Part shown: in pieces, positions 1-64,000 of the stretch
Layout: each line of letters opens with the position of its first letter
How positions within the stretch are numbered: position 1 is the first letter of the stretch
Source of the DNA: Auanema rhodensis
Taxonomy: Eukaryota > Animalia > Nematoda
DNA: 64,000 bases
Assembly (NCBI GenBank): GCA_964057225.1
Contig: OZ059896.1
Location: 12,772,001 to 12,836,000, forward strand
Direction of reading: 5' to 3'
Translations under genes and position numbers: made by a program
Notes under the pieces: model-generated
Seen by the model: the letters and a program-made list of their open reading frames with translations, nothing else
Told to the model about the DNA's origin: nothing
The model's database searches: none

Positions 1-1747
1 ATGCCCAAACGAGCCACGCTTAGAAAATGAGGCTGACATAACACGTTTTTCACTCCTACCCAGATTGATTGCTTTAGAGACATTTCTGTCTTATCTCATT
101 ATATTCTCTACTTTGACTTTGATTTTTCTAAAATTTCATTAATGTAAAATTCAAAATATCATTTCTTGTGATCAGATTGTTAATCGTTATATCTGTAAAC
201 GTTTCTCCCGAAATAGCAAGTAGAGTGTTCAGTTGTACTCACTTAACAAAGAAAGTAGAAGAACATATATATTTAGAGCAAAAAAAGTGCGGAAAAGTCG
301 TTATCTCGTTAACATCAGTTTCACTGTTCAAAACTCTGTTTATTGTCACTCCACTTGCTATTTCGAGAGAAACGTTTACAGATGTATATGAATATTTACT
401 ACACTAGCAAGCAGAAGAAAACCTTATACTAGTTCATTGTTTTTTTTTTAATTTTTTTCGGTATATTTATTTTTTCACTGTCAAATCGGCAAGCACCTGT
501 TGCACATGTGCGAGCTGTTCGAGTGACCGATGCCCAAACGAGCCACGCTTAGAAAATGAGGCTGACATAACACGTTTTTCACTCCTACCCAGATTGATTG
601 CTTTAGAGACATTTCTGTCTTATCTCATTATATTCTCTACTTTGACTTTGATTTTTCTAAAACTTCATTAATGTATAATTCAAAATATCATTTCTTGTGA
701 TCAGATTGTTAATTGTTATAACTGTAAACGTTTCTCTCGAAATAGCAAGTAGAGTGTTCAGTTGTACCCACTTAACAAAGAAAGTAGAAGAACATATATA
801 TTTAGAGCAAAAAAAGTGCGGAAAAGTCGTTATCTCGTTAACATTAGTTTCACTGCCCAAAACTCTGTTTATTGTCACTCTACTTGCTATTTCGAGAGAA
901 ACGTTTACAGATGTATATGAATATTTACTACACTAGCAAGCAGAAGAAAACCTTATACTAGTTCATTGTTTTTTTTTAATTTTTTTCGGTATATTTATTT
1001 TTTCACTGTCAAATCGGCAAGCACCTGCTGCACATGTGCGAGCTATTCGAGTGACCGATGCCCAAACGAGCCACGCTTAGAAAATGAGGCTGACATAACA
1101 CGTTTTTCACTCCTACCCAGATTGATTGCTTTAGAGACATTTCTGTCTTATATCATTATATTCTCTACTTTGACTTTGATTTTTCTAAAATTTCATTAAT
1201 GTAAAATTCAAAATATCATTTCTTGTTATCAGATTGTTAATCGTTATATCTGTAAACGTTTCTCTCAAAATAGCAAGTAGAGTGTTCAGTTGTACCCACT
1301 CAACAAAGAAAGTAGAAGAACATATATATTTAGAGCAAATAAAGTGCGGAAAAGTCGTTATCTCGTTAACATCAGTTTCACTGCCCAAAACTCAGTTTAT
1401 TGTCATTCTACTTGCTATTTCGAGAGAAACGTTTACAGATATATATGAATATTTACTACACTAGCAATCAGAAGAAAACCTTATACTAGTTCATTGTTTT
1501 TTTTAAATTTTTTTCGGTATATTTATTTTTTCACTGTCAAATCGGCAAGCACCTGCTGCACATGTGCGAGCTATTCGAGTGACCGATGCCTAAACAAACC
1601 ACGCTTAGAAAATGAGGCTGACATAACACGTTTTTCACTCCTACCCAGATTGATTGCTTTAGAGACATTTCTGTCTTATCTTATTATATTCTCTACTTTG
1701 ACTTTGATTTTTCTAAAATTTTCATTAATGTAAAATTCAAAATATCA
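1..1747 (+). repeat. Tandem repeat, about 3.3 units of 528-529 bp; tRNA-less derivative of the tRNA-Gln repeat unit
   Basis: atgcc(c/t)aaac recurs at 1, 530, 1058 and 1586. The sequence matches the tRNA repeat spacer, but the tRNA-bearing part is replaced by a 37-bp inverted copy. Confidence 0.95.
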
Positions 1748-1858
1748 ACTAAATGTCTCTTCTTGACATTTTCGGCCATGTTCAGATATTTGAGGGTGGA
1801 GAGCTTAACATATGACACTGATGAGCCTGCATCCCATTAAGCTAAAATCAGTTTATCT

Positions 1859-4842
1859 TCAACTGATATACATATATATTAATGGTAACTTTGTTTCCGC
1901 TGATGCAATAGAAGCAACAAATGGTATTGCGATTGGAATAAATGTTACTAAAGCAAGATAGTATTGCTTCATGATGTTATCTGGCATCTGTTGGTCTGGG
2001 CGGCTTACAAGTTCCAATGTTTCTTCATAGCCTGGGGGCTCATTATCTATTTCGTGGACATGCATTACGGTTAGTGGAGTGGCTCTGAAGAACCAAAATT
2101 TAGCAACAACGAGAAGAATTATTAATACTGCGGCAATCGTGACTATTGATCCTATGAAGATTAGTGTTCTCTCAATTGATCCTATTAGAAATTGTTTTAC
2201 ACTAGTCCAGGCGGAAGTTGTGAATTCAGCTGCTTTAGAGATATAGTCACTGCCCTTTTTCAAAAGATTAAAGGCTGACGTAATTTTTGGATCGTTGTGA
2301 ATAGTATGTAAAACATGGTTCTGTCGTATGGATGCTAAACTTGCTCCATATGCAATAGCTGTTGACATTGAGTAAACTCTCAATAATAAATTGGTGTATA
2401 AGTTAGCGCCTGTGAACTTTAAAGGTGTTAATTGGTGGTATTGCGCTTTATCAAAGAGTGATATTGGTTTTACTTCAACCGATCCATTTATATTTATCCA
2501 TTCTCCATTTTGATAGTACACATCTGTTGGTACATGTTCGCAATCTATCTCTTTTCCATGTGTTAATAAGTCTCTTGATCCTGGAGCAGCAAAATATAAT
2601 CTCTCATCTTCTGTTATTACTGGTGTTTCCTAATAGCATGTATCATTGATCTTATGATTATGATAAACAGCTTTAGGTTGAAGAGGTAGGCATATATGAA
2701 CATGAACTATATCGCTGCCTACGAAACGGGCTGCAATATCCTCTCTTCCTAAAATAGTCCTCATTGCTATTGTGGGTTCTATGTGTAAAATAGAACGCCA
2801 TAGCTCGAGGTATCTATTTTGAATCTCACATATGGATTCATAAGATTCCATAAAATGTTTCTGTAGCTCTTCTTGTATGAGTGTTGTTGTATATTGTAGA
2901 TGATCTTGAGCTATTCTGCGAGATACGTTGAGGTTGAATTGTATTTCGTTGTTCACTTTTGACGCTGTATACGTTGCCCGAGCCTGAATTTTTCTGGTTT
3001 CTACGGGTGGAGATGATGTTCTTTGTTTCCTTAAGGTTCGTGACGCCGTGTCAGTGACTGTTGCTAATGTTGTTGGCGAGAGAGTCGTAGTTATCACGGC
3101 TGTTGTCGTGTCAACTGTGGTTGTCGTCGGAATCCGAGTCGTATAGCTTATAGTTGTCTCCTGAACTAGTGAAGCGGGTTTGTCCGTTGTTGTCGTTAAT
3201 GACAGTCTTCTAGTCAGATAAGGCGGTGTTTCAATATCCTCTAACAGTGGTAAAAATGTTTTTATAAGTAGCTGGCGTGTATCCGCGCTTGGAGTTTGAA
3301 TGCGAGGGTGGGGGCCTATCGATATACCGTAGTTAGAATCTTTATCTCGATATAGTTTGTTGGTATCTGGCACATTGATTGTTAATTGTCGGAACTTTTC
3401 ATCATCTACGGCTGCTGCTGTTTTATTTGGCCTTATTACTCGCATCAAGTTATGGTATAAGTAAAGAGTATTTCTAAGTACTATACGCTCATCAGCATTG
3501 TCAGTTGTTAAAGTTGGTCGGATAGGCGGCATGTTCACAAAGGATTTTAAAACCTCTTGCCTTGATGGTACCGACAGATTGTTTTCAAATATTACCGGTG
3601 TATAAGCTAGCTCCATCGCTATGCTTTCGGCTCTTTCACGGTAGGATCCGTCCTTTTCTAGTAGTTTTTCGTCAAATTCGTGTGCTGTTAATCTGTCACC
3701 TATCTGTTCTAATAATTGTTGTGAGGTTAAATACCGTATAGCGCCGCGAGTGGTTGCTGCCAGTTCCTTTTGCGCAAGAAAATAAAGTATTGCTTCCTCA
3801 GGGTCGTGTATTTCGTATGTTTGAAGGAAACGTTGTATGGATACTATCAGATACGGGACTTCTTAAGAAGAAGTAAAACTTCTCGGGATGTGCTGAAACC
3901 CAATCAATAATTGAATATGAAGGGTTGACAGCTCGTCTGGCCTTTATAAGCGGTATTATCTGATAAATACCAGGATTACTCATCACGGGTCGTAAGAAAG
4001 GATAAGGACAAATATTTAATATTAAAGTTTCAAAATCTTCCTGTTTTTGCATCCACTCCTTGTTTAATTCAACCGTGCATTCCGCAATTGCTCTTTTATC
4101 TCTTTTCGCCGGAAGTTTCTTATATTCTCTCTCTATTAAAACATGGATATTGGTGTCATTTGGGTACTGTGGTAAGAGAATGTAATTGCCAGTTGTGGTG
4201 TGGAAGATTGGCTGTTAGAAACAAGAAGATATTTGCTTCGGTATCTCTTTTTGATCGATTACAAGGGCTGATTGAGTGGTTGGTAACAGAATAATGCCAT
4301 CGATATTCATAAGGCTGTTTCTCCCATATGATGATTGAAGTATCTGATGCACATTCTCCATGATGCGCTAAGCATCCTTCAGTATTTAGTATTAAATTGG
4401 AGATTATAGTTTCATCTGGCATCCGTGTCATAACCCCTCTTTTGATAACCAATCTAGCTTTCTCTTTACATAGTTCATTATTAAAAGATCGGCCTGGCGA
4501 GAAGGAAGGCTCGTCAGTTGCATATGTTATGCTGTCGATCTTCTTTAATTCACTCCAATTCCATCTTCTATCTCTCACTGCCAGTCTGCATTCTGCAGCT
4601 GGTATCTTTTCAATTCTCGCTATCGTTGTATTGGTATTTCTAAGGAACAAAAGGTCTCTGATATACATTTTATGAATTTCTTTGGAGCATCTCCATGCAT
4701 CCCATTCATGTGCCGTTTGATTCCTTGTATAAAGATGAACTTTTGTTCGTTAGATATGCTTTATTGGTGGTAATAAGCATTTTCGGAGAGATGGGGGACG
4801 GAGAAGGGCTCCTCCAGTAGCTTTAGTACATAGCTGGTATGC
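1859..4842 (-). pseudogene. env: gB-like (class III) envelope region of element A, with stops and frameshifts
   Basis: ORF pieces 4156-4668, 3798-4052, 2630-3616 and 1859-2521 align to D env (QDHLQY..ICEIQNRYLELW..CY, TM segment, PPGY). Confidence 0.85.
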
Positions 4843-6807
4843 TTAGGCTGTTGTAACCAGTGATAAGATTACTGATAAAGCTACGGCTAAAGTCAAACGA
4901 GATATCAGAGTCAAATTATTGACTCTTGAGCCTCTACCTCTGCCTCTATTGTTGTTATTTCCCCTAAAGGTACTGTTATTTCTCTGTCTATTATTGCTCA
5001 TTTCTTGATTTTGTGATGCATTGTGGCTTCTTTGATACCCATTTTGATTTTGATTCTGATAATTTCGACCGCGGTCACCAAAATTGCGGTTCCTAGCAAA
5101 TGGGTTTTGGAAATTCCAGCCTTTTTGATTTTTTGAAAATTTATGATAATTTTGATTGTTTTGAAAATTTGGATGATAATTGTTATGATTATTATAATTT
5201 TGATAATTTTTATTATTAAAAGATTGATAACCTCTTGCCATACCTCTCCCACCATTGTTTCTGCGCGGGGGGAAAGTTCTTTCAATTGCGTTAACCAATA
5301 GCGCCTGAGGGTCTGCTACTTGGTTTGCAATTGATTCCTCCCAGCGAGCACTATCAACAGCCTCAGCAAAAGTTTTGGGTTTTGCTCGAATTACCCCTGG
5401 GCGTATCGTATTTTTCAAGCCTCTCAAAAATGTGGACCTCAGAATGTGATCTTTATGAGTATCACTATTAGAGAAAGCATTTAAGCTGAGGTTTCTTAAC
5501 GTTTGTGCGAAACCATCAATTGATAAATCGCCTTGAGTGCTGTTTTGAAGTGTGATAAGAGCTGGGTCTTGATTGTATTCGGGACACAGCTTGGATGTTA
5601 ACTCTTCTATTAGGGTAACCCAAGGTCCAGCTGTTCTGACCTTGTCAGGTAGCTCTAAATAAGCTTCCTCTGCTCTATCATTTTTCAATAGTAATGGTAA
5701 AATAGTTAGTCTTTCGGGCATCACTAAGCCTAAGGCGTTAGAAAAGGTATTAAACTTTGCCACGAAATCTCTAAAGTTACGACTTCCGTCGTATATGGGG
5801 CAATAAGGTGAGCTTAATGCGTGCGCAATGGTAGATTTACCAGCTCCCGGAAGACGAGCTGAGCTTCTCGCCGTTAAATTCTTACCTCCCTTTTTCGAGT
5901 TACCAGATGTTGGATAACTAATGGTAGGGGCGGCTGAGGAGAACCGCTTCCCTGGGAGTTTAATAACTCGACTCGTTGCCTGAGGCGTCGAATGTATTGA
6001 AACGCTTGAGCTGGGTATAGCGCTGTCTGACTTATTAAGGGTTGGGTTGGAGGATACGTGAAGAGAGTTATCAACTTGTTCTGTTGTTACCTCCCCTGGA
6101 GACAAATTCAAAACTTTTATTAAGCGAGCTGTTAAAGATTTCTTACTTTTGAACTTATCAGTAGTTAGTGATAAGGGCAAAACTTCGGTAATTTCCTGAT
6201 TTGGTTCTACGGGATTATTAGAGGTGGAGCGCCTACGCCGTGTATTAGTTTTTCTTTTATTAATCTTTTTAGAATCAAGCTTTTTCGAATCAAGCTTATC
6301 AGTGATAACTGATAAGGGTGATTTGCGAATAGTGAGAGATGAGGTTTTATTAAGTTGTGAGTTTTCTATCGGAGTGGAAAATGCCTGCGGTGTTAGAGTT
6401 AGTTCAAAAGAAGATGCAAGATTGTTATCAGTATTAACTGATAAAGTTGATAAGTTTAGGTGGGGGGTGGCTGGTGAAGTATTAGAGGTTATTTGTTTTG
6501 GTTTTTGAATTTTTTGAATCTTCTTATTACTTTTAAAAGAGTGTACCTTTGGAGTTGAAGCTGAAGTTTGAATATTGTAGTCCTGAATATAGAAATCAGG
6601 GTCCTCCTCGGTGTTGTCCGGAGGTGAATACGTGCCTTCTCGAGGAATGAAGGTTTTCTCGACTTTGGGTTTTACCTCTTGTTCAGGCTCTTCAATCTGA
6701 ACACTGAGGAGTCGTGTGCGGCTTCTGGTTCGACTGGCGACTGCGATATCGTCACTGGACTCAGAAGGGTATAGAGCAGGGACGGCCGAAGAGTATCTTT
6801 GTGCCAC
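4843..6807 (-). CDS. gag: Gag of element A (disordered N-terminus, capsid-like domain, N/R/G-rich tail, then env signal peptide); ends at a premature stop
   Basis: PYCPIYDGSRNF..ILRSTFLRGL..ARWEE is near-identical to D gag; hydrophobic LAVALSVILSLVTTA at the end. Confidence 0.85.
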   Translation of the reverse strand: MAQRYSSAVPALYPSESSDDIAVASRTRSRTRLLSVQIEEPEQEVKPKVEKTFIPREGTYSPPDNTEEDPDFYIQDYNIQTSASTPKVHSFKSNKKIQKIQKPKQITSNTSPATPHLNLSTLSVNTDNNLASSFELTLTPQAFSTPIENSQLNKTSSLTIRKSPLSVITDKLDSKKLDSKKINKRKTNTRRRRSTSNNPVEPNQEITEVLPLSLTTDKFKSKKSLTARLIKVLNLSPGEVTTEQVDNSLHVSSNPTLNKSDSAIPSSSVSIHSTPQATSRVIKLPGKRFSSAAPTISYPTSGNSKKGGKNLTARSSARLPGAGKSTIAHALSSPYCPIYDGSRNFRDFVAKFNTFSNALGLVMPERLTILPLLLKNDRAEEAYLELPDKVRTAGPWVTLIEELTSKLCPEYNQDPALITLQNSTQGDLSIDGFAQTLRNLSLNAFSNSDTHKDHILRSTFLRGLKNTIRPGVIRAKPKTFAEAVDSARWEESIANQVADPQALLVNAIERTFPPRRNNGGRGMARGYQSFNNKNYQNYNNHNNYHPNFQNNQNYHKFSKNQKGWNFQNPFARNRNFGDRGRNYQNQNQNGYQRSHNASQNQEMSNNRQRNNSTFRGNNNNRGRGRGSRVNNLTLISRLTLAVALSVILSLVTTA

Positions 6808-7223
6808 TTTGGAATCACTCTTGGTTTGGAAAAACCGCGAGTGTTTCGTTATATGGGAGATGTTGACGTTGAATGAGTGACAAGAAATTCAGGTCGGTTA
6901 TAGGGAAAAGTAAAAAAAGTTTGAAGATTGAGACGTGGCGTCTTTCGCCGAGAATCGTTATTAGATGAGAAAGAGTTTTAAAATCTTGGCCTGAGATCTG
7001 GCTCCGCCTATCTACCGTATTCTCTTTTCTTTATTCTTTTTCACAGATGTTCATCAGTTATAAATTTTGTTGGTCTTCGCTCTTTCCAGCCTCAATCTTA
7101 ATACTTTACTCTAATTGAATTCTTGAAAGTATGAGAGAGATTTTCAGTCGTTTTATGTCCCCTTTTTATGCATAAGATTCTTTATATTTGTAGAGCTGAA
7201 GAAGAAAAAAAAATAATCAAAGA

Positions 7224-7763
7224 ATGGCTTATGAAGGTCTATCGGGAATGACTTTTGTCTTGAGAAAGCTGTACGCTGACCTCGTCTTGTATGATCAAGA
7301 CGAAGTGTTAGCTTATAGGCCTCACCCAGATATGATTAAGATGGTTGGTTAAAACAAAGAAACATGTTATATTAATAATAAAAAAAAATTTTAGTTTATC
7401 GAGGATTTAAAAATGCATTATCTGGGGAGGGGATTAGTGAATTTCTCCCTAATGCAAGAAATAGCGGATGAGGTTGCAGCTATTGGGCGATGGTGCCTCA
7501 CCGATTTGTGCGCGCATTGGTATGAGAACCCCAATTTAATCGCATCCCCTTGGAATTGGTATGAGCATAAGCCTCATGATTTTTATGATTATATGTCTAA
7601 AATTTTGTTTAAAATTTATTTGTTTTATGAACAGTCTCCTATGGGCTTATTGCTAAGGACCTCTGCGGATTCAGTGTATTCGCAGTATTTAGAGCCTAGC
7701 AATGAGCCCATCTCACAGCCTATAGAATTTGTGAGACAGTTGCATTTTAAATGGGGCTTTTAA
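7224..7763 (+). CDS. Putative two-exon antisense gene in the leader of element A (exons 7224-7343 and 7395-7763; 162 aa; unknown function)
   Basis: ATG at 7224 opens 40 codons. A 51-nt AT-rich intron (gttggt..ttttag, 7344-7394) joins them in frame to the 7413-7763 ORF. AATAAA at 7780. Confidence 0.65.
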
Positions 7764-8722
7764 CAATTGTTTTATATATAATAAATACTTAATTTCACTC
7801 ATTTGTTCTCTCTCTCTCTTTTTTTTTCATAACACAAACTTTGGTCGAGCTTATTAATAAAAAAGGAGTGCGTGCGCCTTGGGAAAATGGCTCATGTGCA
7901 CGTTGATTATTAAAAGCCGTGGGCGATTGTTTTCCGGAATGATTTTGGCATGCTAATGAGATTCCGAGAATATTTAAAAAGATTGCTCATTTTACTAATG
8001 GACTGAGACCAAAGCTCGTTTATAAAACGCAATTTTTTTCTTTAAACCATTTCACTAATTTATAGAATATTACAATATGAAGACTACGGTAGGTGTGTGG
8101 GAATATCTTATGATGTTAGCAACAAAAATGAGCTGAGGAAGGTGACACATTCTACGGAGAAGAAAACATCCGTAGCCCATGTGCTTTCGCCAAAATGACC
8201 TGACAGGCAATAAAATTTGTGCCAGGATTTTTCGGACTAGTGTGGTCTATTCTCACAATCAAAAAAAAAATAAAAACCGAATAACGGCTCCCGCAAAAAT
8301 ATTTAGTTAGCATGCTCTTTTACGCCTGAATTTAACTTTCAAATCTCTAGTCCTGACCACAATAAAATATTAAACTTTGTGCGCTTTCAAAATTTCATTC
8401 TAACTCCTCGTTGCCAAATAATAATGAAATCAAAATTTCGTTTGGTGAAATTGTCCCCTATTTTGATCCAAACGTCCTCAAAAAAAAATGCAAGAGAAGC
8501 GGTGCAGGATACGGTATTATAAGGGTGGACACTCAGACGGTTTTATGAGTGGGGACAGCGGGTAAAATTTCAAAATTATATAGTCCTAGCTCTCTAAAAG
8601 AGAGATCCCTTGTACCTGCACCTTATACAAGTTGGCGCCCTCATTATGTTGCTAACCGTGGAGGAAATTTTAATTTAGATATCAAAATATGGACTTTTTA
8701 TGCGAGTTTTTGCGACAAAAAT

Positions 8723-8743
8723 GAGTTCGAGGTGGAACCTCCA
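8723..8743 (-). promoter_or_regulatory. Primer-binding site of element A (tRNA-Gln, possibly bipartite)
   Basis: Minus strand TGGAGGTTCCACC-TCGAACTC directly after the LTR; complementary to the tRNA-Gln 3' end plus CCA. Confidence 0.88.
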
Positions 8744-9109
8744 CGTTCCATTATGCTCCTACGTATATTGAACAGACCATTGTAGTCTGCTCAACTACGC
8801 GTATAGTATTCCATAAGTGTAGCGGTATGGAAACAGAGCATAAGGATTACATAAGATAAGGAAATAAATAGGTTTATTATACACAATACAATATCATTAC
8901 AATACAATAACACAAGGATAAAGTAAACTACATTTACAAGACAAAGACTAATATATAAGATTAACTAAGTTAGGTGCAAACCGTCCATGGGCTTGCGAAG
9001 GGGCGAACTCCCGAATAGGGGCATGAGGGAAGGCGGTGCTATTCTACATTCCTCTACTCGGTCTGGCTCTAACCCTGCAGTTACATATATAGAGTCTTCG
9101 AATGGAACG
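8744..9109 (-). repeat. 5' LTR of element A (366 bp, CGTTCCATT...AATGGAACG)
   Basis: Terminal inverted repeat; abuts the PBS on one side and 5S spacer sequence on the other; ends resemble the D LTR. Confidence 0.85.
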
Positions 9110-9455
9110 ATGTTAGTTATGTAATTTTCCACGTTCCATCTGGATCCCTCTATAATATCAAATCTTATGAACTCCAAATACAATGAATTGAAAAAAGTTT
9201 CACAGTTGTATAGTGTTTAAACAATGTTTGTTTCAATAGAAAATAGAAAGAAACAGTAAAGTTAAGATGAAGGTTCATAAACTACTGGTTTATAAATGTA
9301 ATATAGAAATAAGATTGAAGATATTTTGATGCCTTGGGTTGAGCTATCTAAGTAAAACTGTTCCGTAACAAATGTTTTCTGGAAAATTAAAAACATTTGT
9401 TACGGAAGAGATAAAATTGAAAATCAGCTGCATGGCGTTCTTTCAACGTGGCATG
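9110..9455. repeat. 5S rDNA spacer remnant
   Basis: Matches 14365-14517 plus 28397-28575, and 32939-33123, which flank 5S sequence. Confidence 0.8.
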
Positions 9456-10012
9456 CGTTCCATTTAGATTCCCAATGGTTCCAAGTTGAGAGATCCAAAC
9501 AGACTATGAGAAGATGAGTATGATTTTAAATATATGTGTGTAATGTAAGGTGAAATAAGAAACAAGAGATGAAATACATAAAGGTTTATTGTTCGCATTA
9601 TAATATAATTATACAAAGATTTTAAGCAAGAGTTAAGAAAGAAAATATAAAGAAATGATGATGAGATAAAGAGAAAATAAGATAATGAGATAATGAGATG
9701 CCTGAGTCTTGAGGACTCAGGTTTATATATCCATACAACTCCTACTCAGTTTACACAAAATATTACAAAGCTTATAAAAAGTGCATCTAGAATATTCTCA
9801 GAATTGCTTAAAAACTATCTGCATTAGTTTTATAATAGCAGCTGCCATGGTCAGCTGCTTTCCTTTGAGATATGTATGTAACATGCCCCAACGGATACAA
9901 GTCAGCTGACCTCAGCTGTTATATGCAAATAATAATTAAGAGAGAAAAATAAAAAAATAAAAAAAATAAATTGGCATGAGATAAAGCAAATTTTTTTCAA
10001 CAAACTATTGAT
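9456..10012 (-). mobile_element. 3' LTR (9456-9883) plus 3' UTR fragment of a B-family element
   Basis: Reverse complement of about 27873-28396. Confidence 0.92.
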
Positions 10013-12983
10013 GTTTCCGTAACATCATTTAATGAGAGTTGGCCTTTTTGCTTTGCTGAAGCGTTAAACACAACCCTCAGCGGTTTGCTCTTGTTGGGCT
10101 TCCATACCCCTCTATGCGGCATGTAGTAGAGCAAAGAGTTTTCTGAAGTAAGAGGAACTTGTTCCACCACACCTTCCTCTATATATCGCATAATGGTTTG
10201 ATGATAGTGTTGTAGCTGGTTATGTTCCTCTTTGAGAGATTTCTGTAATCTGTTTAGAGTGGCTAATGCCATGCTTCGATTGGATTGAATTTTTGTGGCG
10301 TTTGATTTAAGAGGTAAGGGAGCCATAACAAAACCCTTGTCGAATTTTATTAGAGAAGTATATTCATTGAAGAATAGCTCCGATCGGTTCAAGGCTCCTT
10401 CGTGTGGAGAAATTCCTAAGTTATCTATTTCAAAAAGTTGTTTAATCATAACGTCTTCTGGTATCACAGGGTTAACAATAAGTGTATTTATGGCTGCGAT
10501 ATTATCGTTCGGTATTTGCTTACCGTAAATACAGGGTCCAATCTGGGTATGTTTGACTTTCAATCCCGATGGAAGTATAGTGGGTTTGGTATCATGTATG
10601 ATTGTATCACACCAATCCATACCCAGCAAAATATCGGGAATGAATAATTCACCATCCACCAATTGGTTAGTAATGGTTATATTAGATTGTTCTAGAGCTT
10701 CTTTGTCTTTTAGAGAAAGTTGACAGCTCTTTAGTTTTCCTGTGAGAGGTTTGGGTGAGGTGAGGAGCGTAAGTATGATATTTTTTTCCAAATGGAGTTC
10801 TTAAACTTGCTTCGACCGTTAAAGAACTAAATGCCTCACAGCTTTGCTGTGATTAATTGGGAATTTAAAGTTTTGAGCTGGCATTTTTTGGCTGCCGGCT
10901 CGTAAATGAAGCTTTGAGTTGCTCCAGGGTCGAAAAACAATATTTTGGTGTGGAACTTACCTGTATGGGGGTTAAAAATTGATACTTTAGAAGTCATAAG
11001 ATATGCGGGCGAAGGTGGAGTGTGAAATGATTGCGAAATAGAGCAATTGATACCCATTGTTGCTTTTTTATTAGATGATTTTGATGAAGCAGGAGGGAGA
11101 CAAAGAGATGGGTGATGATCTCTATTACATATTTTACATTTATCAAAGGTACACTTAGTGCTAGTGTGTGTAGGACTGAAACAAATCCAGCACCTGTTTT
11201 TTGTTTTATTATGTCTCTCCTCTGTTGAGGATTATGTATGGTTAAACATTTTGCGAATCGATGTCCGTTTTGGTCACAAAATACGCATGGGCGTTCGGTT
11301 TTCGTAACAGTAGTAATATGTGAGTTATGTTTCAAGGGAGAAATTGAATTAGTTTGAGCATGGTATTGCGGGATAAAAGGAGATTTAGAAGAATAAATTG
11401 AAAAATTTTCAATCGAGTCGGCCGTTTCCTCAATGTTTCTTAGTAGTTGTTTTATAGAGGTTGCCCTAGATGATCTCCAACAGAGCATATTGATGATATC
11501 AATAGGAAATTTAGTTGTGATAAGTTTGACCTAAGCGGGGTCTTCAGAATTATAAAGTGTATCAGTCTCAAGCTGATCAAGAAGTGCTCTGATTTCATTC
11601 ACGCGAGATCTAACTGACATGGGGTCATTTTTTGCAGGAGGTAATTTCACCAGTTCATCATGAATACGGTAATCAACTTTTAGTTTTGGTGCGTAAGTGG
11701 TTTTAAGAGTAGATATAATACGTTCATACGCAGTGCCATCTAATGGTTTATTTTCAAGATGAACTCGTGCTGAACCTTTAAGAGCTTCAGCTAAATAAAT
11801 GCTTTTTTGCCTATTATTGAGGTCAGGGTCTTGGTGAATGAGCGTTTTAAATTGTCTCCAAAATGTCGGAAAGGTTTTGTTATCTCCATTGAATGTGGGT
11901 ATGGAAAGTTGAGGTGGTTTCAAAAGTAATTTGCTAATGTTCGTTTTCGAAATGCGCGGTGATGTAAAAAAGGTTGTATGCGGTGCGGTGAGTGCTAGTT
12001 CGGTCTCATCGTCTGAGTCCGGGATCGAGTGTGCGCCAGCAACTTTAGTTTCGAGCTCAAACAATTTTTTGTTTGCTCTTTCTATAGTTGCGGCATGTTG
12101 GTTTGTTAAATTATTTATACGATTATTAAATTCCGAAAGAAAAGGGTCTATTTGAAGTGAAGCTATGGTAGCTAAATTAGATTCGTGAAAGCGAAGCTGT
12201 TCAAGAGTGTTGTTAATGTCGGAATAAAGAGAGAACTGTTCCTCACTTTGTTTGTTTTCCAAAAGGCTCTCTAGTTTTTCAAAAGTTTGAACGAAATTTT
12301 GGAATTTTGTATTAAAAACCGTTTCGATACGGTCCATTTTTTCTTTTTCGGGTCGAAAGTGGATTATTTTGGAATTTCTTAGTAGAATGATTGCAAAATG
12401 AACAGTTTCAACTGTTTAAAGTATGTTGGTTTATAAAAAAAATTTTTTTTTTTTTGATAAAGAGAACGAGATGGAAAGGAGGAAAATGTGAAGAAGAGTG
12501 AGATGGAAAGTATGAAAAAAAAAGGAAAAAATATGATAAGAAAGTTTCTAACAATTAATACCTGGTTTGGTCGTTGCACCAATTTGGGTTTTTAATGTTC
12601 CCAATGACGAGCGTCTATACTCGGTTGTTCCCCGGTTAATGGGAATAATATGAGTTAGTGGCGAATCCAAACAGTTAGTTAAATGAGAAAGGTTTATTAT
12701 AAGATCGGTATAAGTTCAGTGGTAGAATTAAATTAAGAGTGAGAGTGAAGGTTTCTTGGGCTTTATATATGATTTAGCTTGAAGGTGATATTTGATATTT
12801 GAATACAAAGGTCAGGTCAATGTAAACTATAGAGGTGATAAAAGTTCAATATCCTTTAAGAATGTTGCGCGAGAGGTTAATGATACAATTACAAGGTTAT
12901 TAGACAATGGTTTAGAGTTTCAGAAGAGTTATGTTTCTAGGTTAAATTATTGTATTTCATTTCTAGTCAGGCATTCGCCGACA
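10013..12983 (-). mobile_element. BEL/Pao LTR retrotransposon F1: 5' LTR (12583-12983), PBS, gag, protease, start of RT; 3'-truncated and frameshifted
   Basis: IPTFNGDNKTFPTFW (BEL gag), CVFC..H..C knuckle, FFDPGATQSF protease, YYMPHRGV..LRVVFNAS (Pao RT start). Confidence 0.9.
12569..12581 (-). promoter_or_regulatory. PBS of BEL/Pao F1 (TGGTGCAACGACC, tRNA-Gly-like)
   Basis: Starts with TGG next to the LTR; identical to 42339-42351. Confidence 0.7.
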
Positions 12984-13883
12984 CAGTGGTTCCGTGGTGT
13001 AGTGGTTAGCACTCAGGACTCTGAATCCTGCGACCGAGTTCAAATCTCGGCGGAACCTTCAACTTTTGCATTTTGTTTTGGCCGATATATGTTTCACAGA
13101 TTCTCTTTAGTTTTTGTCTGGAACTTTGAGTATTCGAAAATGAATATTTACTACACTAGCAAGCAGAAGAAAACCTTATATTTGTTCATTGTTTCTTTAA
13201 ATTTTAAATTTAATTATTTTTTCACTGTCAAATCGGCAAGCACCTGCTGCACATGTGCGAGCCATTCGAGTGACCGATGCCCAAACGAGCCATGCTTAAA
13301 AAATGAAGCTGATATAACACGTTTTTTGCTTCTACCCAGATTGATTGCTTTAGAGACATTTCTGTCTTATCTCATTATATTCTCTACTTTGATTTTTCTA
13401 AAATTTCATTAATGTATAATTCAAAATATCATTTCTTGTGATCAGACTGTTAATCGTTATATCTGTAAACGTTTCTCTCGAAATAGCAAGTAGAGTGTTC
13501 AGTTGTACCCACTTAACAAAGAAAGTAGAAGAACATATATATTTAGAGCAAAAAAAGTGCGGAAAAGTCGTTATCTCGTTAACATCAGTTTCACTGCCCA
13601 AAACTCTGTTTCTTAATGTCCGAGGTCATATGATGATATCTAATTTTGCACTTAGTTGATGAAAATCGAACAAGATTCTTCTCAATTGACCACAACTACA
13701 GCACCAAACTTGGATAACTACAATCTGCTGAGTTCAAACTTCGAGAAAGTTAAAATTTCGAATCTTTTCTCAATCATTTTGTTCCTCCTTCTTTCGTTTT
13801 TGCTTTACACAAAAGGGAGGATTGAATCTCATATATGACAATTCTCTTGTGAGAGATTACAGTGGTTCCGTGGTGTAGTGGTT
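12984..13883 (+). repeat. tRNA-Gln tandem repeat, one long (about 876 bp) unit ending in a 20-nt tRNA 5' fragment (13864-13883)
   Basis: tRNA starts at 12988 and 13864. Confidence 0.92.
12988..13058 (+). tRNA. tRNA-Gln(CTG), 1-nt deletion at the variable loop/T-stem junction
   Basis: GGTTCCG/CGGAACC acceptor stem, CAGGA-CTCTGAA-TCCTG anticodon arm, GTTCAAATC T-loop. Confidence 0.85.
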
Positions 13884-13890
13884 TCATCAA

Positions 13891-14291
13891 TTTGGGTTTT
13901 TAATGTTTCCAATGACGAGCGTCTATACTCGGTTGTTCCCCGTTTAATGGGGATAATATGAGTTAGTGGCGAATCCAAACAGTTGGTTAAATGAGAAAGG
14001 TTTTTTATAAGATCGGTATAAGTTCAGTGGTAGAATTAAATTAAGAGTAAGAGTGAAGGTTTCTTGGGCTTTATATATGATTTAGCTTGAAGGTGATATT
14101 TGCTATTTGAATACAAAGGTCAGGTTAATGTAAACTATAGAGGTGATAAAAGTTCAATATCCTTTAAGAATGTTGCGCAAGAGGTTAATGATACAATTAT
14201 AAGGTTATTAGACAATGGTTTAGAGTTTCAGAAGAGTTATGTTTCTAGGTTAAATTATTGTATTTCATTTCTAGTCAGGCATTCGCCGACA
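13891..14291 (-). mobile_element. BEL/Pao F-family LTR (F2, 401 bp) with a degenerate PBS remnant; outer end lies inside a 5S gene
   Basis: Near-identical to 12583-12983 and to the reverse complement of 41937-42337. Confidence 0.92.
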
Positions 14292-14305
14292 GTATGGTCG
14301 TAAGC
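14292..14305 (-). pseudogene. 5' 14 nt of a 5S rRNA gene, interrupted by LTR F2
   Basis: Minus strand GCTTACGACCATAC; overlaps in sequence with the 5S copy at 33144-33257 and is followed by the same spacer. Confidence 0.75.
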
Positions 14306-14517
14306 AAAAATATCTGATATTCAATGATTTACGTACTTATCCTCTTTTTTTTCTTCCAATTTCATGTTAGTTATGTAATTTTTCACGTTCCATCTGGATC
14401 CCTCTATGATATCAAATCTTATGAACTCCAAATACAATGAATTGAAAAATGTTTCACAGTTGTATAGTGTTTAAACAATGTTTGTTTCAATAGAAAATAG
14501 ATAGAAACTGTAAAGTT

Positions 14518-14936
14518 TGTTACATACAAATCTCAAAGGAAAGCAGCTGACCATGGCAGCTGCTATTATAAAACTAATGCAGATAGTTTTTAAGCAATTC
14601 TGAGAATATTCTAGATGCACTTTTTATAAGCTTTGTAATATTTTGTGTAAACTGAGTAGGAGTTGTATGGATATATAAACCTGAGTCCTCAAGACTCAGG
14701 CATCTCATTATCTTATTTTCTCTTTATCTCATCATCATTTCTTTATATTCTTTTTCTTAACTCTAGCTTAAATCTTTGTATAATTATATTATAATGCGAA
14801 CAATAAACCTTTATATATCGCATCTCTTGTTTCTTATTTCACTTTACATTACACACATATATTTAAAATCATACTCATCTTCTCATAGTCTGTTTGGATC
14901 TCTCAACTTGGAACCATTGAAAATCTAAATGGGACG
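14518..14936 (+). repeat. 5' LTR of element B
   Basis: TGTTAC...GGGACG; TATATAAA, AATAAA; direct repeat of 27978-28396. Confidence 0.95.
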
Positions 14937-14954
14937 TGGAGGTTCCACCGAGAT
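14937..14954 (+). promoter_or_regulatory. PBS of element B, 18-nt match to tRNA-Gln
   Basis: TGGAGGTTCCACCGAGAT is the exact reverse complement of ATCTCGGTGGAACCT+CCA, the 3' end of the local tRNA-Gln copies ending at 33698, 38811 and 39688. Confidence 0.95.
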
Positions 14955-16761
14955 CTTCCCTTTTGGGCAGGATCTCGTAAAAGAACTCAAGCGCTACCGT
15001 CTACAACTCTTATTCAATTGAAAATCTTATCTCTCTCTTAAAAGTTAGCTCATAATATTTTCTCTTAAAAAACTCTAAAACTTTTTAAACTCAAAAATTA
15101 TATCCAAAAACTCTTCACAAAACTCAGTTTTCTATTCATTATGACATTTTCATTTATTTATAAGAGTACCTATATCATTTATCATTCTTTCTATCCAAAA
15201 TCCTATATACGAAAATTATTCAAATTCAATAAATAACTTTTCAAAGAATTATAAGTTTATTTTCACATTTTTGAACAAAAATAGTTAATTTCTTTATTTT
15301 AGAAATAAGAAATAAAAAGGAAAATTGCTTCTATACCTCTCAATCTTAATCATCTTATCATATTATCTCAACCTTCATCTTATCATACTATCTTAATCAT
15401 CCTATCATACCATATTTTCATTATTTTCTTTATGTTCGTTTATAAAACTATTATTCTTATACTACTACACTGTATTCTCATAAACCCACCTCTCCCCCCC
15501 CCCCCCGCGTAATTTCATAAGCAAGAAATCCCGTGTTAAACACGACAGTAAAAATATTTATTAGGCGCAGCGTATCCAAATTCCGATTACCTTAGCACCT
15601 GAAAAAAACGAAAAATAATGAAATTAATCAATAAGTTTTAACTCATACGAAAAAAAAACCATCCCCCCTCGTTAAGAATAATGCCAGACACTCAAGAGAC
15701 TCGAGCGGAGGCCGACACTCAGGATAAGACGTACGCCCCATGAAATAATTAGAGAATTTTTGAATTGAAATCTGCCCCACATTGATATAAATAATAAGAG
15801 TGGTCTCGCCATCATAGAGTCAGGGAGCAGGATGCAGAAGGCAGCTGACATACCTGTGACTCAGATAGGTTAATGAGGTCTGGGAAAATGAAATGATTGC
15901 GAAAATTCTATTTTGTATCCTTGTCCCAAAAGACTGGCGAACTATTAACTTTTATTTCATGCCTTTTTCACAATATAGAACTTGTCCTTTCGAAAAGGCA
16001 CACTAGTTTCAAACCTGTGTTAGACCCGGACGAGCTATATTGGTAAAAAGATTACTTGCAAGACTAGCTACCTTCATAAGAATCGCGCACACAAACCCAA
16101 CATTATTCTTTACGTTTTTCTATATATAAAATTATTTTGGCACACGTTGGATATAACAAATTTCCTTACAGGATACCAACGATGCTGCCCAATACTGGTC
16201 CAAAACCTCCGCTGGACCCTGCTGCCACTTCAAATATTATAAGAAGAAAAAGGCAACCGCCCGCAACATATTCTCCCCCTCTGCAAAACAAGCGAAGTTA
16301 AGCATTAAAACAAAGTCAATGGTAATACATACCCCAAGACATCGCGGCATTCAAAAACAATTCACCAATCCCAAATCACATGAAAAAACGAAGAAACAAA
16401 AAACATAGTCGAAAGAAACACCTTAGAAAAGAAAATTATCCCAAGCATTAAACCTATTCCTAAAAACATAGCAAGCAAAGGGAACCCTCAAAATCCCCCA
16501 ACCAACACCATACCAAATACAATCAACCCAATCAATCCTTTAATAGCCACCCCTAGAAGAAGCAATACACCAACCACACAAAAATCACCTACGCCCGCAC
16601 TTTCTTCAACCACACCCGCAGTAAGCTCATCCCCACCTCTACGAAACTCACCTTCATCCATTGATCATTCTACATCTGGGCATTCTGTATCTCCGTCTCT
16701 TCCATCGCAAACTAATCAAGCAAATACTTTTGTTGCAGAAAACAAGAGAATTAACCCAAGA

Positions 16762-17910
16762 ATGGACCCAATGGATGAAGGCGCACCACTTACGCAAACC
16801 TCGGGAAGGGCACCTGTTCCAACACCTACAATCATCCCTCAACCAGCAGCGATTCCGTCCGCCATACGCGATATAAAAGCTCCACGCTACGATGGAAAAA
16901 CACCATTCAACCGCTATCTACTATACCTAGATGAACACTTCAACGCTACAAGAACAACTATGCCCGAACGTCTTCAAAGCATACAATTATTGCTAGAAGA
17001 TGATCGAGCAAGAGAAGCGTACAGAAAACTCACAACCGAAGATAAGCGACTTGGATGGGACCATGTCATGAAGCGACTCTCAGAAATGATCACACCGAAA
17101 AAACAGAGAGAACAAGCAATGCACCGCCTACATGGCTTGAAACAGTTACCAACGGAATCGGTACAAAGCTTTGCAACAAGATGTTCTAACGAAGCCTACT
17201 CGGCTATGGACATGAACAACAAAAGTGAGCTTAACATGCTCCGATCCACTTTCACCTGGGGACTAAGACCCGAAATATGCGAACACGTTAGCCGTCTAGA
17301 CCCACCAAACTTTGAGGAAGCTTACGAAATGGCCTTACGAGAAGAACTCTTTATACAAAATAGACCAACATCATTTGTCAACAATATAGAGAAGTCGTTC
17401 AACAACCTCAACATTCGAGACTCAAAGGACAACAATCAATACCAGAGAAACGAATCTATGGATTTCAAAGGAACCATAGAAGTCGCCCGCGCAGCACCTC
17501 CAATGGACCGGAAGGAAACCGATGTATAATGGCAATGGCAAACCACACAACCGATATCCGGACAGATACAACAACCAATATCGGCCTCATCAACACCAAT
17601 ACAGGAACCATAACTTACGATTCTCTCAAAATAAGGGATCAAGACAAAACTACTTCGACAGATCACGGAACAGAAGCCAGGAAAGACCATACTATCGAAA
17701 CCGCGACCAAAACTATAGCGGACACAACAACCGGCGACAATCGAATAATCACGAACAATACCCCTCTCAATACAATCGAAGCCAATACAACAATTATAGA
17801 AGTCGCCCGCGCAGCACCTCCAATGGACCGGAACGGTATAGAGAACGCACACAGAGCCCAGGAGTACGTTTTCAAGTCAACAACGTCACGGAAAACGAAG
17901 TACCGAACAA
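16762..17910 (+). pseudogene. gag: Gag of element B (frameshifted)
   Basis: APRYDGKTPF..MLRSTFTWGL..ALREE capsid-like motifs, then an R/N/Y-rich tail. Confidence 0.8.
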
Positions 17911-19644
17911 CAAAAGAAAATCAGCACCATTCCTACCCCTCTTTATCACAATTATCGCACTCATTATAAACACATGCAGTGCAGAAACAACGTACAAGTT
18001 ATGTGCAGAAAACAGAGGAGGAATATATGTCGAGCCGCTATCTCCAACAGCTTGCCGATCCATCGCACCAACTAATAACCATATCCAGAAGACTACAGCA
18101 GAATTGTTCATCCAAAACCTACAACCAAAAGAATGGGAAGCATGGAAATGTACAATTGAAACTTACCAACTCTGCATTCACGACGTTTTCTTCATCAGAG
18201 AAACTAATGTCTCACTAGCAAAAGTTTCACCAACAACACTGCAAGAATGTTCGTCAGCTATTAAAGAAAGAATATTCAACGGTACCAACCTTCAAAGAGA
18301 AGCACCAGGACTCTATGGAACTCCATTCCCACATACAACTATTACTAATGGTATATGGAAACAGGAATGCAAACAACGTACCAGATTCATAGCTGAACGA
18401 GGACACATGACCAGCCTACAAGACAATACAGTACTCTCAGATATATTCATGAACGACAACGGATGCACCAGTGACAAAGGACAATGCCTAAACAACAACG
18501 GTCTCATCATATGGACCCCACCATCAGAAAAACATAGTTGCTCGTACAGTTCATTAGGCTCTCACGAAGTTTTTATATCAGAAGACACTATATTGATTCC
18601 CGGATTTCAAAGTGCTTTTATTCTAAACAATAAAACACCGGAAAAAGAAGCCTCCTCATGCTTACAAAAAGAGATATTTACTACAAATAGTGGAACTCTA
18701 ATCTCTTGACAGTTCATCAATACCCCTCGCTAAGATATTCAGCCAGCAAAACCGGAACTATTCTACTATATACAACCTATATTCAACGGAAAAGACTTGA
18801 CATCCATTACAATCTCAATAACATAACAAATATGTTACCTAAGTATATCGCAATCTTCAAATACCTAGGTATAAATTTTGATGATGTCAAAAATCGTCTT
18901 ATATGGCACAAATATGAAGAAGTCAACATAGCCATTCTACACGCCCTAGGAGAAGAAAAAATAAGAGAAGCAACAAAAATCGTATAAGGAACTTACGCAT
19001 AAACTTAGCAAACGGATCACAATTAAGGATTTTAAGAAGATACTACCAACAAAAACAGGATACTACTATGAAATTGCGAGAGAAATTGCTTACTCACTTG
19101 CGGAAATACCTACTACATTAGCTACAGGAGAAACAACACCATCTTTAGAAGAATACTCATGGGAATACCAACTAGCACAAGCAAAAATTATCCTGAACGC
19201 AATAAATAATCCGAAGAAGCTACATTCAAAAGAAGAATACGAAGCAGAAATGAAGAAATGGATCAAATATGAAAAAGAACTAAACTTACCACCATTGCAA
19301 CTGCCAAACTACACAATTATCTTTAATGGCGACGATATATTCTACTCTATTCTACGGCTTCCGGAAAAGAAATCCTACAAATTATAGCATTACACAAGAG
19401 GATAGTGAAAAATTTTATAATCATTATCTACCCCTTATCAGTACTCCCGAAACACGACCTTTTGCAACCACAATTAGAAGCACTTCGACCCCCCTAGAAA
19501 CTACTACTACAACCACTACCACGACCCCTAAGCCTACAACCATAAGGAACGTCATAACTTCGACAATCACACCCAAAACACATATATCCACGACAACTAG
19601 ACCCAAACCAACAATACCCACGTCTTCATCAACTACTACTACTA

Positions 19645-19676
<32 letters not shown>

Positions 19677-20690
19677 GCTAGACCCAGATCAACAACAATC
19701 ACAACACCTACAACAACCACAACTATATTCACCACTCATCGACCAACACAATCATTCTCCACCCCCCACCAATCTACATTCAATATTACTACAAACCCAA
19801 TCACAATCACCTCAAGCCAGGAATACAATAGGAAAGAATCACTCACCAAGTCACCGCCTCCAAGAACTACAAAAAGATCTATCACTACCACTCGCAGCAC
19901 ACCTGAAGAAATATCATCACATATTGGTAAGAAAGCTCACGTAGACTACCTTAAAGCTAAGAACGATATCGTCCAAAAATGGAATGAACATATTCATCAA
20001 CAAGAAACGCGATCTCATCTACAATATGCCACTACCAATCTGGAAGATGATATCATACGTACGTTCACAACAAACAGAAACAACATCTGCCACGTACAAA
20101 ATAAACAACTACTTACCTGGTGGGCTATTCTTCAAATAAATCATATGGATCCAGCCTAGCAACGCTACAGGCTACTTTACCAGGAAGAATAAAACCTGTA
20201 ATCAAACAAAGATTAATTCCTAACATGAACCCTGTTACCCAAACAGCAGGAGCAGCCAGCAGCTTACTACTCAGCTACGAACATGCAAAAGAAGCTATAA
20301 CTTGGAAAATGTTTGACTTTCTGTCACCAATATGGGAAAAGATTCAAACCTGGACACTACGCGTACTTGCTATCATTGGATCAATCATCATAACAATTGG
20401 CATAATCACACTCGCCACCTGGATAATAAAAATATACGCATGTAGTTCAAGGATACCCATCAACAATGTCAAATGGGAAACAGAATACTTACAACCACTA
20501 TCAACTGAGAACACAAGAACAGAAACATCTCATCCTTCTCCGTCCGCTCCATACGTCGACAACCATCACAACAGCTGTCAACTCACATTGTATGATCCTT
20601 CAGCACCAATTCCTGAACACATTTATGAAGCTTATTTCCCTACAAGCATAAAGAAAGAAAACATAAACTACATAGGAGGATCACAATTAC
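17911..20690 (+). pseudogene. env: gB-like env of element B (signal peptide, fusion domain, Thr-rich tract, internal deletion near 20142, TM)
   Basis: FLPLFITIIALIINTCSA, WEAWKC..C..VFFI..EC, HLQYAT..ICHVQNKQLLTW, TM VLAIIGSIIITIGIITLATWII. Confidence 0.82.
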
Positions 20691-21945
20691 CGTTTGTCCC
20701 GATTTCAATCCACAATCACATCTTTAAGGCACTATGGGACACGGGAGCATCAGCATCATACATGCGAGAATCCACCTTCAAATAACTGCGCTGCAACGAT
20801 GGTACTAAAACAAACAACAGCGATAGTCGCGAATAAATCTGAATTCTCATTTATGGGATACACAAGGATCCTCATAACAATAGGAACAACAGAAACAGAA
20901 CACAAATTTTATGTAGCAGAAGATAACTACTGTCCAGCACCAGTGTTACTCGGAATAGACTTCATGGAAGCATTACATCAACAAAAAATTTACACCTCAC
21001 TTCGACCGCTGGATAAAACAATTGTTATCGGCACAACACATGTTCCACTAGCACGAGAAACATCTCCGTGGGAACACCAGACCACGAAAGCATATGTGGT
21101 TAGCTTAGAAAACAAAACGCTGAGACCAGGAGAAACAAGAACGCTCACGCTAGAAGTACACGATCCAGAAAGCTATGAACAGGCGTTTCTAGATTGTAAG
21201 AAACCAGGCAACAAACTCTCTTTCACGTCTACTATATTTACGCCAACTGGATACGGAGTACAAATTTACGCAACGAACATATGCAAACAGCCACTCGAAA
21301 TTCAAATGAATCAAGAAATAGGGATAGCAGAAGCGATACCAAAGGACAACCAAGAAAAATACGAAGGACAATACATACCCCCGGAAGCTCGATGGGAAGA
21401 ACAACTGCCATATTTCCTAGACAATTTCATCAATGAGCTTGACCTTTCAGAAGCCTGCTTCTCACAAATCGAACAACAGCAACTGAAAGAAATAATTTTA
21501 CTACATAAACAAACGTTTCTCAACGAAGATAGAAATATCGGACTCTTCCGAGGACCAATTGAACACTCCATTCCAATCATGCCAGGAAAAACACCATCAT
21601 TCAAAATTACTTATCGTATACCACTCTCCCAACAAGAAGAAGTAGAGAAACAAATAGAAGAAATGCTACAACAAAGAATCATTGAACCATCAAACTCAAT
21701 GACAACTAGTCCAGTAATTTTGGTGAAGAAGAAAGACAAAACTTACAGATTTGTAACGGACTTTCGAGTTCTGAATGCAATCACTCAGAAACAAGTATAT
21801 GTCATATCAAACATACAGGACATCCTAGATTTGGCCGCTGGAGCAAGGATCTTCAGCAACTTTGACTTAGTATCCGGATTTTTCCAAATACCTCTTAAAA
21901 AAGAAGATCGTCATCTTACAGCTTTCACAACAACAAGTGGAACTT
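20691..21945 (+). pseudogene. pol: Protease and RT N-terminus, first copy in element B
   Basis: LWDTGASASY, FVTDFRVLN, FDLVSGFFQI. Confidence 0.85.
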
Positions 21946-23743
21946 GACAGACCTATCACGGATGAAGACAGCAAATTATTTCAACAAGCATATCTTCAGC
22001 TCATTGAGTCACCTGGTGCTAGCCCCACAACCACCACTACTACAACCACCACAACCACTACATCGACTACCACAACAACTGCCCCGACAACTACTACTCA
22101 TCGGACGTCTCCACCTCAACCTACAACTACACCAAGGAGATATTATTATTACCAGAGTACAACAACTCCAGTAACTCCACCACCACGTCCTCTCACCACC
22201 ACATCCCGCAGGGAATCTACTAGGACACTTCCAACAACTCGGACTACTACAAAGCGAGCAACAACGACCCAACCGATTGAGGAAATCAAATCTCACACTG
22301 GATCATCAGATACATCAGATCCCTACAGAGAAAACAATCAATGGATGAAAGATAATTCAACATTGAATGTGACTAAATACTCATTTTCGGATGAACTCAC
22401 ATCTGTAAAAATTGATCACATTAAGTTTAACAATTCCAACATATTTTCAAACCTCACGGAGTCAACATTTCCAATGGCACTGACTATTTCCTACGGCTCT
22501 AGCCTAGCATCTTTACAAACAACTATGCCAGGAAAATTGAAACTAGTCTTCAAACATTCTGGACTATCCAATCTGAATCCAATAGGAATTATAGGAGGAA
22601 CAGTTGGAACGACATTAATGATAGCAGATAACATATCAAACAACGCGGAGAAACAAATCACAAATTTCTTTGGACACATAGGAGAATCAATTACAGCATG
22701 GATACTAAGGACACTAGCTATTATTGGAGCAATCATCGTCACAATAGGACTCATAACTGTTACCATTTGGGCATTAAAAATATATGCATGTACCACAAGG
22801 ATACCAATCAATCAAATTACATTCAACGAACAAGACGAAGAACCAAGAGGAGAGGACAAACAATTCGAATTAAAACCACTAGTCACTTCTCAACAAGAGA
22901 AATTATATACAAGAACCTCTCGATATGATCCCGACGCCCCACTATCAGATAATGACGTTTTCGCCTATCTACCACGGTACGCTATGAAAGAATCAAGGAT
23001 TAACTACATCGGAGGATCACGACTACTTTTCGTACCTCTCTCCATTCACAATCAGATCTTTACTGCTTTATGGGACACAGGAGCTTCTATATCATACATG
23101 AAGGAAAGTACATTTCAACAACTACCGGCAGCAACAATGGTTATGGAAAAGACAACAGCCATTGTAGCAAACAAATCACGATTTTTTTCCTGGGCTACAC
23201 AAGAATCCCAATTATTATCGGGAAGACAGAAATCGAGCACAAAGTACTGATTTCTGCCAACAACCACTGCCCAGCACCAATACTATTAGGAATAGACTTT
23301 ATAGAAGCTCTCAACAAAATAGGAATAAATACTTCTTTACGACCACTACAAAATTCACTTCTAATTGAAGACACAATAGTACCTTTAGCACAAGACTACG
23401 CGCCATGGACTGAGAACCACACGATAGCACACGTCGTAAGCCTGGAAACTAAACAGTTCTACTCAGGAGAAACCAGATCGCTTACATTGGAAGTAGACGA
23501 TCCCGCCTCTTACGAACAAGCTTTCATTAGAAGCTCACAGCGGACAGGAAAAATGAGTTTCGTCCCTACTACTTTCACCCCAACGGGATATGGAGTTCAG
23601 ATATTTGCTACAAATATCTCTCCAGACACAATTGTAGTTCAGACAAATCAAGGCATTGGAACAGCTTACGCTATCCCGAAAAACACGGAGGAGCAAAAAG
23701 GACAATATGTGCCACCAGAAGCAAGATGGGAAGATCAACTACC
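21946..23743 (+). mobile_element. Segment of a related but distinct env-TM-protease element inserted within B
   Basis: Second Thr-rich tract, YGSSLASLQ, TM and LWDTGASISY, diverged from the first copy; flanked by 283-bp direct repeats. Confidence 0.85.
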
Positions 23744-26700
23744 ATGCTACAACAAAGAATCATTGAACCATCAAACTCAATGACAACTAGTCCAGTAATT
23801 TTGGTGAAGAAGAAAGACAAAACTTACAGATTTGTAACGGACTTTCGAGCTCTGAATGCAATCACTCAGAAACAAGTATATGTCATATCAAACATACAGG
23901 ACATCCTAGATTTGGCCGCTGGAGCAAGGATCTTCAGCAACTTTGACTTAGTATCCGGATTTTTCCAAATACCTCTTAAGAAAGAAGATCGTCATCTTAC
24001 AGCTTTCACAACAACACGTGGAACTTACCAATATTGTCGAATGCCGATGGGATTATGTGGTTCACCCCATACTTTTCAAAACGCAGTACGATACCTGCAA
24101 TCAATGGTTAAATGCAAGCTATTCGTATATCTAGATGATTTACTATTAATCTCTGAATCTACGACAGCACATTTAAAAGATATCGAAGAAGTTTTGGAAG
24201 CAGTAACTCAAATAGGATTCAAAATAAAACTGAAGAAATGCGCATTCGCAAGAAAGGAAGTAAAATTTCTAGGATACATAGTTGGACAAGAAGGAATTAA
24301 ACCGGACCCACATAAAATCAAGGCAATACAAGATTATCCCCAACCAAAATCAACAACAGGAGTAAGAGCTTTCATGGGAGTAGTAAACTACTTCAGAAGG
24401 TTCATAAAGAACGCTGCAGGAATAGCAACACCACTCTACAACCTCACTCGGAAAGACACTCCGTTCAAATGGACAGAAGAAGAAGAAATTGCTTTTAATA
24501 CTTTGAAGAAAACATTGACTCAAGCACCTGTGTTACAAGCACCAATCCCGAAGCGACCATATGTTATTGAAAGTGATGGAAGTATGATAGCAGTTGGCGT
24601 TGTACTACTTCAAGCAAAAGACGATCAAGAGCCATTACATCCAATAGCTTTTGCTAGTCGGAAACTCAACAAAGCTGAAAGGAATTATCCACCAATAGAA
24701 GTAGAAGCATTAGCTCTTACATTCGCCGTCAAACAATTTCGCACCTACATACTAGGAACAGCAATCAAAATTATCACGGATCATAGACCACTTACTAGTT
24801 TAATGACTAGAAAAGATTTAATAGGTCGTTTAGCAAAATTTCAAATTGTTTTACAAGAATACGATATTGAAATTATCTACAGACCAGGAAAATTGAACAG
24901 TGTATGTGACGCATTATCACGATATTTTGAAGATGAAATCAACAAAGCAAAACCACCAGCAAAGAAGAAAAACAAAAGAAAAACGACGGAAGATACTATT
25001 CATCAGATAAACACCTTCACGATAGCAGATATTCGATCAGTTCAGAATCAATCGAATTGGATAAAAGAAACTATGGATAAAATGAAGAATAATACAGCAG
25101 GACGACAACTGACGGACAGATATATTGTGTACAACGATGTACTATACTCAAAACCAAAAACAAGCCTACAAGTACCACGAACAATTTTACCACGAGAAGA
25201 ACACATAATTAATCCAATTATGAAGAAATTTCATGAAGATCCGACACTCGGAGCTCATCTAGGAATAAACAAAACAATGGACTCAATATCAAGACGATTT
25301 ACATGGACTGGAATGCAAGAAGACACTACAAACTACATCAACAGATGTCTTGCTTGTGCGAAAAGAAAGAACAACCCTCACGAAGCAACGGTGGAACCAA
25401 TGAAAAATTTTCCAACATCAACAAAACCATGGCAAAGAGTACACATGGATATACTCGGACCATTGCCTAGGACAGAACAAGAAAACAGATATGTTCTTTC
25501 AATCCAAGATTCTTTTTCAAAATGGATAATCGCAATTCCGCTAATCAGACAAACATCAGAAGAAATTATATCAGCTATCGAAAAATATCTCTTCTATGTT
25601 TTTGGAGCACCTGTCACTATCATCACAGACAATGGATCTAATTTTATTTCAAACGATTTCACCACTATGTGCAGTAATTTTGGAACTACACACCACACTA
25701 CTATGCCGTATTACAAAAACGCTAACGGACAAGTAGAAAGATTACATCGGACGATCGAAGAAGCATTAACAGCCTACGTTAATGACGAACAAAACGATTG
25801 GGATAAGATACTTCCGAAGATTATTTTTACACTCAACAGATTACCAAACGCCACCACTAAAACATCACCATACAAATGTTTGTTTGGACAAGTAGCACGT
25901 CTACCCATTGACAAAAACTTGGAAACACCGGAAGAACAAAATATCACGGATCAGCTCAAAAACTTAAGAGATATTCAAGAAATAGTCAAGGAAAAGATTG
26001 CCACCAATGAAGAAAGAATGAAGCAGAAATACGATCAAGCACATAGGACAAAAGAAAGAATATTAGATATAGGAGATCGAGTATTTGTACAAAGAGCGAA
26101 CCCAAGCAACAAATTACAAATACGAAGAGATGGACCTTACCGGATAGTTACAATTGAAGGAAACAACATCAGCATAACGGATCAAGATGGAAATATCATA
26201 AAAGCTCACAAAAATAACATACGTTATTTTCCACCAGACGATAATCTTATATCAACAAGAAATAATGAAGAAAAGGAAGAAGAAGACCAAGACATAGCAA
26301 ACGAAGAAGAAGAAGAAGAAGAAGCAAGTTGGAATAATCTGGATGAATGGGAACAAACCAATAATACGGAAAATAACAACAACTGTTACCCAACAGGCAG
26401 TCCAGATACTCTCGCGCAACTGTTACCTATCACTGGGAATAACAGAGGAGTAAACGAAGAAGAAATTGAACATAATTCAGAAACACCTGACGACCTTGCT
26501 ACAGCAAGAAGAATAACAAATTCTAATATACAATTAGAAGATGAATCAACAACAATCGACGACAGAATTCAAGAGGACCTCAGACAGCTGACACCTTTCT
26601 CTCAAGAAGAAGGTTCTAATCAAAACTATATAGAAGATAATAACGCAAAAACATACGAAAAGCTACGAGATCAATTCAAGAATGAAAACAGAAAGGAACT

Positions 26701-26947
26701 ATTTGAGGACAGAAACAAAAACTCACCAACAATCAGAAATTGGAACACTACACTTGCCGCAGCACTAGGAATAGGAAATGAAAACTCACGCCCGTATCAT
26801 GTTAAACTACAACCCAAAAGAAAAACACAAGACGAAGAAATCAGGAATAATAGAGAATTGGAACTACATGGAAAAGCGGATCAAAGCAAAAAGCAGCAGA
26901 ATAAATCTCCAACGCAAAACAAAGGAGAACAAGTACGAAACTTTTAA
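23744..26947 (+). CDS. pol: RT-RNase H-integrase of element B, with a long acidic C-terminal tail
   Basis: YLDD, ESDGS, TDH, H..H..CLAC, HMDILGP/TDNGSNF/NGQVER, DGPY; RT-RH-IN order with Gypsy-type motifs. Confidence 0.93.
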   Translation: MLQQRIIEPSNSMTTSPVILVKKKDKTYRFVTDFRALNAITQKQVYVISNIQDILDLAAGARIFSNFDLVSGFFQIPLKKEDRHLTAFTTTRGTYQYCRMPMGLCGSPHTFQNAVRYLQSMVKCKLFVYLDDLLLISESTTAHLKDIEEVLEAVTQIGFKIKLKKCAFARKEVKFLGYIVGQEGIKPDPHKIKAIQDYPQPKSTTGVRAFMGVVNYFRRFIKNAAGIATPLYNLTRKDTPFKWTEEEEIAFNTLKKTLTQAPVLQAPIPKRPYVIESDGSMIAVGVVLLQAKDDQEPLHPIAFASRKLNKAERNYPPIEVEALALTFAVKQFRTYILGTAIKIITDHRPLTSLMTRKDLIGRLAKFQIVLQEYDIEIIYRPGKLNSVCDALSRYFEDEINKAKPPAKKKNKRKTTEDTIHQINTFTIADIRSVQNQSNWIKETMDKMKNNTAGRQLTDRYIVYNDVLYSKPKTSLQVPRTILPREEHIINPIMKKFHEDPTLGAHLGINKTMDSISRRFTWTGMQEDTTNYINRCLACAKRKNNPHEATVEPMKNFPTSTKPWQRVHMDILGPLPRTEQENRYVLSIQDSFSKWIIAIPLIRQTSEEIISAIEKYLFYVFGAPVTIITDNGSNFISNDFTTMCSNFGTTHHTTMPYYKNANGQVERLHRTIEEALTAYVNDEQNDWDKILPKIIFTLNRLPNATTKTSPYKCLFGQVARLPIDKNLETPEEQNITDQLKNLRDIQEIVKEKIATNEERMKQKYDQAHRTKERILDIGDRVFVQRANPSNKLQIRRDGPYRIVTIEGNNISITDQDGNIIKAHKNNIRYFPPDDNLISTRNNEEKEEEDQDIANEEEEEEEASWNNLDEWEQTNNTENNNNCYPTGSPDTLAQLLPITGNNRGVNEEEIEHNSETPDDLATARRITNSNIQLEDESTTIDDRIQEDLRQLTPFSQEEGSNQNYIEDNNAKTYEKLRDQFKNENRKELFEDRNKNSPTIRNWNTTLAAALGIGNENSRPYHVKLQPKRKTQDEEIRNNRELELHGKADQSKKQQNKSPTQNKGEQVRNF

Positions 26948-27168
26948 TTAACTAACAAAAATCGTAGAATTGTATAAATAATTTTTCTTTCTCTCGTATA
27001 GTACATTAAACATAAGATATAGATCAAAAACCACCGAAATTCTAATTTCTATCCTTTAATTTTAACAAATTGTAACAATTACGCAAAAAAATGTAAAAAA
27101 TGCAAAAACAAATTATATAAAGAGAAAAATTTTGATAGAGAAAAATTCAAAAACACTTTTTACTCAAA

Positions 27169-27813
27169 ATGACCTCCTCTCTCGCCAACGTCACACTCTC
27201 TACATTCCTCGCAACTCCAACACCACTGGTCCCTCTAGCGACCACTATTGAGCAAGAATGGATAGAGGTAGAAAACCTTCGCGAAGGTCTTCTACCTATC
27301 AACTGCATGAAGCCGAACTTAGGACCTATAATAAGCCTCCAAACGAGCAAATTGGAAAAGAAGACACAGCACATCCTATTTATGATGGAACTATTGGAGG
27401 AGAAAACCAAAAATTATAAGGAAAACGATCTGAAGGAGCTTCGCCAGCATCAAAAGAAATGGACAGAAGGATGTTCTCTCAGCCAGAAAGAGAACAGAAT
27501 CCGACACATAATGCTGGGACAACCCGCCAGAACGCAGACCACAGCTGACATCTACAAAGCAATGCCGACTTGGACAACACAGATGACACAACAAGCTGTA
27601 GGAAATAGCGGAACCGAAAAAGAAGCATCGTGGATAGAGATAGGGCAAGACTTATCAGTAGTAATCAAAAAACTACTGACAAAAAAGACTACCAACATGT
27701 CCACATCAAAAAGAAAGGCAAAAGCAGTTAGCCAAACCATCAAAACAATGGAGCTGCTTGGACTAGCATCAATGACAGAAATGATCCAGGAAATTGACCA
27801 ACTGGCGGATTAA
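27169..27813 (+). CDS. Accessory 214-aa ORF between pol and the 3' LTR of element B, unknown function
   Basis: AAAATG start; intact ORF between AT-rich flanks; same A-rich codon usage as the element. Confidence 0.6.
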   Translation: MTSSLANVTLSTFLATPTPLVPLATTIEQEWIEVENLREGLLPINCMKPNLGPIISLQTSKLEKKTQHILFMMELLEEKTKNYKENDLKELRQHQKKWTEGCSLSQKENRIRHIMLGQPARTQTTADIYKAMPTWTTQMTQQAVGNSGTEKEASWIEIGQDLSVVIKKLLTKKTTNMSTSKRKAKAVSQTIKTMELLGLASMTEMIQEIDQLAD

Positions 27814-27977
27814 AGAAGAGAGGAAAGTTTTAAATCATTTATAAAATTCTATCTCTTAAAATTTTTCTCTTTATCAATAGTTTGTTGAAAAATTTGTTTT
27901 TATTTTTTTTATTTTTCTCTCTTAATTATTATTTGCATATAACAGCTGAGGTCAGCTGACTTGTATCCGTTGGGGCA

Positions 27978-28396
27978 TGTTACATACAAATCTCAAAGGA
28001 AAGCAGCTGACCATGGCAGCTGCTATTATAAAACTAATGCAGATAGTTTTTAAGCAAATCTGAGAATATTCTAGATGCACTTTTTATAAGCTTTGTAATA
28101 TTTTGTGTAAACTGAGTAGGAGTTGCATGGATATATAAACCTGAGTCCTCAAGACTCAGGCATCTCATTATCTTATTTTCTCTTTATCTCATCATCATTT
28201 CTTTATATTCTCTTTCTTAACTCTAGCTTAAATCTTTGTATAATTATATTATAATGCGAACAATAAACCTTTATATATCTCATCTCTTGTTTCTTATTTC
28301 ATCTTACATTACACACTTATATTTAAAATCATACTCATCTTCTCATAGTCTGTTTGGATCTCTCAACTTGGAACCATTGAGAATCTAAATGGAACG
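27978..28396 (+). repeat. 3' LTR of element B
   Basis: TGTTAC...GGAACG, preceded by TTGGGGCA. Confidence 0.95.
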
Positions 28397-29388
28397 AGTT
28401 AAGATGAAAGTTCATAAACTACTGGTTTATAAATGTAATATAAAAATAAGATTGAAGATATTTTGATGCCTTGGGTTGAGCTATCTAAGTAAAACTGCTG
28501 GAAAATTAAAAACATTTGTTACGGAAGAGATAAAATTGAAAATCAGCTGCATGGCGTTCTTTCAACGTGGCATGATCTTACAAAAAATTGAATCAATTTT
28601 GTCTTTTAAGATACATACTTTTAGCTAGTCTCTCTATGTATTATGAATGTTAACCCATTCTCAAAAAACAGGGGAGTTGTTCAAATCAGATAAGTGATCT
28701 GACCTCTTTTTTTACGTTTACCAGGTGCGGTGGAACATATAATAAAGTCGAGCCCGTTCTGGTAAGAAGAGGTAACTGTCACCTGGTTCGTATGGCTAAT
28801 GCCTATAAAAACTATGGTGAAGTAACAGTGTAGCAAAGAAGGGAGCGAGGATGTGGTTGGAACAAAACAATTGACACATAAAGTAACTTAGCTATAAAAA
28901 GTTATAAAAAACATATTGAGACAATAATTCAAAAATAGGACGCTAGACAAATATAGTACAAAAATGAGAAAAATAAATTTAATGATTGTTAAGAAAAACT
29001 TGAAGATGTTTACGGAAGTTGACAGCTTTTTCAAGATTGAAAATGTTCTCTGAATTGAGTTCCAAGTGTCAATGCCTCTGTACTCAATACCTCTTCTGGT
29101 TTGAGTTTTCCGGAGGTTGGGATGCTCAACACTTCATTCATGTCGCCTCAGGGAGTGTGTGTACTTTTTGAGCTGAAGAATATCCAAACTATTATCTGAA
29201 GTAGGCGACTTTTTTTGGTTAAAATAAAAAATCAAATCAAAAACGAGTCTTCTGAAAAATAACTTTTGACCTACTAATAAAGAAAGTTGATTTTCATAGT
29301 TTATTTTAGATCCAGAGCGCATGAAAACTGCGCGCAAAAACTTTTTCTGGACGTATTCGATCTGGTCCTTGTCTTTAGAATCCTGTGG

Positions 29389-30864
29389 TTACCAAATAAT
29401 GGTAGCATATTCTAGAATCGGTCGTATATAAGTGCAAAAAAGATTATACATTAGAAAAGGTGATTTGGAGTAAAAACAACGTAAAATTATTCGACATTTC
29501 CGTGCCGCTTCGCTTGTAATTTTGTTTATGTGGTTTGAAAAAGAAAGATTAGAGTTTGTTAAAACTCGTAGATCTTTGTAGCAGTCTACTAAAGATAAGT
29601 TATTGTCACCGAAGGTGAAAGCAATATTTTCGGGATGACGGATCGACTTACTTGATATTACCATTATTTTAGATTTAGAAGTGTTGACGGCCATTCCGTT
29701 GGAGTTGCACCATAGTTCTAATTGATCAAGAGCACGTTGTAGACTGGTAGGGTTAGTACTGTACAGTTTCAAATCGTCTGCATAGAGAATAGATTTAACA
29801 TCAGCAGGAAAACTTGATGTCATATCATTGATGTAAAACAAAAACAACAAAGGACCAAGTACTGTACCTTGTGGTACACCACAAGTGAGTTGTACAGGTG
29901 GTGATAAAATATTATTGACCATAACTGAAAAAGACCTACCAGAAATAAAACTTTGGAGAAAATAATAAAGTGGGCCCTTGATTCCTATAGAGTTGAGCTT
30001 TGAAAAAAGAGTAAAATGGTTTATAAGATCGAAAGCTTTTGAAAAATCAATAAAAGCTACGAAAACCGGAATATTGCAGTCCAATGAAGACCTAAAGAAA
30101 ATGTGGCTACTGAGAATAGCAGAAACAGTGTTTCTTTTAGGAAGAAAGGCGTGTTGATTTGTTGATATCGCACCATTAGAAATACCGAAATTTAAAAGTG
30201 GAGTACGTATGATACGCTCAAAAACTTTTGAAAGAATGGAAGTGAGTGAAATTGGGCGGTAGTTACCTGGATCATCAGATTTGCCTGTCTTGAAAATGGG
30301 ACGAATCCAGGCTAATTTCCAATCGGAAGGACAAGTAGCGGAAACCAGCAAATTGTGAAAAATAAAAGCTAATGGATTAGCTAAGGAAAAAGCACACTGT
30401 TTGAGAAAATAGAATGGAATGCCATCCGGGGACGTAGAAACTCTGAGTGGTAGATTTTGAAGAGTTTTGTAGACTAAATCAGGTGTTATGTCTATAAAAT
30501 CAATGGTATGATTGTGTGTGAAAGAAGGAGCGGGTGTGTGAGTTGTTTCTGGATAGACCAGTGAAGAAACAGTGAAAACATTAGCGAATGCTGACACTTT
30601 ACCGACATCTGAAGAAACTGTCTCATTATTGACAGTGAGGTTGGGAACGTCCGATGTATTACCATTTAATCGGGATTTACAAAAACGATAGAAAAGTTTA
30701 GGATTTTTTAAAGCAGCGATACGCTCTTCTTCTGAAGCACATTTGATTTTTATGAGTTTGTCCAATTTGACTGAAAGATTTTTCCGATGGATTTCGTCAG
30801 ATGAGTATAAAGAACAACTTAGCCTGTTTATATAGTTTCTGAGTTTTATAATGTCACGATCCAC
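29389..30864 (-). pseudogene. LINE reverse transcriptase (ORF2 fragment)
   Basis: Canonical non-LTR RT motifs; disrupted on both sides. Confidence 0.9.
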
Positions 30865-31124
30865 TTTTTTATTTTTCCTTGGTTGTTTTTTAGGAACAAA
30901 AGTATTAATGATTGAGTGTAAAATAGAAATGAATCTAGAATAAGATTGGAGTGGAGTAAAGCCTGAAAGTTGAGAACAGAAATCAATGTTGGCTAGTTGC
31001 CTATTGATGAGCTCATAGTCCGCCAGAAGAAAATTCCGTTCCGTTGAAGTGGAAAGGAGTGTGGATTGAACACTACGTGAATTTTGGATTTGTAAACTCT
31101 GCCCTTTTGAAAGTATCTGGAAAG

Positions 31125-31802
31125 TTATTGAAAATGGTCAGAAGCTCCTAGAGGAGCAGAACGGTTGATGTTGTTGATACATTCGACGTTGTTTGTAATG
31201 ATATAGTCAAGAGTATTTTCACCTCTTGTAGGGAAATGGACCAGCTGGTTAAGACAATTGTGATTGAGAAATTTAAGTAAAATTTTACTCGAAGGAGTAG
31301 GTTGAGAACACATACCAAGATCCCAGTTTATTTTAGGAAAATTAAGGTCACCTGTGAGAAAAAGAGTCCGATTAAATAAATGATTCTGAAGATCACAAAG
31401 GTAATTGGAAAAATCTGAATGTGATGATGATGGGGAACGATAACAAACAGAGAAAATAGAATTAAAAGAAGTAATGAGGATATTTATAAATTGAATGGTG
31501 GATGAGTTAGGGGAACAAGAAAGGAAAGAAAAAGTAATGTGTTTTTTAATAAAGAGTAAAACACCACCTCCACGTGAGTAACACCTATCAGCCCTAAGGA
31601 TATTATAGGTGTCACCTAACGGTAGAAGATTGGTGTTAAACTGAGGGTAAAGCCAAGATTCTGATATAGCAATTATATCAGGAGCTTTAGGAAAAATGAT
31701 AATTGGAAGAAGATGGAGTTTGTTGTGAGTGGAGTGAGAGACGTAGACAGGTGTTGATATGGACGTTGAATTAACGAAAGGATACGTTATCGGACAAAAC
31801 AA
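31125..31802 (-). pseudogene. LINE apurinic-like endonuclease (ORF2 fragment)
   Basis: SESWL, RGGGV, YRSP, GDLN, LDY, SDH. Confidence 0.88.
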
Positions 31803-33143
31803 CGGAAGATGGTGCGGAAGGACTACTCATAGATCTGGTATTTGGTCCAGTTGATTTAGCTGAGCGAGGCGGATTTTTTCTCCTCCTTGGACTTATAGAA
31901 TGATTTTTGTTGGTCGATACAAATACCTCTCTTTCATTAGACCGACTGGATCTACCAGATTTACGAGGGGGGCTAGAAATAATAGAAGAAACAGGCTTTG
32001 AAGTGGTACTGTGGTCAAAATCAACTCCTGAAGGGATTTCAAGTTGTTGAGTGTCCGCAGAGACAGAGAGAGTGTTAATGGCATGCAAAGTAGAATCGGT
32101 GGATTTACGAAGAACCTCAATAATTTTGAGATCGCGCACAAGGAAAATGCTTTTAGTGTTGTTATCGTTTTTGATCTTAGCTTCATTTCGCAATTTTTTT
32201 TCCAGTTCGATCTCGAACGGAAGATAATCTCGCCGCAAAAACGTTTTTGAAAGAGAGTCAAAGCATTTTGACTTATTAGACTTTATAACTTTGATAATTT
32301 CATCACGTAAATCAACCGATGGACATGTAATGATAAGAGGATCAGGGAAATTAGATTTAAGAGTGGAACAAAAAAGAGCTCTTTTGGCACGGTAAAGGTA
32401 CTTTGTCTCCTCTGATCGTAGTTTTTGAAAATGGCATGCCACATTTAAATGAGAAGAAGTTGAAGCAGAAATAGAATTAGGGTTAGTAACGGTTTGAAAA
32501 GAAGAGATAGTTTGCTCTAATTTATCTAAACGGGATTTGAAATCCGTTTCAATAAATTTCAAGCGAGCCTCATGTGACGTGATGCTGGTTTTCATACAAT
32601 TGAGCTCATTTTTTATATCATTAGACAATTTTGAGAAAGAGTTTTCGAGAGATTTGAAAAATTTTGAAGAGCATTTGTAAGAAAATCATTAGTCACATAA
32701 GACATGATAAAATGAAATAGAAAAAATAGTAAAGTGAAAAAATAAGATAATAAAAGGAAATGAAAAGCGAGTAAGAAAAAACAAAAGAAAGAGCGTACCT
32801 TGACAAAACCAGTCCGACAAAAAATCCTCGACAGAAACAGATCCAAACAGCTAAAGGTCAACTGACTAGCGGGAGGTCGATGACGAGCGGGAGGTCGATT
32901 TACATACTTATCCTCGTTATTGTTTTTTTTCCAATTTCATGTTAGTTATGTAATTTTTAATAAATTAAAAAAGGTTTCACAGTTGTATAGTGTTTAAACA
33001 ATGTTTGTTTCAATAGGAAGTAGATAGAAACAGTAAAGTTAAGATGAAGGTTCATAAACTACTGGTTTATAAATGTAAAAAAAATTGAAAATCAGCTGCA
33101 TGGCGTTCTTTCAACGTGGCATGATCGTTAAAAAAATTTGAAA

Positions 33144-33257
33144 AGCTTACGGCACCCGGGATTCCCAAGCCGTCTCCGATCCAAGTACTAACCGGGCCCA
33201 ACGTTGCTTGACTTGCCAGATCGGACGGGATGGCGTACTTTCAACGTGGTATGGTCG
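33144..33257 (-). rRNA. 5S: 5S rRNA gene lacking its first about 5 nt (probable pseudogene)
   Basis: Minus strand CGACCATACCACGTTGAAAGTACGCCATCCCGTCCGATCTGGCAAG..AGTACTTGGATCGGAGACGG..GTAAGCTTTT; nematode-type 5S with a T-run terminator. Confidence 0.95.
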
Positions 33258-33626
33258 GAAATTTTCATTAATGTATAATTCAAACTGTAATTTCTTGTGA
33301 TCAGATTGTTAATCGTTATATCTGTAAACGTTTCTCGCAAAATAGTAAGTAGAGTGTTCAGTTGTGCCCACTCAACAAAGAAAGTAGAAGAACACATATA
33401 TTTAGAGCAAAAAATATGCGGAATAGGCGTTATCTCGTTAACATCAGTTTCACTGCCCAAAACTCTGTTTCTTAATGTCCGAGGTCATATGATGAATTCT
33501 AATTCCGCACTTAGTTGATGAAAATCGAACAAGATTCTTCTCAATTGACCACAACTACAGCACCAAACTTGGATAACTACAATCAGCTGAGTTCAAACTT
33601 CGAGAAAGTTAAAGACAGATTACAGT

Positions 33627-33698
33627 GGTTCCGTGGTGTAGTGGTTAGCACTCAGGACTCTGAATGCTGCGACCCGAGTTCAAATCTCGGTGGAACCT
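33627..33698 (+). tRNA. tRNA-Gln(CTG) with one anticodon-stem mismatch
   Basis: 72-nt copy; aatgctg instead of aatcctg. Confidence 0.8.
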
Positions 33699-34585
33699 TC
33701 AAGTTTTGCATTTTGTTTTGGCCGATATATGTTTCACAGATTCTCTTCAGTTTTTGTCTGGAACTTTGAGTCTTCGAAAATGAATATTTACTACACTAGC
33801 AAGCAGAAGAAAACCTTATACTAGTTCATTGTTTCTTTTAATTTTATTCGGTATATTCATTTTTTCACTGTCAAATCGGCAAGCACATGCTGCACATGTG
33901 CGAGCTATTCGAGTAACCGATGCCCAAACAAGCCACGTTTAGAAAATAAGGCTGACATAACACGTTTTTTACTCCCACCCAGATTGATTGCTCTAGAGAC
34001 ATTTCTGTCTTATCTTATTATATTCTCTACTTTGATTTTTTTAAATTTTCATTAATGTATAATTCAAAATGTAATTTCTTGTGATCAGATTGTTAATCGT
34101 TATATCTGTGAACGTTTCTCTCGAAATAGCAAGTAGAGTGTTCAGTTGTACCCACTTAACAAAGAAAGTAGAAGAACATATATATTTAGAGCAAAAAAAG
34201 TGCGGAAAAGTTGTTATCTCGTTAACATCAGTTTCACTGCCCAAAACTCTGTTTCTTAATGTCCGAGGTCATATGATGATATCTAATTTTGCATTCATCA
34301 ATCTGGGTAGGAGTAAAAAACGTGTTATGTCAGCCTCATATTCTAAACGTGGCTTGTTTGGGCATTGGTTACTCGAATAGCTCGCACATGTGCAGCATGT
34401 GCTTGCCGATTTGACAGTGAAAAAAGAAATATACCGAAAAAAATTAAAAGAAACAATGAACTAGTATAAGGTTTTCTTCTGCTTGCTAGTGTAGTAAATA
34501 TTCATTTTCGAAGACTCAAAGTTCCAGAAAAAAATTAAAGAGAATCTGTGAAACATATATCGGTCAAAAAAAATGCAAAACTTGA

Positions 34586-34656
34586 AGGTTCTACCGAGAT
34601 TTGAACTGGGTCGCAGGATTCAGAGTCCTGAGTGCTAACCACTACACCACGGAACC
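34586..34656 (-). tRNA. tRNA-Gln(CTG) probable pseudogene
   Basis: Inverted copy with a T-stem deletion and an acceptor-stem mismatch. Confidence 0.75.
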
Positions 34657-35409
34657 ACTGTAATCTGTCTTTAACTTTCTCGAAGTTTGAACTCAGCTGA
34701 TTGTAGTTATCCAAGTTTGGTGCTGTAGTTGTGGTCAATTGAGAAGAATCTTGTTCGATTTTCATCACATAAAAATAAGAGAAAAAATCACACAAATCTC
34801 TTTCCTCATGAGGATGAAATAGTAATAACACAAAACGACATGTTGCCACGAGGAACATGGAAACTAGGTCGCATCATTGAAACAATCACTAGTTCAGATG
34901 GCAACATACGTTCAGCAAAAGTTGCAACAAGCAATGGAAACATAATTATTCGATCCATGAATCAGCTCTATCCACTAGAGATAAGATGCAACACTAACAG
35001 CAACAAAATCATAGAAGACAACTCACACATAGTCTAAGAAAATAATAGCTCAACAGATCAACAGAGAATACCACATACTGATACTGTATTATGCTCAACA
35101 GATCAACAGAGAATACCACATACTGATACTGTATTAGACAATATACTTTCCGATCATCCTATAGAACATACAGATATAAACAATACATGAGAATGAAGAC
35201 ATAAATGATGTTAGCCATAATTACGATATTGCATATGAATCAGATAACTCTCAACATGATAATACATACACTCAGAAACAGAGAATAATGAGGATGCAAC
35301 AAATAATCGACCTCGAAATAAGACAAAACAATCATCAGTAAAAACAGCAAAATATACAGAACAAGATGATGTCACTGAGAAGGAAATTATAAAAGCCTTC
35401 CCAATAAAA

Positions 35410-37482
35410 ATGTCCTATGCTACACACCAAAGAAAAAATAAAATAAACCCAAAAATAGCAGCTGAGATAATGAAAGCGCTTTCCTTACCGATTATAATAA
35501 CTTCGACATATGCCGAAGAAATCAATAGTTGCAAGGACTCTAACATGTTCACCACAAAACTTATAGCGAATCCTCATTGCTCCCCAGAAATGGAAACATG
35601 GACAGTGATAATAACCATTATGGCAGTTACTCTCATAGTCTCTTGTCTATGCCGCATGGGTTACAGCCAATATAGATATGAGACATGGTCCAGAAACACT
35701 CAAATTATGCTCAACACTATGAAATCAAAACATAAAACAATCTCCGTACAAGAAGATCATGAAACTGATCAAAAAATAACACAAAATCACAATGATACGT
35801 TGCAATTAAAACAAACAAACACACAAGACGTTAATATTGTGGATCATGAAACCTCTCAAAAGCATATTTACCCTATTTTAAACCATACAAGAAGGCCACC
35901 AAAATTCTCTCTTTTTACTAGAGGGTCACAATCATCTTTACCATCGTTGCTGGCAATCATCTTGGCTTTCTGTATTGGAAGCTGCAGCTCTTGCTCCGAT
36001 GTCCATGTTCAACATTTCGTTAACATAAGATGCGATAAAAACCTAGTCTGTTATCACGAATACAGTCAAGATATGATAATCTCTCCCGGAACAAAACAGT
36101 TATGTTTCAACATAATACACTCTAATCATGAAATCGGTCAATTCAAAATAACGAAATTATATACTGAACATGTCTGCCGAAAAAATACTAGATACTTCAC
36201 TAGACAGACAACAGTTAACATACTGAGTATATTACGATGCCGTCACCGAGGCTCCTGTAACGGAAGATGTGAAACTAACTCGCTTCATAATAAAATCAAA
36301 GAACTACAACCATACACCTTTCCTTCACAATCCGGTTGCTTTACACCGTCGGCGAGATTTTACACATGTCCTATGATTTGGACAGATCCATGTCTTTTCT
36401 ACAAAATAGAGCATATATCCATCACAGAACAAGTATACGAAGTCTATACTTGTGATAGTTGGTTCACCCAAACTGTATTCAATATAGAAACAACACTACT
36501 CCAGCAGAAAAACAATTACAATATCACTCTACAACCTTACACAAAAAATCGTGAACAACTTTTCAATATAACAACGTTATCACAATCCCAACCTCCTCCA
36601 GAAATGTCCACAAAATTATTTTTTTCCTCGAAAGAAAACACGTATATTACGGATATACATACAAAAGGAATAGTTCAATGTGCAACAGAGGAAGCCGCAT
36701 TAAAAGATTTCAACAATTGTACAGTATCCTCATTTTGCCCATGCACATTTAACAGATTTGATGAAATAAAATGTAGGTGTGATACCCCTACTTTTGAAAA
36801 AATGTCCAATACATCAGACATGAGATCTCCTAACCAAAACTTCAAAACTGAAGATAACACGTTATCATTCTCTACAAATTTAGACGAAAGTTTTGTTACG
36901 GTCGATTCATCCCTATTCTTAAACTCAGTCATTTTTTCCAACAATCTGCCTTGTGCACCTGCCCTCACAAAACTATCAGGTTGCTACTCCTGCGGGCAGG
37001 GTGCGTTCGCAGAATTCCAATGCCTTACGGCAGAAAAAACATGGATTTCTATCGAATGTCAAAGAGAAGTATTCATGATAAAATGTTCTCCAAAAGTAGC
37101 AATCACGGAAGTAACAATCAAAAGAGAAAATTCTCAAATTGATGAATTCTACTATACCACATGCGACAACAAAAAAATTGAGATCATTATTAAGGGAACA
37201 TTACACCACATAGCAAGCATATATGAAATAAACGAAAGTGACTCAAAAGAGGGTACAGAATCCAAATCCATTGACTTTGCTCCAATGTTCAAACTAATTC
37301 TATCAAAGTTGGGAATCATACTGAAAAGCATTGTCATTACCGCTACTATAGGATATGTAGCATGCACGCCAATGTTATACTTTGTATTGTTGAATACAGT
37401 ATTAGCCATACAATGGATGGCCAAAAGGATGTTTGCAATATACAGAAATTTCACAGCCTCACTTCGAGATCAGAGATTTTAA
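35410..37482 (+). CDS. env: Envelope glycoprotein, phlebovirus Gc-like class II fusion protein with a very short Gn-like part
   Basis: ANPHC plus TM; second signal LLAIILAFCIGSCSS|CSD; RCRHRGSC..C..CLFY; LSGCYSCGQGA; C-terminal TM. Confidence 0.82.
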   Translation: MSYATHQRKNKINPKIAAEIMKALSLPIIITSTYAEEINSCKDSNMFTTKLIANPHCSPEMETWTVIITIMAVTLIVSCLCRMGYSQYRYETWSRNTQIMLNTMKSKHKTISVQEDHETDQKITQNHNDTLQLKQTNTQDVNIVDHETSQKHIYPILNHTRRPPKFSLFTRGSQSSLPSLLAIILAFCIGSCSSCSDVHVQHFVNIRCDKNLVCYHEYSQDMIISPGTKQLCFNIIHSNHEIGQFKITKLYTEHVCRKNTRYFTRQTTVNILSILRCRHRGSCNGRCETNSLHNKIKELQPYTFPSQSGCFTPSARFYTCPMIWTDPCLFYKIEHISITEQVYEVYTCDSWFTQTVFNIETTLLQQKNNYNITLQPYTKNREQLFNITTLSQSQPPPEMSTKLFFSSKENTYITDIHTKGIVQCATEEAALKDFNNCTVSSFCPCTFNRFDEIKCRCDTPTFEKMSNTSDMRSPNQNFKTEDNTLSFSTNLDESFVTVDSSLFLNSVIFSNNLPCAPALTKLSGCYSCGQGAFAEFQCLTAEKTWISIECQREVFMIKCSPKVAITEVTIKRENSQIDEFYYTTCDNKKIEIIIKGTLHHIASIYEINESDSKEGTESKSIDFAPMFKLILSKLGIILKSIVITATIGYVACTPMLYFVLLNTVLAIQWMAKRMFAIYRNFTASLRDQRF

Positions 37483-37764
37483 TAAAAAAGATATAAAAGG
37501 TAGAATAAACAAAAGCAAAGTATAAACTAAAATTCACATAAATAAAATAAACCAAGGAGAAAAGAAAAGGAATTAATTTCTGAAATAATAATGTAACACG
37601 AATTTGCTAGTTTTACTTAAGATATCTAATCTGTAGTATTGAATCACATAATAACTCGTTAACAGACGTTTAATGGATAATATCAAAAAGAGAAGGATAC
37701 CATATTAATCTCTGAATGACGTAATAGACACATGTCATAGACCAGACGTCAACCAGTATATAAG

Positions 37765-38259
37765 GTGGCAAAACAAGTTTGCCTCAACTCAGTAGTAATG
37801 GAGGATATAACGTCTAACTTAGTTGAGAACACTTCCTTCGAGGAAGATCTCAAAAAGTATTCGCATCTACCCAATACTACTGCAAACCTGAGACAGCTAA
37901 TGGTCTTTGAAAAAAGGTTCTATGAGAACCTGGCCAGCGCTGTGAACCACCTATCCGAGAGGCTCGACAACATTAACCACTCTCTAAATTTGAAACTGGA
38001 CAACCTAGCTGTCCAAACCGCGCCAAAGGACTCCTGCATCTTTTGCAGCAAACCGAGCGCTGATGGTCACCGAACCGCAGCTTGCCCAATATATCCCTCG
38101 TCTCCAGAGCGGACTCTACGTCTACATGAATTGGGACTATGTATCAGATGCTTGAACCCGAAACATTCGGACACATGCGAGGTATCTTGTTATAGATGCA
38201 AAGCAGAAACCCACCATGGAGTTGAATGTGGGGAGACCAAACGTAAAAGACCCATGTAG
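37765..38259 (+). CDS. Accessory ORF: coiled coil plus three Cys/His zinc knuckles (start uncertain; first ATG at 37798)
   Basis: CIFC..H..C, CIRC..H..C, CYRC..H..C. Confidence 0.72.
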   Translation: MAKQVCLNSVVMEDITSNLVENTSFEEDLKKYSHLPNTTANLRQLMVFEKRFYENLASAVNHLSERLDNINHSLNLKLDNLAVQTAPKDSCIFCSKPSADGHRTAACPIYPSSPERTLRLHELGLCIRCLNPKHSDTCEVSCYRCKAETHHGVECGETKRKRPM

Positions 38260-38313
38260 GTCTTTACACTCTTGCCGGGAGTGTCGCGATAAGCGAGTAA
38301 GTTTTGTTTTTGT

Positions 38314-38314
<1 letters not shown>

Positions 38315-38402
<88 letters not shown>

Positions 38403-38430
38403 ATCTCTATCTCTATCTCTCTTTATCTCC
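38315..38430. repeat. (CT)n microsatellite inside the G LTR
   Basis: Directly visible. Confidence 0.95.
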
Positions 38431-38739
38431 TTCCTTTGTAACTAGATCAAAACACATATGCACAACATATGTGTTAACATGTGGCATAAGTAACAGTTTA
38501 TTTCAGACGACCGCCCACAACGGAGGACAGTCTTACATTTTCAACGTTCGCAGTCAGTGATTTTATTCCGTGCTTGTCTTGTTAATTCATCAATAAACCT
38601 TTTTCTACATATTCGCTTTGCGTTTTACTTCCAACCATACTATACACTTGTGGTATAACGCCACAAACTACAGCACCAAACTTGGATAACTACAATCAGC
38701 TGAGTTCAAACTTCGAGAAAGTTAAAGACAGATTACAGT

Positions 38740-38811
38740 GGTTCCGTGGTGTAGTGGTTTGCACTCAAGACTCTGAATCCTGCGACCCCAGTTCAAATCT
38801 CGGTGGAACCT
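38740..38811 (+). tRNA. tRNA-Gln(CTG) probable pseudogene
   Basis: Substitutions in the D-loop, anticodon stem and T stem. Confidence 0.75.
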
Positions 38812-39616
38812 TCAAGTTTTGCATTTTGTTTTGGCCGATATATGTTTCACACATTCTCTTTAGTTTTTGTCTTGAACTTTGAGTATTCGAAAATAAATAT
38901 TTACTACACTAGCAAGCAGAAGAAAACCTTATACTAGTTCATTGTTTCTTTAAATTTTAAATTTAATTATTTTTTCACTGTCAAATCGGCAAGCACCTGC
39001 TGCACATGTGCGAGCTATTCGAGTGACCGATACCCAAACGAGCCACGCTTAGAAAATGAGGCTGACATAACACGTTTTTCACTCCTACCCAGATTGATTG
39101 CTTTAAAGACATTTCTGTCTTATCTCATTATATTCTCTATTTTGATTTTTCTAAATTTTCATTAATGTATAATTCAAACTGTAATTCCTTGTGATCAGAT
39201 TGTTAATCGTTATATCTGTGAACGTTTCTCGCAAAAAAGTAAGTAGAGTGTTCAGTTGTACCCACTCAACAAAGAAAGTAGAAGAACACATATATTTAGA
39301 GCAAAAAAAGTGCGGAAAAGTCGTTATCTCGTTAACATCAGTTTCACTGCCCAAAACTTTGTTTCTTAATGTCCGAGGTCATATGATGAATTCTAATTTC
39401 GCACTTAGTTGATGAAAATCGAACAAGATTTTTCTCAATTGACCACAACTACAGCACCAAACTTGGATAACTACAATCTGCTGAGTTCAAACTTCGAGAA
39501 AGTTAAAATTTCGAATCTCCTCTCAATCATTTTGTTCCTCCTTCTTTCTGTTTTGTTTTACACAAAAGGGAGGATTGAATCTCATATATGACAATTCTCT
39601 TGTGAGAGATTACAGT

Positions 39617-39688
39617 GGTTCCGTGGTGTAGTGGTTAGCTTTCAGGACTCTGAATGCTGCGACCCGAGCTCAAATCTCGGTGGAACCT
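39617..39688 (+). tRNA. tRNA-Gln(CTG) probable pseudogene
   Basis: D-stem, anticodon-stem and B-box (gctc) changes. Confidence 0.75.
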
Positions 39689-40397
39689 TCAAGTTTTGCA
39701 TGTTGTTTTGGCCGATATATGTTTCACAGATTCTCTTTAGTTTTTGTCTGGAACTTTGAGTCTTCGAAAATGAATATTTACTACACTAGCAAGCAGAAGA
39801 AAACCTTATACTAGTTCATTGTTTCTTTAAATTTTAAATTTAATTATTTTTTCACTGTCAAATCGGCAAGCACCTGCTGCACATGTGCGAGCTATTCGAG
39901 TAACCGATGCCCAAACAAGCCACGTTTAGAAAATAAGGCTGACATAACACGTTTTTTACTCCCACCCAGATTGATTGCTCTAGAGACATTTCTGTCTTTT
40001 CTCATTATATTCTCTACTTTGATTTTTCTAAATTTTCATTAATGTATAATTCAAAATGTAATTTCTTGTGATCAGATTGTTAATCGTTATATCTGTAAAC
40101 GTTTCTCTCGAAATAGCAAGTAGAGTGTTCAGTTGTACCCACTTAACAAAGAAAGTAGAAGAACATATATATTTTGAGCAAAAAAAGTGCGGAAAAGTCG
40201 TTATCTCGTTAACATCAGTTTCACTGCCCAAAACTCTGTTTCTTAATGTCCGAGGTCATATGATGAATTCTAATTCCGCACTTAGTTGATGAAAATCGAA
40301 CAAGATTCTTCTCAATTGACCACAACTACAGCACCAAACTTGGATAACTACAATCAGCTGAGTTCAAACTTCGAGAAAGTTAAAGACAGATTACAGT

Positions 40398-40469
40398 GGT
40401 TCCGTGGTGTAGTGGTTAGCACTCAGGACTCTGAATCCTGCGACCCGAGTTCAAATCTCGGCGGAACCT
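40398..40469 (+). tRNA. tRNA-Gln(CTG), intact
   Basis: All stems pair; A and B boxes intact; TTTT follows. Confidence 0.95.
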
Positions 40470-40731
40470 TTAACTTTTGCATTTTGTTTTGGCCGATATA
40501 TGTTTCACAGATTCTCTTTAGTTTTTGTCTGGAACTTTGAGTATTCGAAAATAAATATTTACTACACTAGCAAGCAGAAGAAAACCTTATACTAGTTCAT
40601 TGTTTCTTTAAATTTTAAATTTAATTATTTTTTCACTGTCAAATCGGCAAGCACCTGCTGCACATGTGCGAGCTATTCGAGTGACCGATGCCCAAACGAG
40701 CCACGCTTAGAAAATGAGGCTGACATAACAC

Positions 40732-43700
40732 TATCCACTCCTCTCATAGATGCGCCGGTACAACTCACTGCCCATGGGGCACCGGATGCGATGATATCCG
40801 ACAGGATACTTTCGTAGCCGAACTACATTCAGCTTACGAAAATCCTGGAAGAACCTACTGCACCAGAGCCGGAGGAGGCCTATTCAACAGCTGTGGACTT
40901 CCTATAGAAGGATGCATTTTATTTAGGCCAACTTATCAGCCCGAAAACGAAGAAGTATACGAAGAAATTAAATGCATACAATGGAAACAGGAAGTGCAAG
41001 CAAAATTATTAATCACATACCTCAATAACACTCACCAATACGATATTTTCCTACAACCCTACCGAAAATATGAGTTTCACGGAATTTCATTACAGATTTC
41101 GTCGGTTACAACAAAAGCAACGACGGAACTATACAACAAAATTTTTCTCACATCTGAGACTAAAAGCTACATGATACCGGAACAAATAAAACCAGCGGTA
41201 ATATGCAGCAATGCACGAATCGCAGCAGATAAGTTTAATGCATGCCACATACAAAAGCCTTGCCCATGTTTGGGGGCCGCAGCGCAGCTCTCTTGCAATT
41301 GCGATTCAGCAACACAAAGAGAACTGAAAAAATATAAACTTCCACAAATTAATACAAATTATAGAATCACAAAAGAAGCAGGAACAATAACTGTTTTATC
41401 ACAAATGGAAGAATCAACGCTCACAATGGAAAACCCGCAATTAAGCATCGAAAGCTTATATACTATTTTATATACTATTACATGTGAAACAAAGGACGAA
41501 CTGAATGCCATTCTGAACTGCGACTCCTTTTCTACTACAATACGATGCTCTGACCAAAATCCCGCCACAACGGTCAAACTATATTTCAATGAACCCAAAG
41601 TACAAGAAAACTGTACTCTGACTTGCGGACGAGCAACAAAATAAATTATACAGCTAAGTACCAGACTACACTACATAAGCGACACTACCATTTTTTCAGA
41701 AGAATCGATCAAACTACATGATGGAACATCCGGACTATCATGGAATCTCCCAAATTTGGAACCGCTTTTCGACGTCATCCATGATAATTGGAAATGGATA
41801 GTACCTGCCGTAGCTGCAATCACTGCAGGTTCATACTTATTATACATAGCAGCCCCATTCCTTACATCATTACTTCTTCCTGCTATACTCTCTTATTGCT
41901 GTGTGAGAAACTCAAACCGCAACCCTCGCCCGGCAATGTCGGCGAATGCCTGACTAGAAATGAAATACAATAATTTAACCTAGAAACATAACTCTTCTGA
42001 AACTCTAAACCATTGTCTAATAACCTTGTAATTGTATCATTAACCTCTTGCGCAACATTCTTAAAGGATATTGAACTTTTATCACCTCTATAGTTTACAT
42101 TGACCTGACCTTTGTATTCAAATATCAAATATCACCTTCAAGCTAAATCATATATAAAGCTCAAGAAACCTTCACTATCACTCTTAATTTAATTCTACCA
42201 CTGAACTTATACCGATCTTATAATAAACCTTTCTCATTTAACTAACTGTTTGGATTCGCCACTAACTCATATTATCCCCATTAACCGGGGAACAACCGAG
42301 TATAGACGCTCGTCATTGGGAACATTAAAAACCCAAATTGGTGCAACGACCAAATCAGGTATTAATTGTTAGAAACTTTCTTATCATATTTTTTCCTTTT
42401 TTTTTCATACTTTCCATCTCACTCTTCTTCACATTTTCCTCCTTTCCATCTCGTTCTCTTCATCAAAAAAAAAAATTTTTTTTTATAAACCAACATACTT
42501 TAAACAGTTGAAACTGTTCATTTTGCAATCATTCTACTAAGAAATTCCAAAATAATCCACTTTCGACCCGAAAAAGAAAAAATGGACCGTATCAAAACGG
42601 TTTTTAATACAAAATTCCAAAATTTCGTTCAAACTTTTGAAAAGAGCCTTTTGGAAAACAAACAAAGTGAGGAGCAGTTCTCTCTTTATTCCGACGTTAA
42701 CAACACTCTTGAACAGCTTCGCTTTCACGAATCTAATTTAAACGGACATCGATCCGCAAAATGTTTAACCATACATAATCCTCAACAGAGGAGAGACATA
42801 ATAAAACAAAAAAAACAGGTGCTGGATTTGTTTCAGTCCTACACACACTAGCACTAAGTGTACCTTTGATAAATGTAAAATATGTAATAGAGATCATCAC
42901 CCATCTCTTTGTCTCCCTCCTGCTTCATCAAAATCATCTAATAAAAAAGCAACAATGGGTATCAATTGCTCTATTTCGCAATCAACTCACACTCCACCTT
43001 CGCCCGCATATCTTATGACTTCTAAAGTATCAATTTTTAACCCCCATACAGGTAAGTTCCACACCAAAATATTGTTTTTCGACCCTGGAGCAACTCAAAG
43101 CTTCATTTACGAGCCGGCAGCCAAAGAATGCCAGCTCAAAACTTTAAATTCCGAATTAATCACAGCAACCGGTTTCTCCGGGAGCTATGAGGCATTTAAT
43201 TCTTTAACGGTCGAAGCAAGTTTAAGAACTCCATTTGGAAAAAAATATCATACTTACGCTCCTCACCTCACCCAAACCTCTCACAGGAAAACTAAAGAGC
43301 TGTCAACTTTCTCTAAAAGACAAAGAAGCTCTAGAACAATCTAATATAACCATTACTAACCAATTGGTGGATGGTGAATTATTCATTCCCGATATTTTGC
43401 TGGGTATGGATTGGTGTGATACAATCATACATGATACCAAACCCACTATACTTCCATCGGGATTGAAAGTCAAACATACCCAGATTGGACCCTGTATTTA
43501 CGGTAAGCAAATACCGAACGATAATATCGCAGCCATAAATACACTTATTGTTAACCCTGTGATACCAGAAGACGTTATGATTAAACAACTTTTTGAAATA
43601 GATAACTTAGGAATTTCTCCACACGAAGGAGCCTTGAACCGATCGGAGCTATTCTTCAATGAATATACTTCTCTAATAAAATTCGACAAGGGTTTTGTTA

Positions 43701-43739
43701 TGGCTCCCTTACCTCTTAAATCAAACGCCACAAAAATTC
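40732..43739 (+). mobile_element. BEL/Pao F3: env 3' part (40732-41936), LTR (41937-42337), PBS (42339-42351), internally deleted gag-pro
   Basis: HRCAGTTHC..GGGLFNSC..CILF Gc-like fusion region and a TM segment; LTR and gag-pro are near-identical to F1. Confidence 0.9.
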
Positions 43740-44236
43740 CCTTCTTTCTTTTTTGTTTAACACAAAAGGGAGGATTAAATCTCATATATGACAATTCTCT
43801 TTTGAGAAATTACAGTGGTTCCGTGGTGTAGTGGTTAGCATTCAAGACTCTGAGACCTGCGACCCGAGTTCAAATCTCGGCGGAACCTTCAAGTTTTGCA
43901 TTTTGGTTTGGCCGATATATGTTTCACACATTCTCTTTAGTTTTTGTCTTGAACTTTGAGTATTCGAAAATAAATATTTACTACACTAGCAAGCAGAAAA
44001 AAACCTTATACTAGTTCATTGTTTCTTTAAATTTTAAATTTAATTATTTTTTCACTGTCAAATCGGCAAGCACCTGCTGCACATGTGCGAGCTATTCGAG
44101 TGACCGATGCCCAAACGAGCCACGCTTAGAAAATGAGGCTGACATAACACGTTTTTCACTCCTACCCAGATTGATTGCTTCAAAGACATTTCTGTCTTAT
44201 CTCATTATATTCTCTATTTTGATTTTTCTAAATTTT
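43740..44236 (+). repeat. Partial tRNA-Gln repeat unit
   Basis: Matches the repeat unit. Confidence 0.9.
43817..43888 (+). tRNA. tRNA-Gln(CTG) probable pseudogene
   Basis: Anticodon arm disrupted. Confidence 0.72.
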
Positions 44237-44244
44237 TTAAATTT

Positions 44245-45103
44245 AAAAAAAACTTCATTTATAATTGAATTATCTCTTTTAATATTGATAGTTGTAATTT
44301 CTTTGAAGGGTGAACATTTAATCATGAATACATCTTTTGAACACTTGATCGGTATCCATGTTTCTTTAGATGACATACAAGAAAACAATGCAGATGCACC
44401 CTGCCCACAGGAATAACATCCGGAGAGACTGATCAATAAAGGACGACAAGGTATATCATAGGAAAATGTATTACTGTCATATAAAAGTTCAGAATCAATT
44501 GAAACTGTAGTTTCATCAGACTGAGTTCGAAAAGTTAAGGATGTATCGGGTTTATAGATTGTTTCCGTATTTGCCATATAGGGAGTAAAATATGAGAAAA
44601 ATGTGTGAAATTATGTTGTGGACATATACAGCCAGCAACATCATTATTGATTTTGTTACAAGTACAATCGATAACCGTTGTACATCTTGAAAAATTGTCG
44701 GAAGTGTCTGCCTTCGAAATACATTGTACCATAAATGGAAAATGTGGTTCAACAGCAAAGATTTGATTGTTTGAAGCAACAAAATAATAATTATGAAGTG
44801 GAGTAGGAGGTTTGTCTTGTGTATTGATCGTCATATTGAAAAAAGAGTAATTCATTTTCAAATATGGTGGAATTGTGATGTTATAAATATTTTTATCTTT
44901 AACAATATGTGTTGTAATTTCAAAAGTTGAAGATGTTGTCCAATCTTCACATTTAAACACTTCAAATATGTCGTCTGAAGTAGGTACATGTTCTAATTTG
45001 TAGAAAAGACAAGGGTTTTCCCAAAATGTCAAACAACACCATATATGTGCTGAAGACCGGACACATTTGGATTGTGTTGTAATATCCTTGATTTGGATAT
45101 TAA
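44245..45103 (-). pseudogene. env: BEL/Pao phlebovirus Gc-like env fragment (H), related to G env
   Basis: PCLFYKLEH..FKC.DW, LSGCYSCGQGA, VFMIKCSP. Confidence 0.82.
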
Positions 45104-45479
45104 TGTTCCATGTTATTGACCCTTAGATTGATGTGTTGTAAAAGAAACAATAAGATTTGAGGAAGAGAGAAAGATTTATTGTAAATAAAAAAACATTTAA
45201 ACAATAAACAAATAAAGATAAAGATAAGTCCGCCAACTGAAGATTCAGTTGAATGGCAAACTTATATAGCGAATGTTATCAGCATTTTCCACGAAAGGTT
45301 ATAAGTTGTCAATGACAATTATAACTATCTCAGAAAATGCTGAGGCTGCAAAATATAACTGATAACATAATACACTAAAACAAGAAACTAGAATTATAAA
45401 ATATAAAATATAAAACACAGAATAAAGAAATACATAAAAATTATAGAAAGAATAAAGTAAAGAATTATAAAGTATAACA
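45104..45479 (-). repeat. 3' LTR of element E (TGTTAT...GGAACA)
   Basis: Ends resemble the family termini; TATATAA and AATAAA on the minus strand. The partner LTR is outside the window. Confidence 0.75.
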
Positions 45480-46366
45480 TGCTACCGCTCTTCAAGTCCT
45501 GTGTCCTCACAGGTATGCATAAGGTTTCCAAAATTTTCATAATGTTGCAGCAAGCTTTTTGATGAGATCCTTATGTACTTTTCTCATCTTTCCTTGACTC
45601 ATTTCCAATTCCACATATGAGTTGTATACGCCTGTAATTTTGAACGGTCCATTATAAGTGGGTCACAATCAGCCGTGAACCGTCATATCCTTCAATAGTA
45701 CCATTTCACCTATTTCAAATGTACGTGATGCTATTCGGTTACTATTATTCAACCGATTTTGTTGTTCAATTGATTTTAATTGAATTTTTTCTTGAATAGA
45801 ATCCCAGGTATTTTTCCGATTTTCATTTCTTTCCAATAATTCGTCATCTTCAGGAGAATTTAGATGAGGTTGTCCTGGTAATTGACGGTCCATAGGTAGT
45901 CGTGCGTCTCTTCCAAAAAGAGCAATGTATGGGCTGATTCCGGTAGTTGTACTTGGGATTGTATTTAATGCGAATGTGATTTTAGGTAATTGTGAGGCCC
46001 ATTGAGAGACACGGTTTTTAGCACAAGTGGATAAACATTCCTGGATGGTTCGATGTGGTCGTTCCACTTGACCATTTGTATTTTTGTGATATGGCAGAGA
46101 GAAGGTTTGTACAATTCCAAATTTGTTGCACATTAACTTGAATTCTTTAGATATAAAATTTCCTCCATTGTCAGACACGATGCTCACTGGTGGTCCAAAA
46201 ATGAAGACGAAATTCGTCAGGAACTTTCGGACTGTTTCTTCGGCATTCTGTGTGCGTTAAGGTATGCTCTTTATCCATTTCGAAAAAGTATCTTGAATAG
46301 AAAGAATATATTTAAATCCATTAGTGCTAGGGGAAAAAGGTCCTGTCACATCCATATGAATCCTAT

Positions 46367-46703
46367 CGTTCCATTCGGAAATCAATACGTAGCAGGCGGG
46401 TTAGAATCAGACGACATGAGGCTGAGAGAGGACGACACGCCCTTCATATGGAACACAGACTTCAGCTTTGCCTTATGGAATGACTATGGATGGTTGGTCT
46501 TCCTTTCTTAGCTCTCTTTCACTTTATATCTTTATGTAGACTTATATAACTTATTGTAATCATGTAGACATAATAAACCTTTCTTTCTCGAGTCTTATGT
46601 TTATCCATTATGCTCTTTATCTACCGCTACATCTGGAATACTATCACACTCATCTTGTAGGCTTTATTGGTCTATAGGATCGACGTGAGAGCATAACGGA
46701 ACG
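46367..46703 (+). repeat. 5' LTR of element D (CGTTCC...GGAACG)
   Basis: No differences seen versus 57494-57830. Confidence 0.97.
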
Positions 46704-46722
46704 TGGAGGTTCCACCTCGAAC
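46704..46722 (+). promoter_or_regulatory. PBS of element D (tRNA-Gln)
   Basis: TGGAGGTTCCACC-TCGAAC directly after the LTR. Confidence 0.9.
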
Positions 46723-48113
46723 ATTTTTATCTTGATTTCTTGACTATTTTCTCTTATATTTCTTTATTTTCAATACAATTCATTGAATCTGAATTCTCTT
46801 ATATCTCTAAACCATCTACTCCATGTCTTAACACAATACGGTGGGGCCAACAACGTTTAAAAGGGAACAGATGCAAGGACCACTCCTTTTGGAGATGGAT
46901 ATTTTATATTTTTTGAAACTGAAGTTACGTTTTCCCGTTTGTTCACAATTTTCTGTCTGTCTGAACCCAACAATTTTTATATCCTTGCTGTTAACATCGA
47001 ATACTCTGTTACCCGAACTCGAAGCATTTTTGAGGACCCTAGGATGAATTAGTGAACAAATTCACCCAAGGATAATTTTTTTTTGAGATTTATGCCCACA
47101 CTTTCTTCTTTTAAGGATTGATTTTGGCTTCGAGGAAAGAATAGCCACGGTTATTTCTTTGTTTTTGTGGATGAAACAATTTTGCGCACCAAATTGAGAT
47201 TATTTCATATTTTGCGATCAGGACTATTTTATTTTGCGTTACATTTCTGTTCAGACAACTTTTTGCCATTAACATCCAAAAATATTTTGATAACACATTG
47301 AATTTGCACGGGAAACCTCACCTAAATGGGAGGAATATTATGAAAAGTGAATTTTAAGATCGCTATAGTCCGAAAAATCCTGTACAATTTTACGAACTGA
47401 ATTATTATTAGTGATTGTCTATCAGGTCGTGTTGGCTTAAGCATATCAGTTTGGATTTTCTCCCCTTACTATATGTCACCTTCCTCATACCGTTATTGTT
47501 GTTTTGAAGCATAAGACTCATTCCTAAACACCATAATTCTTTAAATATAGTTATTGTAATCTTTAGTCATCTATTCCTAGCCATAATTTTAAAACTAGAT
47601 TTCTGATCATGATGGGACTACGGTACTCATTCGTTTTCCAAATTGCTTCCTTAAAGAGTAATGCTATTACGAATGTACATTATGAAAACCGCTAAAATCC
47701 TTTGAACATTTACCAAAGTCCATTTTCGTGGCATTTTCGATCACTCGTGAGTCCAAAAAGATCAGAATCGTCAGAAAAAGAAAAAAAAATGGGAATAAGG
47801 ACTAATGAGATTGCTCAGGCATCAATCAAGTGAGCACTGAACATTTTTGAACATATACAAACTGGTTGAATTATATACATTTAAGAATATTAAATTGGGA
47901 AGCGAACAAAGTCCAAATTTTCATACGGTAGTAGGCGGATCTCTGTTGATGGCCACAACTTAGATTCATTCCTCAACGCCGTTATACAAACCAGTTACTC
48001 ACAGCTTTCTCACCCCTTTTCCAAAACTCCTTATCCATAACATTCATTAACGTCTCAAAATCCCCCACGTTACTAAACACTCAAGGTTTTTCCAAACCAA
48101 GAGCGCTACCAAA

Positions 48114-51100
48114 GTGGATAAGCGATTCCGATCAGCTGTACCTCTCAGTACACGAACTGATTTTGATCTGCGAGACTCAGCTCCACTCACCAGAAGCCGA
48201 GCTCGCGCACAAAGCATCGCTATAATCGAAGACGAGCAGAAAGCCGAGCACAAAACCGACAAATTCTTTACTCCTCGTGCAGGCACTTATTCACCTACTG
48301 AACGATTAAGCGACGAGGATTGCGTACCACCAGGAGGAGAAGAAACATCCGTCATAGTGGAAGAACAAACACCAGTTACTGCTAAAAAGGTACGCTCCTC
48401 TACTTCAAATAAAAAGAAGAAAAAAAAAAATAAAAACTCAAGCAAATCGGACGCATCTCTCTCTCTGTCCATCCCTGAACCAACAGTTTCACCTTCAGTA
48501 GCCACTACTAGTGCAGGCGGTTTACAAACTTTTAAAAACATAGTTTCTGATCTCTTCAATCGTTCACCAAAAGATCGAAACTTGAACACCAGCCACACGA
48601 ACAGATACTCGTCGGTTCCAAACATTAATTTATCTCCCATACAACCACCCGAACATACACATCTTGCTATTACTGATAACCAAACTTCAACCCCAATTTT
48701 ACCAAATACAACAACAGGAAGTTCAAAAGCACCAAACCAACCCAGCCGCTCAGTACACACAACCCCTGTATCTGAGAACTCATTAACAACAGGCAGAGTG
48801 ATAAAAATGCCATCTGCCCGTACAAGTAATATGGCAACTGAACCCTCTTTACCTGGGGCAGGGAAAACTACCATAGCGCAAGCCTTGTTATCACCCTACT
48901 GCCCAACTTATGATGGCAGTCGCAACTTTCGAGATTTCACGGCTAAATTCAACCTATTTGCCAACGCTGTAGGTCTGGTAATCCCGGAGAGATTAGCCCT
49001 TCTACCTTTGCTTCTTAAAAACGAAGCAGCGGAAGAAGCGTACAGGCAAGTACCTGAACAATTAAAAACCACCGGTTCATGGAATGACCTGTTAAGAGCT
49101 TTAACATCTAAGCTTTGTCCTGAATATAATCAGGATCCAGCGCTGATCAATCTCCAAAATACAACCCAAGGTGATCTGACAATTGACGCTTACGCTCAAT
49201 CACTGAGAACGATTGCACTAAGCGCTTTTTCCACGGATGACCCTCACAAAGATCACATATTAAGATCAACTTTTCTTAGAGGACTGAAAAATACTCTGAA
49301 ACCAGCTGTGATTCGAGCGAAGCCAAAATCCTTCACGGATGCGATTGAGGCCGCTCGCTGGGAAGAATCGGTAATGAACCAGACAACAGACACGCAGTCC
49401 ATGCTAGTCAATGCTGTAAACAAAGCACTAGCTCCTTTCGCGCGCACAAACGAGAGACGAGATAACCGAAATTTCGACCGTAATTATCCACGTGATAACC
49501 AAAACAATAAAAATTATCATAATTATCAAAATTATCAGAAAAATAAAAACTTTTCAAAATATAATAACAACCAAAATCGTAACGGCTCTTTTGCTAATTA
49601 TCGCCGTAACAATAATTATGAACGAAATTCGGGACGATTTAATAACAACTGGCATTCAAACAATTTTAATCCTTCAAACAATAATAGAAGAGGAAGGACT
49701 AATGAACATAACGGACAAAGAAGAGTCCATTTTAACAATCAAAGAGATCAATCAAGAGGACGAGATAGAAGCACACCACGAATTAACTCTGTGACCCTTT
49801 CACCGTTATCACTAACGGTTGTAATGGCAATCACAGTAGCAATTCTCCTGCCATGTGTAACTTCATATCAAATTTGCACAAAAGCAACTGGAGGAGCCTT
49901 ATTAGTTCCACCAGTAGTAAAGAAATGTAAATTAACAGAAACAAATCATGTGCTACGTACACAAATCCATCTATACACGCGAAACCACACGGCACACGAG
50001 TGGGACGCGTGGCGCTGCTCGAAGGAAGTACACAAGCTGTGTGTACGCGATTTGTTATTCCTCCGCGACACAAACAGAACAATCGATAGGGTGCAGCCTA
50101 TAGCGGCGCACGAGTGCAGGCAGGCGATTCGCGATCGCAAATGGAATAACATGGAGCTGGAGAGAATCGATAGTATAGCACAAGCAACCCCAGAGCCCTC
50201 CTATGATCCGGCGCGCGCGTTTAGCCGCGACGAGTGCGAGGAGAGGCCGCGTTTAGTACTAGAGCGCGGAGTCATGACCCGCATGCCCGATGATACAATA
50301 TTATCCAATTTAATACTAAACACTGAAGGTTGTAGTGCTCATCATGGTAATTGCAAATCAAATACATCAATAATTATATGGGATCCCCAAACATCGGATT
50401 CCCGTTGTAATTATATCGATATGCATTACTACGATGCTATAATAAGCAAAGAAACCATTTTGATTCCAAGTACACAATCAGCGCTTATCCTTTCGAGTAA
50501 AATAACACCAAAACCAATTGCATCCTGCTTTAGACAACCAGCATTCCATACAACATCAGGAAATTATATAACGTTCCCCAAATATCCTAATGATAACAAT
50601 ATCACACTCCTAATTGAACGAGAATTTGAGAAATTGCCGTTCAAAAGACCTAAACGCGCAACTTCTACAAAATGCTCATTCCCATTCGATCAGGATAGAA
50701 TAAATGAAGTTGAAGATTTTGAAACGTACACGCTTCGAATTTGCCCATATCCATTTTTAAGACCACTTATGAGTAATCCAGGAATTACACAAATTATTCC
50801 TCTAATTAAAGGAAGACGTATGGTAGACCCTACATATTCCTTGAAAGAATGGATAATAGCCCATCGTGAAAATTTTGAATTTTTCTTTAAAATTCAAATT
50901 TATGAGAAATCTTTAAGACATTTTCTCAAACAATATGATTTCCGTGATAAAGACGAAGCCATTTTACAATATGTTGCTCAAAGAGAATTAGCTTTAGCTA
51001 CTAAAGCTGGAATATCTTATTTAACATCCAGGCAACTTCTTCAACAAATATCAGATCGTTTGACCGTTATTGAATTTGATCGGTTAATTCGTACAAAAGA

Positions 51101-54100
51101 AGGCACTTATCGAGAGCGTGCTGAAACTATTGCTCTTGATTTAGCCAATACACCAGTTATAATTGAAGACAAATTAACAGTTCCATCAAGACAAGAAATA
51201 TTAAAAGCATTCGTAAAAATGCCACCAATAAGGAAACAATTATTAACTGATCAAGAAGAAAGAAACAGTAAATTTATAAAAGATACAATTGACCTTGTAC
51301 ATGAGCTAAAAACTCTCGTTACGCTTAGAAGAAATAAAACAGCAGCTGATATTGATAACATAAAATTTATAAACCTTCCATCTTCACGAATGTTTGTACT
51401 TGATACTGATAAATTGTTCTATGACATCAAGAATAATTTTGGAATACCAATTGGACCACATCCCAAGCTCATAGAGCCCAACAACATCTCTAAGGACTTA
51501 TTATTGGAAATATTTTTACCACTACTAAACGATAATACTTTGCCTAATACATCTAGTAGAATATCATCAGAACAGTTAAAAAGATTAATGACAGAGAAAA
51601 TCCAACTTAAATCGTTGCAAACCACGACGCGTGCGCCAAGCAACGCGGCAGGCGGCGCGGCCGAGATGGCAGCCCTCTCTATAATCGATCGTGAGGCGCT
51701 GATCACAACAGATCCCGCAATACTGCCGCAAACATCTACAAGCCCTCGGGCAGCCGCAGCAACTACCGCGCGCGCGCCTTCATCGATGGCCCAGCCCGAA
51801 ACAACGGCGCGCCATACAACCGCAACGACAACCGCGCGCGCAACAATATCGACCCGCGCGCCGCCAACTACTATTCTCTACGCTGTTTATCAAGATCAAC
51901 AAATTCCAATAATGGAAGAAACAACATATACACCAATATCCTTGATTCGTAAACATAGAGCATCATCAACACCTACAGCCACCGATATAGAGTCTGTACA
52001 GGCTAATGCTCAATACATTGCCACAAAAATTGACTCCGAACAACAGTTTCGCCAAAACATAACAAGCAGAATTGCACAAGATCATTTGCAATATGCTACA
52101 ACTATGATTCAAGAAGAACTGCAGAAACATTTTAAAGAGTCATACGAATCAATATGTGAGATCCAAAATAGGTATCTTGAATTATGGAGATCAATTTTAC
52201 AAATTGAACCAACAATAGCTATGCGTACAATACTGGGAAGAGAAGATATAGCCGCAAGATTTGTAGGCAGCGAGATATTACATATACATGTTTGCCCGGT
52301 AGTATTACAAAAGACTATATATCACAATCACACCGTGAATGGCACATGTTATCTCGAAACCCCAGTATTAACACAAGAAGGACAATTACTGTTTGCCGCA
52401 CCAGGATCGAAAGACCTATTACCTCATGGTAAAGAAATTAACTGTGATCACGTACCAACAGACGTATGGTCAACAGACGGTGAATGGAAAGGAATTAATG
52501 GTACTGTAGACGTCAGTCTCATATCCATGTGGGACGGACTTCATCATGAAAAGATCACACCATTAAAATTCACCGGAGCACACTTATACACCAACTTATC
52601 ATCTCGAGTGTACTCAATGACAACAGCCATTGCTTATGGTGCTAGTTTAGCATCGATTCGTCAAAATCACGTGCTTCACACAATTCATCATGATCCAAAA
52701 ATATCATCAGCATTCAGCATATTGAAGAAAAGTAGTGATTACATCTCCAAAGCCAATGAATTCACCAAAAGTACATGGAATTCTTTTGTCGATACAATAG
52801 CAGGAACGATTGAACGAACACTCATCACTATTGGAGCAATTACAATTATTGTAGTTATACTGATCGTACTAGCCTTTGTTGCGAAAATATATTTCTTCAA
52901 ACCAATAGGCATGCAAGTTATGCATATCGAACTCCGAGATCAAACCAACGATCTTCCCACATATGAAGAAACATTAGAGCTAGTAAGTCAACCTGATCAG
53001 CCAATACCAAGGAACATAATGAAACAGTACTATCCATCGTTTCTCACTTTAGTTCCACTAGCTATGCCCATAGTATGTTCAGTTTCCAATCGCAAAGACC
53101 AATCTCTACCACTGCTATTGATGACTGTTAACGATAGACTAATCCTAACTCTTTGGGATTCAGGATCATCGATTAGTTATATCAGACTCTCGACATTACA
53201 TTACTTAACTTTGAATGATTTTGTAAAAAAGGATAAATCAGTTGCAACGACAGCAAACGGATCAGCATTTCGATTTCTGGGAACAATTGATTTAACCGTA
53301 GAAATCGCTGGATATGAAATAGATCATACATTCTTCATTTCAAGAGATGAAGACTGTCCATCACCAGCATTAATTGGATTAGATTTTATGAAAACACTCG
53401 ATCGTCAAAATATCGGTATGAAACTTCGACCATTCAAACAAACGTTAGAAATCGGAAACCGCGTAGTACCGTTAGCCAATGGAAATAACGGGAATATCAG
53501 AAAAACATCATTTGTCATTAATTTGATAAATTTAAGTCCACAATGTATCTTTCCTCATCAGACCTGTAGAATACCAGTAAGGTTAGCTGAACCCATATCA
53601 CACAACGAAGTCGCCATGCTACAACCCGATGAAGAAAAGACGATATCTACCACCTACGAAACAGCATTTCGAGACGTCAATTCAATTACCATGACATTCA
53701 AAAACAACACTGATCATCCTATAGATCTATCACCCGGAAACATTATTGACAAAGCAAAAATAGGCGTACTGCCACAATACGAGATCTTTACGACCGAACA
53801 CAATCCAGACTATATACCACCCGAAGCGGATTGGGAAAATAAATTACCTCATTTTCCTCAGGATTTTATGAACGATCTTGATTTAAAAGACGCCGACCTA
53901 ACTAAAGAACAAAAAGATCTTCTTCAGCTTTGTATTCTACGTAATAGAGATGCATTTTTAAATGAGGATAAACAAATAGGACTATTTAAAGGACCTGTAG
54001 AGCATTCAATACCTCTAAGAACAGATATGGACATGCCTAGACCGCGTATAACGCGTATCCCTATAGGCAAACAAGAAGAAGTCGAAAGACAGGTACAGGA

Positions 54101-56798
54101 GATGCTGAAGCAAAATATAATTGAACCATCCACATCTCTTTTCAATAGCCCTGTAGTTTTAGTCAAAAAGAAAGATGAAACATTCCGTTTCGTAACCGAT
54201 TTCCGTGCTCTAAATAACGTCACTCGCAAGCAAACGTACATCATACCTAACATCTCTGACATTGTCGATATGGCAGCCGGATCACAATATTTTTCTAACT
54301 TTGATTTAGTATCCGGATTCTTCCAAATAGCATTAAAGAAATCAGATCGACCATTAACAGCATTTACAACAAACACCGGTACTTATCAATATAGAAGGAT
54401 GCCTATGGGGTTATGTGGAGCGCCACATACCTTTCAAACAGCAGTACGATACCTTCAAAGCCGATGTAAATGCCGACTCTTTGTTTATTTGGATGATTTA
54501 CTCGTTATATCAGACACTGCAGAACAACATCTTGACGATATAGCTGAGATTCTCAGAGAAGTAAAGAAATTAGGCATGAAAATAAAACTCAAGAAATGCG
54601 CTTTTGCAAGACCTGAAGTAAAATTTCTTGGTTTAATTGTCGGAAGAGATGGGGTCAAACCAGATCCACAGAAAGTATCCGCCATTCAAGACTATCCTGC
54701 TCCAAAGTCACCTACAGGAGTAAGAGCATTTTTGGGAATGGTAGGATTCTTTCGGAAATTTATTAAGGATTTTGCACACATCGCAAGCCCTTTATACGAC
54801 CTTACAAAACTTGATGTGGAATTTCAATGGAATGACAGAAGTCAACAAGCTGTTGATACACTAAAAAGAAAATTGATCCAAGCACCGGTCTTAAAACCAC
54901 CAAGATCAGACCGTATGTTCATTATAGAAAGTGACGGTAGTAATATCGCAGTGGGAGCAGTGTTATTACAACCTGAAGATCCCAATGAACCACTCAAAAA
55001 TTTACATCCAATTGCATTTGCAAGCCGTAAACTTGTAAAAGCAGAACGTAACTATGCTCCTATTGAAATAGAAGCGTTAGGACTCGTATACGCTTTAGCT
55101 CAGTTTCGAACATATATACTTGGATCACATACAATCTGTATCACAGACCATCGACCATTAACAAGCTTATTGACTCGTAGAGACCTTTTTGGAAGACTAG
55201 CAAAATTTCAATTAGTCATACAGGAATACGATATCGAGATAAGATACCGAGAAGGCAGACTAAACAAAGTCTGTGATGCTCTCTCACGATACATTGGAGA
55301 TGAAGCAAACGATCCTAAACCGGAAAAGAAAAAGAAAACAAAAGAAATTCCGAAAGCTCAAATTAATTTCGTTAATGTACCTGACATTAGAGCAATTCAA
55401 GAGGATACACCTTGGATAAAGAGAACTATCGCCGAAATAGAATACAGAACGAAAAAGAACATGCTTTCTAATGATCGTTATTGTGTTATTGACAACATGT
55501 TATACACAAAACCAAGCAGAAAACGACCACACCCAGCTTTGATTTTACCAAGGGAAAGCGAACTTATCAACAAGGTTATCGAAGAATTTCACGAAGACCC
55601 AGCAATTGGAGCACATCAAGGAATTAACAAAACTAAAGAAGCCATACTACGAAGATTCTGCTGGACAAATATGCAAACGGACATAGCAATTTTTGTGAAA
55701 CAATGCGTTAAATGCGCACAAAGGAAGAAAGATCCTCACGCTATGACCGTTCAGCCTATGGGTCAATTTGAAATACCATCAAAACCATTTGAGAGAATAC
55801 ATATGGATATTATGGGACCATTCCCTACTTCAAAAAGAAACAACAATTATGTCCTAACAATACAAGATTCATTCTCCAAATGGGCGACAACCATCGCTAT
55901 ACCAACAATTGTCACCGATGTCATCATTGATAGATTCCTCAGGAATTTCGTATATATTTTTGGACCACCAAATCGTTTAATAACCGATCGTGGATCTAAT
56001 TTTGTATCAAAGAAATTTGAAGAAATGTGTGAAAAACTTGGCATTAAACACGAGCCAACACTCCCACATCAGAAAAACTCCAATGGACAAGTCGAAAGAC
56101 TACACAGAACGCTAGAAGAAGGATTAACACACTATCTCAACGAAGACGTAACTGATTGGGACATGTATTTACCAAAAATTACTTTTGCGTTAAATACAAT
56201 AACACACGCAACCACAGGAATCTCTCCATACATAGCATTATTCGGAAAAGAAAGTCGTATGAGATTAGACAAAGAATTATTCCCCGAGACATTACAACCA
56301 GAGATCTTGGAAGAAATTGAGAATACCGAATATATCAGAGGAGAAAGAAGAACCATCATTCAAGAAAATCTTGCAAAACATCAAGAAACCGCGAAGAGAA
56401 AACATGATGGACGACAACGAATAGAAGAAAGAGATATCCGAAAAGGAGACCAAGTTATGTTAGCAATTAAAGCGCATAAACCAGGTCAAAAGCTTCGCAA
56501 ATCATATGATGGACCATTTGAAGTCATCAACGTTGAAGGAAACATGGTACAACTCAAGAATCCATTTGGAAAAATTCAAGACGTACACAAAGACAATCTC
56601 AAACTTTTTGAACGCAAAATGGACCATACAATCGCTCAAAACACGCGATCCAATACAACGACTTATGACACGGACGACGACAGCGATATTGAGATCATAA
56701 AAGTCATAAATGGTAACGATAACTATGACTCTACTGAAGAAACAGAACCAGAAGACCCATCGGACCAAAATTGGCTACCACCAAGAAGAAGACGATGA
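48114..56798 (+). CDS. Single polyprotein Gag-signal-Env(gB-like)-TM-PR-RT-RNaseH-IN; true start codon unknown
   Basis: Capsid-like region; signal 49806-49865; KRPKR at 50643; gB-like core 52077-52457; TM 52821-52883; LWDSG at 53151; YLDD at 54486; HHCC/DDE; GPF. Confidence 0.95.
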   Translation: MDKRFRSAVPLSTRTDFDLRDSAPLTRSRARAQSIAIIEDEQKAEHKTDKFFTPRAGTYSPTERLSDEDCVPPGGEETSVIVEEQTPVTAKKVRSSTSNKKKKKKNKNSSKSDASLSLSIPEPTVSPSVATTSAGGLQTFKNIVSDLFNRSPKDRNLNTSHTNRYSSVPNINLSPIQPPEHTHLAITDNQTSTPILPNTTTGSSKAPNQPSRSVHTTPVSENSLTTGRVIKMPSARTSNMATEPSLPGAGKTTIAQALLSPYCPTYDGSRNFRDFTAKFNLFANAVGLVIPERLALLPLLLKNEAAEEAYRQVPEQLKTTGSWNDLLRALTSKLCPEYNQDPALINLQNTTQGDLTIDAYAQSLRTIALSAFSTDDPHKDHILRSTFLRGLKNTLKPAVIRAKPKSFTDAIEAARWEESVMNQTTDTQSMLVNAVNKALAPFARTNERRDNRNFDRNYPRDNQNNKNYHNYQNYQKNKNFSKYNNNQNRNGSFANYRRNNNYERNSGRFNNNWHSNNFNPSNNNRRGRTNEHNGQRRVHFNNQRDQSRGRDRSTPRINSVTLSPLSLTVVMAITVAILLPCVTSYQICTKATGGALLVPPVVKKCKLTETNHVLRTQIHLYTRNHTAHEWDAWRCSKEVHKLCVRDLLFLRDTNRTIDRVQPIAAHECRQAIRDRKWNNMELERIDSIAQATPEPSYDPARAFSRDECEERPRLVLERGVMTRMPDDTILSNLILNTEGCSAHHGNCKSNTSIIIWDPQTSDSRCNYIDMHYYDAIISKETILIPSTQSALILSSKITPKPIASCFRQPAFHTTSGNYITFPKYPNDNNITLLIEREFEKLPFKRPKRATSTKCSFPFDQDRINEVEDFETYTLRICPYPFLRPLMSNPGITQIIPLIKGRRMVDPTYSLKEWIIAHRENFEFFFKIQIYEKSLRHFLKQYDFRDKDEAILQYVAQRELALATKAGISYLTSRQLLQQISDRLTVIEFDRLIRTKEGTYRERAETIALDLANTPVIIEDKLTVPSRQEILKAFVKMPPIRKQLLTDQEERNSKFIKDTIDLVHELKTLVTLRRNKTAADIDNIKFINLPSSRMFVLDTDKLFYDIKNNFGIPIGPHPKLIEPNNISKDLLLEIFLPLLNDNTLPNTSSRISSEQLKRLMTEKIQLKSLQTTTRAPSNAAGGAAEMAALSIIDREALITTDPAILPQTSTSPRAAAATTARAPSSMAQPETTARHTTATTTARATISTRAPPTTILYAVYQDQQIPIMEETTYTPISLIRKHRASSTPTATDIESVQANAQYIATKIDSEQQFRQNITSRIAQDHLQYATTMIQEELQKHFKESYESICEIQNRYLELWRSILQIEPTIAMRTILGREDIAARFVGSEILHIHVCPVVLQKTIYHNHTVNGTCYLETPVLTQEGQLLFAAPGSKDLLPHGKEINCDHVPTDVWSTDGEWKGINGTVDVSLISMWDGLHHEKITPLKFTGAHLYTNLSSRVYSMTTAIAYGASLASIRQNHVLHTIHHDPKISSAFSILKKSSDYISKANEFTKSTWNSFVDTIAGTIERTLITIGAITIIVVILIVLAFVAKIYFFKPIGMQVMHIELRDQTNDLPTYEETLELVSQPDQPIPRNIMKQYYPSFLTLVPLAMPIVCSVSNRKDQSLPLLLMTVNDRLILTLWDSGSSISYIRLSTLHYLTLNDFVKKDKSVATTANGSAFRFLGTIDLTVEIAGYEIDHTFFISRDEDCPSPALIGLDFMKTLDRQNIGMKLRPFKQTLEIGNRVVPLANGNNGNIRKTSFVINLINLSPQCIFPHQTCRIPVRLAEPISHNEVAMLQPDEEKTISTTYETAFRDVNSITMTFKNNTDHPIDLSPGNIIDKAKIGVLPQYEIFTTEHNPDYIPPEADWENKLPHFPQDFMNDLDLKDADLTKEQKDLLQLCILRNRDAFLNEDKQIGLFKGPVEHSIPLRTDMDMPRPRITRIPIGKQEEVERQVQEMLKQNIIEPSTSLFNSPVVLVKKKDETFRFVTDFRALNNVTRKQTYIIPNISDIVDMAAGSQYFSNFDLVSGFFQIALKKSDRPLTAFTTNTGTYQYRRMPMGLCGAPHTFQTAVRYLQSRCKCRLFVYLDDLLVISDTAEQHLDDIAEILREVKKLGMKIKLKKCAFARPEVKFLGLIVGRDGVKPDPQKVSAIQDYPAPKSPTGVRAFLGMVGFFRKFIKDFAHIASPLYDLTKLDVEFQWNDRSQQAVDTLKRKLIQAPVLKPPRSDRMFIIESDGSNIAVGAVLLQPEDPNEPLKNLHPIAFASRKLVKAERNYAPIEIEALGLVYALAQFRTYILGSHTICITDHRPLTSLLTRRDLFGRLAKFQLVIQEYDIEIRYREGRLNKVCDALSRYIGDEANDPKPEKKKKTKEIPKAQINFVNVPDIRAIQEDTPWIKRTIAEIEYRTKKNMLSNDRYCVIDNMLYTKPSRKRPHPALILPRESELINKVIEEFHEDPAIGAHQGINKTKEAILRRFCWTNMQTDIAIFVKQCVKCAQRKKDPHAMTVQPMGQFEIPSKPFERIHMDIMGPFPTSKRNNNYVLTIQDSFSKWATTIAIPTIVTDVIIDRFLRNFVYIFGPPNRLITDRGSNFVSKKFEEMCEKLGIKHEPTLPHQKNSNGQVERLHRTLEEGLTHYLNEDVTDWDMYLPKITFALNTITHATTGISPYIALFGKESRMRLDKELFPETLQPEILEEIENTEYIRGERRTIIQENLAKHQETAKRKHDGRQRIEERDIRKGDQVMLAIKAHKPGQKLRKSYDGPFEVINVEGNMVQLKNPFGKIQDVHKDNLKLFERKMDHTIAQNTRSNTTTYDTDDDSDIEIIKVINGNDNYDSTEETEPEDPSDQNWLPPRRRR

Positions 56799-57493
56799 AA
56801 GAAATAATTTCGAGATTGATAAAATTATTGTAAAACCTTGTATCAACTCTCTTTTAAAAAACCAGAGCTATTCATATTATTATATCATTGAAAAACTTGA
56901 GTAAGACGAGATGTAAGCTAATAATCAAAAAGCATTTCAGTTTCAAAGCATATATAATTATAAAACTTCATCAATTTCAAATAATTTCCCGTAAATAACG
57001 AAGAAATGAAAGATAAGAGACATTATATTGCATATTCATCTGAGCAACAGTCCTTATCAAGTAGTTAATGATTCAATTCCGGAAATTATATGGGATTTAG
57101 TTTAATTTTTTTTATTATTACAATTCGCTTTGAATACGCTGAAGAAACATGCTAGCTCCATCGATAATATAGCATGACTCTCGTTTCTCTATACTCAAAC
57201 AAGTTAGACATGAAGCGTCGTGCCTAAAAAGCTATTTTGCGCACTCTCGCTGACAAAATATAGCCTTGGTATTCTAAAAGATTGTTTTATTACTTAATAT
57301 TCATGTATTTTCAAATAATTTTTATTGAATTCTTTTCAGATACTATTGTTTAACATTATATTGTAATTTATCTTTACTATTTTTATGTTAACATTGTAAT
57401 TTTTATTTTTAAAACTAAACCTTCTGCTACGATTGAAACAAGCCACATATTTTGCTATTCGCGGGGACGCGACATAAACTCGAAAAAATGGCA

Positions 57494-57830
57494 CGTTCCA
57501 TTCGGAAATCAATACGTAGCAGGCGGGTTAGAATCAGACGACATGAGGCTGAGAGAGGACGACACGCCCTTCATATGGAACACAGACTTCAGCTTTGCCT
57601 TATGGAATGACTATGGATGGTTGGTCTTCCTTTCTTAGCTCTCTTTCACTTTATATCTTTATGTAGACTTATATAACTTATTGTAATCATGTAGACATAA
57701 TAAACCTTTCTTTCTCGAGTCTTATGTTTATCCATTATGCTCTTTATCTACCGCTACATCTGGAATACTATCACACTCATCTTGTAGGCTTTATTGGTCT
57801 ATAGGATCGACGTGAGAGCATAACGGAACG
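57494..57830 (+). repeat. 3' LTR of element D
   Basis: Identical to the 5' LTR; preceded by GAAAAAATGGCA. Confidence 0.97.
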
Positions 57831-60800
57831 CTATCAAATAGTTTTTGTGGGGTAACAAACTTTCCATATGGTTCTCTCGTTGTATCATGTTGATTTATTT
57901 TCCTTTTTGCGCATGTCAGGCATTGGCTGACGATCTCTTTCGCATCTTCCATCATATTTGTCCAATGGAATCTTCTTGATAATGCTGCATGTGTTCTTTT
58001 GATTCCTTGATGCGCTCCAATTCTTGCGTCTTCATGAAAAAGTTTCACAAGTACTTGATTCAATGTCTTTTGTTTTAGAATCATAATCCTTGGAGTAAGA
58101 TATTGTTTGTTAGGTCGAGCATGCAAAACTCCGTCGATAACAATATATCTATCGCTATTAATCTGTTTAGGTTGTTCCGTTAACATATCAGCAATAGTTT
58201 CCTTAATCCATGGTGTTCCTTGTTGTAACTGAATTAGTTTGTCGGTATCCAGAATTTCCACATTGGTTACATTTATGAGATAGTTGATAGTTTCTTGGAT
58301 ATCCGTTAAACTTGTTGTTGGCGTTGTCTTCTGTAGCTTCGGTTTAGGACCATCGTTAGCTTCGTTGCCTATGTATCTGGATAGTGCATCACATACACTA
58401 TTCATACGTCCTGGACGGTACATAATCACAATATCATATTCCTGAATCATTAACTGATGTTTCGCTAGTCTTCCAATAAGATCTCTTCTACTCATTAGAC
58501 TGGTTAGTGGTCGATGATCCGTTATTAGCTTAGTTGACGTGCCTAAAACATATGTGCGAAATTGTTGTAATGCGTAGACGAGTGCCAAAGCTTCTAATTC
58601 GATAGGTGGGTATTTTCTTTCTGTAGGTGAGAGCTTCCTACTTGCGAACGCAACAGGGTGTAATCCATTGCCTGTGTCTTGTAGTAAGACTGCTCCAATT
58701 GCAATAGTACTAGCGTCACTTTCAATAACAAAAGGTGCTCCATTTGTTGGTGGCTTCAGAACTGGTGCTGTGCATAGAGCTTTCTTGAGAGTCTCGAATG
58801 CTTTTTCACGTTCTTCCGTCCATTCGAAATCTTGATCCTTGTGTGTGAGTTGATACAACGGTTCGGCTATTTTGGCGTAGTCTCTGATGAATCGCCGAAA
58901 ATAATTTGTCATTCCAAGGAATGAACGAATAGCGGTGACCGTTTTAGGAGTTGGAAATTTCTTAACGGCTGTAATTTTTGATGGATCAGGTTGTATTCCA
59001 TCACGACCAATTATAAATCCAAGAAATTTAACTTGTATAGCTGCAAATTTGCATTTACTTAGTTTTGCTTTCATTCCTAATCCTTGTAAAGCTTGTAACA
59101 CTTCTTCTATATCCTCCAGATGTTGTTCGGCTGTGTTTGATATAATGAGTAGGTCATCCAGATAAACAAAAAGTCGACATTTTACTTGATTTTGCAAATA
59201 GCGAACAGCTGATTGAAATGTATGTGGAGCTCCACAGAGACCCATCGGGATTCTGCAATATTGATAAACTCCTGATGAGGTCACAAATGCAGTGAGGTGA
59301 CGGTCTTCTTCACGTAAAGGAATTTGAAAAAATCCCGATACGAGATCGATGTTTGTGAAGTATCGAGCTCCTGCAGTGCTGTCGATTATTTCTGGTATAT
59401 GAGGAATAGAATAAGTCTGTTTCTGTGTGACACTATTGAGTGTACGGAAGTCCGTTACAAAGCGGAATGAGTTGTCTTTCTTCTTGACTAAGACGACTGG
59501 ACTTGTAAAACTTGATATTGATGTTTCTATTACTCCTTGGTCCAGCATTTCTTTTACTTGACGTTCAACTTCATCCTGTTTACCCAAAGGAACTCGATAT
59601 GATCGAGATTTGGGCAGGTCCATATCGGTTCTCAAAGTGATTGAATGTTCTATTGGTCCTTTGAATAATCCAATGTTCCGATCTTCGTTAAAAAAAGCAT
59701 TTTTGAATCTTCTCAACATAGTTTTGAGATTTTGACGTTGATTTTTAGATAGATCCGTTGATTCGAATTTTAAGTTATCGAAAGGATTCTTCTCAAAAAT
59801 AGGCAATTTATCTGACCAATCAGCTTCTGATGGAATATAGTCCGGTATATGTGGGATTCCCATTTCTTCTGCTATTTTTCCTTTTCCAATAATAGTGTTT
59901 CCTGTTAACTTCACCTTATAATTTGCTGTATTGATGGCAAATATTGTGAGTGGTGAAGTCTTGATAGCAGTAGGTGTGAATTGAATAGGTCCATTTCCAC
60001 ATCGTATAAGAGCGTATTGTTTTGGTTGTAGTTCTTTTGCCAATTGTAGACGAATCATAGCTTTAGTTCGGGGTGGAATAATAGATTCTCTAATGTTTAT
60101 AATGGACACGGTGTCTGAACTGATGCGAAAGCTCTTTTGGTTAGCGGATAATAATGGTAGAAAATGGTTTCCAACTATTAATTGCTTGCGTAAAGCTTGT
60201 AGAGAAGTTGTTATTCCTTTTTCTTCTAATGCTTTCATGATGTCCAAACCAAGTAACATTTCAGTAGGACAATGTTTATCCTCAGAGATTAAAAATGTGT
60301 GTGAAAGATGGTATCCAGCAATAACAATGTCCAACGTTATTGTACCCAGAAAGTTGAATATTGATCCATTTGCTGCGGTAGCAGAGATTTTAGTTGAGTT
60401 GAAATTCTCTTTTCTTAAATAGCGTACTGATGATTCCTTCAAATATGAAACAGATGCTCCGCTATCCCATAAAGCTACGAGTCTTCTGCCTTCTGCTTCA
60501 ATTCTTATATATGGGAGTTCTCTTTTGTTCGTTGCACAGCATCCAACAAAAGGTATAATAATAGGAATAAAAGTGATGACAGTAGGAAAATATCTTCGAA
60601 TAGTTTCGTCGTCGGCTGGAACATTGATGTCAGCGTTGAGTAGTTCGTGTTGTTCAACTGCATTCACATTTAAGATAGGAACTTTCTCTTTGATATAAGA
60701 TACAACAATAATGTATAATGCTGATCCAAAGATTAATATAACTATCATAACACCTGCAGAGATAAACATTCTGTTGAGGGATCCAACAAAGAAATCAACT

Positions 60801-60886
60801 CCTCGTTCCCATAGTGATGATGCAATATTTTGAGTAGAACTAAAAAGTTCGTTACTTTTTGTAAACCATTCGGATAAGCCTGGCAA
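57831..60886 (-). pseudogene. pol: Env TM, protease, RT, RNase H and integrase N-terminus of element E
   Basis: TM ISAGVMIVILIFGSALYIIVV is in frame with LWDSGASVSY, YLDD, ESDAS and CLTC. Confidence 0.92.
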
Positions 60887-60949
60887 ATTCGCTTGATTCG
60901 TGATAACTCGTAGAAAATTTCTATGAGGATTGGTAGCGAAAATGTGTCC

Positions 60950-63010
60950 TTATGTTAGGCTTATTGTTCTAACTAAGTTTTCATCGGTGATATTTTCATA
61001 AAGATTTCTTTGTGAAAATCGAATGGCTGCTAGATCGGGATACTGATCTGAACCAATGTTTAAAGCAGTTACGTTTGTAACTCCGTTGAGGGATTTCCAT
61101 TCTCCATCCTCTTTCCATATATCATTTTCTACTGTTTCACATGGAATTTCAGTTCTATATGCTTCCAAATCTGCTGAATCTTGAGGTGCAAAGTAGAGGC
61201 GGTCATCATCCGTGATGACGGGTGTTTCTAAATAACACTTATCTTTGTATGTGTGGTTGCGATAAATGTGAATTGGTTCTATTGGCTGACAGGTTGAAAC
61301 CCGAATAAGATTCCGCCCAATTATTCGAGCCACTATATCATCTTGTTGCATAATAGATCTGATAGCAATTGTAGGATTGATATTAAATATAGCTTGCCAT
61401 GTCTTAATAAGTTCAAGTTGAGCATGACATATGCTGTGATGTTGATGATGAAATTCTTCGACCAGTATGGTTCTCATTCGTTCAAATCCATAGTTGAGTT
61501 TGTTGATGGTAGTTAATGCATCTCGATGTCGAAGTATAGTGTTCTGGTGATCAGTTAAGTGAGTGCCGAATAATTCTTGAGCTTTCTCTTTGCTTCCAAT
61601 CATGGGTTGCATTGATGTCATCCCTTGAATAGTACTAATTGTTTGTTTTGTAGTAGATGATGTATTTACAACAGGTTTTGAGGTAGCACTAAGAAATCGT
61701 GCAGTTGGCGTAGTTTTAGTGGTGATAGAGCGACTGAATACTCTTTTTGTAATCTCTTCAGGTGCTGGTTTTGAAAACCATGACATTAAATCAGTTAATT
61801 GTTTAGCGTCAATATTGATGTTACGGCTGTAGAGATCTTCTTTATTCGAAAGCATCGGTATTCCAAAAATGGTTTCTCGGCTTCTGAGTGTCAAGTTATC
61901 CAACAGCTTTAATTTCATTGCATATACTTGATCTTTCACTTGTCGTTGCATAAAATGACTATGAAAGAACAGTTTCATTCGATAATATTCTATCAGTTGA
62001 GGTTGAGAATACTGATAGCGTAGTTCACGAAGTAATTCTTTTGCTTTATATACCACAGAACGTGGATCTCCAAATGTGAAGTTGAGATAGTTTTGATATA
62101 CTGTGAATATCAAAAATTCGAGTGGTGGCACATATTCTGTTTCGGATAAGATTGCAGGTATTTGTATCAATTCCCATAATTTATCTCTTGCAACCAAAAT
62201 TGTAGAATTGCCTGGTTTAACTATTCTTTTTATATAATTGATAGGAAGTCGGTGTGCTAGTTGACCGATGACAAAACTAGGCTCCATTTGTTCGATCCAC
62301 ATTTTTGTAATCATCTTGCTTTCTTCTCCTCCTAGAGCATGTAGTAAGAGAATATTCGGATCGCGGAAGTCTTTTAAATTTGCCCAGTAATCTATAGTGT
62401 GCTTGGGGTGTGGGTGTTTTCCAAACTACTGAACCATCTCCAAATGTACAGCTTCCCATTTGAGCTTTACAGCCTTCTGCGTTGACAATTAAGTCAGATA
62501 CAATAGTATTGTCCTTTAAATTTGTAATAACTCCTCGCTCCATCACAAATTGAGTTAAGTTGGCGCATTAAGTAAAACTGAAGAAACGTTCCGGTTCATA
62601 TACTGGCTTAGGAGCTTCATATGTAAGTGGATTAGCGCTCAACAGTTTTTCATTTTTCCATTTCTTGTCTCGAGCAGCTATACGGCATTCTTCTACAGAT
62701 ACATATCCATTACCAATGATGGTGTCGTTGTTTTCTCGGAACCAAAATTGATCCGTTACACATAATCGATAGATGCGTGTATAACACTTCCACGCTTCCC
62801 ATGTTACGACGGTTTGTTTAGGAATGAACAATTCAACGTTAACTTGATGAGCTTGTTGAATTGCTTTCCGTTGGCATCCTGTTATCTCTGGTGGTGTCAT
62901 CAGAAATCCTCCTTTATGAGCTAAACATAGTTGATATGAAGCATTCACAGTGGGAAGCAGAAATGTGCAGATTATTGTTGTGAGCAGGAATGGTAATGCA
63001 ATAGTATTTA
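60950..63010 (-). pseudogene. env: gB-like env of element E
   Basis: ASYQLC, WEAWKC..FWF..EC, KLNY..ICHAQLELIKTW..NPTIAIR..STC..CYLETPV. Confidence 0.82.
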
Positions 63011-64000
63011 TATTGAATCGAGGTTTCCATCGTCTTTGATTGCCTTGATTCTCTTTTGGATAATTGTCGCGATTATTCCTAGAAAAGTTGTCTCGATTTT
63101 CTCTTTGATAATTGTTGCGAGTTTCTCTCTCGAATGATGATGACTCTCCATTGAGTAGTTGTTTCCATAATTTTGTCGAGGGCCAGAGTTCCTGCTGAAT
63201 TTATTTTTGAAATTCCTCCAAGGGTTTCTTGAATTGTTGCCATTGTTCCGTTCGAAATCTCGTGGCTGCTGATGGTTTTACTGCAGAAATCAACTCTTGC
63301 ATAGTTGAGTTTTCTTCATGCTGTTTCTTATAGTTAGCACGAATTGCTTCTTCAAAACGTGCTGTCCTTTTTGCTTCCTCAAAAGTCTTCGGATCTTTTC
63401 CTTGAACAATTATGCCTAAATCAGCGTTCAATCCATTTAAGAAAGCTGATCTTAATATGAGCTCTCTTTCTCGATCAGTTGGGCTCATAATACTGGAAGC
63501 CATTTCTTCCAAGTATGAGGCAAACTGAGTAACAGTTTTCTCTCCTTGCGTCGAGCGTAGCAACTTCGCGATCGTGAAATTCCTTTCCGTGGCAGGGCAA
63601 AGTAACTCTGCCAATTGTGAAACAAGGTCTTTCCAAGGCCCTCGTTCACGAATTTCGGAAGGAATCGAGTTATATGCAGAGATCGCAGAATCATTCTGCT
63701 GAAGCAGCAGAGGAAGAATCGTATTTGGGGCAGTGTGGACTGCCTAGAACTTTTGTTAAGGTTTTGGTCAACTCTGGAGATGCCATTAAATTAGGCGTTT
63801 CCAGAGTTGAATCTCTGTTTGATTGCTCATGTGGTCTCATGTTGAGTAGGAGCTTCAGAGGTAGTTTTTCGCGCTGGGGAGTTTTTTCTTCTTTCGGTGT
63901 TACAGCCAAGTGTGTTGGCGTTTTTTCGTCGTCCAATGGACTTAAATCGTTGTCAAACGAGTCGTCACTATCGGGAAAAGGAAATCGAGAAATACGATTT
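63011..64000 (-). pseudogene. gag: Gag of element E (partial, frameshifted)
   Basis: SPHCPKYD, ILRSAFLNGL, ARFEE. Confidence 0.8.

Follow-up and report, generated by a model that had tools for sequence, protein, structure and literature searches.

Env-bearing Ty3/gypsy retroelements in the nematode Auanema rhodensis carry long terminal repeats (LTRs) that end in CG, and the terminal G is DNA of the element itself, a feature that is real and well fixed. Judged from sequence, the integrase of these elements, which are primed by tRNA-Gln and ordered gag-env-pol (elements D, A and B), probably joins CG-3' ends, accepting C followed by a purine instead of CA alone; it is for this reason that the G is considered likely to be the base joined to target DNA. 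The canonical arrangement, CA-3' at both ends, is found in none of the three: D and A have CG at both ends, and B has CA at U3 and CG at U5. The subterminal C is conserved at every terminus compared.

Element D and Its Relatives

Element D (46367-57830 of the window, as the whole analyzed stretch of 64,000 nucleotides is called here) is a Ty3/gypsy element with gag, env and pol in one reading frame. The open frame (48051..56798, plus strand; 2915 amino acids from stop to stop, first ATG at 48807) encodes, in this order, gag (aa 322-413), a gB-like env (aa 1343-1605), protease (aa 1691-1781), reverse transcriptase (RT), RNase H, followed by integrase. The env (52086..52865, plus), in the interval between gag and protease, is a class III fusion protein of the gB/Monjiviricetes-like type, which matches PF24664 (E 6.8e-13, 47.9 bits against a cut-off of 27) and PF00606 (E 2.5e-8; the 34.1 bits lie under this profile's cut-off of 43). 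The integrase (55557..56600, plus) has the HHCC and D,D(35)E motifs, and its best solved relative is the Ty3 integrase (7q5b, E 2.3e-25). The closest named integrases are those of Auanema sp. JU1783 (55-71% identity), followed by Caenorhabditis auriculariae and Heterorhabditis, and the D integrase clusters with proteins of Auanema, C. auriculariae and Heterorhabditis (tree support 100/97).

The two LTRs of D (46367..46703 and 57494..57830, plus) are 337 bp each and identical at 337/337 bases. Both read CGTTCC...GGAACG and are flanked by the target-site duplication CTAT on the left (46363..46366, plus) and on the right (57831..57834, plus), exactly as a preliminary description of this DNA had given them. 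A 13-nt primer-binding site (PBS) for tRNA-Gln, matched to the tRNA-Gln genes of the window, adjoins the 5' LTR with zero gap (46704..46716, plus) and is followed by a second block, TCGAAC (46717-46722, plus); a weak purine tract ending in GG-CA lies upstream of the 3' LTR (57480..57493, plus). D is a young element; its LTRs are identical, and it has its own uninterrupted integrase. It was inserted into the integrase gene of its relative E, the integrase match of which is interrupted by D and continues below 46362. The window as a whole is made up of nested retroelements amid seven tRNA-Gln genes and one 5S gene.

Four relatives were compared. Element A is truncated and lacks a 3' LTR; its 5' LTR (8744..9109, minus) reads CGTTCC...GGAACG, in agreement with the earlier reading, has a 9-bp terminal inverted repeat and is adjoined by the PBS at 8743-8731. 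Element B (14518..28396, plus), of the TG...CG type with the duplication AGTT, is internally rearranged, and its LTRs (14518-14936 and 27978-28396) are identical at 410/419 bases, with one of the nine differences near the end. Its PBS matches tRNA-Gln over 18 nt, compared to 13 nt in D and A. The 3' LTR at 9456..9883 (minus) belongs to a second insertion of the B family, so that B and this 9456 copy count as one family. Element E is represented by a single-copy 3' LTR (45104..45479, minus) next to a phlebovirus-G2-like env piece, and by broken gag, env and pol pieces (57835..63798, minus). The 9456 copy and E are each known from a single LTR.

Terminal C and G Belong to the Element

The terminal G is present at four separate right junctions: that of D (followed by CTAT), that of B (AGTT), that of the 9456 copy (CATG), and that of a further D-family insertion, which was found in public sequencing runs (X11 and X2 in one listing; X11, X14, X6 and X4 in the other). 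From the mean C/G frequency of the window, the chance of a G beside the LTR at four independent right junctions is about 0.001, as a rough estimate.

Empty sites fix several of these boundaries. For B, two empty-site paralogs carry a single AGTT (9260-9263 and 33037-33040), from which it follows that the duplication is 4 bp. The ends proposed for B, AGTT|TGTTAC...GGAACG|AGTT, are thus correct overall, apart from the 5' LTR, which finishes in GGGACG and so still in CG. The 9456 copy, said to share the ends of B, indeed reads TGTTAC...GGAACG|CATG, with two empty paralogs of its flank (28571, 33120). At the site of A, the empty paralogs (14364, 32939) carry another base at the junction, and hence its left C is part of the element. 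For E, the reported TGTTAT...GGAACA can be read in the 3' LTR, where the position of the CA end (45104) comes only from its register relative to GGAAC, which is conserved, given one LTR and no empty site; its right end is not independently fixed.

An empty allele of D (joint 46362>57831) occurs in three of four runs, from three studies. The site of D by itself does not settle the left C, because five letters of the empty joint fit either side, and a reading in which C and G are target DNA, with a 5-bp duplication CTATC, draws on exactly this ambiguity. Such a boundary artefact is very improbable, and for the G end it is refuted, since the G precedes the PBS and four different flanks; the empty paralogs lacking the terminal base of A and the 4-bp duplication of B also speak against it. 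The left C of D is assigned by its presence downstream of the purine tract, in the 3' LTR of D itself, together with other insertions, which begin at 57494 and finish at 57830. Among the loose ends listed, the point directly before 57494 is where four X6 contigs and six X4 contigs depart from the reference. The flanks at this point differ, as agreement is just 0.64 (X6) and 0.63 (X4), and neither consensus flank finishes in GCA. The loose ends listed were 20 of 151 in one listing and 24 of 1032 in the other, so junctions elsewhere could be hidden, and no left flank from the runs is paired with a right flank of the same insertion. A sister subfamily may be represented by two long contigs, which begin at the C or one base earlier and deviate from D at 12 of some 130 bases. 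A search of the window for paralogs of the sequences flanking the further D insertions yielded none (0 matches; in a second search, 21 against 20.8 expected). No 2-LTR circle joint was present among the loose ends listed, and contigs drop rare forms.

The possibility, raised earlier, that C and G are target DNA, with D ambiguous and B not, is thus refuted for the G, which is element DNA, and very improbable for the C; B is settled by its empty paralogs. The duplications of 4 bp that had been proposed throughout hold outright for B and, in combination with the other insertions, for D; that of A is not visible because A has no 3' LTR.

It could also be supposed that the elements were inserted as TG...CA and mutated to CG later, for which the nine differences between the LTRs of B, one of them near the end, might be invoked. 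This idea has next to no probability and is already refuted by the 337/337 identity of the LTRs of D with CG at all four termini, and by the recurrence of this G in A and B, in the 9456 copy and in contigs from other runs. Depletion of CpG was also considered as a cause of the pattern and rejected (observed/expected ratio 0.87 for the window, 0.96 for the D LTR).

Primer Site, Purine Tract and Processing of the Ends

The PBS adjoins the LTR without a gap in all three 5' LTRs of the window (D, A and B), and the weak purine tract before the 3' LTRs ends in GCA in 4/4 cases (D, B, the 9456 copy and E); both features had been noted before and are borne out. On the joined strand, TG lies beyond the terminus at 3/3 U5/PBS and 4/4 U3/purine-tract borders. 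On this strand, AATGGAACG is the reading at U3 in D and A and at U5 in A and B, and ATGTAACA that at U3 in B; the agreement of D and A at U3 with the U5 motif extends over nine bases. The proposal that the integrase accepts CG-3' is supported by precise insertions with 4-bp duplications that end in G, and the integrase of D, A and B would, from these junctions, probably act on such ends.

Because the PBS touches the LTR, the first base copied would be the terminal G. At U5, clean removal of the primer would leave a blunt end with G-3'OH that needs no trimming, as in Ty1. At U3, cleavage just past the GG of the purine tract would spare the conserved CA as a spacer, and the integrase would trim TG-3' off the joined strand. 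Two-base spacers are found at retroviral purine tracts, to which the proposed CA spacer may be likened. The U3 end of D and A would have taken on the U5 motif AATGGAACG, which points to an attachment site some 9 bp long whose weight exceeds that of the last base, so that either purine may be possible. Skipped 3' processing at U5, which the preliminary description had put forward, is plausible; it would not be special to CG, as the gap-free PBS is common to Caenorhabditis relatives.

The G end may also be real and U5 processed nonetheless: RNase H would spare the last tRNA base, the plus strand would gain a T, and the integrase would trim this T or a longer PBS overhang. A proviral junction cannot separate a blunt from a trimmed end, TG lies beyond the terminus at both U5 and U3, and in retroviruses one primer ribonucleotide is retained. 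Trimming at U5 is nevertheless unlikely, given that the zero gap is the arrangement of Ty1, where no processing is needed, and that the T is absent at all four right junctions. The idea that an RNA hairpin at the U5/PBS border constrains the end was rejected (z -0.56, 0.07, -0.09).

The Integrase Loop as a Candidate Determinant

In the foamy virus integrase, the segment Pro214-Gly218 wedges the strands apart, with stacking on the adenine, according to the available parts of the structural reports (PMC8487063, PMC6784120, PMC3395085). Alignment to solved structures places Lys-Asn of the D active-site loop (56073..56078, plus) opposite Pro214-Gln215 of foamy virus, with Pro-Gln also in Ty3. Of 187 proteins surveyed, 183 could be aligned across the loop including the catalytic Glu; Pro occupies this position in 146 of these and Lys in nine, all within the clade of D, and 28 have neither. 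The predicted model of the D integrase has a pLDDT below 50 at residues 170-177 and is thus unreliable at the loop. Lys-Asn does not track CG, because the CA-ended E carries it as well. The loop is accordingly a candidate cause and at most a permissive one, which might make the altered end tolerable. The residue seven positions after the catalytic Glu was discarded as a determinant; it varies freely, with Lys in 37/174 distant matches.

A more ambitious interpretation holds that a clade of rhabditid env-bearing Ty3/gypsy viruses rewired its end recognition, with a Lys-Asn loop in place of the Pro-Gln wedge, a site of about 9 bp of the form AATGGAAC-purine, a preference for G in D and A, and trimming confined to U3. 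This is possible, though on the doubtful side. If true, near-identical CA/CA, CA/CG and CG/CG relatives in one genome would form a natural series that bears on the invariance of the retroviral CA.

A reading that dispenses with any adaptation, namely that CG is a tolerated, weaker substrate of a lax integrase, or that the integrase of a relative acts on ends that have drifted, is rather unlikely. It gains from the Lys-Asn loop of the CA-ended E, from the success of B with mixed ends, and from lotus elements with different ends, which intermingle on an integrase tree in the accessible part of that work. Against it stand the CG at both ends of D and A despite widely different LTRs, the U3 ends of these two elements, equal to the U5 motif over nine bases, and the youth of D, whose family has several insertions. 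The preferred reading is that the integrase of D, A and B joins CG-3' ends.

Relationships among the End Types

The ends had been arranged as a graded series across the family. Three end types do coexist in the window, but an evolutionary order does not follow from them, as the integrase tree groups E with D and excludes B (support 89/83). A is the sister of D (71% identity in gag, 81% in env), with 245 identities, 80 mismatches and 53 gaps between their LTRs. The RT-RNase H of D is slightly closer to that of B (69%) than to that of E (65%), in a tree without resolution, and the gag of D is nearer to E (37%) than to B (28%); the gag, env and RT trees gave no resolution of B against E. A progression from E through B to D is thus not supported by the sequences, and the series is descriptive only. 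Two origins of the CG at U5 are possible, as is a reversion or mutation in E.

Comparison with Known Systems

Nematode GAG-ENV-POL errantiviruses with a gB-type env were reportedly described by Sacco et al. in 2022. Nematode Ty3/gypsy errantiviruses with this gene order and an HSV/gB-type env are also described in the part of PMC13524379 that was available. D shares with them the env between gag and pol, the order protease-RT-RNase H-integrase, the class III (gB-type) env, and short LTRs in direct orientation, the 5' one bordered by a PBS for tRNA-Gln, as in the Caenorhabditis members; on these grounds, its sequence assigns it to the known nematode gag-env-pol errantiviruses (Ty3/gypsy, Metaviridae). 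Supplementary file 1 of PMC13524379 has 36 Nematoda rows, with a PBS called in 16/36, in a table without terminal bases or duplications. In 8/8 Gln-primed nematode rows, the distance from the BLAST-defined LTR end to the PBS is 0 or -1, and the zero gap is accordingly clade-wide. The available text of PMC13524379 does not discuss the termini, and CG ends may or may not occur there.

The portions of the literature at hand treat a terminal CA as invariant where retroviral integrases are concerned, and the preliminary description had extended this to most LTR elements. As a general requirement this is overstated, since non-CA ends are documented, in the parts of the sources available, for Drosophila errantiviruses, plants and diatoms. 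These published exceptions also temper the surprise of a terminal G. In a literature search with thin coverage of subscription journals, no description of CG...CG or TG...CG LTR ends was found. D is thus a known kind of element, with a CG...CG terminal motif not found in print and a testable mechanism. Further relatives were sought elsewhere: a metagenome scan yielded none with intact LTR ends (two loci at 35% identity), viral contigs had 0 matches to the LTR-end/PBS pattern (one distant locus at 28%), and none of 120 pattern loci in prokaryote genomes had a tblastn match to the D polyprotein.

Annotation is directly concerned. The warning that finders enforcing TG..CA would miss such elements is valid for motif-enforced runs, which would drop or mis-trim them in nematode genomes; LTR_retriever extends beyond TG..CA, trying this motif first and then seven noncanonical ones, all of which are said, in the documentation available, to begin with T.

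Among the known exceptions, the Drosophila errantiviruses gypsy, ZAM and Idefix have AGT...AnT ends (PMC5408687, PMC3601003, in the parts available), which none of D, A and B shows. Like D, they are env-bearing Ty3/gypsy elements that break the CA rule and keep inverted ends; unlike D, as far as these sources extend, they join T, have an unrelated motif, carry an F-type env after pol and use Lys or Ser primers. The plant non-TGCA elements, including Tos17 and TARE1 (10.1101/137141, PMC5659011, PMC9804982), are transposition-competent with altered termini, and some have asymmetric ends as in B. In the available portions of these works they are mostly copia, unlike D, with AA...CA in Rosaceae, and a C start or G end is not described; lotus copia elements invariably start with T and finish with A or T. 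D and A depart from this plant pattern of a last base A or T and a first base that is nearly always T. In diatoms, three of 26 CoDi copia families are without TG/CA (PMC2806351, in the part available); they resemble D in this absence and differ from it in being copia and in lacking env.

Ty1 and prototype foamy virus are the closest guides to the chemistry of the ends. The accessible parts of PMC8487063, PMC6784120 and PMC3395085 state that Ty1 integrates blunt ends without processing and needs terminal CA under physiological metal, and that foamy virus processes one end only. Both join CA, unlike D, and in foamy virus it is U5 that is trimmed and U3 that is left as it is, opposite to the proposal for D. 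A young animal Ty3/gypsy family that probably joins G, beside CA-ended and mixed-ended relatives, makes the contribution of the last base directly askable, and it points to a specific integrase loop as a candidate.

Insertions around Pol III genes

One 5S spacer, present in several copies, has been hit by three independent insertions: A (a truncated sister of the Ty3/gypsy element D), B (14518-28396, +) and the 9456 copy (9456-9883, -), which is the 3′ LTR of a second B-family insertion. As placed by paralogous copies of the spacer, the sites lie approximately 59 bp (A, at 9110), 210 bp (B, at 14514-14517) and 385 bp (9456 copy, at 9452-9455) upstream of the 5S start. This clustering could result from targeting linked to Pol III, or merely from a local pile-up. 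Unlike these three, D and its broken relative E are located within other retroelements. The spacer also carries a repeated short segment resembling the 5′ part of 5S (33075-33130, 28526-28582 and 9410-9455), which is followed by a T run in the 33075 copy; the 9456 copy is inserted close to the start of this segment.

In a BEL/Pao-type family, whose LTRs start with TG, one LTR closely follows base 14 of a 5S gene (at 14291), and a tRNA-Gln gene has another approximately 5 bp upstream (12982-12988). These positions are a hint of insertion close to the starts of Pol III transcription. A 529-bp tandem repeat (1-1747) is related to the tRNA-Gln repeat unit and coincides with the point where A breaks off.

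Composition of the nest and rearranged copies

A non-LTR element encoding an endonuclease and RT lies at 29389-31826 (-). Three phlebovirus-G2-like envelope frames (35263-37482, 40724-41644 and 44535-45122) are also present, and the nest therefore holds two unrelated envelope types. Within B (20663-24026), the protease/RT start is duplicated (21663-21945 versus 23744-24026, 98.9% identical), and the duplicates flank a more distant env-protease piece, an arrangement suggesting recombination between relatives.

Internally deleted derivatives of D (46367-57830, +) are present in other sequencing runs (region 48386-56645), with joints linking 48386 to 56521, 48386 to 56536 and 48388 to 56611, while a 1746-bp contig of run X2 links 48385 to 56645. 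For two of the joints from other runs, GT..AG ends are listed, which would fit copies of spliced RNA. Contig depth, which is no copy number, is higher for the LTRs and untranslated parts of D than for its open frame.

Primer binding sites

D (46704-46722) and A (8743-8723) share a split primer binding site, in which 13 bases matching the tRNA-Gln 3′ end are followed, after five absent bases, by a block resembling the T-loop complement. In B, by contrast, the site consists of 18 unbroken bases.

Follow-up and report, generated by a model that had tools for sequence, protein, structure and literature searches.

The NERV elements of Sacco et al. 2022 reportedly carry a continuous gag-env-pro-pol open reading frame with an env resembling that of the Nyamiviridae. 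According to the parts of the catalogue of Chary and Hayashi used here (eLife 2026, PMC13524379), elements from Nematoda, Bryozoa and Platyhelminthes have only the HSV/gB type of ENV, in the order GAG-ENV-POL; the paper cites Sacco et al. 2022 (J Gen Virol 103:1739) for the flipped ENV/POL order in nematodes, and some names in its supplement read GAG-ENV-POL_RT. Its supplement 1 holds 36 nematode elements, none of them from Auanema, and supplement 6 records Auanema genomes as screened, with ENV-POL matches found. The element described here lies in a 64,000-nt stretch of the Auanema rhodensis assembly (contig OZ059896.1, positions 12,772,001 to 12,836,000; hereafter the window). It shares with the nematode "ancient errantiviruses" of PMC13524379, as given in those parts, the order, a Ty3/gypsy pol and a gB-type ENV flanked by a signal or TM segment, and its primer-binding 12-mer is that of the Caenorhabditis elements Clat_errantivirus_4 and Ctro_errantivirus_1 (Gln; supplement 1). 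With env between gag and pol, a gB-type ectodomain and its RT grouping, it belongs with the nematode GAG-ENV-POL errantiviruses, or NERV.

The GAG-ENV-POL layout with a gB-type ENV is thus already published for nematodes, and the novelty of architecture that a first-pass annotation of this DNA had entertained, naming a catalogued precedent as what would end it, falls away. Single-frame continuity is not stated in the text of PMC13524379 that we compared, the main text (taken apart from its figures) mentions no mucin stretch, linker, additional domain, frameshift or polyprotein, and the "extra domain" comments of supplement 4 concern two branchiopod elements and none of the four nematode representatives. 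The insert, the AUG-less start and the short derivative treated below are not described in the text and supplement rows of that paper that we compared, nor in the other literature reached by our searches, in which PMC13524379 alone deals with the layout; literature on "Burro" together with an envelope was likewise not found. An unmatched helical insert, an AUG-less N terminus and a spliced-type derivative therefore distinguish this element from the catalogued kind.

C. elegans Cer1, which the first-pass annotation had singled out for comparison, also has no stop between gag and pol, and its spliced RNA (CERV), joining 5' and 3' parts, parallels the short form of our element; Cer1 is nevertheless not the same design, having an extra ORF after pol that is not an envelope (PMC10309623, parts compared), whereas here the envelope precedes pol and no 3' ORF of at least 150 codons is found. 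Atlas virus (Belpaoviridae) is like the element in having a single polyprotein, in its case Gag-Pol-Env, and identical LTRs, and unlike it in having a BEL/Pao pol and a class II env placed last; Tas has a BEL/Pao pol and an env that is weakly gB-like (both from the portions of PMC9094657 compared). The element lacks the BEL/Pao-type Gag and RT, and the env after pol, that characterise Belpaoviridae.

The element and its relatives

The locus very probably holds an intact, recently inserted Ty3/gypsy (Metaviridae) element of the GAG-ENV-POL kind, whose frame is predicted to encode a polyprotein that crosses the membrane twice and has a class III fusion envelope in mid-chain. Outside the envelope its parts are:

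46363..46366 (+), second copy 57831-57834: target-site duplication CTAT
46367..46703 (+): 5' LTR, 337 nt, with inverted termini CGTTCC...GGAACG, not TG...CA
46704..46716 (+): primer-binding site, pairing over 13 nt with tRNA-Gln(CUG)+CCA at its 3' end
46717..48050 (+): 5' leader, with conserved blocks at 47027-47093 and 47414-47532 (71-74% nucleotide identity to sister element A)
48888..49781 (+): Gag, with capsid (aa 280-450) and an Asn/Arg-rich NC-like region
53121..56798 (+): Pol, with protease (WDSG), RT (YLDD), RNase H, integrase (HHCC, core, GPF), acidic tail and stop
56799..57493 (+): 3' untranslated region, with no frame of at least 150 codons and a weak purine tract before the LTR
57494..57830 (+): 3' LTR, identical to the 5' LTR at 337/337 positions

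Gag, signal, ectodomain, TM, protease (PR), RT, RNase H (RH) and integrase (IN) follow one another in a single stop-to-stop frame (48051-56798, + strand) of 2915 codons with zero internal stops, giving 2663 aa when read from its first ATG, at 48807. The uninterrupted ORF of 2894 codons reported earlier is this frame counted from a GTG at 48114: the absence of stops stands, and the length is revised. Pfam and Kyte-Doolittle profiles bear out the domain order given in the first-pass annotation, with Pfam matches along the frame to Retrotrans_gag (aa 322-413), aspartyl protease (1691-1781), RT (2038-2196), RNase H (2260-2393) and integrase (2503-2673). The NC-like region of Gag has no CCHC knuckle. 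Paired LTRs with a target duplication, the PR-RT-RH-IN order with a gypsy-type RT and a tRNA primer site place the element among the Ty3/gypsy LTR retrotransposons (Metaviridae), and Ty3 Gag-Pol is the best PDB sequence match to a profile that included the pol of relatives. Rfam gave no match across 46000-58200; the two conserved leader blocks, judged from their sequence, are likely cis-acting RNA signals.

The primer-binding site directly adjoins the 5' LTR, and that of sister B pairs with tRNA-Gln(CUG)+CCA at 18/18 positions. Seven tRNA-Gln(CUG) genes lie within the window. The CTAT insertion site is inside the integrase of a minus-strand sister element, E, and targeting of tRNA genes by the element is unsupported, the site being another element's integrase. 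Among the BEL elements, one LTR adjoins a tRNA gene and another does not. The LTRs, correctly called identical in the first-pass annotation, the nested insertion and another LTR 3' flank in two of two DNA-labelled runs together point to a young or active element, and the different flank in both of these runs shows at least one further insertion, contig depth being no measure of copy number.

By tblastn, sisters A, B and E have the same domain order, as had been claimed, except that no RT-RH-IN of sister A was found within the window; stops or frameshifts interrupt each of them, and they consequently support the order and not single-frame continuity. Both Env word searches returned one match, protein P0003 of Auanema sp. 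JU1783 (46-51% identity in two aligned stretches), an unannotated gene model with the same gag-env-PR chain and the same 474-aa linker. When long proteins were searched with RT/RH (best 120 of 273), the ten at 54-61% identity were all from Caenorhabditis or Diploscapter, and these ten closest proteins carry PF24664 and/or PF00606; the Caenorhabditis/Diploscapter polyproteins P0012-P0018, P0023, P0027 and P0028, again unannotated gene models, have the same chain order with env before PR. HMMER found 272 Env relatives (best 150 of 272 listed). Env comes first in 51 of the 56 stored chains that have both the Env C-terminal part and RT, a set that was chosen by likeness to the element, misses BEL-type RTs and consists of gene models only, as do the database polyproteins in general, which may hide introns or frameshifts. 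These chains uphold the earlier view that the arrangement is a family design and not an accident.

The RT phylogeny that had been proposed as a check was built from 48 rows chosen among the 120 with long RT/RH matches (P0087 was dropped for short coverage), without the named sequences of PMC13524379 and of Sacco et al. 2022. It groups the element and sisters B and E within a rhabditid clade of 13 rows (support 99/98), which lies inside a 20-row clade (100/99) of named nematode proteins plus one unnamed, including proteins of Meloidogyne enterolobii and Panagrolaimus davidi. The placement by itself points to a rhabditid nematode as the likely host.

Envelope fold and topology

The envelope region is divided as follows:

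49797..49865 (+): internal signal sequence, aa 583-605, with basic residues and an INSV protease-like motif upstream and predicted cleavage after CVTS
49866..50657 (+): fusion module at the N terminus of Env (class III domains I/II), with 10 Cys and RPKR at its end
50658..51620 (+): all-helical domain of the insert, aa 870-1190 (about 320 residues), from the model and fold searches
51621..51959 (+): mucin-like stretch rich in Thr, Ala and Pro (of its 109 aa, 23 are T, 22 A, 10 P and 8 S), with RKHR after it
51960..52814 (+): C-terminal part of Env, with a central helix and a crown resembling gB domains III/IV
52815..53120 (+): TM helix, aa 1589-1612, from hydrophobicity, and a tail of about 80 aa with an LPTY motif

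Between signal and TM the ectodomain measures about 983 aa, close to the 985 or so given earlier, although the accompanying description as Cys-rich does not fit its 16 cysteines (only 1.6%). Pfam finds Monjiviricetes_fusion at aa 1346-1605 (E 6.8e-13, above the family cut-off) and Glycoprotein_B at aa 1343-1426 (E 2.5e-8, below the family cut-off). A model of the ectodomain from a 23-row alignment (mean pLDDT 63, pTM 0.37; N- and C-terminal parts mostly 80-95) has a beta-rich N-terminal module, a central helix of 75 residues and a beta crown, which is the class III arrangement. The Foldseek matches listed from the PDB are herpes gB chains (best E 1.3e-10), and the best BFVD matches are nyamivirus, rhabdo-like and chu-like glycoproteins and gB, with Nyavirus G at rank 3. 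With VIA, herpes gB reaches Z 11.9 (rmsd 9.0) over 390 aligned residues, spanning model residues 1-884, the gB structural matches to this model having an rmsd of 7-9 Å in general; the N-terminal module matches Mokola virus G at Z 9.0 (rmsd 5.8, 188 aligned, model residues 25-244) and Chandipura G at Z 8.7. For the central helix, phmmer independently ranks gB chains first, weakly (E 0.0014). The eight-cysteine pattern of domains I-II matches by eye that of Clat_4 in the Nematoda_C1 alignment, a likeness of position that may bear on the cysteine-bridge class (C1a/C1d), the bridges being unreadable in the model.

The predicted model supports a class III, gB-like fold for Env, and with it the two fold assignments of the first-pass annotation, gB-like as a whole and rhabdovirus-G-like at the N terminus. 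The likeness to herpes gB and rhabdovirus G is one of predicted fold, at 13-16% identity; unlike them, Env sits within a retroelement polyprotein and has a folded domain at the position of the gB cleavage loop.

Kyte-Doolittle profiles (window 19) give only two strong segments along the frame, peaking at aa 586 (2.34) and aa 1592 (3.18), and a weak third at aa 304 (1.57). Homologues have a signal-like hydrophobic stretch before Env in 50 of 54 gag-env junctions (three of which stem from gag-pol-env chains), with net positive charge before the stretch in 42/54, and a TM between Env and PR in 68 of 73, with net positive charge after it in 64/73. Motifs of the type [IVL]Nx[VILA], which we take to be the Ty3/gypsy protease cleavage motif, precede the signal in 21/54 junctions against a background of 7.7%, and [IVL]Nx[VIL] occurs within the Env tail of 41/73 homologues against 20.5% in shuffled tails. 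These junction features, read from sequence, fit a polyprotein running from cytosol to lumen and back to cytosol, and the signal-plus-TM topology suggested in the first-pass annotation is sustained to that extent. Gag would be a cytosolic product; Env would be threaded into the ER by the internal signal (aa 583-605) and have its N terminus freed there by signal peptidase, and the viral protease would likely trim Gag at INSV. The TM helix (aa 1589-1612) would then stop transfer, leaving Pol cytosolic and tethered to the Env tail until its release by the protease. At membranes that bear Env, capsids would bud and then move on to neighbouring (germ) cells, with reverse transcription primed by tRNA-Gln.

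Alternatively, Env might be kept chiefly to tether Gag and Pol to a membrane while they assemble inside the cell, which the element would not leave. Late-domain-like motifs of any kind are present in only 14/73 tails (4.7% when shuffled), how gB-type errantiviruses enter cells is unknown, and the gB of herpesviruses depends on partner glycoproteins (the last two points from the text of PMC13524379 compared). For tethering, however, a TM alone would suffice, and the 983-aa ectodomain keeps a fusion module as well as a conserved furin-like site and conserved cysteines in lineages that are 20-60% identical, so we consider this alternative improbable and retain an envelope that would act in fusion. 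Late-domain motifs as a family trait were rejected: [LP]PxY is found in 6/73 tails, enriched and not general.

The 474-aa insert

The fusion module and the central helix are separated by 474 aa, about half of the ectodomain, which are not gB-like and had been overlooked in the first-pass annotation. The furin-like site RPKR (50646-50657) opens this insert, and R-x-K/R-R stands directly after the Env N-terminal part in 11 of the 11 insert-bearing proteins that include that part; a second basic site (R-x-x-R) occurs in only 5 of the 12 insert-bearing proteins with the Env C-terminal part. Folded alone, the helical domain gives pLDDT 82.4 and pTM 0.81. It is detectable in 16/269 proteins, four named Caenorhabditis species among them, is 54% identical to that of sister A and 41% to that of the Auanema sp. 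JU1783 protein, and has shorter versions in Caenorhabditis elements and in P0015, P0016, P0023, P0027 and P0028.

The helical domain belongs to no Pfam family and has no BFVD match at E<=0.001. A structure search of 993 PDB chains gave a best Z of 3.3, and VIA, with which mostly helical models typically reach Z of about 14, found no chain at Z>=5 among 48,161 PDB representatives (best 3.6). That best chain, a death domain aligned over 64 residues, was rejected as a chance match; the best ESM Atlas score, 0.87, is a lead only. The predicted domain may be a new fold, the absence of a PDB match not being proof of it.

A Golgi furin-like enzyme would likely cut RPKR, so that the helical domain and the mucin-like stretch would head the membrane-anchored subunit, or would be freed instead if RKHR were also cut; together they would probably form an attachment or shielding cap. 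The insert could also be a dispensable variable spacer, propeptide or folding aid and no attachment cap. Linker length in 107 well-anchored homologues runs from near zero to 486 aa (median 31), below 100 aa in 72 of them and reaching 400 in only three, and the close relatives P0012-P0014 have linkers of 62-85 aa without the helical domain, so not every member of the family needs the domain. Against a mere spacer, the helical part folds confidently, keeps the identities given above to sister A and the Auanema sp. JU1783 protein, and is detectable in the 16 proteins, and we regard the spacer account as rather unlikely.

How gB-type retroelement envelopes find cells without gD, gH and gL is stated to be unknown in the text of PMC13524379 compared here. 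The folded domain in the cleavage loop, which varies between lineages, offers a concrete and soluble candidate for this function, and it can be expressed and solved alone. Joined with the features treated in the next section, it suggests a reading that we offer tentatively: in rhabditid GAG-ENV-POL endogenous viruses a new attachment or shielding module, made of the helical domain, possibly of a new fold, and a mucin stalk, sits in the cleavage loop of a class III fusogen and is exposed by furin, with translation from a non-AUG start and a spliced, reverse-transcribed satellite. If true, module and fusogen would do in one protein what herpes gB does together with its receptor-binding partners.

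Translation start and the skipped short form

Two further features of the long frame are:

48051..48806 (+): conserved, coding N-terminal extension, 252 codons without an ATG, from comparison with sister A
48390..56523 (+): 8134-nt part with GT..AG ends that is skipped in contigs of 4/4 sequencing runs

From the pattern of conservation we infer, with a modest leaning, that translation starts at a non-AUG codon, for which ATC at 48060, heading a conserved block in the element and sister A alike, is the candidate. Over its first 90 codons the extension shares 49% identity with sister A. Of the first 30 codons in the alignment, 11 are unchanged, 9 have synonymous and 10 non-synonymous changes, third positions changing most (13, vs 8 and 5 at the others). 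None of the nine indels listed in four sequencing runs falls within the long frame. The start codon might instead be the AUG at 48807, or one carried by an upstream exon that is not seen here, in which case the upstream open frame would be no non-AUG extension. With A at -3, the AUG at 48807 stands shortly ahead of the capsid, a Met also precedes the capsid of sister B, and the degraded sister A could have lost its own AUG. Yet sister A has Leu at the position equivalent to 48807 and its first Met only at residue 390, past the start of its capsid at 362, and neither copy offers a shared AG acceptor near the frame start for an upstream exon; the 9 synonymous among 19 changed codons, the preponderance of third-position changes and the lack of indels also tell against an AUG start, which we hold to be a credible minority possibility.

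The contigs of all four sequencing runs (two guessed to be DNA and two guessed to be RNA) join 48389 to 56524, and since this join is present in both DNA-labelled runs, the short form exists as DNA. In the other two runs, labelled RNA by guess, coverage is continuous over the 5' and 3' parts and patchy over the coding interior. Our preferred reading, which we consider reasonably probable, is that the short form is a reverse-transcribed spliced RNA. If RT had instead switched templates at AAG microhomology and so left an ordinary internal deletion, this would account for the 3-nt microhomology at the joint and for the existence of the short form in DNA; also in favour of a deletion, the acceptor TTTGAAG departs from the nematode consensus TTTCAG, and neither sister B nor sister E conserves the +1 frame of 58 codons past the joint. 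Such a deletion, however, would have GT..AG ends in only about 0.6-0.7% of random cases with four cut positions, and the donor AAG/GTAC recurs at the homologous place in sister A and falls exactly between codons, which leaves deletion as the weaker account, though one to be taken seriously. If the short form is spliced, the short RNA would likely be co-mobilised as a non-autonomous copy. The earlier proposal that the element needs neither a frameshift nor env splicing, and might make its products 1:1:1, keeps its one stop-free frame; its "no splicing" is put in question by this GT..AG-bounded form.

The AUG-less start and the spliced-type derivative are testable handles on the control of protein ratios in a one-frame Gag-Env-Pol virus. 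Four runs guessed to be RNA hold 16-17% of the sequence words.

Variation in the envelope linker and tail

Many of the relatives that carry Env ahead of Pol (e.g., P0039, P0040, P0043, P0148, and P0220) have long Ser/Thr-rich linkers between the Env fusion module and the central helix, lacking the helical domain found there in the main gypsy element (aa 870-1190), so this loop has undergone recurrent mucin-like lengthening. The stretch after the transmembrane segment, the Env tail, carries a late-domain-like LPTY in the main element (52962-52973 region, aa about 1638-1641), and there is a PPxY in its diverged relative sister A and in the protein of Auanema sp. JU1783 (P0003). P[ST]AP occurs in 9/73 homologue tails, and late-domain-like motifs of any type in 14/73, compared with 4.7% of shuffled tails.

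Gypsy LTR termini and sister B

The gypsy family of the window differs from the usual TG...CA LTR termini: all three 5' LTRs (8744-9110, 14518-14936, and 46367-46703) end in ACG adjoining the primer site, and two of the three begin with CG. The following features concern sister B, a broken relative of the main element, and one more LTR copy:

14518-28396, +, sister B, gypsy element
27139-27813, frame of 224 codons 3' of pol
9456-9883, additional LTR copy

The sister B LTRs (TGTTAC...GGAACG) are 97.9% identical and flanked by the target duplication AGTT, and the primer site matches at 18/18 positions. The element has an internal duplication with two differing segments of C-terminal Env plus protease (~19900-21950 and ~22300-23770). 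A Pfam search with the post-pol frame gave no match.

A second envelope class and the tRNA-Gln repeat

Other remains in the window are as follows:

35263-37482 (+), 40724-41644 (+), and 44535-45122 (-), Phlebovirus G2-like (class II) envelope frames
12582-12981, 13890-14289, and 41939-42338, BEL-type LTR copies, 400 nt each
1-1747, 12983-13883, 33259-34767, 38661-40742, and 43740-44236, dispersed repeat remains bearing tRNA-Gln(CUG)
29389-31826 (-), non-LTR retrotransposon remnants, endonuclease and RT frames

The class II frames, which likely belong to BEL/Pao (Atlas/Cer13-like) elements, make this a single retroelement nest with two envelope classes. The three BEL-type LTR copies share 97.5-99% identity with the first; one lies a few bases upstream of the start of a tRNA-Gln gene, and another follows a tRNA gene cut off after 20 nt. 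The scattered repeat has a unit of roughly 780-880 bp, its tRNA-Gln(CUG) is the primer tRNA of the window's gypsy elements, and seven complete genes for it are present. A preprint on Auanema rhodense reports 19,554 tRNA loci and germline-restricted DNA with tRNA arrays.
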